Position numbers and translations under genes: made by a program
Assembly: GCA_963843975.1 (NCBI GenBank)
Contig: CAWJMG010000003.1
Span: 2,700,001-2,732,000, forward strand
Direction: 5' to 3'
Source: an uncultured Actinomycetes bacterium
GTDB taxonomy: Bacteria > Actinomycetota > Actinomycetes > S36-B12 > CAIYMF01
Length of the DNA: 32,000 bases
The notes under the pieces: model-generated
Seen by the model: the letters and a program-made list of their open reading frames with translations, nothing else
What the model was told of the DNA's origin: nothing
The model's database searches: none
Shown: positions 1 to 32,000 of the stretch, piece by piece
How the letters are laid out: each line of letters opens with the position of its first letter
How positions within the stretch are numbered: position 1 is the stretch's first letter

Positions 1-504
1 CAGGTCGGGTATGTGGACTTCGACGGCGAACTGGTTCGCGGCTCGCTCGTCGCTCACCGGGATAGCGTCGTGGACCTCGCGGGGATCTTCACCGCGTTGT
101 TCGACGCCCGTTTCCCGATCGAGCGGATGGAGCCGGTCGAGCGGTACGGCGGCGACGTCGTGCGCAGCCTGCGGGCGAACAACACGTCGGCGTACAACTG
201 CCGCGAGCCTGGCCAGATCAACGCTCCGGTCACCGATTCTCCTCACGCCAGCGGTCGTGCCATCGACATCAACCCCGTGCAGAACCCGTGGAAGGACCCG
301 CGCTGCAACTGCTGGATGCCTCGCGCCACGTATGCGGAGGCGACGTCCGGGCCGGGGATCATCCGCAAGGGGAGCCCGCCGGTCCAGCTGTTCGAGGACC
401 TGGGCTGGGTGTGGCAGAACATCAAGGTGGCCGACTACATGCATTTCGACACGGGCTACCCGTCCCGGCCGCGCCCGTCGGCGTCCCCGACCGCCACCGG
501 CTGA
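1..504 (+). CDS. M15-family (VanY-like) zinc peptidase, 5' end outside window
   Basis: Frame 1 is open from base 1 (QVGYVDFDGE...; track ORF 13..504; stop TGA 502-504). SPHASGRAIDIN and ADYMHFD supply the His/Asp/His zinc ligands typical of peptidase family M15 (D-Ala-D-Ala carboxypeptidase fold). Strong GC3 bias. Confidence 0.8.
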   Translation, partial: QVGYVDFDGELVRGSLVAHRDSVVDLAGIFTALFDARFPIERMEPVERYGGDVVRSLRANNTSAYNCREPGQINAPVTDSPHASGRAIDINPVQNPWKDPRCNCWMPRATYAEATSGPGIIRKGSPPVQLFEDLGWVWQNIKVADYMHFDTGYPSRPRPSASPTATG

Positions 505-561
505 CCTGCGATGCCGCGGACGGCGGCCTGCGGGATGCTGTGACGGACCGAAGGAGGCCGC

Positions 562-1260
562 GTGGGTCTGGGCCGAGTGCTCGTGGTGGACGACGAACGT
601 CCGCTGGCGCGCATCGTGGGCAGCTACCTGGAGCGTGAGGGCTTCGACGTGTCGGTGGCCCACGACGGGCCTTCGGCTCTCGCCGCGGCGCGCCAGGACA
701 TGCCGATCCTCATCGTGCTCGATGTCATGCTCCCCGGCGCGGACGGGATCACCGTCTGCCAGCAGCTGCGCACGTTCACCGACGCCTACATCCTGATGCT
801 CACTGCGAGGGACGGCGAGAAGGACAAGGTCGCCGCGCTCTCGGCCGGAGCGGACGACTACCTCGTGAAGCCGTTCTCCTCCACTGAGCTGGTCGCCCGC
901 TGCCACGCCATGCTGCGTCGGCCCCGAATCCACATCCCCGCCTCCGCCGTCCAGCGGGAGGATCTCACCCTCGGCGACCTGGTGATGAGTACCCACTCCC
1001 GCAGCGTCAGCCTCGGCGGCGAGGCCGTCGACCTCACGCGCACCGAGTACGGCATCCTCGAGCTGCTGCTGCGCGCTGACGGGGGTGTCGTGACCCGCGA
1101 GGAGATCATCGAGGCCGTCCGCGGCGGCGAGTGGTTCGGGGACGCGCAGGTCGTCGACGCCCACGTCGCCCGGCTGCGCGCCAAGCTGGGTGACACCCCC
1201 GAGCAGCGTCGCTTCATCCTCACCGTCCGGGGAGTCGGCTATCGACGGGGCACGGGATGA
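562..1260 (+). CDS. OmpR/PhoB-family response regulator
   Basis: GTG start 4 nt after GAAGGAGG (550-557). Receiver domain (VLVVDDE, LDVMLPGADG, LTARD, DDYLVKPF) plus C-terminal winged helix (LTRTEYGILELLL...TVRGVGYR). Stop overlaps the next start (ATGA 1257-1260). Confidence 0.92.
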   Translation: MGLGRVLVVDDERPLARIVGSYLEREGFDVSVAHDGPSALAAARQDMPILIVLDVMLPGADGITVCQQLRTFTDAYILMLTARDGEKDKVAALSAGADDYLVKPFSSTELVARCHAMLRRPRIHIPASAVQREDLTLGDLVMSTHSRSVSLGGEAVDLTRTEYGILELLLRADGGVVTREEIIEAVRGGEWFGDAQVVDAHVARLRAKLGDTPEQRRFILTVRGVGYRRGTG

Positions 1261-2393
1261 CCGGCCGTCGACGGCTGCCCGGGCTCGGCCGCCGGGTCCT
1301 GGCCGCCCAGATGCAGGTCGCCCTCGTGAGCGCCGTCACCCTGGTGCTGGCCGTCGCGCTCGTCGCACCCCGCTTGTTCGCAGACCATCTGGCCGCAACC
1401 GGCGAGACCGACCCCGTCGTGCAAGGCCACGCGGAAGAGGCCTTCCGCAACGCGGGGGCGCTCGCGCTCGTAGCAGCTCTCGCGGTCGCCGTGCTGGCGG
1501 CCGCAGTCCTGTCCCGCCCACTCGGGCGACGCCTCGCCAGACCCATTGAGGAGCTGGCCGCTGAGGCCGACACGATCACCGCCGGCAGGTACTCCGTCGG
1601 ACTCCGCACCGACCCGTTCAGCGACGAGGTCGCGCGCCTGGGGACCAGCCTCCAGCGGATGGGCGACCGGCTCGCTGACACCGAACGCGCACGCAGCCAA
1701 CTGCTGTCCGACCTCGCCCACGAGATGCGCACCCCGTTGGCCACCCTGGAGCTCTACACCGAGGCCCTCGCCGACGACGTGGTCCCCCGGCAGGAGAGCG
1801 TGGCGACGATCCAGGCCCAGATCGGGCGGCTGCAGCGGCTCGCGGAGGACCTCCGGGATCTGACCCTCGTCCAGGAGCACGCGCTCACCCTGCACCGTAC
1901 GCCCGTCGATGTCGCCGATGTGGTCGCAGCGTCCTGCCTCGCCTTCGCCCCCGCCTACGCCGCAGCCGGCGTAACGCTCCGCGCGCGCACCGACACGGGG
2001 CCGATCGTCATCGACGCTGACGCGGTCCGGCTCTCCCAGGTCCTCGGGAACCTGCTGGACAACGCACTGCACCACACGCCTAAGGGTGGCGAGGCGGTGG
2101 TCTCCCTCGGCCGAGCGAGCGCCGACGTGATCGTCGAGGTGACCGACGACGGGGCCGGCATCGGCGCCGAGCACCTGCCGCTCATCTTCGACCGCTTCTA
2201 CCGCGCGGACCCCTCCCGCAACTCGGGCAGCGGCAGCGGCGGCAGCGGCCTTGGCCTCACCATCGCTCGCGCCCTCGCGGAGGCCCACGGTGGGACGCTC
2301 GAAGCACGATCGCACGGGGTCGGCACGGGAGCCACCTTCAGCCTCACGCTGCCCGGGCACCACGAGCCGCCAGATTCACCCGCGCGCCGCTAG
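1257..2393 (+). CDS. Sensor histidine kinase (HAMP-HisKA-HATPase)
   Basis: Two N-terminal hydrophobic segments. H-box LSDLAHEMRTPLATL, N-box LGNLLDNALHHT, G-boxes DDGAGI and GSGLGLTIA. Translationally coupled to the upstream regulator. Confidence 0.92.
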   Translation: MTGRRRLPGLGRRVLAAQMQVALVSAVTLVLAVALVAPRLFADHLAATGETDPVVQGHAEEAFRNAGALALVAALAVAVLAAAVLSRPLGRRLARPIEELAAEADTITAGRYSVGLRTDPFSDEVARLGTSLQRMGDRLADTERARSQLLSDLAHEMRTPLATLELYTEALADDVVPRQESVATIQAQIGRLQRLAEDLRDLTLVQEHALTLHRTPVDVADVVAASCLAFAPAYAAAGVTLRARTDTGPIVIDADAVRLSQVLGNLLDNALHHTPKGGEAVVSLGRASADVIVEVTDDGAGIGAEHLPLIFDRFYRADPSRNSGSGSGGSGLGLTIARALAEAHGGTLEARSHGVGTGATFSLTLPGHHEPPDSPARR

Positions 2394-2934
2394 AACGGCA
2401 GCGGCACACGGAAGCGCGTCGGTTGCGCCGTCCAGCTACGACGCCACGACTCAACAGCGGTGATCTGCTGACGCACCTGTGCCGCGATAGGCCATAGGAC
2501 CCTGCGCAATGCCCGCTCGCGCCTCGTCCATCCAGGTGCGGCACCCGGTCCTCGGCATTGCCCCGGTTGTACTGCGTTGTCCGTCCGATTGCGCCGCCCG
2601 GACCGAACTGCGTGCACAGGCTCCACGGGAGCTAACCACCGGGACTGCGCCGACACGACTTCACCGCCCGGTTACGACACGACTCGTCAGGCGCCGTGTG
2701 CGGGCGAAGGGCATCACCGGCCGCGGAGCGAAGTGTGCACACGTCACGGACCATGGCATGGGTGCCAGCGGCGAGCGGTGGCCGGACGGAAAGTGCTGCG
2801 GATGCCAGTCGTTCATCGGCGTGCACGTCAACGCGCACGAGGCGCATCTGAGTGCGGCGCGCGCGATGAGGCTCCCAGTCGATCGTGCGTGCTGAACTCG
2901 TGCCCAGGCGTCGGCATCACCTGAGGCTGCTAAC

Positions 2935-2950
2935 ATCGTCATATGACGAT
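2935..2950. promoter_or_regulatory. Perfect 16-bp palindrome ATCGTCATATGACGAT, candidate ArsR/SmtB operator
   Basis: Self-complementary over all 16 nt. It covers the ATG (2943) of the ArsR-family gene, and a second in-frame ATG follows at 2949. ArsR/SmtB repressors typically autoregulate through AT-rich inverted repeats at their own promoter. Confidence 0.5.
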
Positions 2951-3344
2951 GCAGCAGTCTACGGCCGGTATCCACGCGGAGACGATGCGTGTCGGGGCTG
3001 GCCCGGCGGCGGAGATGGAGTCGCTGGTAGCAGCGGCAAGCCTTTTCCGCGGGCTCGGGGATGTCTCTCGCCTCGCCATACTCGGCCACCTCATGCTGGG
3101 CGAGCACCGCGTCGTCGAACTCACCGAGCATCTCGGTCTCGCCCAGTCGACGGTTTCCGCGCACCTGCGCTGCCTGCTGGACTGCGGCATGGTTCAGATG
3201 CGAGCAGAGGGTCGCGCATCCATGTACTCCTTGGCAGTCGAGCCGGAGATGCTCGGCGTCCTGATGGCCGCGGAGCGACTGCTGGCCGCGACGGGGGATG
3301 CCGTCGTGCTGTGCCCCCGCTACGGCCAGGACGCGCCCCGGTGA
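2943..3344 (+). CDS. ArsR/SmtB-family metal-responsive transcriptional repressor
   Basis: Winged-HTH core SRLAILGHLMLGEHRVVELTEHLGLAQSTVSAHLRCLLDCGMV...YSL. Cys residues lie in LRCLLDCG and in the C-terminal VVLCPRYG. Stop overlaps the downstream GTG (GTGA 3341-3344). Confidence 0.85.
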   Translation: MTMQQSTAGIHAETMRVGAGPAAEMESLVAAASLFRGLGDVSRLAILGHLMLGEHRVVELTEHLGLAQSTVSAHLRCLLDCGMVQMRAEGRASMYSLAVEPEMLGVLMAAERLLAATGDAVVLCPRYGQDAPR

Positions 3345-4039
3345 GCGCCGTCGCGGGAGCCGCACGCCCCGCCCTGGCCGCCGAGCGTCGTGCACGGCTC
3401 GGGCGTCGCGCCCAGCTGCTCGCGGGTGTCTCGGTCGCGTACAACGGAGTCGAGGCCATCATCGCGATCGCCGCCGGGATGGCTGCGTCGTCGGTCGCGC
3501 TGATCGGTTTCGGTCTCGACTCGGTCGTGGAGATGTCATCTGCTGTCATCATCCTGTGGCAGTTCCGTCACCGGATCCCGGAAGCCCGCGAGCGCCAGGC
3601 CTTGCGGATGATCGCGATCTCGTTCTTCGCACTTGCCGGCTATGTGACGTTCGAGTCGCTGCGGTCCCTCGCCGACGGTGAGGCCGCTGAGCACTCGACC
3701 GTCGGCATCGTGCTTGCGGCGGTGTCCTTGATCGTGATGCCTGTCCTGTCCTGGGCGCAGCGCCGCACCGGCCGGCAGCTCGGATCGACGACGGTCGTCG
3801 CGGACTCCAAGCAGACCCTGCTGTGCACCTATCTGTCCGCCGTCCTCCTCCTCGGGCTGCTGCTGAACTCCGCCCTGGGCTGGTGGTGGGCGGACCCGCT
3901 CGTCGGTCTCGTCGTGGCGGGCCTTGCCGTGAAGGAAGGCCGCGATGCGTGGCGCGGCGACGCATGCGCCTGCGGACCCCTGCCCGCTGTCACTGACGCC
4001 GTGACCTGCAGTTGCGACGACGACCGATGCCAGTCATGA
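3341..4039 (+). CDS. Cation transporter (CDF-related membrane domain without cytoplasmic CTD), Cys-rich tail
   Basis: This is the last 233 codons of track ORF 2885..4039; the upstream part of that ORF overlaps arsR out of frame. Conserved strings: SVALIGFGLDSVVEMSSAVIILW, ADSKQTLLCTYLSAVLL, GWWWADPLVGLVVAGLAVKEGRDAWRG. The tail GDACACGPLPAVTDAVTCSCDDDRC has 6 Cys. Stop overlaps the next start (ATGA 4036-4039). Confidence 0.75.
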   Translation: MSAVAGAARPALAAERRARLGRRAQLLAGVSVAYNGVEAIIAIAAGMAASSVALIGFGLDSVVEMSSAVIILWQFRHRIPEARERQALRMIAISFFALAGYVTFESLRSLADGEAAEHSTVGIVLAAVSLIVMPVLSWAQRRTGRQLGSTTVVADSKQTLLCTYLSAVLLLGLLLNSALGWWWADPLVGLVVAGLAVKEGRDAWRGDACACGPLPAVTDAVTCSCDDDRCQS

Positions 4040-4959
4040 GCGGCCACGACCACACCCACGGCCCGTCGATCAGCGCCGGCGGCACGCACCGAAAGAGGCT
4101 GCTGATCGTCCTGGGCATCACCTCCACCGTGCTGGTCGCCGAACTCATCGGTGCCCGAGTCACCGGCAGCCTCGCGCTGCTCGCGGACGCCGGTCACATG
4201 TTCACCGACGTCGCCGGCATCCTGCTCGCGGTCCTGGCCGTCACATTCGCGTCGCGGCCACCGACGCCGGAGCGAACCTTCGGCTACTACCGGCTCGAGA
4301 TCCTCGCCGCGGTCGTCAACGCCGTGCTGCTCTTCGGCGTCGCCCTCTACATCTTGTGGGAAGCGTGGCAGCGGTGGAACGCCCCGCCCGAGGTCGAGGG
4401 CGGGCTGATGCTCGCCTTCGCCGCTGTGGGCCTGGTGGCCAACATCATCGGGCTGCTCGTCCTGCGCGACGGGGCGAAGGAGAGCCTGAACCTCAAGGGC
4501 GCCTACCTCGAGGTCCTCGGCGACATGCTCGGCTCGGTCGCCGTCATCATCGCCGCCGTCATCATCGCGACCACCGGATGGCTGCGTGCCGATGCCGTCG
4601 CGTCGGTCGCCGTCGCGCTCATGATCCTCCCCCGCACGTGGACACTGCTGCGCGAAGCCGTCGACGTCCTGCTGCAGGCGACGCCGAAGAACGTCGACCT
4701 GGCCGCGGTCCGCGAACACATCCTGGGCATCCCTGGCGTCACAGGCGCCCACGACCTGCACGCCTGGACCCTGACCTCGGGCCTGCCGGTCCTGTCTGTC
4801 CACGTGGTTGTCGCCGACGACGTGCTCGCAGACGGCGGTGCGGCGCGCATCCTCGACGACCTCGCCGACTGCCTCGACGATCACTTCGACGTCGAACACT
4901 GCACCTTCCAGCTCGAACCGTCCGGCCACGCCGAACACGAGTTCCACACCCACGCCTGA
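4036..4959 (+). CDS. Cation diffusion facilitator (CzcD/ZitB-like) divalent-metal efflux protein
   Basis: His-rich N-terminus MSGHDHTHG. TM2 motif LLADAGHMFTDV (HxxxD). TM5 motif reads AYLEVLGDMLGSV, so Glu sits where most Zn-CDFs have His. C-terminal domain GVTGAHDLHAWTLTSG...HCTFQLEP and His-rich end GHAEHEFHTHA. Start chosen at the ATGA overlap, not at track start 4012. Confidence 0.9.
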   Translation: MSGHDHTHGPSISAGGTHRKRLLIVLGITSTVLVAELIGARVTGSLALLADAGHMFTDVAGILLAVLAVTFASRPPTPERTFGYYRLEILAAVVNAVLLFGVALYILWEAWQRWNAPPEVEGGLMLAFAAVGLVANIIGLLVLRDGAKESLNLKGAYLEVLGDMLGSVAVIIAAVIIATTGWLRADAVASVAVALMILPRTWTLLREAVDVLLQATPKNVDLAAVREHILGIPGVTGAHDLHAWTLTSGLPVLSVHVVVADDVLADGGAARILDDLADCLDDHFDVEHCTFQLEPSGHAEHEFHTHA

Positions 4960-5086
4960 CGCGGAACCGACACACGACCATCGGAGATCCGCTGCCCGCC
5001 AACGGAACTCTCGACCGCTCTGCCACGTTGACCGCGGAAACGACACCGCAACGACCCACCCTGCCCTCCCACGAAAGGACCAGTCC

Positions 5087-5746
5087 GTGCCTGCCGACGA
5101 GAGCCGACAGACGACCAGCAAGAAGAAGAGCGCAGCGGAGAAGGTGGCCGAAATGCGCCGCGAGCAGGCGCGCAAGGAGCGACGGCGCGGCCTCGTGATC
5201 TGGGGATCGGTCAGCGGGGCAGTCATCGTTCTCGGCGGGGCAGTCGCATGGTCGCTCGCTGCAGATAGCTCTGCCAAGGACCTGGGTGCGGTGAAGTCAT
5301 TCACGGTGAAGCAGGGCCACGTCGACACGCCTGTTACGTACGAGCAGTCTCCGCCGACAGGGGGTGAGCACGCTCCCGCGTGGCTGAACTGCGGCGTGTA
5401 CGACGCTCCCGTGCCCAACGAGAACGCAGTCCACTCCCTGGAGCACGGAGCCGTCTGGGTGACGTACCGACCGGACCTCCCAGACGACCAGGTGAGCGCA
5501 CTCCAGGAGCTGCTGAGCGGCCCCTACGACGTGCTCTCGCCCTACCCCGGGCTCGAGGCCCCCGTGGTCGCGTCGGCCTGGGGGAAGCAGCTCACGCTGG
5601 ATGGCGCCGACGATGCACGGCTCCCTGCGTTCCTCAAGGCCTACCGCCAAGGTCCCCAGGCGCCCGAGCCCGGAGCGGCGTGCACTGGCGGCACCGACGG
5701 CACAACCACCGCTCCGTCGATGGATGCACCGGTGGCCGGTCCGTGA
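5087..5746 (+). CDS. DUF3105-domain membrane-anchored protein
   Basis: GTG 5087 follows GAAAGGAC. Lys/Arg-rich N-terminus, one TM (GLVIWGSVSGAVIVLGGAVAW), then YEQSPPTGGEHAP...HSLEHGAVWVTYRP, which is typical of DUF3105. The upstream part of track ORF 4808..5746 overlaps the CDF gene. Stop overlaps the next start (GTGA 5743-5746). Confidence 0.8.
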   Translation: MPADESRQTTSKKKSAAEKVAEMRREQARKERRRGLVIWGSVSGAVIVLGGAVAWSLAADSSAKDLGAVKSFTVKQGHVDTPVTYEQSPPTGGEHAPAWLNCGVYDAPVPNENAVHSLEHGAVWVTYRPDLPDDQVSALQELLSGPYDVLSPYPGLEAPVVASAWGKQLTLDGADDARLPAFLKAYRQGPQAPEPGAACTGGTDGTTTAPSMDAPVAGP

Positions 5747-6444
5747 GCAACCCGAGCGCCGAACTCGCTGTCGAGGAACTCCGCGACGAACCACCGCCGC
5801 GAGGGGGCAGGCATGTGTGGGTGCGTCTCGGACTCGGGGTGATCGCGGCGCTCGTGGTCGTCGTTGCCGGGCTGCTGATCGTCGGTCCCCGCCCTCCGTC
5901 GGACACCAGCGCGGAAGCAGGCTTCGCCCGGGACATGCAGGTACACCACTCGCAGGCCGTGGAAATGGCATTCCTGCTGCGCGACAGGACGGACGACCCC
6001 ACGATGCGCACGATCGCTTTCGACATCATCACCACCCAGCAGCAACAGATGGGGCAGATGTATGGCTGGCTGCGCATGTGGGGGCTGCCCCAGTCATCCT
6101 CACTGCCCGCCATGGCCTGGATGGTCGAAACTGGCGGTCACCGGGCAATGGGCATGGATGCCACAACCCCCACCGGCGGGATGACGCAAGCAGACATGCC
6201 GGGAATGGCGACGCGCGAACAGCTCGACGCGCTACGCAAGGCGGACGGACCCGATGCCGAGGTCCAATTCCTACGGCTCATGATCGAGCATCACCGAGGC
6301 GGCATCGCCATGGCTGAGACAGCACGAACCCTGGCCTCCGACGACAACGTACTCCTCCTCGCCGACGCGATCGCATCGTCGCAGGCCGCCGAGATCCAAC
6401 AGATGGAGCAGCTGCTGCAGGACCGCGGCGTGCGACCTGGGTGA
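5743..6444 (+). CDS. DUF305-domain protein (four-helix bundle, metal-resistance associated)
   Basis: One TM, then a duplicated DUF305 signature: FARDMQVHHSQAVEMA and FLRLMIEHHRGGIAMA, with a Met-rich linker (AMAWMVETGGHRAMGMDATTPTGGMTQADMPGM). Coupled to the DUF3105 gene. Confidence 0.85.
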   Translation: MSNPSAELAVEELRDEPPPRGGRHVWVRLGLGVIAALVVVVAGLLIVGPRPPSDTSAEAGFARDMQVHHSQAVEMAFLLRDRTDDPTMRTIAFDIITTQQQQMGQMYGWLRMWGLPQSSSLPAMAWMVETGGHRAMGMDATTPTGGMTQADMPGMATREQLDALRKADGPDAEVQFLRLMIEHHRGGIAMAETARTLASDDNVLLLADAIASSQAAEIQQMEQLLQDRGVRPG

Positions 6445-6857
6445 CGTCCTCGCAGCGCCCAGAGCATCCTCACCAAGGATGGCCCGAAGTTGCGGCAGTC
6501 GATACGTGTCGACGAGACACCGAGCAACGTGGCCGAGATGGACTCTCTGCACGGATCTTGCAACACACTGACCCTCGTCCCGCACCATTCAGTGGCCAGG
6601 TTCGGTCAGCGATCCGGTGACGGACGTGAGCACTTTCGACGCGGCGGGTACGAGAACTCCGATGGGATGCGTCTGCGACGTTTCAGCGAGGCGTCGTTCT
6701 TGGCCCGCCGCCTCGAGGAGGATCCGAAGGCCATGCAGCGCCCGGTACCAGTTCGACGGGTCCAGGTCGAGGTCGGGCGACAGGGATCGGTCGCGAGACA
6801 CGAAAGAGTGCGCGAGCCGGTTGCCGATGCTGCGGATCACGGCATCGACCAGCCGGG

Positions 6858-8347
6858 CGACCCGCTAGGAGTTCGCGGGATCACGTCCCGTCGAGTGATG
6901 CAACTCCGGGCCTGCCTTCTGAGCGTTGAGGGGCCATCGTGTGAGGCTTCGTGAGAACCGACGAAGGAACTCGCGAAGGGAACTACACACGATGGCCCTG
7001 TCCCAGTCTGCCCTGGTCGAAGTGTTGGACGCGTTGAAGGCCGGCGAGTCCGTGGAGATGATCCGCGGCGCCGTGCAGGTGATGTTGCAAGAGCTGATCG
7101 AGGCCGAGGCGACCGCGGTGATCGGTGCCGAGCGTCACGAGCGGACCGAGCGGACCGAGTCCAGGGTCGTGCAGCGCAACGGTCACCGTGACCGGGTGTT
7201 GTCCACGCGGACCGGGGACATCGAGCTGGCGATCCCGAAGCTGCGGGCCGGGTCGTTTTTCCCGTCGCTGCTCGAGCGGCGTCGCCGGATCGACCAGGCG
7301 CTGTTCGCGGTCGTGATGGAGGCCTATGTCACCGGCACCTCGGTGCGCAAGGTCGACGACCTGGTCAAGGCCCTGGGCGCCGACACCGGGATCTCCAAGT
7401 CCGAGGTTTCACGGATCTGCGCGGACCTCGACGTCGAGGTTGCGTCCTTCGCCGACCGGGACCTGGCGGGCACGGAGTTCCCCTACGTGTTCCTCGATGC
7501 GACGTACTGCAAGGCCCGCATCGGTGGCGGGAAGGGCGGCAAGGGCTCACGGGTGGCGTCGCAGGCCGTCGTGGTTGCCACCGGCGTGAGTGCTGACGGG
7601 AGACGGGAAGTCCTCGGCTTCGCCGTCGGTGACAGTGAGGACGGGGCGTTCTGGACCGCGTTCTTGCGCTCGCTGAAGGCCCGTGGGCTGAGCGGGACGC
7701 GACTGGTGATCTCCGATGCCCATGTCGGGCTCCGAGCCGCGATCAGCGCCGTGATGCTCGGTGCCTCGTGGCAGCGGTGCCGGGTTCACTTCCTGCGCAA
7801 CATCCTGGGCCAGGTCCCGAAAGGGTCCTCCGAGATGGTCGCCGCGGCGATCCGCACGATCTTCGCCCAGCCTGACGCCGAGCACGTCCGTGACCAGCTC
7901 GACGTCATCGCGACCATGCTCGGCCGGCAGTTCCCCAAGGTCGAGACGATGCTGCGCGAGGCCGCCGATGACATCACCGCGTTCGCGGGCTTCCCACCCG
8001 TGCACTGGAAGAAGATCTGGTCCACGAACCCGTTGGAGCGGGTGAACAAGGAGATCAAACGTCGCACCGACGTCGTCGGGGTCTTCCCGAACCCGACGGC
8101 GCTGCTGCGCCTGGCCGGCGCCGTCCTGATCGAGACCCACGACGAATGGCAGGTCTCGGACCGCCGCTACCTGTCCGAGAACTCGATGGCCCAGATCGGC
8201 GCCCTCGACACCGACTCGAGCAAGGAGGTGGCGGTCCCCGAACTCATGGCCTCATAGTTCAACCAGCGCCACCGCGAAGCCGATCACGACCGGCTCGAGT
8301 TACACCACGCGGTGGGACGTGACCCGGGACGCGCATGCGGGTTGCGA
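6858..8347 (+). mobile_element. IS256-family insertion sequence (about 1.49 kb)
   Basis: Imperfect terminal inverted repeats. Left: GGGATCACGTCCCGTCGAGTGATGCAACTC (6877-6906). Right: reverse complement of 8297-8325, GGGTCACGTCCCACCGCGTGGTGTAACTC. Weaker similarity extends out to CCCGC on both sides. Candidate 7-bp direct repeat AGCCGGG at 6851-6857 and 8348-8354. Exact ends are uncertain by a few nt. Confidence 0.75.
6992..8257 (+). CDS. IS256-family (mutator-type) transposase
   Basis: MALSQSALVEVLDALK...QELIEAEATAVIGAERHERTE...RNGHRDRVLSTRTGDIELAIPKLRAGSFFPSLLERRRRIDQAL...VFLDATYCKAR...VISDAHVGL...WQRCRVHFLRN...NPLERVNKEIKRRTDVVGVFPN is the canonical IS256/mutator layout. ATG 6992 preferred over track start 6926. 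Confidence 0.93.
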   Translation: MALSQSALVEVLDALKAGESVEMIRGAVQVMLQELIEAEATAVIGAERHERTERTESRVVQRNGHRDRVLSTRTGDIELAIPKLRAGSFFPSLLERRRRIDQALFAVVMEAYVTGTSVRKVDDLVKALGADTGISKSEVSRICADLDVEVASFADRDLAGTEFPYVFLDATYCKARIGGGKGGKGSRVASQAVVVATGVSADGRREVLGFAVGDSEDGAFWTAFLRSLKARGLSGTRLVISDAHVGLRAAISAVMLGASWQRCRVHFLRNILGQVPKGSSEMVAAAIRTIFAQPDAEHVRDQLDVIATMLGRQFPKVETMLREAADDITAFAGFPPVHWKKIWSTNPLERVNKEIKRRTDVVGVFPNPTALLRLAGAVLIETHDEWQVSDRRYLSENSMAQIGALDTDSSKEVAVPELMAS

Positions 8348-8869
8348 AGCCGGGAGCCACGACAATGACCTGTAGGCGGCGTCAGAAACCTCTCCGCCAC
8401 GCTGGCACACAACTGACACACGATGGTGTTTCGGAGTGCGCCGTGGTGCCCCCGGAGGCCGGCCCTTCCGGAGCGTCCCTTCAGCCCCTGCCGGATCCGT
8501 CGCCGGCTGGACGGGCCTAGGCGGTGGAAGCGGTGGAAGTCGCGCCAAGGTGGTCACCGAGGGGCGCCATCGCCGTCGTCGCCGCCTGTGTGTGTTGACC
8601 GTGAGGTGCACGTCGATCCGAGTACGGCACGGGCGCAGCGCGCCGTCGAGCATGTCGGCGGGCACCTGCTGGCCGACGACCTCGCCCACGACGGGCCGGC
8701 CACGGTTCGCGACGCCGTGGGATCCCGTCCTCGGCGGACGACGCCGACAAGCAACTGACTAGCAGCAACGTACGCGCGTCCGCAGGCCCGGCCCAGCCGA
8801 CAGTGCGTCAGGCGCATTCCGTGCTGATCGAGCGTCGTCTAGCGGGTCCGGGACTGTCTCTGGAACGCC

Positions 8870-9358
8870 CTACGCCCCGCCTCCGATCCTGGCCGCGGTC
8901 AGCAGCCGCCTGCTGTGGCGCACAGTACGAGGTGCGCTGGAGCCGAGGCGGAGGGTACGGCGCGCCGGACCCACGGCCTGGGACACGTGCAGCGCGCGGC
9001 GCATCTCGGAGAGCGCACGCAGCATCGCTTCTTCTCGCTGTTCTTCCAACGCGTCTCGAGGCGCCTCGGCATCGCGAACGAACAAGGATGCCAAGGCTGC
9101 GCTCACCATGGCGAGAAGGAGAAAGCCCATGACCATCAACAGGATCGAGAGGGCCTGGCCAGCGTACGTCGTCGGGGGTTCGCCGACGAAGCCGACCGTC
9201 GTCACGAGGCTGATCGCCCACCAGATCCCCGCCCAGGGCGACTCCACCGTATCGGTCTCGATGGCGGCGGCGGCCCCGGCGGCGACCAGGGTAACCAGCG
9301 CACTGACGAGTACGAACGGAAGCACCCAGGCGCGTCGTACACGCCACTGAAACGTCAT
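8870..9358 (-). CDS. Small two-TM potassium-channel-like protein (Ion_trans_2 type)
   Basis: Start taken at MTFQWRV (ATG, complement of 9356-9358) inside track ORF 8870..9472. TM1 (AWVLPFVLVSALVTLVAAGAAAA), pore helix plus filter-like WWAISLVTTVGFVGEP, then TM2 (ALSILLMVMGFLLLAMVSAALASLF). The C-terminal tail is Arg-rich and of uncertain reality. Confidence 0.65.
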   Translation of the reverse strand: MTFQWRVRRAWVLPFVLVSALVTLVAAGAAAAIETDTVESPWAGIWWAISLVTTVGFVGEPPTTYAGQALSILLMVMGFLLLAMVSAALASLFVRDAEAPRDALEEQREEAMLRALSEMRRALHVSQAVGPARRTLRLGSSAPRTVRHSRRLLTAARIGGGA

Positions 9359-9473
9359 GCGCTCGAGCCTAGGGCAGCCCTGCGACTCGCACGGAGGAAG
9401 CTCCGTCTCTCCCATGCGACGTCGACGCCAGGCGGCAACCGCCGGGTGACCGCCGCCTGAGAAGCGCACCACG

Positions 9474-9491
9474 CTCTCAACGATCTCTCAG
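9474..9491 (+). promoter_or_regulatory. Phased direct repeats CTCTCAAcgatCTCTCAG upstream of ABC operon
   Basis: CTCTCA[AG] at 9474 and 9485 (11-bp phase), 42 and 31 nt upstream of ATG 9516. Same repeat unit as at 14937, 22738 and (reverse strand) 28560. Confidence 0.4.
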
Positions 9492-9515
9492 GCGCGGGTC
9501 CCTAACGTCCCTGAC

Positions 9516-10253
9516 ATGGCTGACATCGCGATCCGCACCCAGGGGCTGAGCAAGTCCTACGGCGACACTCTCGCCCTCCGAGACCTAGACCTCTCGATCC
9601 CCACCGGCGAGGTGTTCGGGCTCCTCGGCCACAACGGCGCCGGCAAGACCACAACCGTGAACCTGCTGACCACGTTGCTCCAACCCACCTCCGGTGTCAT
9701 CGAGGTGGCGGGAGCCGACGCGTCCCTCCATCCGGACGACGTTCGGCGGATGATCGGCTACCTGCCCGAGAACGTGCAGTTCTACGACAACCTCACCACC
9801 ATGGAGAACCTCCGGTTCTTCGGACGGCTGTCCGGGCTGTCCAAGCCCGATGCGCGCATCCGTGAGGTCCTCTCCTACCTGGACTTCTCCGACCACGACA
9901 ACGATCGACTCGGGTCCTTCAGCAAGGGCATGCGACAGCGAGTGGGGATCGCCCAGGCGATCCTGCACGAGCCCTCGGTTCTGTTCCTGGACGAGCCGAC
10001 ATCCGGGCTCGACCCTGAGGGCGTCCGTCAGCTGCGTGACGTCATCGTGTCGCTCAACCGCGATCTCGGCATGACCATCTTCATGAACACGCACCTCCTG
10101 TCCGAAGTCACCAGGACGTGCACGAGCATCGGCGTCCTCCGCCGGGGCGAGCTGGCGTACCACGACTCGCTGTCGGCAACCCTTGCCGCATTCCCCGGCG
10201 AAAGCTCGCTGGAGGAGATCTACCTGCAGATCGAATCGGCAGGCACCGCATGA
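9516..10253 (+). CDS. ABC transporter ATP-binding protein (ABC-2/LanF/BcrA-like subfamily)
   Basis: Walker A GHNGAGKTT, Q-loop, signature FSKGMRQR, Walker B VLFLDEPTSGLD, H-loop NTHLL. Stop overlaps the next start (ATGA 10250-10253). Confidence 0.93.
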   Translation: MADIAIRTQGLSKSYGDTLALRDLDLSIPTGEVFGLLGHNGAGKTTTVNLLTTLLQPTSGVIEVAGADASLHPDDVRRMIGYLPENVQFYDNLTTMENLRFFGRLSGLSKPDARIREVLSYLDFSDHDNDRLGSFSKGMRQRVGIAQAILHEPSVLFLDEPTSGLDPEGVRQLRDVIVSLNRDLGMTIFMNTHLLSEVTRTCTSIGVLRRGELAYHDSLSATLAAFPGESSLEEIYLQIESAGTA

Positions 10254-11149
10254 ACGCCGTCGTGGCCACAGCACGCCAGGAGCTGATCAGCCTGAGGCGT
10301 GAGCGCCTTCCACTCGTCCTGCTCGTGGTGTTCGTGCTGATGGTGTCGGTCTCGAGCCTCATCGGCTGGTTGACCACGACGACCGTGAGCAGCGTCTGGG
10401 AGAAGACCACGCAGGCCGGCCTGACCAATGCCCCCAACCCGTTCGCGAACGTCTCCGGTCTGTACTTCGCCCGGAACACGGTCATCTACCTGGTCCTGAT
10501 CGGCGCGTTGATGGCGATCGTGGTCGGTGTCACCTCGGCCATGCGCGACCGCAAGGCACGCACTCTGGACATGGTCCTCAGCCGTCCGCTCACGGTCCGT
10601 TCGTACCTCCTGGGCAAGGTCCTCGGAGTGACCGTGTGGCTTGCAATCGTGCTCGTGAGCGTCGGAATCATCAGCTGGGGATCCATCTCGGCAATCTCGG
10701 GCTCGCCCCTTGGAGTCGCAGACACGGGCCGGTTGATCGCGTTCTACGCGATCGCGCTGCTCCTCCTTCTGTCATTCGTGATTCTGGGGATGGCGAGCGG
10801 CATCTACAGCTCGCGGGAGACCACCGCGCTGCTCGTGCCGATCAGCATCTGGAGCGTCGCGGCGTTCGTCCTACCGCAGATCGGCACCTCGGCGAACCCC
10901 GTATCTCTGCTCAACCCCGTCCCCGCGGTGAAGATCCCCGGCGGCGCGTTCGACACCCTGAACGCCGTCCTGAGCCCGTTGTCCGTGACCGAGCAGTTCA
11001 AGACCGCGAGCGGACTCCTGCTCAGAGACACCGAGGTCGTCGGCAGCCTGCCGTTCTCCCTGTCCGTCATCGTCGTTGCCGTCGGCATCGGCGCACTCGT
11101 CCTCGCGACCGTCAAGCGGGACCGCATCCGAGGAGCACTCCGTGACTGA
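10250..11149 (+). CDS. ABC-2-type transporter permease (first of two)
   Basis: MNAVVATARQELISLRRERLPLVLL is the typical N-terminus of ABC-2/NosY-type permeases, followed by about 6 hydrophobic spans. The upstream part of track ORF 10118..11149 overlaps the ATPase gene. Overlaps the next gene by 8 nt. Confidence 0.8.
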   Translation: MNAVVATARQELISLRRERLPLVLLVVFVLMVSVSSLIGWLTTTTVSSVWEKTTQAGLTNAPNPFANVSGLYFARNTVIYLVLIGALMAIVVGVTSAMRDRKARTLDMVLSRPLTVRSYLLGKVLGVTVWLAIVLVSVGIISWGSISAISGSPLGVADTGRLIAFYAIALLLLLSFVILGMASGIYSSRETTALLVPISIWSVAAFVLPQIGTSANPVSLLNPVPAVKIPGGAFDTLNAVLSPLSVTEQFKTASGLLLRDTEVVGSLPFSLSVIVVAVGIGALVLATVKRDRIRGALRD

Positions 11150-12113
11150 CACCCTGGTCATCGCACGCAAGGAGCTCCTGGATCTCCGGCGAAACCGCTT
11201 CCTGCTGCTCGTTCTCACGTTCGTCCTCGTCGCGGTCGTCATCTCCGTCGTGGTGTCGGCCACGCAGTTCGGCGTAAAGCTCGACGCCTACACCACCTAC
11301 ATCGACGCTCTGCGCGCCAGCGGCTCCACTGCCACGCCGGCTCCTCCGCAGCTGTTCCCGCTGCAGCTGCTGCGCGGCTCGATCGAGTACGTCGAGATCC
11401 TGGGCGCCCTGTTCGCGATCGTCATGGGATACGGCGTCATCGCCAAGGAGAAGCAGCGCGCAACCCTCCAGCTGATCTTCAGCAGGCCGATCGCTCGATA
11501 CGCCTTCCCTGCCGGGAAGCTCCTCGCTCTGGCGCTTGCCTGGCTGGTCGCGGTTCTCGTCATCTTCGGATCGGTCACCGTGACCGTGGCGCTCGTCGGG
11601 CATGCCCAGTTCGCTGCGATCGACTACCAGCGCCTGGCGATCGCAGCTTCGATGTCCTGGGCGTATGTGGTGTTGTGGAGCGCCACGGCGATGGGTCTTG
11701 CTTCGCTGACCAAGCGGCTCAGTACAGCGCTCATCGTCGCCCTGGTCCTCTGGCTCGTCGTGGTCCTGATCGTTCCCCAGATCGGCGACACCATGGATCC
11801 GGACAACCAGGTTCCCGGCGGGCTGTTCAAGAGCCTGTCCATTGCGAAACCCGACGAGAAGGCAGTGCTGGCCAACTTCACGGGGTTCGACACCGTGCGC
11901 AACGGCCTCGAGGTCTCGTCGATCACCAAGCAATACGAGCGATTCGCCTTCGCATTCCTCGGCATCAAGGACCAGTTCAACCAGCAGCCTCTTGCGACTG
12001 CGTGGACCGGCACCTGGAACAACGCGATGTCGCTGCTGCTCGCATCCATATCCGCGCTCGTGTTCGCCGTCCTCGCCTCAACCCGCACCAAGCTACTCAG
12101 GAGATCATCATGA
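11142..12113 (+). CDS. ABC-2-type transporter permease (second, paralogous)
   Basis: GTG 11142. VTDTLVIARKELLDLRRNRFLLLVL parallels the N-terminus of the preceding permease. Multiple TM spans. Stop overlaps the next start (ATGA 12110-12113). Confidence 0.8.
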   Translation: MTDTLVIARKELLDLRRNRFLLLVLTFVLVAVVISVVVSATQFGVKLDAYTTYIDALRASGSTATPAPPQLFPLQLLRGSIEYVEILGALFAIVMGYGVIAKEKQRATLQLIFSRPIARYAFPAGKLLALALAWLVAVLVIFGSVTVTVALVGHAQFAAIDYQRLAIAASMSWAYVVLWSATAMGLASLTKRLSTALIVALVLWLVVVLIVPQIGDTMDPDNQVPGGLFKSLSIAKPDEKAVLANFTGFDTVRNGLEVSSITKQYERFAFAFLGIKDQFNQQPLATAWTGTWNNAMSLLLASISALVFAVLASTRTKLLRRSS

Positions 12114-12739
12114 ACCGACGTACCGTCACAGCCCTCGGCGCCAGCGTTCTGCTCGGGGTCGCCGCTCTCACCGGCTGCTCCGCTGCCACCACGGCGGGGT
12201 CGGGCAGCCCATCCTCGAGCTCTGTCGTCCCAGCACCCGGGAGCCCTAGCGCGTCGAGTCCGGCCGCTTCCAGCCCCGACGGCAGCGCCCCCGCCGGCGT
12301 GGTCCTGCCGGTCCCCTCGAACCCGATCAGCAACACGTCGACGGCCTCGACGCTGGTGATCACGAAGGCGGCTGTCGAGGACAACGTCGATCCCGCCACC
12401 GGGAAGGCGATCGACGATCGACTGCAGCTGACGCTGAAGAACACCGGGACCGCGCCCCTCACGGGGTTCGAGGTCTACTACTCGATGACGGATGTCGTCA
12501 CGAAGCAGACGGAGGGCTACTACCAGAAGCTCGACGGCCTCAGCGTGGCTGCCGGCGCAGAGACCACGGTCTACTTCGACAAGCTCAACCAGCCGGGGCA
12601 CTACCCGGAGAACGAGTTCAGCATCTACCGGAGCTCGACGAACGAGGTCGACTTCGCCATCCAGGTGAGCGCGACCGGCGCCAAGGTCGCCGACGCCACT
12701 GCGGTCAAGTCGACGGGTACGGGCGAGAAGGTCGACTGA
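12110..12739 (+). CDS. Lipoprotein of unknown function (operon partner of ABC transporter)
   Basis: Signal peptide with lipobox MNRRTVTALGASVLLGVAALTGC|S. A Ser/Pro/Ala-rich linker is followed by a roughly 140-aa beta-rich looking domain (VITKAAVEDNVDPATGKAIDDRLQLTLKNTGTAPLTGFEVYYSMTD...). The upstream part of track ORF 11675..12739 is out of frame over the permease. Confidence 0.75.
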   Translation: MNRRTVTALGASVLLGVAALTGCSAATTAGSGSPSSSSVVPAPGSPSASSPAASSPDGSAPAGVVLPVPSNPISNTSTASTLVITKAAVEDNVDPATGKAIDDRLQLTLKNTGTAPLTGFEVYYSMTDVVTKQTEGYYQKLDGLSVAAGAETTVYFDKLNQPGHYPENEFSIYRSSTNEVDFAIQVSATGAKVADATAVKSTGTGEKVD

Positions 12740-12747
12740 CCCGCCCT

Positions 12748-12783
12748 GGGCCTGTCGGACGCCGCAGCGCGTCCGACAGGCCC
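12748..12783 (+). terminator. Stem-loop after lipoprotein gene
   Basis: GGGCCTGTCGGACGC (12748-12762) pairs perfectly with GCGTCCGACAGGCCC (12769-12783) around a 6-nt loop, 9 nt after the stop. No U-tract, as is common in high-GC actinobacteria. Confidence 0.6.
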
Positions 12784-12808
12784 TGCCGTCACACTGGACT
12801 GGAAGGGA

Positions 12809-13519
12809 GTGCCCATGCGGATCCTTGTCGTCGACGACGAGGTCAACCTCGCCAAGACCCTCAAGCAGGGCCTGGAGTCGGAGGGGTTCACCGTCGACAT
12901 CGCCCACAACGGGGAGGATGCGCTGTGGGCCGCAACGGAGCAGGGGTACGACCTCGTCGTCCTGGATCTCATGCTCCCTAAGCTCAACGGCTACAAGGTC
13001 GTGGAACGGCTGCGTCACCGGGGGGTGTGGACGCCGATCCTCATGCTCACGGCCAAGGACGGCGAGTACGACCAGGCGGACGCGCTCGACCTCGGTGCGG
13101 ATGACTACCTCACGAAGCCGTTCAGCTTCGTCGTCCTCCTGGCACGGATCCGGGCCCTGTTGCGGCGCATCGTGGCCGAGCGGCCGACTGTGCTAGCCGT
13201 CGGTGATCTGACGCTCGATCCCGTGACGTGCGCCGTGGCCCGAAGAGGAAACGCCGTCGAGCTGACCCCACGCGAGTTCGCGCTCCTGGAGTACCTGATG
13301 CGTAACCCAGGAAAGGTGGTCACCAAGAGTGAGCTCATCGACCACGTCTGGGATACGAACTTCGACGGACCTCTGAACGTCGTCGAGGTCTACGTCGGGT
13401 ACCTCCGCAAGAAGGTAGACGCGCCCTTCGACGTGCAGTCCATCGTCACCGTCCGCGGGTTCGGCTACCGGTTGGATGCTGTCGGCGAGCCCTCAGCCGC
13501 CAACGACAGCACCACCTGA
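12809..13519 (+). CDS. OmpR/PhoB-family response regulator (paralog 1)
   Basis: MPMRILVVDDE...LDLMLPKLNGY...LMLTAKDGEYDQADALDLGADDYLTKPFSFVVLLARIRALLRR...LTPREFALLEYLM...TVRGFGYRL. The alternative ATG is 12815. The 3' end overlaps the convergent kinase gene by 55 nt. Confidence 0.92.
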   Translation: MPMRILVVDDEVNLAKTLKQGLESEGFTVDIAHNGEDALWAATEQGYDLVVLDLMLPKLNGYKVVERLRHRGVWTPILMLTAKDGEYDQADALDLGADDYLTKPFSFVVLLARIRALLRRIVAERPTVLAVGDLTLDPVTCAVARRGNAVELTPREFALLEYLMRNPGKVVTKSELIDHVWDTNFDGPLNVVEVYVGYLRKKVDAPFDVQSIVTVRGFGYRLDAVGEPSAANDSTT

Positions 13520-14868
13520 GCGCCACCCAGATCGCTCGCGCCGATCAATGCGTCACCTCCATGGATCCGCGCGATCTGGCGGACGATGGCAAGTCCAAGA
13601 CCGCTACCGCCTTCGTCGCGGGAGCGGTGCTCGTCGAGCCTCACGAAGCGGTTGAACACGTCCGACCGCAACTCCGCGGGGATCCCGGGCCCGTCATCCT
13701 CAACGGTCAGCACGACCGTCGTGCCCTGGCTCCGGGACGTCAGTCGGATCGTCGACGATGCGAACCTGGCTGCATTGTCCACGAGGTTGCGCACGGCCTG
13801 GGCCACCTGGTCCGGGTCCGCGTGGACCCGGGCCGGCTCGACATCCAGCTGAACGACCAGTGCGGACTGGGCCCGTAGCCGGCGCGCCTCCGCCATGAGG
13901 ATGTCGTCGACGTCGACGTCCACCCGTCGCTTCGCCAGCGAGTGCTCCTCGGATCGGGCCAGCAGCAGGAGGTCTCCCACCAGTCGGGTCATCCGTTCGA
14001 CCTCGTCGTCGAGCACCCGCTGGGCGTCAGGTCCGATGTCACCGCCCCTCCGGCCGGCTACGTCCAACGACGCGCGCATCGAGGCCAGCGGGCTGCGCAG
14101 CTCATGACTGGCATCGGCCACGAACTGCCTCTGACTCGCCATGGCACTCTCTAGCCGGGCCAGCATCAGGTTCATCGTGACCGCCAGGCGTTGGATCTCG
14201 TCGTTCGCCGGAGGAACGGGTACGCGCTCATCCAGTTCTCCGCCGCCGATGCTGTCGACTCGCTGACGTATCCGATCGACGCTTGCCAACGATCGACCGA
14301 CCGCAGCCCAGGTGACCGCTCCGACGGCGACGAGCAGCAGTGGGGCGATGAGCAAGAGCGCCACCACGACGACGCCGACGGTCCTCTGCACGGGCACGAG
14401 CGACTGGGCGGCCACGACCGTCACGGGGCCACCCGTGCCTCCGGCCGCCACAGCCACCACCTGGTAGTCGGCGCCATCGACGAAGTCCAGCGGGGTCTGG
14501 ACCGACACCGGGCCCGACCCCGCCGCGATCGGTGCCACGATCGCCGCTTCGTCGGCGATGCTCGACGACGACACGAGAACGGCACCGGACGCATCGAGGA
14601 CTTGCACGATCGTTGTGTCACCGGGCGCCGCACCCGCCGTCACGAGGGCTGCGTCGACGCCCCCGGCTTCGATCTGAGCCGCGATGTCCTTCGCGCGCTG
14701 CTCGGTAGCCTGTTGGACCGACGACGACAGCGCGAACTGCAGCACCATCACCAAGCCGGCGCCAGCGACGACCAGGGCCACGAGCACCACCACGACGGAC
14801 GCCGCCGTCGAACGGGTACGAGCGCCCCGGCGGGCCCACCAGCCTGACGCGCCCGCTCTCAGGCTCAT
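13465..14868 (-). CDS. Sensor histidine kinase (paralog 1), convergent with its presumed regulator
   Basis: TM1 (VVVVLVALVVAGAGLVMVL), a roughly 130-aa extracytoplasmic segment (IVQVLDASGAVLVSSS...), TM2, HAMP. H-box FVADASHELRSPLASM, N-box VRNLVDNAARFA, then DDGPGI and GGSGLGLAIV. Confidence 0.92.
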   Translation of the reverse strand: MSLRAGASGWWARRGARTRSTAASVVVVLVALVVAGAGLVMVLQFALSSSVQQATEQRAKDIAAQIEAGGVDAALVTAGAAPGDTTIVQVLDASGAVLVSSSSIADEAAIVAPIAAGSGPVSVQTPLDFVDGADYQVVAVAAGGTGGPVTVVAAQSLVPVQRTVGVVVVALLLIAPLLLVAVGAVTWAAVGRSLASVDRIRQRVDSIGGGELDERVPVPPANDEIQRLAVTMNLMLARLESAMASQRQFVADASHELRSPLASMRASLDVAGRRGGDIGPDAQRVLDDEVERMTRLVGDLLLLARSEEHSLAKRRVDVDVDDILMAEARRLRAQSALVVQLDVEPARVHADPDQVAQAVRNLVDNAARFASSTIRLTSRSQGTTVVLTVEDDGPGIPAELRSDVFNRFVRLDEHRSRDEGGSGLGLAIVRQIARIHGGDALIGASDLGGAQVVLSLAAEGSPTASNR

Positions 14869-14936
14869 GCACGCGAGGATAGGCCCCGCCCCTGAGAGGA
14901 TGCTGAGCGCCGCCAGCGGCGGACGTGCCGCCCCTG

Positions 14937-14954
14937 GCTCTCAGCGGACTCTTG
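14937..14954 (+). promoter_or_regulatory. Phased direct repeats CTCTCAGcggaCTCTTGG upstream of acidic-protein gene 1
   Basis: CTCT[CT][AT]G at 14937 and 14948 (11-bp phase), 85 and 74 nt upstream of ATG 15022, in the HK/acidic-protein divergent intergenic region. CTCTTGGgtGGATC resembles CTCTTGGacGGATC of the 28560 site (gene orientation). Confidence 0.4.
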
Positions 14955-15021
14955 GGTGGATCCCTGCACTGTGTTCGAGAGCGGCTGCACCGCAGCCGCC
15001 GGACACAGAAGGGTCTTCCCC

Positions 15022-15438
15022 ATGCGCATCACCAGGAAGCACACCATCGCCGCAGCCGCCGCCGGAACCGTCATCGCACTGATCGGCAGTTCCGGGATCG
15101 CCATGGCCGCCGGCCAGCCGGCCCCCACCAGGACCGCAGGCACAATCGCCGTCCCGGCGGCAGCTTCGCCGGGCACCCCGTCGGCCGGCGACGAGAGCGC
15201 CGCCGAAGGCATCGACGACGGCACCAACCAGGGCCTGGACGCCAACACCAACGAGCCGGGCCACCAGGACGCCAGCTCCACCGGCGACGCGGCCGAGGGC
15301 CCTGAGTCCGGTGCAGAGGGAGCCGAGTCCGCCACCGACGACGGGACCGACAAGGGCCCGGACGCCAACCCCAACGAGCAGGGGCACCAGGACGCTGGCA
15401 GCGCGGGCGACGCCACTGACACCCAGAGCGACAACTAG
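15022..15438 (+). CDS. Small secreted hyper-acidic low-complexity protein, copy 1 (unrecognised family)
   Basis: ATG 15022 inside track ORF 14956..15438. Signal peptide MRITRKHTIAAAAAGTVIALIGSSGIAMA. Mature part has 22 D+E vs 2 K+R (hand count). Internal repeat DDGTNQGLDANTNEPGHQDASSTGDA / DDGTDKGPDANPNEQGHQDAGSAGDA (DNA 15214-15290 vs 15337-15413). Confidence 0.7.
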   Translation: MRITRKHTIAAAAAGTVIALIGSSGIAMAAGQPAPTRTAGTIAVPAAASPGTPSAGDESAAEGIDDGTNQGLDANTNEPGHQDASSTGDAAEGPESGAEGAESATDDGTDKGPDANPNEQGHQDAGSAGDATDTQSDN

Positions 15439-15445
15439 CAGATCA

Positions 15446-15485
15446 GCGCGTGTGGGCCACGGGACTCGCCGTGGCCCACACGCGC
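15446..15485. terminator. 17-bp perfect stem-loop between convergent genes
   Basis: GCGCGTGTGGGCCACGG (15446-15462), loop GACTCG, CCGTGGCCCACACGCGC (15469-15485). It lies between the stop of the acidic-protein gene (15438) and the stop of the minus-strand kinase (15621). Confidence 0.7.
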
Positions 15486-15620
15486 GCGCCTGATGCCCGG
15501 TTGGACCCGGGCGACCATCGCCAGGATGCGCAGCACCAGCCGCGCGGGCCGTGACTCGCAGTGAGACGCCGCCAGGACGCACGGAGGCCGGTCCCCGCTA
15601 CGGGTCAGGCCGTCGGACGC

Positions 15621-16976
15621 TCAGCCGGAGGGCCGCGCCTGCGCAAGGCGCAGCAGGAAGTGCCCGCCGGGGCCGGTCAGGGCGCTCGCCTCTCCTCCGC
15701 TGCGCCGCGCGAAGGCTGCGACGATGGAGAGGCCAAGCCCGCTGCCACCCGAGTCCCGCGCGCGGGCGTCGTCGAGTCGGGTGAAGCGGTCGAAGACCCG
15801 TTCGGTGTCAGGCTGTGACAGGCCCGGTCCGTCGTCGTCCACCGCCACGACTACCCACCCTGCGTCGACCCCCACGGTGAGCGTGACCGTCGTCCTCGCG
15901 TGCCTGACCGCATTGCTGAGCAGGTTGCGGACGGCCCGGTGCAGCGCACGCTCGTCTGCGAGGGCAGTGCAGTCGGAGCCAAGAAGGGTGACACGCACCT
16001 CGGGCCGGATCCGAGCAGCCTGGCTGACCTCGTCGACGAGCGCGGCCGGGAGCAGCACCGGCGCCGGCACGAAGGGCTCCCCCGCGTCGGCGCGAGCCAG
16101 CACCAGCATGTCGTCCACGAGCGAGCTCAGGCGTGCGACATCGGCGAGCGCACCGGCCGTGATGGTCGGGTCCGCCCTGGCCATGGACGCGAGCTCGAGG
16201 TCGAGCTGCAGAGTGGCGAGAGGAGTCCGCAGCTCATGCCCCGCGTCGGCTACGAACCGACGCGTCGCGTTCTGTTGGTCGTGGAGGCGGTCGAGGAGCT
16301 CGTTGAGGGTGACAGCGAGACGCTCGATCTCGTCGCCGGTGCTCGGCACCGTGAGTCGTCCAGCCTCGAGGCTGCGTAGACGGTCGGCCTCGCTGGTCAG
16401 CTCGGACACGGCGGCCAGCGCCGTACCCACCCCTCTCGTGACGAACAGCACGACCAACGCGGTCACGGACAGAACGGCGGCGGCCAGCGCCCCCAGGACG
16501 GCGAGACGTGTGGCCTCACTGCTCTCGTCGTTGCGGGCCGCGCAGACGACATACGTCTGGCCATCGGTCGTGACCGGGGTCGCGCGGACCCGGAATGTTC
16601 CCGTGAGGCCGGGCTGGTCGAGGTCGATGCTCTGGGCGCGCGCACCCGCAGGCACAGCGCAGATCCGCGCACCGGGGTCAACGCCGGGTGTGGTGGCGAC
16701 CGGGGTCCCCTCCTGATCGACGACCTGCACCACGACGGGGTCGGCCGGGTCCAGGGCAGGGAGCTGGATCGGATCCCCGGACGACGGCGGGTTCTCCTCA
16801 ACCTGCGCGATGACATCGCTGACGCTCGCGTCGAGCGCAGAATCCAGGGAGCGGACTCCGGCCGCCTGCACCAGCACCAGTGCGAGAGCAGCAATCAGGG
16901 CAGACCCGAGCAGGACCGCCGCGCCGGCGGCGACAGAGGCGCGCGCCCGCAGCGACCGCGGTCGGAGCCGGCTCAC
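15621..16976 (-). CDS. Sensor histidine kinase (paralog 3)
   Basis: This is the C-terminal 451 codons of track ORF 15621..17807. The GTG start (complement of 16974-16976) overlaps the stop of the upstream ORF (GTGA). Same architecture as the other kinases: VVVQVVDQEGTPVATT sensor segment, H-box FVADAGHELRTPLATL, N-box VRNLLSNAVRHA, DDDGPGL, GGSGLGLSIV. Confidence 0.88.
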   Translation of the reverse strand: MSRLRPRSLRARASVAAGAAVLLGSALIAALALVLVQAAGVRSLDSALDASVSDVIAQVEENPPSSGDPIQLPALDPADPVVVQVVDQEGTPVATTPGVDPGARICAVPAGARAQSIDLDQPGLTGTFRVRATPVTTDGQTYVVCAARNDESSEATRLAVLGALAAAVLSVTALVVLFVTRGVGTALAAVSELTSEADRLRSLEAGRLTVPSTGDEIERLAVTLNELLDRLHDQQNATRRFVADAGHELRTPLATLQLDLELASMARADPTITAGALADVARLSSLVDDMLVLARADAGEPFVPAPVLLPAALVDEVSQAARIRPEVRVTLLGSDCTALADERALHRAVRNLLSNAVRHARTTVTLTVGVDAGWVVVAVDDDGPGLSQPDTERVFDRFTRLDDARARDSGGSGLGLSIVAAFARRSGGEASALTGPGGHFLLRLAQARPSG

Positions 16977-17596
16977 GTGGTGTCCGTGGCGAGCCGGTAG
17001 CCGACGTTGCGGACGGTCTCGATCAGACCGGCGCCGACCTTGCGCCGCAGCCCAGCGACGCACACCTCCACCAGGTTCGGTGCAGCGTACGGCTCCAGCC
17101 ACACGTCCTCGAGGAGGGCCTGCTTGGCTACGACCTGATCCGGTCGGGCGGCGAGGTAGGCGACGACGTCGTACTCGCGGGCGGTGAGGTCCAGCTCGAC
17201 CCCGTCGAGCCAGGCGCGGCGCCGCGTCGGCTCCAGCCTGACCGGTCCCGACTGCTGCACAGTTGCGGCGCGGTCGATGTGGGTCAGCCTGTTGATCCGG
17301 CAGCGGACCAGCACCGCGTGGACGGTCGAGGCCGGCCTGCCCAGCTCCCCGGCGATCTGGACCGGGCCCAGCCGCTTCTTCCACCGCAGGTGCACGATCC
17401 GACGCTTGACCGGCTCCGGGGTCCGGTTCGGGGAGCGGTGGGGACGGCTGGAACGGTCGATCATCGCCGCGGCCGTCGGGGCCTGACCGGAGCCCGCGAG
17501 CAGGTCCCGATAGCGGTCCGACCACCGCTTGGCGGTCGGCCTGGACACCCGGAAGCAGTCCGCCGCCGCGGCGACCGGCAAGTCCTCCTCCACCAC
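16973..17596 (-). pseudogene. Chimeric ORF: IS481-type transposase N-terminal HTH fused in frame to the OmpR-type winged-helix domain of a truncated response regulator
   Basis: Residues 1 to about 112 (EEDLPVAAAADCFRVSRPTAKRWSDRYR...MIDRSSRPHRSPNRTPEPVKRRIVHLRWKKRLGPVQIAGELGRPASTVHAVLVRCRINRLTHIDRA) match the N-terminal HTH region of IS481-family transposases. Residues about 118-207 (VRLEPTRRRAWLDGVELDLTAREYDVVAYLAARP...NLVEVCVAGLRRKV...TVRNVGYRL) are a Trans_reg_C effector domain. There is no receiver domain and no DDE domain. Junction near 17245-17265. Confidence 0.75.
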
Positions 17597-17786
17597 CAGC
17601 CGACTCGTCAGAAGGTCGTGCTGGCGGGTTCCTTTCCGATTCGACTCTGACCTGCTCCTGGTCTTCTGGCAAACGGCAGCGACGCCATCGCAGACACCGA
17701 GAACCCCTCTCGCCTCCTCCTACTTTGCCGTCCGGGGCGGGTCGACCGAGGGGGCGCCTCTGCTCGTGGCCCGACTCGTTCGCAAA
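17250..17786 (-). mobile_element. IS481-family remnant (left end and 5' part of transposase gene only)
   Basis: See the chimeric ORF. The same frame stays open upstream of 17596 (..NRKGTRQHDLLTSRLVVEEDLPV..) and resembles a decayed IS481 N-terminus without an ATG. The catalytic region is absent. Boundaries are approximate. Confidence 0.55.
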
Positions 17787-17892
17787 TCGACGCAATGACC
17801 TCTCCATGTAGCGACGGTGGTTTCAGCGAGACTGCTGCAACCGGTTGAGCGAGTGGCACAATCCCGGGTAGGGCAAGCAGACAGGGGGCGTC

Positions 17893-18207
17893 ATGGCGCA
17901 GCAGACGGTGGCCACCGCGGGCGCGACCGCGTTGGGCGGTCGGGCGTTGATGGTCGTCGGGGTGGTCGCGGCGTTGCTGGGCGTGTTCGCCTGGGGATGG
18001 GACGTGGACCCGGGCGCCGGCAAGGCGTGGCTGGTCGTGGGTGCGGTGTCCGTGATCGTCGGCTGGTGGGCCGCCCGGTCGGTCGTCAGTTCCGCCGTGT
18101 CGCGCGTGCTCCTCGTGGTCGCGGTGGTGCTCGCGGTCGTCGTGGTCATCGACGCGGTGCAACTCGTGCAGCTGTCCAACCTGCAGCGTGGCGGTTCCCT
18201 CGCCTGA
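17893..18207 (+). CDS. Small membrane protein (3 predicted TM), passenger ORF inside the IS1595 element
   Basis: ATG 17893 follows AGGGGG. GC3 is very high in this frame. Hydrophobic spans: ALMVVGVVAALLGVFAW, AWLVVGAVSVIVGWWAA, VLLVVAVVLAVVVVIDAV. Convergent with the transposase gene. No recognisable family. Confidence 0.55.
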   Translation: MAQQTVATAGATALGGRALMVVGVVAALLGVFAWGWDVDPGAGKAWLVVGAVSVIVGWWAARSVVSSAVSRVLLVVAVVLAVVVVIDAVQLVQLSNLQRGGSLA

Positions 18208-18216
18208 CCACCTTGG

Positions 18217-19288
18217 TCAGCGCACCACGCGACGCCAGGGGCGGCCGGCGTCGGGCTGGGCGAGGCTGCGTGGGTTGCTGCGCTCGGTCGGCGGCTCCGG
18301 ATGGACCTTCCGCTTCTGGCCCCCGATGGCGACGTCGGCGTAGGTGATGGGGTCGGTGCGCACGGCCTGCTCGAGGAGCCGGTAGAACAGAAGGCCTGGC
18401 TTGCGAGCGTGCCTGCGGTTGAACCGGAACTCGAACTCCCAGAGGTACTCGGTCATGTGCTCGCGGCTGACCGAGCCCTGGTGGGTGCCGTGCAGCCACC
18501 GCTTGAGCTGCGCCTGGACGCGGGAGACGGCCGGATACAAGTCGTGGGCCTTGCTGCCTGAGCGCTTGGTGTTGATGGCCACGTGCTCGAAGCCCGCGAG
18601 CGCCTTGGTGAGCGCGCCGTAGGCATCGGTGAGCACCCTGGTCCCGGGCTCGATGTTGTCCAGGAGCACGGCGTTGATGCTCTCCGCCTTGTAGTTCGGC
18701 ATCACCACCAGCCGCGCTCGACCGATGCCCTTGCCAGCGCCGCCGGCTCCGGACCGACCGAGGTTCTCCGCCATCGCCAAGACGATGATGCGGTTGGAGT
18801 GCAGGGACCTGCCCGGGTATCCAGGGAGGTTGCGGCCGCCCACCGTGGTCTCGTCGACCTCGACAACGCCCGAGAAGCTTCTTGCGGTCGGGCATCACCA
18901 TCGCGCGGCGATAGCGGTGGGCCATCATCCACGCCGTCTGGTAGCTGCCCAGGCCGAGCGTGCGCTGCAGCGTCCGCGCCGACACGCCGTTGGCCCTGGC
19001 TGTCATCTCCCACGCGACCCGGAACCACACCGTCAGCGGGGTCCTCGTGCGCTGGAACAGGGTCCCCGCAGTGACCGAACTCCGCGAGCCACATGCACCG
19101 CAGTCGTAGGCACGCCCGTCAGCGCGACGCCAGCCGTGCGCGATAGAGCCGCACGACGGGCAGACGAACTCCAGGTCGCCCCAGCGCAGCCACGCAAGGT
19201 AGTCCAGGCACGCCTCGTCGTCGGGGAACCACGCCGCGAACTCCACGAGGTCGCGCGGGTACTCCTCACCGCCTACGGGATGTGCCAC
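18217..19288 (-). pseudogene. IS1595-family (ISXO2-like DDE) transposase, interrupted by a frameshift
   Basis: The N-terminal frame (track ORF 18146..19288) has the zinc ribbon (FVCPSCGS...YDCGACGS) and reads through to ...HRYRRAMVMPDRKKL. The DDE domain continues in another frame (track ORF 18217..18843), from ..SGVVEVDETTVGGRNLPGYPGRSLHSNRIIVLAMAE on to ...MTEYLWEFEFRFNRR. The shift maps to about 18869-18880, where one extra base in aagcttCtcggg fits. Confidence 0.8.
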
Positions 19289-19572
19289 CTGATCACGGTA
19301 GACACCAACGAATGACCGTCGCTACATGGAGAGGTCATTCGACGCATTGCGAGTTGTTTCGAAGGGGTCATCAACAACGTTGGCCAGTAACGGCTGGTGC
19401 CGTTCCCGCAGGTCACAGGCTGCAGCCATCCGCTTGGTACCGGCCAGGAGTGGGGTCTCACCTGCTCTGTGAGCAATCCGTGAGCAACCGCGTTCGCTAC
19501 GTCGGGATGGTGCGCGCCACTCAGCCAGTCCACAGCCAACGTTGCGTACGGTTCGAGCATGGTCAGTGACGG

Positions 19573-20958
19573 GTGCGCCGCGGTCGGCACCGTGCTGCCG
19601 TGGTAGGCCCCCGTCCCGGGGCGAGGCTTCGCTCCACCTTTGCCGCGACGCTCGTCGTCGCGGTGGCGCTGACGATCGGCGCTGTCGGCATGGTGTTGAT
19701 CCTGCGTGCGTCGTTGACCCAGACGGTCCGGGACTCGGCGCAGCAGCGAGCCAACGACGTAGGGACTTCGGTGGCAGCGGGGGGTGCCGCCCGCGACGCG
19801 ATCGTGGTCGGCAACGTCAGTGAGCGTTCCGTCGTACAAGTGCTCGATCCTCAGGGGACTGTGCTGGTTTCCAGCCCCGAGATCGACGGCGAGCCCGCAC
19901 TGACCTCGGCGCGCCCGGCACCAGGGAGTGTCCAGGTCTCCACCCAGAGGGTCCCGGTGGCTGACCAGGAGTCGTTCGTCGTGGTGTCCCGCGGTGTTCA
20001 CACGCCAACCGGCGATGCGATCGTGGTCGTTGCGCAATCGCTAGACGCGGTGGACGCCAGCGTGACGACGGTCGAACGCCTTCTTGTCCTCGGATTCCCC
20101 GTCGTCCTCCTGGTCGTCGCCGGGTCGGTGTACTACGTCGTCGGCAGGACGCTTCGCCCGGTCGAGGAGATCCGGCGGCGGGTCGCTGCGATCAGCGCCA
20201 CGGACCTTGACATGCGGGTTCCGGTGCCGGCTGCCGACGATGAGGTGGGCCGGCTCGCCCTCACGATGAACAGGATGCTCGATCGGTTGCAGGACTCTCA
20301 GGCCACGCAGCGTCGGTTCGTCGCTGATGCCAGCCACGAGCTGCGCAGCCCGCTGGCGGCCATTCGGGCGACCGTCGAGGTGGGCCTGGAGCATCCCGGA
20401 TCGCAGCCTTGGGACGATGCTGCCCCAGCGGTTCTGGCGGAGACCGATCGGCTCAGCAGGCTGGTGGACGACCTGCTGCTCCTCGCGCGTTCCGACGAGA
20501 TCGAGAGCCCCCGAATTCATCGTGATGTCGATCTCGACGACATCATGATGATCGAGGCAGATCGCCTTGGACGGCTGGGGAAGATCGACGTCTCGGTCGA
20601 TGTCACGCCCGCGCGGGTGGCTGGCGATCGTCAGCAGCTCGAACGGCTGGTGCGCAACTTGTGCGACAACGCCGTGCGTTACGCGACCTCATCGGTCGCT
20701 CTCTCGGTCGGCATGGACGGTGCCTGGGCAGTCCTGGTCGTGCAGGACGACGGACCGGGTATCCCTGTCGCGGACCGAGATCGCGTCTTCGACCGGTTCG
20801 TACGCCTGGATCCGGCCCGGGACCGACTCTCCGGTGGCGCCGGGCTCGGCCTGGCGATTGTCTTCGAGGTGGCGCGCGCTCACGGCGGAACAGCGGCCGT
20901 GGAGGACTCGGCCTCCGGAGCACGCTTCGTTGTGCGCCTCCCCGCAATGAGGACGTGA
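19573..20958 (+). CDS. Sensor histidine kinase (paralog 2), convergent with its presumed regulator
   Basis: GTG start. TM1 (ATLVVAVALTIGAVGMVLIL), sensor segment (VVQVLDPQGTVLVSSPEI...), TM2, HAMP. H-box FVADASHELRSPLAAI, N-box VRNLCDNAVRYA, DDGPGI, GGAGLGLAIV. Clear paralog of 13465..14868. Confidence 0.92.
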   Translation: MRRGRHRAAVVGPRPGARLRSTFAATLVVAVALTIGAVGMVLILRASLTQTVRDSAQQRANDVGTSVAAGGAARDAIVVGNVSERSVVQVLDPQGTVLVSSPEIDGEPALTSARPAPGSVQVSTQRVPVADQESFVVVSRGVHTPTGDAIVVVAQSLDAVDASVTTVERLLVLGFPVVLLVVAGSVYYVVGRTLRPVEEIRRRVAAISATDLDMRVPVPAADDEVGRLALTMNRMLDRLQDSQATQRRFVADASHELRSPLAAIRATVEVGLEHPGSQPWDDAAPAVLAETDRLSRLVDDLLLLARSDEIESPRIHRDVDLDDIMMIEADRLGRLGKIDVSVDVTPARVAGDRQQLERLVRNLCDNAVRYATSSVALSVGMDGAWAVLVVQDDGPGIPVADRDRVFDRFVRLDPARDRLSGGAGLGLAIVFEVARAHGGTAAVEDSASGARFVVRLPAMRT

Positions 20959-21017
20959 CTTCGTCCTAGCGGCGAAGCGAGCTTCCAACGGTTCGGGGAC
21001 CCGGCCCTCAGCTCCGG

Positions 21018-21713
21018 CTACCCACCGTTGTCGGCGAGGCGGTATCCCACCCCGCGTACGGTCTCGACGCCCTGCCGGTGGAACGGCGCGTCGATCTTGC
21101 GGCGCAGGTATCCGATGTAGACCTCGACGACGTTGGAGTCTCCCTCGTAGTTCTCGTCCCACACGGCTGCGAGGATCTCGCTCTTGGTGACGACATCGCC
21201 CTTGCGGCGAAGGAGGAAGTGCAGGAGCCCGAACTCTCGAGGAGTCAAAGCAATCTGCTTGTCTGCCCGAAGCACGTGGCGACGAGCCGGATCCAGAGTG
21301 AGATCCCCGGCTTGCAGGACGGCGGGGCGTTCTGGTGCTCCGCGACGTAGCAATGCGCGCAGTCGCGCCACCAGCACGACGAAGGAGAACGGTTTCGTCA
21401 GATAGTCATCGGCCCCCAGGTCGAACGCGTCCGCCTCGTCGTGCTCGCCGTCCTTGGCCGTGAGCATGAGGACAGGCGTCCAGATCTCCTCGTCACGCAG
21501 GCTCTGACAGACCCGGTATCCGTTCAGCTTGGGCAGCATGATGTCCAGGACGATCACGTCGTAGCTGCCCTCACGGGCCATCCAGAGTCCCTGCTCACCG
21601 TCCCGAGCCACATCGACCTGGAATCCCTCGGCGGCGAGACCACGCTGTACGGCGTCGACCAGCCTCGGCTCGTCGTCGACCAGCAGCACCTTCACCCCAT
21701 CACTGTCTCTCAT
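21018..21713 (-). CDS. OmpR/PhoB-family response regulator (paralog 2)
   Basis: VKVLLVDDE...LDIMLPKLNGY...LMLTAKDGEHDEADAFDLGADDYLTKPFSFVVLVARLRALLRR...LTPREFGLLHFLL...TVRGVGYRL. Near-identical motif strings to 12809..13519. ATG 21713 overlaps the 3' end of the upstream PAP2 gene by 14 nt; the alternative GTG is 21695. Confidence 0.92.
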   Translation of the reverse strand: MRDSDGVKVLLVDDEPRLVDAVQRGLAAEGFQVDVARDGEQGLWMAREGSYDVIVLDIMLPKLNGYRVCQSLRDEEIWTPVLMLTAKDGEHDEADAFDLGADDYLTKPFSFVVLVARLRALLRRGAPERPAVLQAGDLTLDPARRHVLRADKQIALTPREFGLLHFLLRRKGDVVTKSEILAAVWDENYEGDSNVVEVYIGYLRRKIDAPFHRQGVETVRGVGYRLADNGG

Positions 21714-22629
21714 CTGACCTGAGACGACCCTGAGTTCCGATCCGTGGTTGCTGCAGTTGTTCGTTGAGTCGGGGGCCTCGTGACGATCCTGGCCGCAGCA
21801 CTGGCTCTCGCGACGGTCCCAGGAGAATCAGGGCCCCCGTTACGGCCAACACCGAGGCCAGGCCGACAACGTAGAGCGGGCTGGCCGCCTCCCCGAGCTC
21901 GGGACCTGATCGTGTCTGAGGAGCAACTGCGCCAGCGATGACCGCCGCGCCCATCACCGCCCACCAGCCCCACCCTGAGGTCGATGCGGAGAACGGAGCA
22001 CCTACCCGCGACCGTCCCACCGTGACACCCTCTGCCTCGTCCGCCGCCCGCCGGCGTACCAGTGCCGAGTGCCAGGTCACGCCGAGCAGGACTCCGCCGA
22101 CTGCGTCACTGGGGCGATGCCACCCCGCTGCCACGGTGCCGGCGGCAACGAGGCTCACCCAGGCCACGAGAGGTCCCCAGCATCGACGAGCGAGCTTCGG
22201 GTTCAACGTTGATGCCACAGCGAGAGCGAACCCGGTGGCAATAGTCGCGTGCCCGCTGGGGAACGAACCGCCAGCAACGATCTGACCGACCGGCGAAGCG
22301 CCTGCTGCAGTGGGCAGGAAGTGTTTGAGCAGCTCGGCAGACACGACGGCACCGATGACAGCTGCCGCAATCCGCACGGCGGGTCCGCGGCCCTGCCGTC
22401 GATACGTGCGCCAGCTGACTACGAGCAGACCCACGGACAGAGTGACGATCGTGATCGTCGACAAGGCCAGGCGCTCCATCACGATCAGCCCGGATCCGCT
22501 GTCCAACCGGCTGACGAGCGCCGAACGATCCGCCGCAGCGACGCGTGGGACGAACGTGATCAGCGCATAGAGGACGATCAGAGCGACGGCCGAGATCGAC
22601 GCGGTGGCGCGTCGCGAAGGGGACCTCAT
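21700..22629 (-). CDS. PAP2-superfamily membrane protein with degenerate catalytic motifs and extra C-terminal TM region
   Basis: Start taken at MRSPSRR (complement of 22627-22629) inside track ORF 21700..22680. C2 motif FPSGHA is present. C3 has only the H-x3-D part (GWHRPSDAVGG). The C1 K-x6-RP motif is not recognisable (ELLKHFLPTAAG). About 100 extra residues follow with two hydrophobic spans. Same strand as regulator 21018..21713 and overlapping it. Confidence 0.75.
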   Translation of the reverse strand: MRSPSRRATASISAVALIVLYALITFVPRVAAADRSALVSRLDSGSGLIVMERLALSTITIVTLSVGLLVVSWRTYRRQGRGPAVRIAAAVIGAVVSAELLKHFLPTAAGASPVGQIVAGGSFPSGHATIATGFALAVASTLNPKLARRCWGPLVAWVSLVAAGTVAAGWHRPSDAVGGVLLGVTWHSALVRRRAADEAEGVTVGRSRVGAPFSASTSGWGWWAVMGAAVIAGAVAPQTRSGPELGEAASPLYVVGLASVLAVTGALILLGPSREPVLRPGSSRGPRLNEQLQQPRIGTQGRLRSDERQ

Positions 22630-22737
22630 GACCACAGCCTGCGCACTGCACCTGTGGCGACGCTGAGGATCAGCCGTCAAGCCGGCTCGCGTGCGCCGGG
22701 TCTCGGGAAGTCGCGCACCGTGACGATGGATAAGGGC

Positions 22738-22756
22738 CTCTCATGCGCTCTCATGC
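22738..22756 (+). promoter_or_regulatory. Tandem direct repeat CTCTCATGCgCTCTCATGC upstream of acidic-protein gene 2
   Basis: A 9-mer repeated at 22738 and 22748 (10-bp phase), 100 and 90 nt upstream of ATG 22838. A further CTCTCAG sits at 22785-22791. Lies in the PAP2/acidic-protein divergent intergenic region. Confidence 0.4.
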
Positions 22757-22837
22757 CCACCACAGCCCCCGGGGGGCAACGTGTCTCTCAGTCCTCGACA
22801 CCCCGCTCGCGGACCCACGCATCCATCAGGAGTAACC

Positions 22838-23209
22838 ATGAAGCTCACCAAGAAGGGTGTTGCCGGAACTGTCGGCGCCGCCGCCCTGCTCGCCAGCGTC
22901 GGTCTGGGCCTGGGCTCCGTCGCGCAGGCCGCCCCGGCCACCTCGACGATCCTGCCGGCCGTCGCGGCCGTCAGCGCAACCACGGCGGACGCTGAGACCG
23001 CCGACTCGGCGAAGGACACCGACTCCCTCCAGGAAGGCGACCAGACGACGCCGGACACCGGCACGGCTGCCGAGACCGAGTCGACCACGGAGTCCGCCGC
23101 CGGCAGCGAGACCGCGTCGGAGACCGGCCCGTCGGACGGGAACGACGGCGGCCACGCTGACGCCCCCGGCGCCGACGTGAACCACGAGGGCGGTGCGGAC
23201 GAGAAGTAG
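22838..23209 (+). CDS. Small secreted hyper-acidic low-complexity protein, copy 2 (unrecognised family)
   Basis: ATG 22838 lies 6 nt after CAGGAG, inside track ORF 22781..23209. Signal peptide MKLTKKGVAGTVGAAALLASVGLGLGSVAQA. Mature part has 20 D+E vs 2 K (hand count), with T/S/E/D repeats and the end GNDGGHADAPGADVNHEGGADEK. Confidence 0.7.
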   Translation: MKLTKKGVAGTVGAAALLASVGLGLGSVAQAAPATSTILPAVAAVSATTADAETADSAKDTDSLQEGDQTTPDTGTAAETESTTESAAGSETASETGPSDGNDGGHADAPGADVNHEGGADEK

Positions 23210-23217
23210 CCCGCCCC

Positions 23218-23251
23218 GGACGGGACGTCGCCACCAGGCGACGTCCCGTCC
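23218..23251 (+). terminator. 15-bp perfect stem-loop after acidic-protein gene 2
   Basis: GGACGGGACGTCGCC (23218-23232), loop ACCA, GGCGACGTCCCGTCC (23237-23251), 9 nt after the stop. Confidence 0.65.
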
Positions 23252-23501
23252 ACACGTTCACCCCCAACCGCTTTGCCAGTTCCTAACCAGCGAGTGGGTA
23301 CCGTCGAAGGCACGCAAGTCCATCGCCGGGGATACTCGGCCACGCGGTCATCGTGTTGGCACTGACTCGATCGAGGGGCAGCTGGCCGAATCGATCCCAG
23401 GAGAGCCGATGACCCCGATACCTCCCGCGGGTCAGGAACAACCCCCCGTCTTTCACGATGGGCCACTCGCCTCTCCTAGACCTGACCATGACGCACAGCC
23501 C

Positions 23502-23850
23502 GTGAGCGCGACGAGCGTGACATTCACTCGACGTTCGCTCCTGGTCCTCGGCGCCACAGTCGCCTTGAGCGCATGCAGAGCTCACGACACCCGCTCCGGC
23601 GCCGACGCCACCTGTGAAGCCCCGCGACCTCTCGACAGGTTCGGACGACCCAGACACTCAGGACCACCCTTCATCGCGCAGCCCGTCCGCCTCCGACGGC
23701 TCGCGCGACAGCGACCCGCCGTCCACCGCGCCCGCCGACCCGGACACCCAGAACGCCTCAAGCGACCCGGTGTCCGATTCGGGCTCCGACTCCACCGCCG
23801 AGCCGCCGCCGCCCGTGGCCTCTAGCACGCCACAGCCTCAGCCGACGTAG
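23502..23850 (+). pseudogene. Acidic Ser/Asp/Pro-rich lipoprotein gene, apparently frameshifted just after the lipobox
   Basis: In frame 0, VSATSVTFTRRSLLVLGATVALSAC (twin-Arg-like n-region plus lipobox LSAC, 23502-23576) runs on into Arg-rich nonsense. The +1 frame reads from 23569 (..AELTTPAPAPTPPVKPRDLSTGSDDPDTQDHPSS...SDPVSDSGSDSTAEPPPPVASSTPQPQPT, stop 23848-23850; track ORF 23614..23850). One extra base near tgcAgag (23573-23580) would reconcile the two frames. Confidence 0.4.
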
Positions 23851-24080
23851 TGAAGCCATCAAGGGTCCGGGCATCGGGTTCGCTGCGGTGGCCGCGGGTC
23901 GCTTGGTCGGGGTCGACGCGACGCATCTCCGGTGCTCATCACTGTCTTGGCGTTGGTGCTGCTGATCTGGAGCGCGATCCGGTTAGGTGCTCGCGAGTCC
24001 TCGTCGACTGGTGTCGGTGGAGGGGGCTCAGACGCCCACTGGGACTCGTCCTCTGGTGACGCCGTGAAGGTAAGCGGAAG

Positions 24081-24102
24081 GTCTTGAACATGTGTTCAAG
24101 AC
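24081..24102. promoter_or_regulatory. SOS-box-like palindrome GTCTTGAACAtgTGTTCAAGAC
   Basis: 10-bp perfect arms. The core GAAC-ATGT-GTTC fits the GAAC-N4-GTTC LexA (Cheo-box type) consensus of Gram-positive and actinobacterial LexA. Located in a locally AT-richer patch with no convincing ORF on either side. A TGTTCAA half-site recurs at 24139-24145. Confidence 0.4.
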
Positions 24103-24173
24103 CATTACCGACGATGTGCTCACCTATGGTTCTTCGTGGTGTTCAAACCTCACTTCGAGGGTCAGGACCCCTG

Positions 24174-24220
24174 CCGCCCCACCCCGGTCCGTCGTCCCCC
24201 CTCTGACCTGGGTGGGGCGG
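24174..24220. repeat. Hairpin element copy A (CCGCCCCACCC-N25-GGGTGGGGCGG)
   Basis: 11-bp perfect arms with a C-rich loop. Shares the exact 16-mer GACCTGGGTGGGGCGG (24205-24220) with copy B (27882-27897). Further hairpins follow at 24218-24245, about 24272-24300 and 24320-24333. Confidence 0.6.
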
Positions 24221-24787
24221 CTACCTACTCAAGCGCGGGTAGCCGGAACTTGCCGTTGCCCGCGGGGGCACGGCCGAGGTGGGTAAGCCGCCGCCTCGGT
24301 CGCAGCGCATCCGCCTCTGGACGGGTACCCGTCGCCTGGTCCGTTGAGTGGCGGGACCCCATGCCTATCAGCGTCGTCGGGTGCGCAACTGCTCGTGTCC
24401 GTGCAGGCACTGTCACAACTCGACGATGCTTCCGAAGAAGATCGCGTGAACCGGCTCCCCGCAGCCATGGCACTCCAGCGTCAGGTCCGCCGGGCCCTCC
24501 TCCGATCAAGGTGTAGCGATGACGAGCTCATGGGTCGGTCGGGCCGCGTTCGCGTTCTCGGTGGCAAGCCCACGAGGAGCGAGACGACACACGCTGCCAG
24601 GATCGGTGGCGCGGCCAGGCGGATGACATGACTATCGACCTTCGTCTTCTTACCCCCGTGGGTGTCCGCGTCGAACGTTGTCACCCCCTCCGGCTAACCG
24701 GATCAGCGATAGTTGCCGCCGGCTTGAGCGGTAGCGGCAAATTCCGAACAATCGCGAGCGAGGCTTCAGCCCGTCACCCCACGTCGT

Positions 24788-25195
24788 CTAGGGCATCGAC
24801 AGGCCGGCGAGCCGGTGCAAGGCCTGGAGGCCTTCAGGTGTCCCGGGCCAGTGCCGTCGCAGCGCGTCGCCACCGGCGCGGCGCACGACCGATCTCAGCA
24901 CGACCGCGACCAGGATCGCGTCGTCGGCGTAGCCCAGGACGGGGATGATGTCTGGCACTAGATCGAATGGCAGCAGTAGGTAGCCGACCAGTAGCCACAA
25001 CCGCACCCGCACACCGGCCGGGAGCGACCGGTCCCGCGCCAAGCGCGACACCAACCGCAGCGTGTCCGGTAGCAGCCGCATCGCCTCACCCGCGGTCGCC
25101 TCGGCCGGTCGCTGCCACCACAGCACGGTGATCAAAGCCGCCCACAGCAGCAGCAGACCCGCGACTACGCCGACTACGACCTGCCACCAGTTCAC
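24788..25195 (-). CDS. DUF1232 (YkvA-like) membrane protein
   Basis: Track ORF. N-terminal TM, then LLVGYLLLPFDLVPDIIPVLGYADDAILVAVVL, the conserved core of DUF1232. Confidence 0.8.
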   Translation of the reverse strand: MNWWQVVVGVVAGLLLLWAALITVLWWQRPAEATAGEAMRLLPDTLRLVSRLARDRSLPAGVRVRLWLLVGYLLLPFDLVPDIIPVLGYADDAILVAVVLRSVVRRAGGDALRRHWPGTPEGLQALHRLAGLSMP

Positions 25196-25611
25196 CGGCT
25201 TTACTCCTCACGCGGTTCGACGCCCCTCGTCCGCCCGATGGTGTCAAGCATCCGGGCGAGTGGGAGCCCGCTGGTCACAGGCACATCCTGCGGGAGTTGC
25301 CGACCTTGATGCGCCTGGATGAGTTCAAGGCCTCGCGGGCGGCGACGGGTGGGCGAGACGGGGCGTGGTCGGTCGCGAGCGTGCGTCCGTGACCGGGTGC
25401 CGTGAATGATGGGGTCTTCAGGTCGAAGGACTCCGAAGGTCGCTGCGCAGCCGTTCCGTGACAACTCACGCGGTCAGCCCCTCATGCGCGAGGCCCAGAC
25501 TCGCGCACGCCACGGGGACCGCCACACCGTGACAGTGCCGCGTCGGTGCTCGCTTTGCGAGCGATAGCGAAGCCTCTACGGCGCGCCGCGGAGCGGATAG
25601 GACTGTGCCAT

Positions 25612-25914
25612 CTACCCGAGCGACATGGGTGAGCTCCACTCCCCGTCCACCCACCGAGGCTCGCCCTCCAGTAGTGGCGCCAGACGTGCGAGCCAGAAAG
25701 CTTCTTGCGCAGGGTCGTCGGACAGTGCCTGGTAGGCCTCTCGGTCAGAGAAGCGCGCCCAGTTGATCACTGTCAGTCCGTCGTCGCTGTAGAGGACTCC
25801 AGCGTCGACGAACCCGGTGATGTGGGGCGCGCGTTCACGCAGCCAGTCGTCGAAAGCAGCCTGGATCTCTTGGCGGTTGGATTTCGTGGTGGCGATCATC
25901 GTTGTGCCGTACAT
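25612..25914 (-). CDS. ABM/Dabb-fold (antibiotic biosynthesis monooxygenase-like) small protein
   Basis: Start taken at MYGTTMIATT inside track ORF 25612..25944. About 100 aa with the pattern ...FDDWLRERAPHITGFVDAGVLYSDDGLTVINWARFSDREAYQAL..., compatible with a ferredoxin-like ABM domain. The assignment is tentative. Confidence 0.5.
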   Translation of the reverse strand: MYGTTMIATTKSNRQEIQAAFDDWLRERAPHITGFVDAGVLYSDDGLTVINWARFSDREAYQALSDDPAQEAFWLARLAPLLEGEPRWVDGEWSSPMSLG

Positions 25915-26287
25915 GGGGTCACCGTCTGGGATCGGGCCGCGCACAGCAGCCGAGACTCACAGCCGGCGCGACAGGCAAGATCTGACTCCCGCACGCTACG
26001 CCCCTGCGCTTGGGCTGCGAAAGCCCCGAAAGACGGCCAACGAACCACGGCTCGGTGTGGGGGCTCCGGGAGGCGCTTCGGAAGGATTCGACACCCCGGC
26101 TGGCAGCGCAGTCCTCAGGTGTTGGAGGCGCCCGCGTTACGGGAGATCTCGGATGCCTCGACGACCTTTGAACTCAGGGGTGCGACATGTCGATCCGGCT
26201 GCTGCACATGGATTTCACACCTGCTGTTGACCCTGCGATGACTCGATAGCGGGGACCGCATTACCCAGGGTTGCCTAACCTCGCGGC

Positions 26288-27139
26288 ATGACCTCCTCCC
26301 CCAGCACTTCCCTTGCGACGCGTCAGTTGCTGAACAAGGTCCCCGAGATCACCGTGGTGTTCTGGGTCATCAAGATCCTGTGCACCACGGTCGGGGAGAC
26401 CTTCGCCGACCTGCTCAACGAGAAGCTGGGCCTAGGGCTCACCCTGACGACGTACGTCATGGGGACGTTCCTGGCGCTGATGCTGATCGTGCAGTTCTCA
26501 TACCGCCGCTACGTGCCCTCGGTGTACTGGACCGTCGTGGTGCTGCTCAGCGTCGTCGGCACGCTGATCACCGACAACATGACCGACAACTTCGGCATAC
26601 CGCTGGCGACGTCGACGTTGCTCTTCGCTGCCGCTCTCGCTGTCACGTTCGTGGTCTGGTACGCCGTCGAAGGAACCCTGTCGATCCACAGCATCACCTC
26701 GATCCGGCGCGAGGTCTTCTACTGGCTCACAATCCTGTTCACCTTCGCCCTGGGCACCGCCGCCGGCGACCTGGTCGGGGAGAAGTTCGGCCTGGGCTAC
26801 CTGTGGTCCGTCGTGCTGTGGGGGTCGCTGATCACGGTCATCGCGGTGGCGCACTCCCGGTTCGCCCTCAACGCTGTCCTGGCGTTCTGGTCCGCCTACA
26901 TCCTCACCCGCCCGCTGGGTGCCTCGATCGGGGACCTGCTGTCCCAGAAGCCGGTCGACGGCGGACTCGGCCTGGGCATCCTGAAGATCAGCGTCGTGTT
27001 CCTGCTGACCATCGCTGCGCTGGTCGGCTACCTCACCAGGACCCGCGCGGACGTCACCGAGTACCACCTCTCACCCGAGGACGACGCTCTCTTGGACCAG
27101 CAGGACACCACCGCGGCTCCTGCGCCCCGCATCGCATGA
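26288..27139 (+). CDS. COG4705-like polytopic membrane protein with four internal repeats
   Basis: KVPEITVVFWVIKILCTTVGETFADLL is the hallmark N-terminus of this family. The unit [FY]W-x(8-10)-G-x(3-4)-D recurs four times: VVFWVIKILCTTVGETFAD, SVYWTVVVLLSVVGTLITD, VFYWLTILFTFALGTAAGD, LAFWSAYILTRPLGASIGD. Stop overlaps the next start (ATGA 27136-27139). Confidence 0.8.
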   Translation: MTSSPSTSLATRQLLNKVPEITVVFWVIKILCTTVGETFADLLNEKLGLGLTLTTYVMGTFLALMLIVQFSYRRYVPSVYWTVVVLLSVVGTLITDNMTDNFGIPLATSTLLFAAALAVTFVVWYAVEGTLSIHSITSIRREVFYWLTILFTFALGTAAGDLVGEKFGLGYLWSVVLWGSLITVIAVAHSRFALNAVLAFWSAYILTRPLGASIGDLLSQKPVDGGLGLGILKISVVFLLTIAALVGYLTRTRADVTEYHLSPEDDALLDQQDTTAAPAPRIA

Positions 27140-27828
27140 GCGGCCCAACTGCCGTTGCAGGCCATGTCCGGCTGCAGCCACAGGCGCTGCTCGAGCACGC
27201 ACGCCGGGCATGGCCCGTCCTGCTTGTCGCGTCTTCGGCTGCGGTGATCCTCGCGGGACTCACGGACGCCGTCGGCGAGCACGACGGCGTGACCGCAGTC
27301 GACCGGCCTGTCGCCGCCTGGTTCGCCGCGCACCGAACCTTCGCGCAGGGCAGCCTCGGGCTCCAGCTCGCGCACGCCACCTCACCTGCCGTCCTGATCG
27401 CACTGGTGCTGCTCACCGCCGTCGTCCTGCTGCGACGAGGCCTTCGCAGCGAAGCGCTCCTTCTCACCGGTGCGACGGTGGTCGCCTACGCCTCCGGTGC
27501 GGTGCTCAAGTTCGGCGAGCACCGTGCGCGGCCGTCGTCGCCAGTGAACCTGGCGCCTGAGGGTGAGCCGTCGTACCCATCGGGTCACGTCCTGGTCGTG
27601 GCCGTGATCGCCTTCACCGTCGTCGCCCTGGCGTGGTCGCACCTGTCCCGTGCCGGCCGGGTGACGGCCGTGGCCGTCGCCTCGGTCGCTGTCGGGGGCA
27701 TCGCCCTGGACAGGCTGGTCGTGGGGGCGCACTGGCTCACCGACCTTGCCGGGTCTCTCGCCTTGGCCGTGGTCATCGTGAGCGTCGTCATCGCAGCGCT
27801 GCGATTGCTGCCAGAAAAGGCTGCGTAG
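27136..27828 (+). CDS. PAP2-family phosphatase (canonical motifs)
   Basis: This is the last 230 codons of track ORF 26380..27828. C1 KFGEHRARP, C2 YPSGH, C3 DRLVVGAHWLTD (the complete K-x6-RP / PSGH / [SD]R-x5-H-x3-D signature), with about 6 TM. Translationally coupled to the COG4705-like gene. Confidence 0.87.
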   Translation: MSGPTAVAGHVRLQPQALLEHARRAWPVLLVASSAAVILAGLTDAVGEHDGVTAVDRPVAAWFAAHRTFAQGSLGLQLAHATSPAVLIALVLLTAVVLLRRGLRSEALLLTGATVVAYASGAVLKFGEHRARPSSPVNLAPEGEPSYPSGHVLVVAVIAFTVVALAWSHLSRAGRVTAVAVASVAVGGIALDRLVVGAHWLTDLAGSLALAVVIVSVVIAALRLLPEKAA

Positions 27829-27852
27829 CCGGGCCGCCTCCCCAACGCCAGG

Positions 27853-27896
27853 CGCCCCACCCGGGCCCCCGGGGGGAGGTGGACCTGGGTGGGGCG
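27853..27896. terminator. Hairpin element copy B between convergent genes
   Basis: CGCCCCACCC (27853-27862) pairs with GGGTGGGGCG (27887-27896). The inner GGGCCCCC/GGGGGG is also self-complementary. Lies between stop 27828 (+) and stop 28029 (-). Related to copy A at 24174-24220. Confidence 0.6.
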
Positions 27897-28028
27897 GGCC
27901 TTGATCGGACCCCTGAGGAAGGGGCCTTCTACGCGGTTCCGACGTTAGAGCACACCGCAGGAGTGACCGGTGGCGAACTGGCGATTCCAGATCGACTGCG
28001 GAGGTTCGCTCCCGCGAGGGTGCGCGTG

Positions 28029-28481
28029 TCAGTCGTCCGAACCCGAGTCGTCGGAGCCCGAGCCGGAGTCGTCGGACGAGCCGTCGTGGCTGTCTCCGGA
28101 CTGCGAGCCGGCCTGGCCGTTCTCGTGGTCACCGTCGTCCGTGGCCTGCTCGCCCTGGTCGTCGTCACCCTGCGCGTCGGCGTTCTCGCCCTGGTCGTCG
28201 GACTCCACAGACTGGCTGGCAGCGGGCTCGGCAGTCTCCGCCTGGTTGCTGCTCTCGACCGCGTCCGGGGTATCGGACACCTCTGGGGTCTCGGCGGCGT
28301 CGGGGGTCTTGGAGACCTCAGGGGACTCAGACTCGGTCTGGTCAACCTCGGGAATGGAGGTGGCCACCACGTCGGGGGTCGACGAGACCCGCGGGGTGTC
28401 GGCGTGGCTGGCGGCGAACGCAGCCGTCGAGCCGAGCAGCACGCCGGCAACGGCGAGGGGAACAACGAGTTGCAGCTTCAT
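28029..28481 (-). CDS. Small secreted hyper-acidic low-complexity protein, copy 3 (unrecognised family)
   Basis: Track ORF. RBS GAAGGA lies 7 nt upstream. Signal peptide MKLQLVVPLAVAGVLLGSTAAFA. Mature part has 36 D+E vs 2 K+R (hand count). Short repeats: PEVS[KD]TPDA, DDQGE, SDDSGSGSDDSGSDD. Confidence 0.72.
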   Translation of the reverse strand: MKLQLVVPLAVAGVLLGSTAAFAASHADTPRVSSTPDVVATSIPEVDQTESESPEVSKTPDAAETPEVSDTPDAVESSNQAETAEPAASQSVESDDQGENADAQGDDDQGEQATDDGDHENGQAGSQSGDSHDGSSDDSGSGSDDSGSDD

Positions 28482-28559
28482 GGTGGTCCTTCGCGTTGGG
28501 GGTCGAGTCCTCTCTGCTCAGCATCGGCTGGCGGCAGTGGGTAACCAGCCAACGGGCAT

Positions 28560-28587
28560 CCAAGATCCGTCCAAGAGGTCGCCAAGA
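28560..28587 (-). promoter_or_regulatory. Three CCAAGA (gene orientation TCTTGG) direct repeats at exact 11-bp phase
   Basis: CCAAGA at 28560, 28571 and 28582. In the orientation of gene 28029..28481 this reads TTCTTGGcgacCTCTTGGacggATCTTGGatgc, 79-106 nt upstream of its ATG, in the least GC-rich part of the intergenic region. Confidence 0.45.
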
Positions 28588-29016
28588 ACCGAATATCGAC
28601 GCCCACGACACCTCGCGGACGTCGAGCACGGCCTGGGTCCGGCGGCCAGGCGCCAGCCCGCCGTTCGAACGAGCGAGATGTGGCTGGGGGCCGGGGGGCG
28701 TGACGAGGCCACTTTGTCCAGATGACGGTCGGTGGTCCGAGTGACGCGCGAGCAGGCGAGTGGTTCTCGTCGCCGATCTGCCACCCGTCGGGGCTGATCT
28801 ACATCCCGGGCATGCAGAGTGGAACGGCGTCACCGAGCGGCCCCATCATTCTCATCCCCTCGACCCAACGATCACGATCGTCAGCGCGGACTCCTCTGGC
28901 TCCAAGGAGCGGCGGGCCGCTGACGGCGCGCTGTCGAGGCCGTACGCCGCGCATCTTGGAGGTGTGGATGATCTCGCGCCCAGCGCGCCCAGCGCGCCTG
29001 GTGGTGCTGGGTCGTG

Positions 29017-32000
29017 ATGTCTTTGGCGCGTATGTCCGCGGGCGCGGGGTACCAGTACCTGTTGCGCCACACCGCGTGTGGTGATGTGCAACGAGACCCT
29101 TCGACGCCGTTGACGGCGTACTACACCGCGTCGGGCTATCCGCCCGGCTCCTGGTACGGCGCCGGGCTTGCCGTCCTCGGGATCGCGTCCGGCGCAGCCG
29201 TGACCGAGGTAGGCATGGCCCGTCTCTACGGCCACGGCCAGCACCCCACTAGCGGAACGCCGCTGGGCCGCCCCTACTTGGCGTTCCGCAGCCAGGCGCA
29301 GCGCATCGCCGACTCCGTCGCGGCGCTGCCGGAGTCGATGACGGACTCCGCCCGGGCTGCGGCGGTCGAGGCGATCACCCGGTTGGAGGCCGCACGGAGG
29401 CCGCGTGTCGCGGTTGCCGGGTTCGATCTCACGTTCACTTCACCGAAGTCGGCCAGCGTGCTGTGGGCGTTGGCCGACCCGGACGTTCAGGCCCTCGTGG
29501 TCGCCGCGCATCGGGCTGCGGTCCGCGACGCGCTCGCGTTCCTGGAGGACCGGGCGCTGTTCACCAGGATCGGGCACAACTCGATCGCCCAAGTCCCGAC
29601 CCGCGGGATGGTCGCTGCCCTGTTCGATCATTGGGACACCCGCACCGGCGACCCGAACCTGCACACCCATGTCGTGGTGGCGAACAAGGTCCAGGGCCTC
29701 GATGGGGTGTGGCGGTCCCTGGACTCCCGGGCCCTGCACCACGCCGCGGTCGCGGTGTCCGAGCTCTACGACAACCTGCTCGCCGACCACCTCACGACCG
29801 CGCTCGACCAGAACACCGGCCACCGGGCTGGGTCCTCGTGGGGGTGGCGGGATCGCGGACCGCGGCGCACCCCGGCCTTCGAGCTCGACGCCGTTCCCGA
29901 CGACCTACTCACCGAGTTCTCAACCCGATCGGCGGCGATCGCCACCGCGATGACCGACGCCCTGGTCGACTTCCACGCCGCGCACGGACGCGGACCGAAC
30001 CGGGTGGAGACGACCCGTCTGCGTCAGCAGCTGACCACCGCGACCCGCCCCGCCAAGACGATGCGCCCGCTGCCCGAGCTAATGGCATGGTGGCGCGAGC
30101 GAGCCCGGCGCCTGCTGCGCCGCGCCCCGCACCCGCTCCTCGCCCCCGCGTGGAGCAGCCAGCACGCGACACCGGCGTTCACCGCCGCCATGGGTCGTAG
30201 TCGCGTCGGAGTCCGTCACGATACTGACGGAGTCGCCGGGCCAGTCCGTCACGGACTCCGTCACGGGACCCTGACCAGCGACGATACCTCAGCCGTCGGC
30301 AGCCAAGGCTGGCGCGGCACGGCACGATCCGGCGGGATGCTCCGCAGCCGGCTGCACCCACGCTCCGCCCACACAGCCCGTCCGAGCGTCTCCGACGACG
30401 TTGTCGAGCACCTCGCCGCAGTAGCCCTGGACGCGGTACTGGCGAGGCGCTCGACGTGGACCCGGTGGAACCTGCTCGCCGAGGCCGCGCGCGCCACCCG
30501 CGGTCTGCGGCTACCGAGCGCGGCGGAGCGGATCGCCTTGCACGACCGCGTCTGCGCGACCGCCCTTGCCGGCTGCATGCCGTTGACCGCGCCGGACCGG
30601 TGGACCGTGCCGGAGGGGTGGCGGCGCCCCGACGGCACCACAGTGTTCGACCGACCCGACGAGGATCGGTTTAGCCACAGGGTCATCCTGGACGCGGAGG
30701 CCCGCCTGCTGGCCGCCGCCGCCGACCAGCACGCCCCCGGCGTGGACGAAACGGTCGCCCGCAGCGCAGCGGTCAAGGTCCAGTCGCCGCGCCACCCCGG
30801 GGGTCGCCACGTGCGCCTCGCCAGCGATCAGGTCGACGCCGTCATCGGCATCGCCACCTCGCGGCGGCTCCTGGATGTCCTGGTCGGTCCGGCGGGGACC
30901 GGGAAGACCACGACCCTGCGCGCCCTGCGCACCGCGTGGGAGAACGTGCACGGGCCCGGCACGGTGCTCGGGCTGGCACCATCGGCGGCTGCGGCGCACG
31001 AGCTCGCCGACGCCCTCGGCGTAGCGTGCGAGAACACCGCGAAGTGGCTGCACGAGTCCACCGGCCCCGCCGCCCAGCAACGCGCCGCGGTGCGCGCGGG
31101 CCTGCTCGAACGGCGCACCGCCGCGACCAGCGCGGGCGACGCGCGCACGGTGCGGCGGGTCGACACCGCGCTGGCCCGACTCGACGCGCAGCAGGACCGG
31201 TGGCGGCTGCGGCCCGGGACGCTGCTCGTCGTCGACGAGGCGTCCCTGGCCGGCACACTGGCCCTCGACGACCTGGCCGCCCAGGCTGCTGCCGCGGGGG
31301 CCAAGCTGCTGCTCGTCGGCGACCACCACCAGCTCGGCGCCGTCGACGCGGGCGGCGCGTTCGCCCTGCTCGCCGCCACCGGCGCCGCGCACCGGCTGCG
31401 GTCGCTGTGGAGGTTCACCCACCGGTGGGAGGCCCACGCCACCCGGGCCCTGCGCGAGGGGCATCCGGGCGCCCTTGCGACCTACGACCGTCACGGCCGC
31501 ATCCATGAGGGAGGGCCCTTGGACGTCCTCGACGCTGCCTACTCCGCGTGGGCGAGCGACAGCCGCGGCGGCGCGTCGGCGCTGCTGCTCGCCGCCGATG
31601 GCGCGACGGTCGCCGCTCTCAACCACCGTGCCCGCACCGACCGCGTCGCCGCCGGTCTCGTCGACGATACGACCACCGTCCGCCTCGCCGATGGACTGCA
31701 AGCCGGCACCGGGGACCTCGTCGTCACGCGCCGCAACGACCGCCGCCTGGCCACCGCCGCGGGCGGCCATGTCCGCAACGGCACCCGCTGGACGCTCACG
31801 ACCATCCACGCAGACGGCAGCGCCGACCTCGCGGCGCAGTCCGGCACCGACCCAGAAGGCACCGGCCAGGACCGTGTTCGTGTGCCTGCCGACTACGTGC
31901 GCCGCCACCTCGAGCTCGGCTACGCCACCACCATCCATCGGGCCCAAGGACTCACCGTCGACCACACCCATCTCCTGGCCACCGAGGGCATGACCCGCGA
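29017..32000 (+). CDS. MobF-family (TrwC/TraA-like) conjugative relaxase with C-terminal RecD-like helicase, 3' end outside window
   Basis: Hand translation of frame 1 from ATG 29017 is open to base 32000, so it is absent from the ORF track because it has no stop. MSLARMSAGAGYQYLLRHTACGD...LTAYYTASGYPPGSWYGAGL (Tyr motif), FDHWDTRTGDPNLHTHVVVANKVQ (3-His motif), Walker A VLVGPAGTGKTT (about 30877-30912), LLVVDEASL, and GYATTIHRAQGLTVD near the end. Confidence 0.92.
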   Translation, partial: MSLARMSAGAGYQYLLRHTACGDVQRDPSTPLTAYYTASGYPPGSWYGAGLAVLGIASGAAVTEVGMARLYGHGQHPTSGTPLGRPYLAFRSQAQRIADSVAALPESMTDSARAAAVEAITRLEAARRPRVAVAGFDLTFTSPKSASVLWALADPDVQALVVAAHRAAVRDALAFLEDRALFTRIGHNSIAQVPTRGMVAALFDHWDTRTGDPNLHTHVVVANKVQGLDGVWRSLDSRALHHAAVAVSELYDNLLADHLTTALDQNTGHRAGSSWGWRDRGPRRTPAFELDAVPDDLLTEFSTRSAAIATAMTDALVDFHAAHGRGPNRVETTRLRQQLTTATRPAKTMRPLPELMAWWRERARRLLRRAPHPLLAPAWSSQHATPAFTAAMGRSRVGVRHDTDGVAGPVRHGLRHGTLTSDDTSAVGSQGWRGTARSGGMLRSRLHPRSAHTARPSVSDDVVEHLAAVALDAVLARRSTWTRWNLLAEAARATRGLRLPSAAERIALHDRVCATALAGCMPLTAPDRWTVPEGWRRPDGTTVFDRPDEDRFSHRVILDAEARLLAAAADQHAPGVDETVARSAAVKVQSPRHPGGRHVRLASDQVDAVIGIATSRRLLDVLVGPAGTGKTTTLRALRTAWENVHGPGTVLGLAPSAAAAHELADALGVACENTAKWLHESTGPAAQQRAAVRAGLLERRTAATSAGDARTVRRVDTALARLDAQQDRWRLRPGTLLVVDEASLAGTLALDDLAAQAAAAGAKLLLVGDHHQLGAVDAGGAFALLAATGAAHRLRSLWRFTHRWEAHATRALREGHPGALATYDRHGRIHEGGPLDVLDAAYSAWASDSRGGASALLLAADGATVAALNHRARTDRVAAGLVDDTTTVRLADGLQAGTGDLVVTRRNDRRLATAAGGHVRNGTRWTLTTIHADGSADLAAQSGTDPEGTGQDRVRVPADYVRRHLELGYATTIHRAQGLTVDHTHLLATEGMTR

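What the first reader, a model, noticed from the sequence alone, without database searches (positions are those of the whole stretch)
15022..15438. Unrecognised family of tiny hyper-acidic secreted proteins tracking the TCS/PAP2 genes - copy 1, with an internal 41-codon repeat
Seen: a 138-aa ORF with a clear Sec-type signal peptide, followed by a D/E/G/N/T-rich body (22 Asp+Glu vs 2 Lys+Arg by hand count). The body contains two near-identical segments, DDGT[ND][QK]G[LP]DAN[TP]NE[PQ]GHQDA..GDA (DNA 15214-15290 vs 15337-15413, 123-bp register). The gene is divergent from sensor kinase 13465-14868. Two more ORFs (22838-23209, 28029-28481) have the same design: a signal peptide plus an acidic tail with D-x-N-x-E-x-G-H / DDGDHENG-like strings. 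Each of those sits beside a PAP2 gene. I do not recognise these as any named family. Inference: they are a co-evolving extracytoplasmic accessory of the kinase/PAP2/ABC modules. Possible roles are a divalent-cation buffer or signal presenter for the kinases, or an anionic decoy for cationic antimicrobial peptides.
Basis: partly seen in the sequence, partly recalled or inferred. Interest (0 to 1): 0.78.

Follow-up and report, generated by a model that had tools for sequence, protein, structure and literature searches.

The report
Kinase-linked secreted acidic motif protein
The ORF is a real gene for a small, exported, very acidic, unstructured protein with two copies of a near-invariant histidine motif; it belongs to an undescribed family that sits beside sensor-kinase systems in many actinobacteria, appears to be switched on by them, and most plausibly binds metal cations outside the cell.

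Summary
ORF 15022-15438 (+) is a genuine stand-alone gene with its own promoter, 5' hairpin, ribosome-binding site and terminator hairpin. It encodes a Sec-type signal peptide plus a 109-aa body predicted to be disordered (22 D+E, 2 K+R). The body holds two copies of the unit DDG-x-[DN]-x-G-P-D-A-N-P-N-E-P-G-H-Q-D-A.

It is not an orphan. 93 relatives were found (78 loci), mostly in Nocardioidaceae and other Actinomycetota, and no Pfam, NCBIfam, PDB or literature match exists. In 43 of 49 well-flanked loci an OmpR-type regulator or kinase gene lies within 500 bp.

Upstream of nearly all family genes there are three TCTCAG/TCACAG direct repeats with a 10/11-bp period. These resemble the M. tuberculosis PhoP operator and are absent from background DNA. 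Mirror copies precede the kinase or regulator genes. The protein is therefore very probably a core output of that signalling system.

The PAP2 link is local only (3 of 49 loci). ORF B belongs to a second, equally kinase-linked family with related motifs. ORF C is an orphan with the same design and its own triple-repeat promoter.

Function is inferred, not shown. The best guess is an extracellular divalent-cation binder or buffer, analogous to but not homologous with SilE/PcoE/ZraP.

The parts
15022..15438 (+). ORF A: 138-aa precursor of a secreted, acidic protein predicted to be disordered (family A)
15022..15108 (+). Sec-type signal peptide (aa 1-29, cleavage after AMA)
   Evidence: Read from the sequence. 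The same n/h/c layout is conserved in all relatives. No SignalP run.
15214..15273 (+). Motif unit 1: DDGTNQGLDANTNEPGHQDA (aa 65-84)
15337..15396 (+). Motif unit 2: DDGTDKGPDANPNEQGHQDA (aa 106-125)
14939..14955 (+). Two direct-repeat boxes, TCTCAG-N5-TCTTGG, facing gene A. Putative response-regulator operator; relatives have three boxes.
14892..14909 (-). Two direct-repeat boxes (CGCTCAG-N4-CTCTCAG on the - strand) facing the kinase gene. Putative autoregulation site.
14967..14972 (+). -10-like hexamer CACTGT, 10 nt after the last box. It lies in the conserved GCAnnnTG column of the relatives.
   Evidence: inference; no TSS data
14981..14999 (+). 5'-UTR hairpin GCGGCTGC-ACC-GCAGCCGC, conserved with covariation in the family
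15008..15013 (+). Shine-Dalgarno-like GAAGGG, 8 nt before the ATG
15446..15485 (.). 17-bp perfect hairpin after the stop codon (-44.5 kcal/mol, z -6.1). Terminator-like, no U tract. It lies between A and the convergent kinase gene.
   Evidence: not found by the U-tract scan
13465..14868 (-). Sensor histidine kinase (HAMP-HisKA-HATPase_c), divergent from A. Its ~120-aa extracellular domain is net acidic.
12809..13519 (+). OmpR/PhoB-family response regulator, convergent with the kinase gene with a 55-bp 3' overlap
9475..12739 (+). Box pair (9475-9491) followed by an ABC ATPase, two ABC-2 permeases and a beta-sandwich lipoprotein. This module recurs next to family A.
22739..22765 (+). Triple direct repeat TCTCAT-N4-TCTCAT-N5-CCACAG, 99 nt before ORF B
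22838..23209 (+). ORF B: 123-aa secreted acidic protein of family B (motifs LQEGDQTTPD and SDGNDGGHADAPGADVNHEGGADEK)
19573..22680 (.). Module associated with B: kinase 19573-20958 (+), regulator 21018-21713 (-), PAP2 21700-22680 (-). Each is preceded by box pairs (19519-19535 +, 21719-21735 -, 22652-22668 -).
28029..28481 (-). ORF C: 150-aa secreted acidic orphan with no detectable homologues
28549..28587 (-). TCTTGG x3 (plus CGTTGG) at an 11-bp period, upstream of ORF C
   Evidence: 0.01 expected by chance
26288..27828 (+). DUF347 membrane protein (26288-27139) and PAP2 (27136-27828) as an overlapping pair. DUF347 recurs near family A.

Best explanation
ORF A is a monocistronic gene for a Sec-exported protein of about 11 kDa that is strongly acidic and predicted to be disordered. 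Its only conserved content is one to three copies (two here) of an 18-20-residue unit, [SD]DG-x-[DN]-x-GPDANPNEPGHQDA.

It is a core member of the regulon of the adjacent PhoP/OmpR-type two-component system. The phosphorylated regulator binds the TCTCAG/TCACAG/TCTTGG direct repeats (10/11-bp period), which sit about 10 nt upstream of the -10 element, pho-box style. It activates gene A, and through mirror-image boxes it also acts on the kinase/regulator genes and the ABC-2 exporter operon.

Outside the cell, each motif uses its Asp/Asn/Glu/Gln/His side chains, held in turns by the Pro/Gly residues, to bind a divalent metal cation. The protein therefore acts as an inducible extracellular cation sponge, buffer or chaperone. 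It lowers (or hands over) the free cation that the acid-rich kinase sensor domain responds to, which closes a feedback loop.

Shown here: the gene is real, the family exists, the motif is conserved, no stable fold is predicted, the kinase-system adjacency holds and the operator-like repeats are conserved.

Inferred: regulator binding and activation, metal binding, which metal, and whether the purpose is detoxification or capture.
For: Gene and family:
- Third-codon-position entropy is 1.02 against 0.42 and 0.25.
- 93 relatives were found in 78 genome loci. 54 representative clusters were found among 1.84 billion proteins.
- The motif is near-invariant: G5 118/119, D7 118/119, E12 115/119. Units were located by their GHQD core, so those four columns are invariant by construction; in alignment A1 E78, G80, H81, Q82, D83 and A84 are invariant.
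- Mature regions have a median of 29% D+E, about 0% K+R, 3% hydrophobic residues and 0 Cys. The median His count (2) equals the commonest motif copy number.
- AF2 gives pLDDT 50 and no secondary structure.

Regulation:
- A regulator or kinase gene lies within 500 bp in 43/49 loci. The architectures are conserved.
- Triple boxes occur in 41/73 distinct upstream regions and at least double boxes in 53/73. In background 160-nt windows the figures are 0/9431 and 0.5%. The position is fixed at 77-100 nt before the start codon.
- Mirror boxes precede the kinase or regulator genes.
- The boxes resemble the M. tuberculosis PhoP site, a 7-bp TCACAGC repeat with a 4-bp spacer (PMC4832192). Mtb PhoP is the second-best structural relative of the window's regulator.

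Metal link:
- The best NCBIfam model for both TCS proteins is the heavy-metal CztRS/SilRS/CopRS subfamily, though below cut-off.
- DUF347 lies within 6 kb in 22/49 loci. DUF347 with an undecaprenyl phosphatase is reported as Pb-induced in Frankia (PMC4531530).
- CDF transporters with His-rich tails recur in 4 loci.
- In a Thermoplasmatota MAG the homologue has no kinase system nearby. It lies about 1.2 kb downstream of a His-rich ZIP zinc transporter, one gene apart, with ArsR-type regulators nearby.
- The window itself carries CDF and DUF305 genes.
- The kinase sensor domains are net acidic with no conserved His or Cys, as expected for cation sensing through carboxylates.

Against a lineage-specific signal:
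- The motif is invariant across genera.
- Same-genome paralogues, each with its own kinase system, carry the same core motif (L015/L018 and L064/L087).
Against: - No experiment or expression data exists for any member.
- The motif matches no known metal site. It is not a canonical EF-hand loop (position 6 is Glu, position 12 is Ala). It has only one His and no Cys or Met.
- Many recurrent neighbours point to the cell envelope rather than to metals: the ABC-2 exporter with lipoprotein, an FtsX-type permease, DedA, phosphoesterases and PAP2.
- The heavy-metal TCS models score below their curated cut-offs.
- In a monoderm, a freely secreted sponge could diffuse away.
- Regulator binding to the repeats is inferred from sequence only.
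Confidence: 0.45

Rival explanations
1. Co-sensor or feedback modulator. The secreted protein binds the extracellular domain of the neighbouring kinase, alone or metal-loaded, and tunes its activity. This would make a three-component system like HbpS-SenS-SenR or CpxP-CpxA.
For: The gene is immediately adjacent to the kinase/regulator genes and usually divergent from them. The operator is shared by both promoters. Precedents are HbpS-SenS-SenR (PMC4991794) and cg3286-copRS (PMC3140484).
Against: Kinase sensor domains share only about 40% identity between architectures and have few conserved residues, while the motif is invariant. Both partners are net acidic. Same-genome paralogues with the same motif would cross-talk. 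Archaeal-MAG homologues have no kinase nearby.
Confidence: 0.2
2. Polyanionic decoy or envelope-charge factor. It soaks up cationic antimicrobial peptides or polycations as part of an envelope-stress regulon.
For: The protein has extreme negative charge. Neighbours are typical of peptide-antibiotic modules: ABC-2 and FtsX-type transporters, DedA and PAP2. The regulator is also similar to PmrA/BasR.
Against: Charge alone does not explain near-invariant Gly, Pro, His and Gln positions, nor the ZIP/ArsR context in archaeal MAGs.
Confidence: 0.1
3. Precursor of a secreted signalling peptide. The repeated unit is cut out and sensed by the kinase, giving an autoinduction loop.
For: There are multiple tandem copies of one conserved unit behind a signal peptide. 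The operator sits in front of both the precursor and the TCS genes, as in comCDE or agr circuits (that comparison is from my own knowledge; the boxes are).
Against: The motif is invariant across families and orders, whereas pheromones diversify. There are no conserved flanking cleavage sites and no adjacent processing protease or dedicated exporter. Same-genome paralogues carry the same motif.
Confidence: 0.08
4. Nucleator or inhibitor of metal-phosphate mineral at the cell surface. It would work with the phosphate-releasing enzymes in the neighbourhood (PAP2, metallophosphoesterase, acid phosphatase).
For: Phosphoesterases recur nearby: Metallophos in 10 loci, PF04185 in 4, and PAP2 in the window. 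The Frankia paper proposes export and precipitation for DUF347 with the phosphatase. That acidic disordered proteins control mineral nucleation is from my own knowledge.
Against: This is entirely indirect. The phosphatases are present in a minority of loci.
Confidence: 0.06
5. Not a real gene: a chance open frame in GC-rich DNA, or the antisense ORF is the true gene.
For: Long antisense ORFs overlap it at 14865-15434 and 14941-15582. None of seven exact sequences tried (four predicted homologues, ORFs A-C) is in a 15-billion-protein collection.
Against: Codon-position entropy, the conserved signal peptide and motif, and the conserved promoter, SD and terminator all fit the + frame.
Confidence: 0.01

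Closest known systems
SilE / PcoE (periplasmic 'molecular sponge' of the sil/pco metal-resistance determinants)
   Same: Small and signal-peptide-bearing. Intrinsically disordered, with repeated short metal-ligand motifs (PMC5008109). From my own knowledge: encoded next to a CusRS/SilRS-type two-component system and controlled by it.
   Different: No sequence similarity (no Pfam hit). SilE uses His/Met motifs for Ag+/Cu+, whereas this motif has one His, many Asp/Asn/Glu and no Met or Cys. The host is a monoderm actinobacterium with no periplasm.
ZraP, CpxP, Spy (small periplasmic proteins encoded divergently from, and induced by, their two-component systems)
   Same: The gene is divergent from the TCS genes and is apparently driven from a shared regulator-bound intergenic region. 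A feedback role is likely.
   Different: Those proteins are folded helical oligomers with LTXXQ motifs (from my own knowledge). This one has no predicted structure and no Pfam hit.
C. glutamicum copRS / cg3286 locus
   Same: An actinobacterial OmpR-type TCS with a divergently transcribed 'secreted protein of unknown function'. Both promoters are activated from one direct-repeat site in the intergenic region, in response to a metal (PMC3140484).
   Different: The operator differs (TGAAGATTT-N2-TGAAGATTT). cg3286 heads an operon with a multicopper oxidase. Whether cg3286 resembles this family was not tested.
HbpS-SenS-SenR of Streptomyces
   Same: A secreted accessory protein encoded beside a kinase/regulator pair. 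It binds iron or haem and signals to the kinase (PMC4991794, PMC3754957).
   Different: HbpS is a folded octamer of a different family.
M. tuberculosis PhoP operator and E. coli pho box
   Same: Direct repeats of a 7-bp TCACAGC-like unit with a 4-bp spacer (PMC4832192). The last repeat ends about 10 nt before the -10 element, as in pho-box promoters (from my own knowledge).
   Different: Here there are usually three repeats with a 10/11-bp period and TCTCAG/TCTTGG variants. Binding was not tested.
EF-hand / DxDxDG / cadherin DxNDNxP calcium sites
   Same: Alternating Asp/Asn ligands (D-A-N-P-N-E-P) in a Pro/Gly-rich loop.
   Different: Not a canonical 12-residue loop. There is no EF-hand or cadherin Pfam hit. 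The invariant His-Gln is atypical for Ca2+.

Membership tests
SilE/PcoE metal sponge family | Sequence homology to SilE/PcoE | tested here: not met
   No Pfam or NCBIfam hit even at E<=10 or E<=1. No PDB sequence hit.
SilE/PcoE metal sponge family | HxxM / MxxH soft-metal motifs | tested here: not met
   The mature ORF A has no Met or Cys (sequence). The family median is 0 Cys, and the median His count (2) equals the commonest motif copy number.
SilE/PcoE metal sponge family | Exported and intrinsically disordered in the apo state | tested here: met
   Signal peptide read from the sequence. AF2 pLDDT 50 with no secondary structure. 3% hydrophobic residues. This is prediction only.
CpxP/Spy/ZraP family | Helical fold with LTXXQ motifs (Pfam LTXXQ) | tested here: not met
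   No Pfam hit. No helices predicted.
Canonical EF-hand Ca2+ loop | 12-residue loop D-x-[DN]-x-[DN]-G-x-[ILV]-x-x-x-[ED] | tested here: not met
   The motif DANPNEPGHQDA has Glu at position 6 and Ala at position 12. No EF-hand Pfam hit.
Target of an OmpR/PhoB-family response regulator | Direct repeats at about one helical turn, placed just upstream of or overlapping the -35 position | tested here: met
   Triple repeats in 41/73 upstream regions against 0/9431 background windows, at a fixed distance from the start codon. Window boxes lie at 14939-14955, 10 nt before a -10-like hexamer.
Target of an OmpR/PhoB-family response regulator | Physical binding and regulator-dependent transcription | not testable with these tools
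   Needs EMSA or footprinting, and expression in a regulator mutant.
Sec-secreted protein | Basic n-region, hydrophobic h-region, AxA cleavage site; no lipobox, no sortase signal, no C-terminal TM segment | tested here: met
   Read directly in ORF A and in 74 relatives. No dedicated predictor was run.
Gram-positive peptide-pheromone precursors (ComC/AgrD/Phr type) | Rapidly diversifying mature peptide and an adjacent processing or export gene | tested here: not met
   The motif is near-invariant across families and orders. No recurrent protease or AgrB-like neighbour appears in the neighbourhood census.
One family comprising ORFs A, B and C | Detectable homology of the mature regions | tested here: inconclusive
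   hhalign aligns A and B only in the signal peptide, and C matches neither. L077 and L086 combine B's LQEG[DN]Q with A's EPGHQDA/EAGHQDA. Common B-type motifs (VDHQFDGEE) share an HQ core with A.

The most novel reading that the evidence does not exclude
Families A and B are the diffusible third component of a large, unrecognised class of actinobacterial signalling systems. The near-invariant HQ-containing motif, loaded with a metal ion, would be the actual ligand read by the acid-rich kinase sensor domain. The kinase would then sense the environment through a secreted disordered 'antenna' that it also induces.
Probability: 0.15. Interest if true: 0.8.

Novelty: new variant of a known kind. 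Interest (0 to 1): 0.63.

Why it matters
Two-component systems of soil actinobacteria are mostly orphans with respect to both signal and output. Here a whole subfamily of PhoP/OmpR-type systems, found in about 100 loci across Nocardioidaceae and other Actinomycetota and on a mobile element in this window, acquires three things:
- a predicted operator;
- a predicted core regulon: the small secreted protein, autoregulation, an ABC-2 exporter with its lipoprotein, and often DUF347;
- a chemically suggestive effector.

The effector is a new type of short linear motif in a secreted disordered protein. It can be tested with a synthetic 20-mer. If it binds a specific metal, it would be a compact new metal-binding tag and would give a handle on the signal these kinases sense. 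The family also shows how small low-complexity genes in GC-rich genomes escape family databases.

Tried and rejected
- Pfam, NCBIfam and PDB sequence searches with A, B, C and typical relatives gave only sub-threshold matches to signal peptides or low-complexity regions.
- AF2 of A with a 9-sequence alignment gave no structure, so no fold search was run on it.
- AF2 of the neighbouring lipoprotein as a single sequence gave a moderate beta-sandwich (pLDDT 60). Foldseek against the PDB returned only generic Ig/FnIII-like domains with TM about 0.3, which is uninformative.
- Searches of plasmid records with the window DNA and with proteins A and B gave no close relative and no protein match; the low-complexity filter may contribute. 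The origin of the window therefore remains unknown beyond 'high-GC actinobacterial mobile element'.
- Exact-sequence look-ups of seven proteins found none in the collection.
- Literature searches for the motif strings found nothing relevant.
- The first word-indexed protein search badly under-sampled the family: 8 hits against 93 by genome scan.
- The sigma-70 and U-tract terminator scan found nothing in 14850-15650, as expected for this GC content. The promoter and terminator calls rest on comparative evidence and folding instead.
- My first operator regex, with a fixed 11-bp period, failed because the first spacing is 10 bp. This was corrected.
- No boxes were seen upstream of DUF347 at 26288.
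Full report
**1. The observation**

ORF 15022-15438 (+) is present as described.
- It starts at an ATG preceded by GAAGGG (15008-15013).
- It encodes 138 aa with a typical Sec signal peptide, MRITRKHTIAAAAAGTVIALIGSSGIAMA|AGQ. The mature part has 22 Asp+Glu, 2 Lys+Arg and 2 His.
- The internal duplication is real. 15185-15290 and 15308-15413 are 76% identical at a 123-bp register, and the core aligns without gaps.
- The window is about 69% GC, so long ORFs occur on both strands here (14865-15434 - and 14941-15582 -). The + frame is nevertheless the one under selection. GC3 is 0.87. In 119 distinct DNA copies of the motif collected from relatives, the entropy at codon positions 1/2/3 is 0.42/0.25/1.02.

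**2. It is a family, and larger than it first looks**

A word-indexed search found only 8 relatives. All were small signal-peptide proteins with one or two copies of a strikingly conserved unit.
- A profile search of 1.84 billion representative proteins found 54.
- A scan of one genome per species found 93 relatives in 78 loci.
- Most are in Nocardioides, Marmoricola, Aeromicrobium and other Propionibacteriales. Others are in Promicromonospora, Demequina, Cellulomonadaceae, Microbacteriaceae and Nanopelagicales. Two contigs are binned as Thermoplasmatota.
- The 74 proteins I could reconstruct have a median length of 120 aa. Their mature regions are 29% D+E, about 0% K+R, 3% hydrophobic and Cys-free. 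The motif occurs twice in 52, once in 19 and three times in 2.
- The unit is G-[PAT]-[DN]-[QVT]-G-P-D-A-N-P-N-E-P-G-H-Q-D-A. Units were anchored on GHQD; the other positions are conserved in 92 to 119 of 119 copies for G5, P6, D7, A8, N9, P10, N11, E12, P13, G14 and A18.
- AlphaFold2 gives pLDDT 50 and no secondary structure.
- Nothing in Pfam, NCBIfam, PDB sequences or the searchable literature corresponds to it.

**3. Context**

The window is a mosaic typical of a mobile element. It carries:
- a TrwC relaxase (28972-31998);
- a Mutator/IS256 transposase (6926-8257) and an IS1595 fragment;
- CDF transporters and a DUF305 gene;
- three intact OmpR-type two-component systems, plus a lone fourth kinase whose regulator gene an IS has disrupted;
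- two PAP2 genes, a DUF347 gene and an ABC-2 transporter.

The stretch around A has the order ABC ATPase, ABC-2, ABC-2, lipoprotein, regulator (+), kinase (-), A (+). This order is reproduced gene for gene in metagenome contigs carrying A relatives.

I ran a census of the 78 genome loci by tblastn with the window's proteins.
- A regulator or kinase gene lies within 500 bp of the small gene in 66/78 loci, and in 43/49 loci that have at least 3 kb on both sides.
- DUF347 lies within 6 kb in 22/49, and the ABC-2 plus lipoprotein module in 13/49.
- PAP2 lies within 6 kb in only 3/49.

Two architectures dominate. In one the regulator runs forward, the kinase reverse, and the small gene is divergent from the kinase, as in the window (16 loci). 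In the other the small gene is divergent from a regulator-kinase operon (34 loci). An unbiased clustering of neighbouring ORFs adds metallophosphoesterases (10 loci), an unannotated 524-aa membrane protein (11), FtsX-type permeases (8), DedA (7), His-rich CDF (4) and acid phosphatase (4).

**4. A conserved operator and promoter**

Upstream of nearly every family member, whatever the architecture, there are three direct repeats, (C)TCTCAG-N4-TCTCAG-N5-TC(A/T)CAG(C). In window-type loci the last box is TCTTGG.
- A strict pattern finds the triple in 41/73 distinct upstream regions and at least a double in 53/73. In 160-nt background windows from the same loci the figures are 0/9431 and 0.5%. The first box always lies 77-100 nt (median 89) before the start codon. 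Most of the 'missing' cases show recognisably degenerate boxes.
- About 10 nt after the last box lies a conserved GCAnnnTG, a CAnnnT -10-like element. Next comes a 6-7-bp hairpin, then the ribosome-binding site.
- The hairpin is supported by covariation. 82.7% of cells are paired, against 26-51% when the partner is slid. There are 53 double-change cells against 9-24.
- Mirror-image pairs of boxes face the divergent kinase or regulator genes.
- In the window the elements are: kinase-side boxes 14892-14909; A-side boxes TCTCAG 14939-14944 and TCTTGG 14950-14955 (the distal third box has decayed); CACTGT 14967-14972; hairpin 14981-14999.
- After the stop codon comes a 17-bp perfect hairpin, 15446-15485 (-44.5 kcal/mol, z -6.1).
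- The ABC-2 operon also has a box pair, at 9475-9491.
- The repeat unit and its 7+4 geometry match what is described for M. tuberculosis PhoP, TCACAGC direct repeats with a 4-bp spacer (PMC4832192). Mtb PhoP is the second-best solved relative of the window's regulator.

I conclude that the small gene is a core, directly controlled output of the adjacent system, and that the system autoregulates. This rests on sequence evidence only.

**5. ORFs B and C**

B (22838-23209) has its own relatives and, in metagenomes, a broad family. The design is a signal peptide, then D[TN][ILV]Q-x-GDQT[TS]PD, then an acidic spacer, then a C-terminal SDG[PN](D)GGH[AE]DP-x-G-x-V[DN]H[QE][FG]-x-G-x-E.
- 22 of 26 loci have a regulator or kinase gene within 500 bp. 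Most exceptions are contig edges.
- The upstream regions again carry 10/11-bp direct repeats. In the window this is TCTCAT-N4-TCTCAT-N5-CCACAG at 22739-22765.
- Box pairs also precede the PAP2, regulator and kinase genes of that module. PAP2 therefore does look co-regulated locally, but this is not general.
- Profile comparison aligns A and B only over the signal peptide. However, two Nanopelagicales-type A proteins (L077, L086) carry B's LQEG[DN]Q motif together with A's [EP/EA]GHQDA, and the common B motif VDHQFDGEE shares an HQ core with A. I regard A and B as probably related or modular, but this is not proven.

C (28029-28481 -) has no detectable homologue and no similarity to either profile. 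It does have GC3 of 0.85, a signal peptide, 36 D+E against 2 K+R, and three perfect TCTTGG boxes plus a fourth degenerate one at an 11-bp period upstream (28549-28587; 0.01 expected by chance). It is most likely a real, similarly regulated orphan.

**6. What it most likely does**

The shown facts constrain the function in four ways.
- (a) The protein is exported and unstructured. The only conserved information is a short motif made almost entirely of metal-ligating side chains (Asp, Asn, Glu, Gln, one His) spaced by Pro/Gly.
- (b) The motif is invariant across families and orders, and between same-genome paralogues that each have their own kinase system (L015/L018, L064/L087). Meanwhile the kinase sensor domains diverge to about 40% identity and keep few conserved residues. 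This argues for an invariant partner such as an ion. It argues against a co-evolving protein surface or a lineage-specific pheromone.
- (c) The sensor domains are themselves acidic and lack conserved His or Cys.
- (d) Metal-homeostasis genes recur nearby. The kinase and regulator score best, though below cut-off, with the heavy-metal CztRS/SilRS/CopRS models. DUF347 is a frequent neighbour, and the DUF347 plus phosphatase pair is reported as Pb-induced in Frankia (PMC4531530). His-rich CDFs also recur. In a Thermoplasmatota MAG the homologue lies about 1.2 kb downstream of a His-rich ZIP transporter, one gene apart, with ArsR-type regulators nearby and no kinase system.

My best explanation is therefore an inducible extracellular divalent-cation binder (a sponge, buffer or chaperone) that feeds back on the signal. 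It would work like SilE/PcoE or ZraP without being related to them (PMC5008109). The genetic layout is like cg3286-copRS in C. glutamicum (PMC3140484). I put this at about 0.45.

Which metal is involved, and whether the purpose is detoxification (CDF context) or capture (ZIP context), remains open.

**7. Rivals**

- A kinase co-sensor of the HbpS/CpxP type (0.2).
- A polyanionic decoy or envelope-charge factor, suggested by the ABC/FtsX/DedA/PAP2 neighbours (0.1).
- A multi-copy pheromone precursor (0.08).
- A mineral-nucleation partner of the nearby phosphatases (0.06).
- A non-gene (0.01, refuted).

**8. Verdict**

The PAP2 link is only local, and the three ORFs are not demonstrably one family.

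The kind of system is known: a small extracytoplasmic protein encoded beside, and controlled by, a two-component system. This family, its motif, its operator and its 5' hairpin are undescribed. I rate it a new variant of a known kind, interest about 0.63.

Noticed in passing
window 14981-14999; alignment A5 of 53 loci: A 6-7-bp hairpin sits in the 5' UTR of family-A genes, between the -10-like element and the ribosome-binding site. It is conserved with compensatory changes: 82.7% of cells paired against 26-51% in slid controls. It may be an mRNA-stabilising 5' stem-loop or a regulatory element. B and C lack it.
   Followed up: partly
window 13465-13519; L001 4424-4478: The regulator (+) and kinase (-) genes are convergent and overlap by 55 bp at their 3' ends. 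The same 55-bp overlap is seen in a metagenome relative. Kinase 19573-20958 (+) and regulator 21018-21713 (-) are also convergent. This is unusual for two-component systems, which are normally co-transcribed, and it implies separate promoters and possible antisense interference.
   Followed up: partly
window 15621-17807 (-): A second kinase gene (C-terminal part of ORF 15621-17807) is followed by ORF 16973-17596. That ORF fuses an IS481-like HTH_23/HTH_32 N-terminus to a Trans_reg_C domain, so the cognate response regulator has been truncated by an IS insertion. In relative L005 the intact kinase-regulator-DUF347 set occupies this position.
   Followed up: partly
window 26288-27828: DUF347 (26288-27139) and PAP2 (27136-27828) overlap by ATGA and form an operon-like pair. 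The same pairing is reported as lead-induced in Frankia (PMC4531530). No TCTCAG-type boxes were seen upstream.
   Followed up: partly
window 28549-28587 (-): Three perfect TCTTGG repeats plus CGTTGG occur at an 11-bp period upstream of orphan ORF C. TCTTGG is also the promoter-proximal box of window-type family-A promoters, so C may answer to the same or a related regulator.
   Followed up: partly
L065 5283-8219; L056 1650-5365: Family-A homologues occur on two contigs binned as Thermoplasmatota (archaea), each with two Cys residues and no kinase system. One lies about 1.2 kb downstream of a ZIP zinc transporter with a His-rich loop, one gene apart, with ArsR-type regulators nearby. The other is directly upstream of an ABC ATPase, two ABC-2 permeases and a 210-aa gene. 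This could be horizontal transfer or mis-binning; I did not resolve which.
   Followed up: partly
L074 and L080, upstream of the small gene: In two loci the adjacent regulator is only 35-37% identical to the window's. There the TCTCAG boxes are replaced by CTTAAG-N6-CTTAAG-type repeats. From memory, these resemble the TTAAG-N6-TTAAG site of the Fe(II)/Ca-responsive BqsR of Pseudomonas.
   Followed up: no
window 9475-9491 and 9516-12739: A box pair, TCTCAACGATCTCTCAG, lies 25 nt before the ABC ATPase gene. In several relatives (L019, L048, L051, L087, L056) the small gene is instead placed directly upstream of this ABC-2/lipoprotein operon. This suggests a functional coupling between the secreted protein and the exporter.
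   Followed up: partly
window 15446-15485: A perfect 17-bp GC-rich hairpin without a U tract lies between the convergent gene A and the kinase gene. It is probably a bidirectional terminator of the kind common in actinobacteria.
   Followed up: yes
window 13-2393: A VanY-like M15 D-Ala-D-Ala carboxypeptidase is followed by another OmpR-type regulator/kinase pair. This is a cell-wall-related module at the left edge of the window, unrelated to the acidic proteins.
   Followed up: no
whole family: None of seven exact sequences tried (four predicted homologues from isolate genomes, window ORFs A-C) is present in a 15-billion-protein collection, though my start-codon choices may differ from the deposited calls. 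The word-indexed search also found a tenth of what a genome scan found. These small low-complexity genes are probably often uncalled, or called with other starts or strands, in GC-rich genomes.
   Followed up: partly

What the first reader, a model, noticed from the sequence alone, without database searches (positions are those of the whole stretch)
22838..23209. Hyper-acidic secreted protein copy 2, divergent from a PAP2-regulator operon
Seen: a 123-aa ORF with a good RBS (CAGGAG), the signal peptide ...SVAQA|AP, and a T/S/E/D-rich body (20 acidic vs 2 basic residues) ending GNDGGHADAPGADVNHEGGADEK. A strong hairpin (23218-23251) follows. The gene shares a 208-bp divergent intergenic region with the degenerate PAP2 gene, which overlaps response regulator 21018-21713. 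The His-containing acidic end resembles the GHQD repeats of copy 1. Inference: it belongs to the same functional family as copies 1 and 3, and its placement suggests co-regulation with PAP2 and the two-component system.
Basis: partly seen in the sequence, partly recalled or inferred. Interest (0 to 1): 0.65.

Follow-up and report, generated by a model that had tools for sequence, protein, structure and literature searches.

The report
Kinase-linked secreted disordered His-motif protein
This is a real gene for a small, exported, floppy, acidic protein from a large unnamed family with two near-invariant short motifs; the family almost always sits beside one type of bacterial sensor kinase and regulator, so it is probably that sensor's own target or helper rather than a partner of the neighbouring lipid phosphatase gene.

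Summary
ORF 22838-23209 has the stated ribosome-binding site, Sec signal peptide, 20:2 acidic:basic mature body, 208-bp divergent spacer and following hairpin (-35 kcal/mol, z -6.8).

- "Copies" 1 and 3 are not detectable homologues. Shuffle tests give p 0.02 to 0.26, a family HMM scores them below zero, and profile-profile comparison aligns only the signal peptides.
- Copy 2 instead belongs to a large unnamed family: 564 clusters at 50% identity, in Actinomycetota, Chloroflexota and Dormibacterota. It has no Pfam or NCBIfam model, and RefSeq calls members "hypothetical protein".
- The family layout is signal peptide, motif PDTDNVQQGDQTTPD, a variable acidic spacer, then SDG(P/N)(G/D)GGHADPxGxxV(D/N)H..G.E at the extreme C-terminus.
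- AlphaFold2 predicts disorder.
- In 73 of 78 unrelated loci an OmpR-type regulator or its kinase lies within 600 bp, in four gene orders. PAP2 is adjacent only in the closest relatives.
- The kinases share a PDC-type sensor domain with no conserved His, Cys or Met.
- Phased TCTCA(T) direct repeats lie 60-100 bp upstream in many lineages (here 22739-22754).

Best reading: a dedicated target and probable extracytoplasmic partner of this two-component system, possibly cation-binding. The scan has noted analogous kinase-linked acidic proteins on other DNA, but not this family.

The parts
22838..23209 (+). Gene for a 123-aa secreted, disordered, acidic protein, a member of the undescribed GDQ / GGHxD family
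   Evidence: ORF and translation. Family HMM 97 bits. 564 representative homologues. dN/dS 0.18-0.50. AlphaFold2 pLDDT 59.5, pTM 0.14, no secondary structure.
22827..22832 (+). Ribosome-binding site cAGGAG, 5 nt before the ATG
   Evidence: Read from the sequence.
22838..22930 (+). Sec signal peptide, residues 1-31, predicted cleavage AQA|AP
   Evidence: Sequence features. It aligns with the signal peptides of all family members.
23015..23056 (+). Motif A, residues 60-73, DTDSLQEGDQTTPD
   Evidence: Family consensus P-D-T-D-N-V-Q-Q-G-D-Q-T-T-P-D. Q, G and D are invariant in all 226 regex-selected instances; the second Q is present in 225 of 226 and was only loosely required by the selecting pattern. 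Lost in L016 and in Microbacteriaceae members.
23129..23206 (+). Motif B, residues 98-123, PSDGNDGGHADAPGADVNHEGGADEK, the C-terminal His/Asp motif
   Evidence: G104 G105 H106 D108 G111 are invariant in alignments A1 to A3. The GGH start lies 18-20 residues from the C-terminus in 225 of 227 members.
22739..22754 (+). Direct repeat TCTCATgcgcTCTCAT, a candidate binding site for the OmpR-type regulator. It lies 99-84 nt before the acidic gene's ATG and about 110-125 nt from the PAP2 ATG.
   Evidence: Conserved in G009, L015 and L016 while the flanks diverge. TCTCA occurs at -150..-40 in 33 of 78 family loci against 4.9% of control windows. A phased pair occurs in 18% against 0.35%.
23218..23251 (+). 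Terminator-like hairpin: 15-bp perfect stem, 4-nt loop, no U-tail
   Evidence: -35 kcal/mol, z = -6.8.
21700..22629 (-). PAP2-superfamily membrane protein lacking both conserved Arg residues. It is translationally coupled to the regulator and is a lineage-specific insertion between the regulator and the acidic gene.
   Evidence: Pfam PAP2 2.7e-11. 14-nt overlap with the regulator gene. Present in G009 and L015, absent in L016 and in 76 of 78 family loci.
21018..21713 (-). OmpR-type response regulator
   Evidence: Pfam Response_reg plus Trans_reg_C. Best NCBIfam hit is cztR_silR_copR at 241 bits, below the cut-off of 279.
19573..20958 (+). Sensor histidine kinase (TM, PDC-like periplasmic domain, TM, HAMP, HisKA, HATPase), convergent with the regulator
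   Evidence: Pfam. Its sensor region is homologous to the kinases beside most family members. The model has a PDC fold, pLDDT 79, and its best PDB match is the WalK extracellular domain.

Best explanation
The gene encodes a Sec-exported, intrinsically disordered, acidic protein of an undescribed family.

Shown:
- The family has two short conserved motifs joined by a variable acidic spacer: QxGDQTTPD, and a C-terminal GGHxDxxG...H...E.
- It is the one gene that travels with a particular clade of OmpR-type regulator and PDC-sensor histidine kinase.

Inferred:
- The phosphorylated regulator binds the phased TCTCAT repeats about 90 nt upstream. From there it switches on the gene and, in this lineage, the divergent PAP2-regulator operon.
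- The exported protein stays in the wall zone. There its invariant His/Asp motif most plausibly binds a divalent cation such as Cu2+, Ni2+ or Zn2+.
- Either it is the system's buffering output, or (my preferred reading) it also reports back to the kinase's sensor domain, which has no conserved metal ligands of its own. That would make a three-component system.
For: - Family and motifs.
- No Pfam, NCBIfam or PDB relative. RefSeq name is 'hypothetical protein'.
- Predicted disorder.
- Context: 73 of 78 loci, chosen only by family match, have a regulator or kinase within 600 bp. The orders are divergent from the regulator (29), regulator-kinase-gene (27), gene-regulator-kinase (9) and convergent with the kinase (6).
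- The window's own genome has 20 OmpR-type regulators in 4.19 Mb. From that count I estimate that about 2% of positions would lie this close to one by chance.
- No other neighbour is conserved. The commonest Pfam family among 140 flanking proteins is ABC_tran, in 7.
- Kinase sensor regions align end to end with the window kinase for 46 of the 72 adjacent kinases.
- No periplasmic column of these kinases has His, Cys or Met in 25% or more of sequences.
- Operator-like repeats are enriched upstream across lineages, including in kinase-gene spacers. In the 32-kb window the pattern occurs only upstream of the three acidic genes.
- Motif B is pinned to the C-terminus, with G-G-H-x-D invariant.
- Purifying selection.
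Against: - No expression, binding or metal data exist.
- The operator motif was derived from the same upstream regions it was then counted in, so that test is post hoc.
- Metal binding rests on two His and several Asp/Glu only.
- Motif A has no His and no obvious chemistry, and some lineages have lost it.
- No metal-resistance genes are enriched nearby.
- The regulator and kinase score below the heavy-metal subfamily cut-offs.
- Feedback on the kinase is inferred only from co-inheritance.
- The family was found in only 16 of 401 sampled genomes of the phylum, so it is not essential to this kinase type.
Confidence: 0.55

Rival explanations
1. Pure output, with no feedback. The protein is simply the regulon's effector: an extracellular polyanionic cation or metal sponge, or a wall-zone buffer. 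It acts like SilE or PcoE, is switched on by the two-component system, and never touches the kinase.
For: It is disordered, acidic and His-containing. It has an upstream regulator-type operator. Its divergent or separate transcription unit carries its own hairpin. SilE is a disordered periplasmic metal sponge of the sil silver-resistance determinant (PMC5008109).
Against: Bulk binding would not need two near-invariant short motifs, or a motif fixed at the C-terminus. In 27 of 78 loci the gene sits downstream of the kinase on the same strand. No efflux or oxidase genes co-occur.
Confidence: 0.25
2. One reading: copy 2, copy 1 and copy 3 form one paralogous family, co-regulated with PAP2 as part of a PAP2/two-component envelope module.
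For: All three are small, exported and acidic. All three have TCTYDK repeats at 10-11-bp phase upstream. The kinases and regulators beside copies 1 and 2 are paralogues. A G-H-x-D core is shared with copy 1 at marginal significance (p = 0.02).
Against: No significant similarity beyond composition. Motif A is absent from copies 1 and 3. Among the 78 family loci, PAP2 is adjacent only in L015, with a second hit 3.1 kb away in L080. PAP2 is absent in relative L016.
Confidence: 0.1
3. Secreted signalling pro-peptide. The conserved C-terminal ~22 residues are released outside the cell and sensed by the adjacent kinase, as in Gram-positive peptide pheromone systems.
For: It is a small exported precursor next to a kinase and regulator. 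The conserved segment is exactly C-terminal. The kinase has a PDC ligand-binding fold.
Against: The motif is almost identical across three phyla, whereas pheromones diversify. No processing protease or exporter co-occurs. Some proteins carry two full units.
Confidence: 0.07
4. An ordinary low-complexity secreted protein whose position next to a two-component system is coincidental.
For: The composition is biased and there is no fold.
Against: Adjacency is 94% in 78 loci from several classes and phyla, in four gene orders. Motifs are invariant.
Confidence: 0.03

Closest known systems
SilE / PcoE of the sil and pco metal-resistance determinants (PMC5008109)
   Same: Both are small, signal-peptide-bearing and intrinsically disordered until ligand binding, and both use His-containing motifs. 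From my own knowledge, SilE and PcoE are encoded next to an OmpR/CusRS-type two-component system and induced by it.
   Different: There is no sequence relationship. SilE uses His/Met motifs for Ag+/Cu+, whereas this protein has no Met or Cys in its mature part. No efflux pump or oxidase genes accompany it. Its two motifs are unrelated to SilE's.
CpxP with CpxAR, and ZraP with ZraSR (Enterobacteria; PMC6737893 and references therein)
   Same: Each is a small periplasmic protein encoded divergently from the two-component operon. Each is both a target of the regulator and a modulator of the kinase. ZraP is zinc-binding.
   Different: CpxP and ZraP are folded helical LTXXQ proteins. This protein has no Pfam hit and no predicted secondary structure. 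Feedback is not shown here.
WalK with YycH/YycI; MtrB with LpqB (Gram-positive accessory proteins of essential kinases)
   Same: The kinase sensor model is closest in fold to the WalK extracellular PDC domain. In both cases an extracytoplasmic accessory gene is kept in or beside the operon.
   Different: YycH/I and LpqB are large, folded, membrane-anchored or lipid-anchored proteins. This one is about 90 aa, soluble and disordered.
[quoted passage not shown]
   Same: It is an actinobacterial OmpR-type system. [quoted passage not shown]
   Different: Homology of cg3286 (or of the proposed 9-kDa ORF in that spacer) to this family could not be tested here. The cop region carries copper oxidase and ATPase genes that family loci lack.
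'Copy 1' family (GPDANPNEPGHQDA repeats; window 15019-15438)
   Same: Both are small, exported, acidic and disordered. Both have a G-H-x-D core and sit beside a paralogous kinase and regulator.
   Different: The profiles do not match outside the signal peptide. Copy 1 has no motif A and its motif is not C-terminal.

Membership tests
GDQ / GGHxD kinase-linked secreted protein family (undescribed; defined here) | N-terminal Sec signal peptide and total length of about 95-135 aa | tested here: met
   123 aa with AQA|AP cleavage. It aligns full-length to the family profile.
GDQ / GGHxD kinase-linked secreted protein family (undescribed; defined here) | Motif A, D-x-D-x-x-Q-x-G-D-Q-T-T-P-D | tested here: met
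   Residues 60-73, DTDSLQEGDQTTPD.
GDQ / GGHxD kinase-linked secreted protein family (undescribed; defined here) | Motif B, G-G-H-x-D-x-x-G...H...E, ending the protein, with GGH 18-20 residues from the C-terminus | tested here: met
   G104 G105 H106 A D108 ... H116 ... E122 K123, with GGH 20 residues from the end. This is the NDGGH/NHEGG..EK subtype.
GDQ / GGHxD kinase-linked secreted protein family (undescribed; defined here) | Immediate adjacency to an OmpR-type regulator and a PDC-sensor kinase | tested here: met
   The regulator lies 1.1 kb away, with only the PAP2 insertion between. It is directly adjacent in relative L016. Adjacency holds in 73 of 78 family loci.
'Copy 1' family (window 15019-15438 and homologues) | One or two repeats of the near-invariant GPDANPNEPGHQDA motif | tested here: not met
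   hhalign matches only the signal peptide. The family HMM gives negative scores in the reciprocal test. The G-H-x-D core resemblance is marginal.
SilE / PcoE | Several HxxM / MxxH metal-binding motifs and sequence similarity to SilE | tested here: not met
   The mature protein has 0 Met and 2 His. No Pfam or NCBIfam hit.
SilE / PcoE | Metal-induced folding and metal binding | not testable with these tools
   This needs ITC, NMR or ICP-MS on purified protein.
CpxP / ZraP / Spy (LTXXQ periplasmic proteins) | Helical hairpin fold with LTXXQ motifs | tested here: not met
   No Pfam match. The AlphaFold2 model has no helices.
Gram-positive peptide pheromone precursors (ComC, AgrD, Phr) | A dedicated processing or export gene, and a species-variable mature peptide | tested here: not met
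   No conserved neighbour other than the regulator and kinase. The C-terminal motif is nearly invariant across phyla.

The most novel reading that the evidence does not exclude
The disordered protein is the real ligand-binding element of a three-component sensor used in three phyla. Its invariant GGHxD...H motif captures a cation, or senses pH. Its short motifs then dock onto a PDC sensor domain that has no ligand residues of its own, so an unstructured secreted protein acts as a detachable co-sensor for a histidine kinase.
Probability: 0.3. Interest if true: 0.75.

Novelty: new variant of a known kind. Interest (0 to 1): 0.6.

Why it matters
Most two-component systems of Actinomycetota and of uncultured soil phyla have no known signal and no known target. 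Here one clade of such systems comes with a single conserved companion gene that has chemically suggestive, invariant motifs. That gives a direct experimental handle on both questions: what the kinase senses and what it controls. If the protein feeds back on the kinase, it would be a disordered co-sensor, unlike the folded accessory proteins described so far. It also corrects the annotation idea of three 'copies': acidic, exported, kinase-linked proteins in one locus can belong to unrelated families.

Tried and rejected
- Pfam and NCBIfam on the protein and on eight canonical family members gave nothing above noise.
- A PDB sequence search with the family profile gave 0 hits. With the kinase sensor region it gave only one chance-level hit.
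- tblastn of a canonical member against 72,556 plasmids found no match.
- The first attempt to scan genome contigs with the 48-sequence alignment failed for lack of a conserved stretch. It worked after I restricted the alignment to members with an exact GDQTTPD.
- The sigma-70 and U-tail terminator scans found nothing, as expected for a high-GC actinobacterium.
- My first operator pattern was too narrow and hit only copy 2, so I widened it.
- Searching the scan's earlier findings by sequence found no previous note on this family.
- I considered EF-hand, DxDxDG and RTX calcium motifs for motifs A and B and rejected them, because the spacing of the ligand residues does not fit.
- I considered a C-terminal sorting signal and rejected it, because there is no hydrophobic segment.
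- I ran no further search on copy 3, because the HMM, shuffle and matrix tests already excluded it from this family.

Full report
**1. The observation**

The ORF is there as described. It runs from ATG 22838 to TAG 23209 and encodes 123 aa. AGGAG lies 5 nt upstream.
- The N-terminus (MKLTKK, hydrophobic core, SVAQA|AP) is a standard Sec signal peptide, with no lipobox or twin-arginine motif.
- The 92-residue mature part has 20 Asp+Glu, 2 Lys+Arg, 2 His, no Cys or Met, and only 6 bulky hydrophobic residues.
- The hairpin at 23218-23251 is a perfect 15-bp stem with a 4-nt loop, -35 kcal/mol, z = -6.8 against shuffles. It has no U-tail, so the simple terminator scan ignores it.
- The PAP2 gene (Pfam 2.7e-11) starts at 22629, 208 bp from the ATG. 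Its stop overlaps the start of the OmpR-type regulator by 14 nt.
- This PAP2 keeps PSGH and HxxxD but lacks both conserved arginines, so 'degenerate' is fair.
- The kinase (19573-20958) is convergent with the regulator.

The gene is real. GC3 is 0.85, dN/dS is 0.18-0.50 against three orthologues, and it has hundreds of full-length homologues.

**2. Is it a paralogue of 'copies' 1 and 3?**

I found no detectable homology.
- Local alignment of the mature parts against 1000 composition-preserving shuffles gives p = 0.022 (copy 1 vs 2), 0.22 (1 vs 3) and 0.26 (2 vs 3).
- HMMER with copy 2 finds neither copy in its own genome, even at E <= 10.
- An HMM built from family members scores copy 2 at 97 bits, copy 1 at -3.9 and copy 3 at -2.1.
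- I collected the copy-1 family separately. It is defined by near-invariant GPDANPNEPGHQDA units. Profile-profile comparison with the copy-2 family aligns only 19 signal-peptide columns.
- A composition-corrected matrix of the copy-2 His motif does pick the two GHQD sites of copy 1 as its top hits, but only marginally (p = 0.088 and 0.022). It finds nothing in copy 3, and motif A is absent from both.

So the three genes are analogues, not demonstrable paralogues. A very distant link between copies 1 and 2 through a G-H-x-D core stays possible. One fact favours functional equivalence: the kinases beside copies 1 and 2 are 46% identical over their whole length, sensor included, and the regulators are 62% identical.

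**3. What copy 2 belongs to**

- A word-indexed search found 16 relatives.
- A profile of these, scored against 1.84 billion representatives, found 564 clusters at E <= 1e-3 and 163 at E <= 1e-10. Nearly all are 95-135 aa and matched end to end.
- Over 241 sequences the layout is constant: signal peptide, Ala/Pro/Thr-rich linker, motif A, a variable Ser/Thr/Glu/Ala spacer, then motif B.
- Motif A is P-D-T-D-N-V-Q-Q-G-D-Q-T-T-P-D. These instances were picked with the pattern Q.GD[QTN], so the invariance of Q, G and D in all 226 follows from the selection; the second Q (225 of 226) and the flanking columns were not fixed by it.
- The distance from motif A to motif B is 25-94 residues, median 40.
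- Motif B is S-D-G-(P/N)-(G/D)-G-G-H-A-D-P-x-G-x-x-V-(D/N)-H-x-x-x-G-x-E.
- The GGH start lies 18-20 residues from the C-terminus in 225 of 227 proteins.
- The window protein is the 'NDGGHAD...VNHEGGxxEK' subtype.
- Some members have two full units. Some lineages (L016, Microbacteriaceae) lack motif A. Motif B is present in 227 of the 241 sequences examined.
- Neither Pfam nor NCBIfam has a model, and PDB has no relative.
- RefSeq calls the isolates' proteins 'hypothetical protein' (WP_354576675.1, WP_055490932.1).
- AlphaFold2 with a 48-sequence alignment gives pLDDT 59.5, pTM 0.14 and no secondary structure. Confidence is slightly higher over motif B. The protein is predicted to be intrinsically disordered, with two short linear motifs.

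**4. Distribution**

- The hosts are Actinomycetes, Acidimicrobiia, Thermoleophilia, Chloroflexota (Limnocylindria) and Dormibacterota, plus a few isolates: Streptomyces sp. TP-A0356, Cryobacterium sp. PH31-AA6 (three loci matched, two with a family ORF confirmed) and Frigoribacterium sp. UYMn621.
- The family is patchy. It was found in 16 of 401 genomes sampled from the phylum, and copy 2 itself in only 3 of 24 other genomes of the window's genus.

**5. Context**

I scored the 80 best loci, which were chosen only by the family match, for neighbours.
- 78 contain a family ORF. In 73 of these a regulator or kinase gene lies within 600 bp.
- The gene orders are divergent from the regulator (29), regulator-kinase-gene on one strand (27), gene-regulator-kinase (9) and convergent with the kinase (6).
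- Three metagenome contigs show the same pattern.
- The window's genome has 20 OmpR-type regulators in 4.19 Mb. From that count I estimate that roughly 2% of positions would be this close by chance.
- Nothing else is conserved. Among 140 flanking proteins the commonest Pfam family is ABC_tran (7), and no metal pumps or oxidases stand out.
- PAP2 is adjacent only in the window, G009 and L015 (a further hit, in L080, lies 3.1 kb away). In L016 the regulator is directly divergent from the gene. PAP2 therefore looks like a recent insertion into a regulator/acidic-gene spacer.
- The adjacent kinases form one clade. For 46 of the 72 adjacent kinases, residues 1-200 of the window kinase align essentially end to end with the neighbour's sensor region (E from 1e-96 to 1e-6 and, in one case, 0.02).
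- A model of this region (pLDDT 79, pTM 0.63) is a single PDC/PAS-like domain between two transmembrane helices. Its best PDB match is the WalK extracellular domain.
- No periplasmic column has His, Cys or Met in 25% or more of the sequences.

**6. Regulation**

- The spacer holds TCTCATgcgcTCTCAT at 22739-22754, which is 99-84 nt before the ATG.
- This repeat is kept in G009, L015 and L016 while neighbouring bases diverge.
- Distant members carry similar 10-11-bp phased repeats 60-100 nt upstream, for example TCTCATcggggTCTTAG. This holds even where the gene follows the kinase.
- TCTCA occurs in the -150..-40 region of 33 of 78 loci, against 4.9% of 1409 control windows. A phased pair occurs in 18% against 0.35%.
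- In the window, the relaxed pattern TCTYDK-N4-5-TCTYDK occurs four times, all just upstream of the three acidic genes in sense orientation, against 0.59 expected.
- These patterns were derived from the data, so the numbers overstate significance. Phased direct repeats at this distance are nevertheless the usual arrangement for OmpR/PhoB-type activators; this last point is from established knowledge, not from a tool.
- No transcript data could be obtained.

**7. Mechanism**

Shown:
- It is an exported, disordered, acidic protein with two invariant motifs.
- It is co-inherited with one kinase/regulator clade.
- Operator-like repeats lie upstream.

Inferred:
- The regulator activates the gene and, here, the divergent PAP2-regulator operon from a shared site. 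This parallels CopR of C. glutamicum, which binds one repeat between copR and a divergent secreted-protein gene (PMC3140484).
- The invariant G-G-H-x-D ... H ... E segment is a plausible site for Cu2+, Ni2+ or Zn2+. Glycines before a histidine favour amide-assisted coordination. That is my own knowledge and is untested here.
- The kinase's sensor has no conserved metal ligands and the protein is the only conserved companion. I therefore favour a role as partner or co-sensor, or as feedback modulator.
- Known analogies are CpxP/CpxA and ZraP/ZraS (PMC6737893), YycHI/WalK, and the disordered metal sponge SilE (PMC5008109).
- A pure 'sponge' output is the main rival.
- A pheromone precursor is unlikely, because the C-terminal motif is nearly identical across phyla and no processing genes co-occur.

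**8. Novelty**

A small extracytoplasmic protein tied to a two-component system is a known kind of arrangement. This family, its motifs and its disorder are not described in the libraries or papers I could search. The scan has earlier reported analogous kinase-linked acidic proteins with other motifs on other DNA and the copy-1 family in this window.

Noticed in passing
window 29014-31998 (+), runs off the window end: This 995-aa open-ended ORF is a TrwC relaxase with an AAA_30 domain. Together with the IS remnants at 16973-19288, it suggests the cluster of kinase and acidic-protein modules lies on or beside an integrative conjugative element. That would fit the patchy distribution in the genus.
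   Followed up: partly
window 23409-23591 (+): Only the first ~61 codons remain of a lipoprotein polysaccharide deacetylase (PF01522). In relatives L015 and L016 that gene is intact (300 aa) directly after the acidic gene. The truncation may partly account for the ORF-poor stretch after the hairpin.
   Followed up: partly
window 21700-22629 (-): The PAP2 protein lacks the Arg of KX6RP and the Arg of SRX5H but keeps PSGH and HxxxD. The same changes are present in G009. It may be a non-catalytic or altered-specificity PAP2.
   Followed up: partly
G000:C3:2525280-2529230, compared with window 13247-16991: The Trans_reg_C hits at these two places have identical scores and frame lengths. The copy-1 module (regulator, kinase, acidic gene, IS-scarred regulator) therefore seems to be duplicated about 188 kb away, or the assembly repeats it.
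   Followed up: no
L019, L022, L028, L031, L039, L051, L080 and others, 85-115 nt upstream of the family gene: A second upstream motif, ATGTGAACG...CACA, recurs in 13 of 78 family loci, mostly where the gene follows the kinase. It may be the operator of a sister regulator subclade.
   Followed up: no
L014 3174-3971; L088 and L094 downstream; window 26288-27139: DUF347 (COG4705) membrane proteins recur near these two-component modules in a few loci, including beside copy 3 in the window.
   Followed up: no
L057 (Cryobacterium sp. PH31-AA6), P0027, P0054, P0062: Some family members carry two complete motif units in one protein, and Cryobacterium sp. PH31-AA6 matched at three separate loci, two of which hold a confirmed family ORF. 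The unit is modular and has been duplicated repeatedly.
   Followed up: partly

Follow-up and report, generated by a model that had tools for sequence, protein, structure and literature searches.

An open reading frame on the reverse strand of the window (the window being the whole 32,000-nt stretch of actinobacterial DNA that was analysed) is, judging by its coding pattern and by the substitutions it has accumulated, a real gene under purifying selection, the product of which bears a conserved export signal. Overall, this strongly acidic product is best described as a lineage-restricted type of exported, disordered ion-binding protein, which has a recurrent and so far unexplained partnership with PAP2-family phosphatases. 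Cation or mineral binding seems to be the most plausible chemistry of this protein. The reading favored here, tentatively and at somewhat less than even confidence, is that the protein, under the control of a regulator, soaks up cations or metals outside the cell as a sponge; it has a predicted X-X-His site at its N-terminus, and its gene resides in a metal-resistance island. The features that bear on this reading are collected in Table 1.

Table 1. Features in and around the acidic gene (positions are those of the window; empty cells, nothing reported).
Feature	Position	Strand	Basis or remark
ArsR regulator	2943-3344		
CDF cation exporter	4012-4959		
DUF305 protein, CopM-like	5380-6444		NCBIfam CopM, 84 bits vs. 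cut-off of 90
Acidic secreted gene 1	15022-15438		
HTH fused to OmpR-type C-terminal domain	16973-17596		
Acidic secreted gene 2	22838-23209		
2.4-kb block promoter-DUF347-PAP2-hairpin-acidic gene-operator, duplicated as a unit	26180..28591	.	89% identity to second copy
DUF347 (COG4705) membrane protein gene, 283 aa	26288..27139	+	Pfam PF03988, 184 bits, 4 repeats
PAP2-family phosphatase gene, 230 aa, convergent with acidic gene	27136..27828	+	Pfam PF01569, 47.6 bits
G+C-rich hairpin between PAP2 and acidic genes	27853..27896	.	inverted repeat I1, 16-nt arms, 88% complementary
Acidic secreted protein gene (precursor of 150 aa)	28029..28481	-	ORF translation, GC3, Ka/Ks, metagenome gene calls
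Tandem repeats encoding the SDDSGSG tail, which ends ..SGSDD	28031..28090	-	TRF periods 15 and 21; repeat family D1/D3
Tandem 36-nt repeats encoding DDQGE(N/Q)A..QGDD acidic units	28123..28200	-	TRF period 36, 2.2 copies, 81% matches
Tandem 36/18-nt repeats encoding the TPDA/TPEV (Pro-Glu/Asp-Thr-Ser) segment	28253..28332	-	TRF periods 36 and 18
Predicted mature N-terminus Ala-Ser-His, codons 24-26, ATCUN-type Cu(II)/Ni(II) site	28404..28412	-	prediction from AFA-x-x-H
Sec-type signal peptide MKLQLVVPLAVAGVLLGSTAAFA, codons 1-23	28413..28481	-	most conserved stretch of family alignment
RBS AAGGA, 5 nt before ATG of acidic gene	28487..28491	-	read from sequence
Three exact TCTTGG direct repeats, 11 bp apart (CCAAGA on + strand), 84-106 nt upstream of ATG	28560..28587	-	candidate OmpR/PhoB-family response-regulator box
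TrwC relaxase, next to acidic gene	starts 29014		

The G+C content of the window is ca. 69%, hence open frames are common in it and need supporting evidence. For the acidic gene, the G+C content of codon positions 1, 2, and 3 is 0.72, 0.51, and 0.88, respectively, i.e., the coding pattern of this 69%-GC genome. Together with the translation and the ribosome-binding site, these values bear out the original prediction of a 150-aa ORF possessing an RBS and a signal peptide. The same 150-aa gene was called on 12 metagenome contigs, every time alongside the PAP2 and DUF347 genes. Comparison with an 83%-identical paralog located on another contig (C1) of the same genome yielded an overall Ka/Ks of 0.30, the values for PAP2 and DUF347 in the same pair of copies being 0.34 and 0.21. 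The signal peptide differs between the two acidic genes by seven synonymous and no non-synonymous changes. Ka/Ks is 0.19 in the C-terminal acidic part; the Pro/Glu/Thr-rich TPDA/TPEV middle evolves fastest (Ka 0.156). The short tandem repeats noticed earlier in the body of the protein and in its DNA were resolved by TRF into three blocks; the period-21 array at 28037-28083 corresponds to the SDDSGSG units of the tail, and a 6-nt indel in this tail separates the window gene from its C1 paralog.

The cleavage of the precursor after AFA is predicted from the -3/-1 rule. The predicted mature protein comprises 127 aa (12.8 kDa), has a net charge of about -34 at pH 7, contains three His residues, and is devoid of Cys, Phe, Leu, Met, Trp, and Tyr. 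The initially reported balance of 36 acidic vs. two basic residues is correct for this mature form; the precursor, with the same 36 Asp and Glu, has three basic residues (K2, R31, and K58). The AF2 model obtained from the family alignment displays no secondary structure (mean pLDDT 51.5, pTM 0.11), so the protein is predicted to be intrinsically disordered, and its composition agrees with this prediction. There is neither a lipobox Cys (the mature form having no Cys at all) nor a C-terminal LPXTG with a membrane anchor, the C-terminus being not hydrophobic; thus, the protein is apparently not of the lipoprotein or sortase-anchored type.

A genome-wide filter for small acidic ORFs with a signal peptide, at least 17% Asp and Glu, at most 5% Lys and Arg, and coding GC3 picked out only 14 such ORFs from the 4.19-Mb genome, and the segment 15022-28481 of the window accounts for three. 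Since three of the fourteen fall inside 14 kb, the clustering is real, and the remark that a protein of this sort occurs here for the third time in 14 kb was justified. The notion that the gene is "copy 3" of a homologous series did not survive the comparison with genes 1 and 2: the BLASTP E-values are 0.78 and 0.92, and hhalign with the family profile yielded probabilities of 0.9% and 1.1%. By these comparisons, the three acidic genes resemble one another as analogues in composition and regulation and are not paralogous copies. All of them encode acidic, disordered-looking proteins with a signal peptide and with His residues in G/D/N-rich motifs; all are preceded, at ~80-100 nt, by helically phased direct repeats and have two-component system or PAP2 genes as neighbors. 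The upstream repeats differ: gene 1 has TCTCAG/TCTTGG, gene 2 has TCTCAT, and the gene studied here has TCTTGG; therefore, different regulators are likely. Each of these proteins had been said to lie next to a PAP2 or a kinase gene. Genes 1 and 2 adjoin response regulator/histidine kinase (RR/HK) genes; for the gene studied here, the PAP2 half of the statement stands and the kinase half does not, as no kinase gene is adjacent to it. The match of its upstream box is in a promoter located on another contig, that of a core two-component system.

In addition to the metal-type genes and the relaxase listed in Table 1, the window harbors a Mutator-family transposase, an IS1595-type transposase domain, an ABC ATPase/permease set, and a VanY-like peptidase. 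The RR/HK pairs of the island score best on the heavy-metal models cztR_silR_copR and cztS_silS_copS, below the cut-offs of these models. Judging by such gene content, the window is a mobile, conjugative, metal-resistance-type island, inside which the acidic gene moves with the DUF347-PAP2 operon as the 2.4-kb block. The second copy of the block (G000:C1:1050732-1053148, where G000 is the genome of the window) is 89% identical at the nucleotide level over 2,426 nt and is flanked by transposase-like ORFs, IS3-like by eye. The similarity of the two copies stops directly outside the operator: in the alignment, the 5' leader is poorly conserved, and the TCTTGG box, situated at the block edge, is conserved.

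According to the favored sponge reading, an OmpR-family response regulator would dock on the three TCTTGG repeats ~90 nt upstream of the acidic gene and turn on its transcription. The most likely regulator would be the core two-component system G000:C1:834321-836469, which possesses the same box in its own divergent promoter and the response regulator of which is encoded at 834321-835070. Sec export would release the disordered polyanion outside the cell, where its carboxylate-rich chain, assisted by three His residues, could bind divalent and trivalent cations with low specificity and high capacity. The protein may thereby act as a cation buffer or sponge, possibly in concert with phosphate released by the PAP2 enzyme, so that metals would be immobilised as phosphates outside the membrane. 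Since the mature protein has only three His and neither Met nor Cys, the ligands for soft metals are absent, and a role in the binding of Cu(I) or Ag(I) is unlikely.

A single tight site for Cu(II) or Ni(II) would be provided by the predicted N-terminal Ala-Ser-His: if the precursor is cut after AFA as the -3/-1 rule predicts, the mature end becomes X-X-His, i.e., an ATCUN motif. Sites of this type are known from serum albumin and histatins. The motif is defined as NH2-X-X-H, a Cu(II)/Ni(II) site (PMC12509749). The acidic family resembles the ATCUN proteins in the predicted mature Ala-Ser-His and in the retention of the His, as AFA-x-x-H is present in 13 of the 19 family members. It differs from them in that its site rests on a predicted cut and is not universal in the family: the motif is missing in 6 of the 19 members, and the two residues preceding the His vary.

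Among the known systems, SilE and PcoE of the sil and pco determinants are proposed, by analogy, as the functionally nearest counterparts of the acidic protein, SilE being an earlier example of a periplasmic metal sponge that is disordered (PMC5008109). Like them, the acidic protein is small, carries a signal peptide, is predicted to be disordered, and is encoded by a transcription unit of its own in a mobile metal-resistance determinant; the apparent control by an OmpR-family response regulator and the high-capacity ion binding proposed here add to the likeness. At the same time, the acidic protein lacks detectable homology in Pfam, NCBIfam, and PDB, and, with three His, no Met, and no Cys, it does not have the His/Met motifs for Ag(I)/Cu(I), its composition being dominated by the 36 Asp and Glu residues. 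Hence, of the traits of a SilE/PcoE family member, export and disorder are present as predictions only, and the homology and the His/Met motifs are absent. Another difference stems from the host, a Gram-positive actinomycete, from which the protein would be released, not retained in a periplasm. If the carboxylate-type cation sponge reading is correct, the acidic protein would represent a Gram-positive, sequence-unrelated counterpart of SilE/PcoE.

The second group of relevant systems includes PAP2 enzymes of the PbrB/PhoN type, which take part in the precipitation of metal phosphates, and certain operons of Frankia. In the latter organism, lead stress up-regulates three paralogous operons comprising an undecaprenyl phosphatase and DUF347, and these operons were proposed, on the model of the PAP2 enzyme PbrB, to couple phosphate precipitation to the export of metals; in a diatom, DUF347 was the most strongly metal-induced gene (PMC4531530). 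The locus studied here resembles these systems in that its PAP2 gene is translationally coupled to DUF347 and situated 200 bp from the acidic gene, and in that the surrounding island contains CDF, ArsR, and CopM-like genes. Unlike in the Pbr system, no PbrA-like P-type ATPase is encoded in the 2.4-kb block or in its C1 copy, i.e., the pairing of PAP2 with a metal-exporting P-type ATPase that marks a Pbr-like lead resistance was not found there; the exporter present in the window is the CDF protein, 22 kb away. The Frankia operons, in turn, have no counterpart of the acidic protein, and their enzyme is described as an undecaprenyl phosphatase. Should the acidic protein be a cation sponge, the widespread and uncharacterised DUF347-PAP2 pairs would gain a testable partner and a phenotype.

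The control of the gene can be approached via its upstream box. The exact TCTTGG-N5-TCTTGG sequence occurs at only three loci in the 4.19-Mb genome. With two mismatches allowed, 13 of the 19 family genes are preceded by the box at -84 to -110 in the orientation of the gene, 0.0035 occurrences being expected per 220-nt region. As in the regulons of the OmpR/PhoB family, the hexamers of this candidate box are spaced by one helical turn, lie at a fixed distance from the gene, and are conserved in its relatives. The box is also found in the divergent promoter between the RR/kinase pair C1:834321-836469 and a gene for a 145-aa signal-peptide protein ending ..KPDDD; another match in the same genome lies upstream of a gene for a signal-peptide protein ending ..GGDDD. 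The kinase of this pair is present in 27 of 28 genomes of the genus, and 20 of 24 of these genomes retain the box in this position. A C-terminal DD is shared by all five genes with a properly positioned box, compared to 10 of 2,974 likely genes. From this evidence, we infer that the acidic family belongs to the regulon of the core two-component system C1:834321-836469. The box would thus connect a gene carried on the island with a core two-component system governing a small regulon of exported acid-tailed proteins. This regulon could be probed directly in the cultured Longivirga aurantiaca CGMCC 4.7317 (Sporichthyaceae), which possesses a family member with the box at -92. A kinase of the genus is 91% identical to that of this strain, so the host is probably Longivirga or a close relative.

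The affiliation of the candidate regulator brings in a different, unlikely reading of the acidic protein, namely a polyanion of a cell-envelope stress regulon, which would either divert cationic antimicrobial peptides as a soluble decoy or alter the charge of the cell surface. The best NCBIfam models for the response regulator are CseB and CreB, with BaeR also among the best, and that for the kinase is MtrB, so the closest matches are of the envelope-stress type and not metal sensors; all of them are far below the cut-offs (205 vs. 350 bits), which weakens the argument. The ABC ATPase/permease set and the VanY-like peptidase of the window fit the envelope reading, as does the weak NCBIfam likeness of the window PAP2 protein to the undecaprenyl-diphosphatase SepP and to PgpB, given that undecaprenyl-diphosphate phosphatases involved in resistance to cell-wall antibiotics are found among the PAP2 enzymes. 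With its net charge of -34, the protein would bind polycations of any kind. Nevertheless, the conserved His and the X-X-His N-terminus are left unexplained by an envelope-stress role, and the genes of the island are of the metal type (CDF, ArsR, CopM-like, and CopRS-like), which speaks for the cation sponge.

It is quite improbable, though conceivable, that the secreted acidic protein, or its cation-loaded form, is a feedback ligand sensed by the histidine kinase and tuning it, in the manner of the accessory proteins that tune the kinases of other actinobacterial two-component systems. The arrangement of the core locus points in this direction: across the genus, a related-looking acid-tailed secreted gene is divergent from the core RR/HK pair, with the shared box in between, and the 145-aa ..KPDDD protein is linked to the acidic family by hhalign at 91% probability, over the signal peptide only. 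The RR/HK genes adjoining acidic genes 1 and 2 can be cited in the same vein, but the gene studied here is without such a neighbor. Moreover, a fast-evolving, repetitive body (35-50% identity within one genus) is atypical of a specific protein ligand, and several paralogs per genome are likewise at odds with this role. The cation sponge remains the preferred reading of the protein itself.

The adjacency to PAP2 is a matter of observation. The gene is convergent with a COG4705-PAP2 pair, as originally described. The PAP2 motifs KX6RP, PSGH, and RX5HX3D are intact as read from the translation; the DUF347 gene overlaps the PAP2 start by 4 nt according to the gene calls, and its product is 55-70% identical to proteins of many phyla. 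Pfam PAP2 matches were mapped, with tblastn used as well, in 16 genomes holding family members; of the 23 family loci, 7 have such a match no farther than 1 kb away, the expectation being 0.083. Even when only the four independent arrangements are counted, the Poisson probability of such linkage is ~2e-6. These arrangements are the convergent one of the window and the C1 copy, PAP2 followed by the acidic gene (G011:C44, G004:C9, and G048:C25), the acidic gene followed by PAP2 (G005:C105), and the divergent one (G009:C16). Two unrelated PAP2 subfamilies are found beside the family genes, one of them 58% identical to the window enzyme and the other undetected by tblastn at E<=1e-5 with this enzyme as the query. 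Thus, the adjacency of the acidic gene and PAP2 is non-random, and the original prediction was right that the association is not a chance one.

This linkage is not obligatory: the paralog of the same genome residing at the conserved chromosomal position and several orthologs have no PAP2 neighbor. Conversely, a third DUF347-PAP2 pair (C3:2529888-2531755), divergent from an intact RR/HK pair, is without an acidic gene. Among 80 DUF347 loci from many phyla, ca. 50 lie beside an OmpR-type response regulator and a histidine kinase, and only 2 hold an acidic secreted ORF that passes the filter, so the acidic partner seems to be genus-specific. The DUF347-PAP2 operon carries a conserved upstream sequence of its own, unlike the TCTTGG repeats of the acidic gene; since the upstream repeats differ, the gene and the operon are probably not co-regulated.

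A bolder and rather remote scenario extends the regulon to a common mechanism, in which the core two-component system commands exported disordered proteins with ..DD/DDD tails via TCTTGG, and the adjoining PAP2 enzymes act on these proteins outside the membrane. Such enzymes could transfer phosphate from undecaprenyl diphosphate onto Ser-rich tails, or supply phosphate for a templated metal-phosphate mineral. If PAP2 enzymes did act on the acid-tailed proteins, this would constitute an extracytoplasmic protein-phosphatase partnership with no described bacterial counterpart; unless the partnership is mechanistic, a lineage-restricted low-complexity protein would be of modest general impact.

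A narrower version, which likens the protein to mineral-binding phosphoproteins and has its Ser/Asp tail phosphorylated, with the phosphates being taken off (or put on) by the neighboring PAP2 enzyme, is very unlikely. The tail itself (SDDSGSGSDDSGSDD), the PAP2 adjacency conserved in four arrangements, and the existence of LpxT, a PAP2-family member that transfers phosphate outside the cytoplasm, are in its favor. On the other hand, PAP2 enzymes are known for their action on lipid and small-molecule phosphates, and, to our knowledge, none acts on phosphoproteins; no secreted protein kinase is seen in the block or in its paralog, and the Ser-rich tail is not conserved in the family, the tails of which are rich in His, Gly, and Asp. 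The idea put forward earlier, i.e., that a phospho-form is dephosphorylated by the neighboring enzyme, consequently finds no backing either in a secreted kinase or in the upstream motifs, which differ between the acidic gene and the DUF347-PAP2 operon.

The true relatives of the acidic gene in its own genome are the C1 paralog and a ~40%-identical paralog at G000:C3:2496080-2496547. Homologs were detected in 12 of 24 genomes of the genus with the window protein as the query and in 16 of 27 with the chromosomal paralog; the other genera of the order (16 genomes) gave none, and those of the same family of organisms (35 genomes) gave two weak or marginal matches. By this distribution, the protein family is fast-evolving and confined to one Longivirga-like actinobacterial genus. 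Its hallmarks are a nearly invariant signal peptide ending in AFA; repeats of Pro, Glu, Ser, and Thr, many of them carrying His; and Asp/Gly/Ser/His-rich tails ending in DD or DDD. Most orthologs occupy one conserved chromosomal neighborhood with genes of a glutaminase-like protein, a PiT-type phosphate transporter, and an NCS2-type permease (translations read by eye), suggesting that the copies in the window and on C1 are derived, mobile versions.

Outside the genus, Pfam and NCBIfam scans of the protein returned no family, a PDB profile search returned nothing below E 0.5, and a word-indexed protein search gave no match at E<=0.001. The exact sequences of the protein and of its two paralogs are absent from a collection of 15 billion sequences, and an exhaustive phmmer search of 1.84 billion representatives retrieved only nine weak matches (best E 1.6e-6). 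Most of these were rejected as relatives: they come from other lineages and have in common with the query only the signal peptide, the TPE-repeat, and the G/D/Q composition. One match, P0005, also has DQG..DAQGDD units and is a possible true relative. A wider cross-phylum family was likewise discarded, as the related-locus search with one member as the query gave mostly repeat-driven matches.

Although this dearth of database relatives, with the few phmmer matches being composition-driven, is what a non-functional low-complexity ORF or an annotation artefact of a G+C-rich genome would produce, such an origin is hardly credible in view of the coding codon-position G+C, the Ka/Ks of 0.30, the fully conserved signal peptide, the intact orthologs and paralogs in 16 of 27 genomes of the genus, and the upstream box at a fixed distance. 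The probability that is left belongs to some other explanation than those considered above.

Finally, the hairpin between the two convergent genes, reported in the original prediction, is indeed present. Its folding energy is -42.7 and -44.8 kcal/mol, with z-scores of -1.1 and -1.8 relative to shuffles of the same G+C-rich sequence, i.e., it is stable but unexceptional for its composition and was dismissed as a special element. No T-run follows it, and scans for promoter and terminator consensus sequences found nothing. The C1 copy of the block preserves the hairpin with 85% identity, and the element probably represents a bidirectional terminator between the PAP2 and the acidic genes.

Beyond the promoter of acidic gene 3, related boxes of TCTTGG direct repeats, candidate sites of an OmpR/PhoB-family response regulator, accompany genes of other secreted proteins in the host genome. 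A TCTTGGACGTCCCTTGG box lies between a core two-component system, found in 27 of the 28 genomes of the Longivirga-like host genus, and the divergent gene of a 145-aa signal-peptide protein ending in KPDDD; this box is retained in 20 of 24 genomes. An inverted TCTTGGACGTCCCTTGG box is located approximately 100 nt upstream of the gene for an Ala-rich secreted protein of 294 aa (G000:C3:2295346-2296230), the predicted mature N-terminus of which is His-rich and begins with HDGGSRHGGSGSH. Two neighbouring secreted proteins with DIDGDG-type repeats and a D+E content of ~30% (G000:C1:869204-871153) match Pfam TSP_3 with 27 and 22 bits, and a TCTTGG-type box in the opposite orientation is situated between their genes. 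The genome has just one further exact match to TCTTGG-N5-TCTTGG, at G000:C3:1608170-1608186. Its neighbours are an integrase gene and a large ORF carrying an NTPase-like motif, which might encode a relaxase or helicase; an obvious target gene was not found at the usual distance from this site.

The repeats upstream of acidic genes 1 and 2 (see the table) are unlike the TCTTGG triplet of acidic gene 3. Upstream of the DUF347-PAP2 operon, the sequence at window 26200-26260 shows 87-97% conservation with the second copy of the block on contig C1 and carries GCACATGGATTTCACACC, i.e., two xCACA units with 11-bp spacing, followed by TTGACC; these may represent a different response-regulator site and a -35 element.

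Coordinates of the features in the window and of the core two-component system (G000, host genome)
Feature	Location	Remarks
ArsR-family regulator	2943-3344	
CDF cation-efflux protein	4012-4959	
DUF305 protein	5380-6444	NCBIfam CopM metallochaperone, 84 bits vs cut-off 90
Mutator-family (IS256-type) transposase gene	6876-8327	
Duplicated 8.7-kb segment	8530-17269	ABC transporter genes, RR1/HK1, acidic gene 1, kinase 3
Phased repeats upstream of acidic gene 1	14880-15020	TCTCAG-N5-TCTTGG
Phased repeats upstream of acidic gene 2	22700-22835	CTCTCATGC-N1-CTCTCATGC
TrwC relaxase with AAA_30 helicase domain	29014-31998	continues past window end
Core two-component system with divergent secreted-protein gene	G000:C1:833775-836469	

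The DUF347 protein itself (window 26288-27139) shares 55-70% identity with proteins from contigs whose labels name very distant phyla (Chloroflexota, Bacillota, Bacteroidota, Nitrososphaerota archaea and candidate-phyla bacteria), and OmpR-type response regulator and histidine kinase genes adjoin the DUF347 gene in ~50 of the 80 loci compared. Judging from these sequence comparisons, the similarity and the neighbourhood together suggest a membrane protein linked to two-component systems that has spread widely by horizontal transfer.

The 8.7-kb segment has a second copy with 98% identity at G000:C3:2520562-2529302. In this copy, the third response regulator is intact, and another DUF347-PAP2 pair lies divergent to it; the window version has in its place a fusion of an HTH with an OmpR-type C-terminal domain. 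The Mutator-family transposase gene has four further genomic copies (identity 85-89%). Taken together with the IS elements, the TrwC relaxase points to a conjugative or mobilisable island to which this region would belong. The window also harbors a metal-type set of three genes (2943-6444).

Follow-up and report, generated by a model that had tools for sequence, protein, structure and literature searches.

Upstream of a gene for a small secreted acidic protein (acidic gene 3), one hexamer recurs three times at a spacing of exactly 11 bp, and the locus raises the question of whether these repeats are an operator and, if so, which regulator would bind them. OmpR/PhoB-family response regulators bind tandem direct repeats one helical turn apart, and a first-pass annotation had proposed that related repeats precede all three acidic-protein genes of the window, as operators of a regulon controlled by one or more of the paralogous OmpR-type regulators encoded there. 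The window, i.e. the whole 32,000-nt stretch of DNA that was analysed, has a G+C content of 69% and looks like a mobile-element accessory region (Table 1). From sequence comparisons, the array upstream of acidic gene 3 (the copy-3 array) is probably a site for PhoP-like OmpR-family regulators with the recognition helix NVVEVY(V/I)GYLR (RR1 and RR2). It would, with good probability, belong to a regulon in which the site of acidic gene 1 (copy 1) is strongly supported and that of acidic gene 2 (copy 2) is doubtful.

Table 1. Genes and candidate regulatory sites of the window, in order of position (scores in bits are from the matrix trained on relatives).
Feature	Positions	Strand	Remarks
RR0 and HK0	562-2393		
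ArsR	2943-3344		
CDF transporter	4012-4959		
Mutator transposase	6926-8257		
ABC-RR1-operon-directed site, CTCTCAAcgatCTCTCAG	9474-9491	plus	27.2 bits, best in window; also kept in L091
ABC_tran, two ABC-2 permeases, ~209-aa gene	9516-12739 (end approximate)	plus	ends just before RR1
RR1, OmpR/PhoB-family response regulator, helix NVVEVYVGYLRKK	12809-13519	plus	candidate binder
HK1, HAMP-HisKA-HATPase sensor kinase	13465-14868	minus	convergent with RR1, divergent from acidic gene 1
HK1-directed site, CGCTCAGcatcCTCTCAG	14892-14909	minus	22.7 bits
Acidic-1-directed site, CTCTCAGcggaCTCTTGG	14938-14955	plus	24.4 bits; 11 nt, then CACTGT (14967-14972)
Acidic gene 1	15022-15438	plus	secreted protein
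HK3 and regulator broken by insertion sequence (RR3)	15621-17719	minus	
IS1595 transposase	between HK3/broken regulator and HK2		
HK2, sensor kinase	19573-20958	plus	convergent with RR2
RR2, RR1 paralogue, helix NVVEVYIGYLRRK	21018-21713	minus	candidate binder; follows PAP2
PAP2	21700-22680	minus	
Copy-2 repeats, CTCTCATgcgCTCTCATgcc	22738-22757	plus	10-bp spacing; weakest candidate site
Acidic gene 2	22838-23209	plus	divergent from PAP2-RR2 operon
DUF347 and PAP2	26288-27828	plus	convergent with acidic gene 3
Acidic gene 3	28029-28481	minus	150 aa; presumed target of copy-3 array
Degenerate fourth unit, CCGTTGG	28549-28555	minus	same 11-bp register; repeat family D2, 22-nt register
Half-site 3, ATCTTGG	28560-28566	minus	copy-3 array
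Half-site 2, CTCTTGG	28571-28577	minus	same as conserved promoter-proximal half-site of acidic-1-type promoters
Half-site 1 (distal), TTCTTGG	28582-28588	minus	copy-3 array
TrwC relaxase ORF	from ~28972		

The minus strand of the array region (28549-28588) reads TTCTTGGcgacCTCTTGGacggATCTTGGatgcCCGTTGG. The first-pass annotation had described three copies of CCAAGA, which is TCTTGG on the minus strand, at exact 11-bp spacing over 28560-28587 and at -79 to -106 from the ATG of acidic gene 3, and the sequence agrees on both counts, with the ATG at 28481. The spacers (4-5 nt between cores) differ at each unit (cgac, acgg and atgc), and TRF reported no tandem array in the region; with identical cores, spacers that are all different and an empty TRF result, recent slippage duplication does not explain the array. 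Two other kinds of feature were considered at this position and rejected: coding sequence, given that the overlapping ORFs lack the GC3 signature of coding DNA, and a known RNA family, for which Rfam returned zero matches. A 13-nt inverted repeat (28596-28625) lies beside the array. The leader of acidic gene 3 (28525, minus strand) also shares a 10-nt match, GATGCTGAGC, with the HK1-side site (14899), which was judged to be possibly due to chance.

The copy-3 array is not explained by chance. Hexamers tripled at a spacing of 9-12 bp are expected 0.06 times per window, and three were observed; the other two have a 9-bp period, one of them (7129) falling within the transposase gene and the other (28975) within the reading frame of the relaxase. 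TCTTGG-n5-TCTTGG with at most one mismatch has two matches against 0.08 expected, a number reached in none of 100 shuffles. The first-pass annotation had raised the possibility that phased pairs are equally common in unrelated or shuffled DNA. By its own definition (CTCT[CT]NG or TCTTGG at 10-11 bp) the window contains three such pairs against 0.096 expected, none of 500 simulations reached three, and none were found in 1.06 Mb of unrelated loci, so that this possibility did not materialise.

Comparative evidence for an operator comes mainly from the locus around HK1 and RR1, whose genes overlap by 55 nt at their 3' ends; the ABC_tran, ABC-2 and ~209-aa genes probably form an operon with RR1 (9516-13519, plus strand). 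Relatives of HK1 with 50-84% identity were found in a large protein collection, and five orthologous loci were compared, with HK1 identities of 84% (L091), 65% (L174), 63% (L092), 61% (L176) and 56% (L178). A small acidic secreted protein gene is divergent from the kinase gene in all five. The convergent, overlapping kinase/regulator pair is also present in L091, L092, L176 and L178, and in L091, L176 and L178 the regulator comes last after ABC_tran, two ABC-2 permeases and a ~200-aa gene, in the order of the window.

Within this locus the repeats are the best kept part of the acidic-gene promoter. The first-pass annotation had placed phased repeats at -85/-74 of the acidic gene 1 ATG (15022) with an 11-bp phase, correctly, and CTCTCAG-n4-CTCTTGG is the most conserved block of this promoter across the five orthologous loci. 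In the six aligned acidic-gene promoters (window, L091, L092, L174, L176 and L178), TCTCAGC and CTCTT.G are invariant, the adjacent columns vary, and CANNGT sits 11 nt after the repeats. On the kinase side, in the opposite orientation, the window and four of the five relatives (L091, L092, L176 and L178) have the arrangement nTCTCAG-n4-CTCTCAG, 10 nt, TA(T/C)(G/C)CT, 7 nt, ATG; for HK1 itself, the site is followed by 10 nt, TATCCT (14876-14881), 7 nt and the ATG at 14868, i.e. a leaderless-type promoter. The ABC-RR1 operon is similarly preceded by its site, 11 nt, TAACGT (9503-9508), 7 nt and the ATG at 9516. The general geometry is therefore that of repeats, 10-11 nt and a TANNNT hexamer (CANNGT for the acidic genes), with a further 7 nt to the ATG in the kinase and ABC genes; both the fixed distance of 10-11 nt to a -10-like hexamer and the orientation hold at 9474, 14909, 14938 and their orthologues. 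The phased motif also precedes the regulator gene in L092 and L179, and further genes in L174 and L176, and in L092, L176, L178 and L184 genes for acidic or small secreted proteins have three-unit arrays upstream. Since the motif precedes HK1 and the ABC-RR1 operon in both the window and its relatives, the regulon appears to be autoregulated.

An 18-nt matrix was trained only on 14 sites, all from relatives. Its four top matches in the window are at 9474, 14938, 14909 and 28588 (the first three scored in Table 1), the last being half-sites 1 and 2 of the copy-3 array, which at 14.2 bits are moderately above background: first-order Markov simulations gave 0.02 hits of at least 18 bits, 0.18 of at least 15 bits and 0.88 of at least 12 bits. 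Phased half-site pairs number 27 in 145 kb of family loci against three in 1.06 Mb of unrelated kinase loci (1.86 and 0.03 per 10 kb, respectively), a ~60-fold enrichment that is to be read with the proviso that the half-site list was picked after the family loci had been seen, a bias mitigated, not removed, by the spacing control and the relatives-only matrix. In that spacing control, 25 of the pairs in family loci are at 11 bp, with 0-2 at each other spacing from 6 to 16 bp. The unrelated control set consists of loci fetched with the same kinase query that are only distantly related; the genome and metagenome scans with HK1 returned generic kinase peptide patterns (best at most 48% identity), and these served only as the negative-control set and for obtaining L011 and L013.

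Copy 2 is a different matter. Its repeats do have the 10-bp phase and the position at -100/-90 of ATG 22838 given in the first-pass annotation, but the 11-bp relatives-only matrix finds no match there, and by analogy a PhoP-like dimer should tolerate a 10-bp spacing poorly. The sole support for copy 2 is an analogue on a Cryobacterium plasmid (L182), where a gene for a 95-aa acidic secreted protein, divergent from PAP2-RR-HK, is preceded by CTCTCACggtcATCTCATG, 10 nt and TAACCT, a sequence related to the copy-2 repeats. To place such repeats upstream of all three acidic genes is consequently too strong: the case is strong for copy 1, it lacks the 11-bp phase and the matrix match for copy 2, and for copy 3 the support is indirect.

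The candidate regulators RR1 and RR2 are 61% identical, and the motif co-occurs with their recognition helix. At least one 11-bp pair is present in 9 of 10 loci encoding the helix NV[VI]EVY[VI]GYLR and in 5 of 128 loci without it (Fisher p=5e-10), and four of these five helix-negative loci carry near-variants of the helix. Phased pairs are missing from L194-L197, loci on Mycobacterium and Rhodococcus plasmids that were found with RR2; hence not all RR2-like regulators go with the motif. Together with the locus-1 footprint and the motif at HK1 and the ABC-RR1 operon, the co-occurrence with the helix largely supports the earlier proposal of an OmpR-type regulon of the paralogous regulators, the doubtful part being copy 2.

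The solved structures matching RR1 are headed by T. maritima DrrD, with M. tuberculosis PhoP second (E=3e-51), and among those solved in complex with DNA PhoP is the closest. PhoP occupies TCACAGC direct repeats (7 bp each, spacer strictly 4 bp) as a tandem dimer, which can be extended to trimers and tetramers, and contacts bases through Asn212, Val213, Glu215, Ser216, Tyr217 and Tyr220 (PMC4832192). The system described here has the same 7-bp direct repeats, 4-bp spacer and 11-bp period, and a near-identical recognition helix (PDB 5ED4/3R0J; PMC4832192). In the alignment of the PhoP helix NVVESYVSYLRRK with those of RR1 NVVEVYVGYLRKK and RR2 NVVEVYIGYLRRK, Ser216 is replaced by Val and Ser219 by Gly, and Ser216 is the sole changed residue that contacts a base. 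In PhoP, Ser216 helps to read the A at position 3 via a water molecule (PMC4832192), and position 3 is the only one changed between the PhoP half-site and that of the family, from A to T. We infer that the Ser216 to Val substitution may cause this change in half-site specificity. As the half-site consensus here (TCTCAGC or CTCTTGG, with T and not A at position 3) differs from TCACAGC, the sites are not PhoP boxes proper, although they have the same architecture and a related sequence. The system further differs from that of PhoP in its kinases, whose best match is a heavy-metal-sensor model, below cutoff, in its neighbourhood of ABC-2 transporter, PAP2, DUF347 and acidic secreted proteins, and in having convergent kinase and regulator genes that are not co-transcribed. 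Orthology of the RR1/HK1-type module to PhoPR is unlikely.

Other OmpR-family systems offer partial parallels. The E. coli PhoB pho box consists of two 7-bp direct repeats (CTGTCAT-type) 4 bp apart, replaces the -35 element ~10 bp upstream of the -10, and responds to phosphate, with PhoB activating its own operon. The sites at 9474, 14909 and 14938 share the 7-bp/4-bp repeats and the -35 placement, the regulon likewise appears to be autoregulated, and the differences lie in the sequence, in the signal and in the often leaderless genes. In envelope-stress systems of the PmrA/BasR, GraRS and BceRS types, the targets of the OmpR-family regulator include envelope-modifying genes and ABC transporters. 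These appear to be functional analogues, given that relatives of the module carry PAP2, MprF-like (DUF2156), DedA/VTT, UppP and GT39 genes, but they differ in having other boxes, no sequence-level orthology and no counterpart of the acidic secreted proteins. CusR, CopR and CzcR are the best NCBIfam matches, and metal-resistance genes (ArsR and CDF) lie nearby; known CusR/CopR boxes, however, are different sequences. For RR1, RR2, HK1 and HK2 the best-matching models are those of the heavy-metal subfamily (TIGR01387/TIGR01386), all below cutoffs (RR1 236.3 and RR2 241.4 against 279.2; HK1 195.4 and HK2 209.7 against 292.55), and membership of CusRS/CopRS/CzcRS was rejected. No described system with this box came up in a full-text literature search, and a lead concerning the MprA box gave nothing usable.

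In the mechanism that we propose, the partner sensor kinase would detect an extracytoplasmic signal, which from the gene content is probably metal or cell-envelope stress, and would phosphorylate the regulator. Regulator molecules would then occupy the successive repeats head to tail, with one molecule on each half-site and all on the same face of the helix, and recruit RNA polymerase to a weak downstream promoter, switching on the gene for the small secreted acidic protein. From the sequence we infer that RR1 or RR2 binds at the repeats, that binding would activate rather than repress, and that the TCTTGG-only array of copy 3 may be served by the same regulators.

It is this last step that alternative explanations of copy 3 mainly address. 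The array could be an OmpR-type operator for another paralogous, TCTTGG-preferring regulator not encoded beside it, such as a native partner of the DUF347-PAP2-acidic-3 module that was lost in a rearrangement at ~28900. All units of copy 3 are TCTTGG, departing from TCTCAG at two central bases, which are those that a PhoP-type helix reads most specifically, and the family sites are always TCTCAG-type distally. Module 3 has no adjoining two-component system, with neither RR1 nor RR2 next to copy 3, and lies at a recombination junction, and other regulators of the window, RR0 and the broken RR3, have different helices. The orientation and the ATG distance are those of the family sites, but the promoter geometry departs from the family norm: neither TANNNT nor CANNGT occurs 10-11 nt downstream of unit 3 or 4, TACCCA and CACTGC (the latter at 28534-28539) following unit 3 at 16 nt and 20 nt, respectively, and a simple sigma-70 scan of the region found no promoter. 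We nevertheless consider a separate regulator unlikely, given that RR1-type acidic promoters keep CTCTTGG as their proximal half-site, that TTCTTGG serves as the first half-site on the related plasmid L182, and that TTCTTGG-n4-TTCTTAG is present in a related regulon; moreover, RR1 and RR2 share one helix, and cross-recognition is therefore to be expected.

Explanations that deny the array any part in transcription fare less well. It might be functionless, an 11-bp periodicity in an intergenic remnant that arose by chance or slippage, and the region does adjoin a gene remnant and a junction and lacks a recognisable canonical promoter. Acidic gene 3 is identical on 12 metagenome contigs, and the acidic-3 module was found on ten short contigs of this kind, all copies retrieved being 99.8-100% identical. 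In a search for diverged relatives via the adjacent PAP2 gene, whose protein matches include P0122, an 87% identical PAP2, the loci retrieved do not keep synteny. Against plasmids, the module-3 PAP2 had no match, distant blastn of the acidic-3 region gave short, irrelevant matches only, and megablast of 12000-32000 found no close relative. DUF347 is too widespread to be specific for relatives of module 3. A lack of function is improbable in view of the low expectation for a tripled hexamer, of identical cores amid differing spacers with TRF empty, and of a core that is the half-site conserved in orthologous promoters of the same gene type at a similar distance from the ATG. Phased direct repeats are also typical of oriT accessory, iteron and centromere sites, and with a TrwC-type relaxase ORF ~385 bp away and the 13-nt inverted repeat adjoining, the array might be taken for a cis site of the mobile element, i.e. 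a site for a TrwC oriT accessory protein, an iteron or a partition centromere. This we regard as very improbable. In four of the contigs (L002, L005, L007 and L009) the sequence beyond ~28900 is replaced, and they carry an unrelated ORF directed at acidic gene 3 that ends at window position ~28799, with the array and the acidic-3 module unchanged. The window retains only a 3' remnant of that ORF (28799-28902), which indicates that the relaxase joined secondarily. An oriT or relaxase site was accordingly rejected: the array stays with the acidic-3 module in contigs without the relaxase side, and linkage to the relaxase is not kept. The core motif, in addition, is that of a regulator-linked family which also occurs where there is no relaxase, in chromosomal and plasmid loci alike.

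The preferred reading, an operator for RR1/RR2-type regulators, places the window among a wider set of modules. Related modules are present on plasmids of Pseudarthrobacter (L184) and Arthrobacter (L185, L192 and L193), in which the regulator gene lies between PAP2 (often followed by MprF-like (DUF2156) and VTT/DedA genes) and the kinase gene, divergent from the former and convergent with the latter; on the far side of the kinase gene, and divergent from it, comes a gene for a small secreted protein, and then an ABC-2 transporter. TCTCAG-n5-TCTCAG points at PAP2 in the Arthrobacter and Pseudarthrobacter loci; a further pair precedes the ABC operon in L185 and L193, and the small secreted protein gene of L184 is preceded by an array of three units, the middle one degenerate. 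The Rhodococcus plasmid L183 carries a PAP2/regulator pair with no annotated kinase adjoining, and there the spacing of the two units toward PAP2 is only 9 bp. On the Cryobacterium plasmid, DedA, DUF347, UppP and GT39 genes lie nearby. DUF347/UppP operons have been reported to be lead-induced in Frankia (PMC4531530), which, with the gene content of the modules, makes metal or envelope stress the probable signal.

The probable operator is of the standard PhoP/PhoB-type direct-repeat kind, and the module around it is undescribed. The current understanding of OmpR-family regulation is thus not overturned, and what is gained is a testable operator consensus, (C/T)TCTCAG-n4-CTCT(C/T)(A/T)G at 10-11 nt upstream of the -10, and a first regulon for an uncharacterised two-component family, comprising the gene for the kinase, the operon of the ABC transporter and regulator, PAP2 with its downstream MprF-like genes, and the secreted acidic proteins. 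This family travels on actinobacterial plasmids and integrative elements with metal-resistance and envelope-modifying genes. The system also offers a clean natural experiment on the effect that a single residue of the recognition helix, Ser216 in PhoP and Val in RR1 and RR2, has on half-site specificity. Tentatively, and with somewhat more doubt than confidence, the repeats may be read as the regulon of a horizontally mobile actinobacterial stress module combining four features: a PhoP-like helix in which the change of Ser216 to Val retunes recognition from TCACAGC to TCTCAGC, a kinase gene convergent with the regulator gene with a 55-nt overlap, leaderless autoregulated promoters, and, as its output, secreted acidic repeat proteins that bear His and form a small new family (DGPxQGPDANPNEPGHQDA). 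If this combined reading is true, the acidic proteins would be extracellular metal buffers or co-sensors of the kinase, and the TCTTGG-only copy 3 would be a low-affinity, cooperativity-dependent variant with a different activation threshold.

The acidic proteins themselves are a small unstudied secreted family that would be the conserved output of the module. All three have signal peptides and share ~30% identity, mostly compositional. Acidic protein 3 has an Asp/Glu/Ser-rich tail and its gene a GC3 of 0.85; it has no match in Pfam, and a combined word-index and HMMER search found no homologues at E<=1e-3. None of the three was found by exact protein-cluster look-up. Acidic protein 1 contains two copies of the motif DDGxxxGxDANxNExGHQDA, and the family with the motif DGPxQGPDANPNEPGHQDA comprises 21 clusters among 1.84 billion representatives.

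The 3′ ends of the convergent genes for the sensor kinase HK1 and the OmpR-type response regulator RR1 overlap by 55-61 nt in the window and in the orthologous loci L091, L092, L176 and L178, and orthologues with as little as 56% identity in the kinase keep this arrangement. In L179 the overlap is 91 nt, and the two genes likewise converge in L011 and L013, which are loci from Mycobacteriales. Convergent, overlapping kinase and regulator genes are unusual among two-component systems, and the layout suggests antisense or transcriptional-interference coupling of the two genes. At its other end, the HK1 gene has a TANNNT hexamer (TATCCT) 7 nt 5′ of its ATG, as does the ABC operon (TAACGT); judged from this spacing, both appear to be leaderless. 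Since relatives keep the TANNNT-7 nt-ATG layout, it supports ATG 14868 as the start of HK1, rather than that of the shorter, 442-aa model of P0001.

Secreted proteins of 100-160 aa that carry the sequence DGPxQGPDANPNEPGHQDA in one or two copies form a small, uncharacterised family, and acidic protein 1 is one of them. Among 1.84 billion representatives, 21 clusters were found at E<=1e-3, and the protein is without a match in Pfam or NCBIfam. The likeness of acidic proteins 2 and 3 to acidic protein 1 is mainly one of composition.

Coordinates of the features compared
Feature	Position	Basis or description
Acidic gene 1	window 15022-15438	secreted protein family with DGPxQGPDANPNEPGHQDA
Convergent kinase/regulator 3′ overlap	window 13465-13519; L091 1725-1779; L092 7377-7431; L176 3433-3487; L178 4374-4434	
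TANNNT hexamer and start codon, HK1 and ABC operon	window 14866-14881 and 9503-9518	
Broken regulator	window 16976-17719	IS481-type HTH fused to Trans_reg_C
Recombination junction	window 28799-28905	comparison with metagenome contigs

The family motif (phased 7-bp half-sites with a 4-nt spacer) reaches beyond the close relatives of the window. In L013, from Gordonia paraffinivorans, a short intergenic stretch separates the regulator gene from a divergent gene for a membrane protein, and TCTCAGccatcTCTCAAcaacgCTCTGC occurs there in 11-bp phase at 6062-6090; the range of the motif therefore includes Mycobacteriales. The Solirubrobacterales loci L017, L020, L021 and L023 have in common a palindrome, GATGAGAAAGCTCATC, about 150-190 nt 5′ of a regulator gene whose product is a more distant member of the RR1/RR2-type family; in L017 this gene adjoins a DUF347 gene. 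The palindrome suggests a related operator in that clade, but one of the inverted-repeat type.

Several other repeats and shared words were observed in the window. Upstream of DUF347 by about 130 nt, GATCTCGGATGCC (26145-26157) agrees at 12/13 positions with GATCTTGGATGCC (28555-28567), that is, unit 3 of the TCTTGG array of acidic gene 3 with its flank; this likeness may reflect a lone half-site or a common promoter element, or else be due to chance. The acidic-3 leader (28516-28525, minus strand) has the 10-mer GATGCTGAGC in common with the site directed at HK1 in locus 1 (14899-14908); the rough expectation of such a match by chance is 0.04-0.1, and it may be what remains of a divergent site or, again, coincidental. 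Immediately 5′ of the array in gene orientation, the 13-nt inverted repeat TCGACGCCCACGA / TCGCGGACGTCGA, with a 4-nt loop (28596-28625), may form a terminator-like hairpin of a co-oriented gene upstream.

An IS1595-type element sits between the broken regulator with HK3 and the kinase gene HK2. Its transposase genes (18146-19288) are flanked on both sides by CCACCGTCGCTACATGGAGAGGTCATT (about 17794-17820 and about 19320-19350), probably the terminal inverted repeat. About 90-100 nt 5′ of HK2 lies a direct repeat in 11-bp phase, GTGAGCAAtccGTGAGCAA (19469-19487), which differs from the array and of which no other occurrence was seen.

Beside the acidic-3 module, the metagenome contigs L002, L005, L007 and L009 depart from the window past about 28895-28902, and carry an ORF ending ...VPGAQYKAIRVITSLAPRPLV... 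that points at acidic gene 3, with its stop at about 28799. Of this ORF the window has the 3′ remnant alone, joined to the TrwC relaxase side, an arrangement also present in L004. At the start of the relaxase-containing open reading frame, CGCGCCCAG occurs twice in tandem with a 9-bp period (28975-28992).
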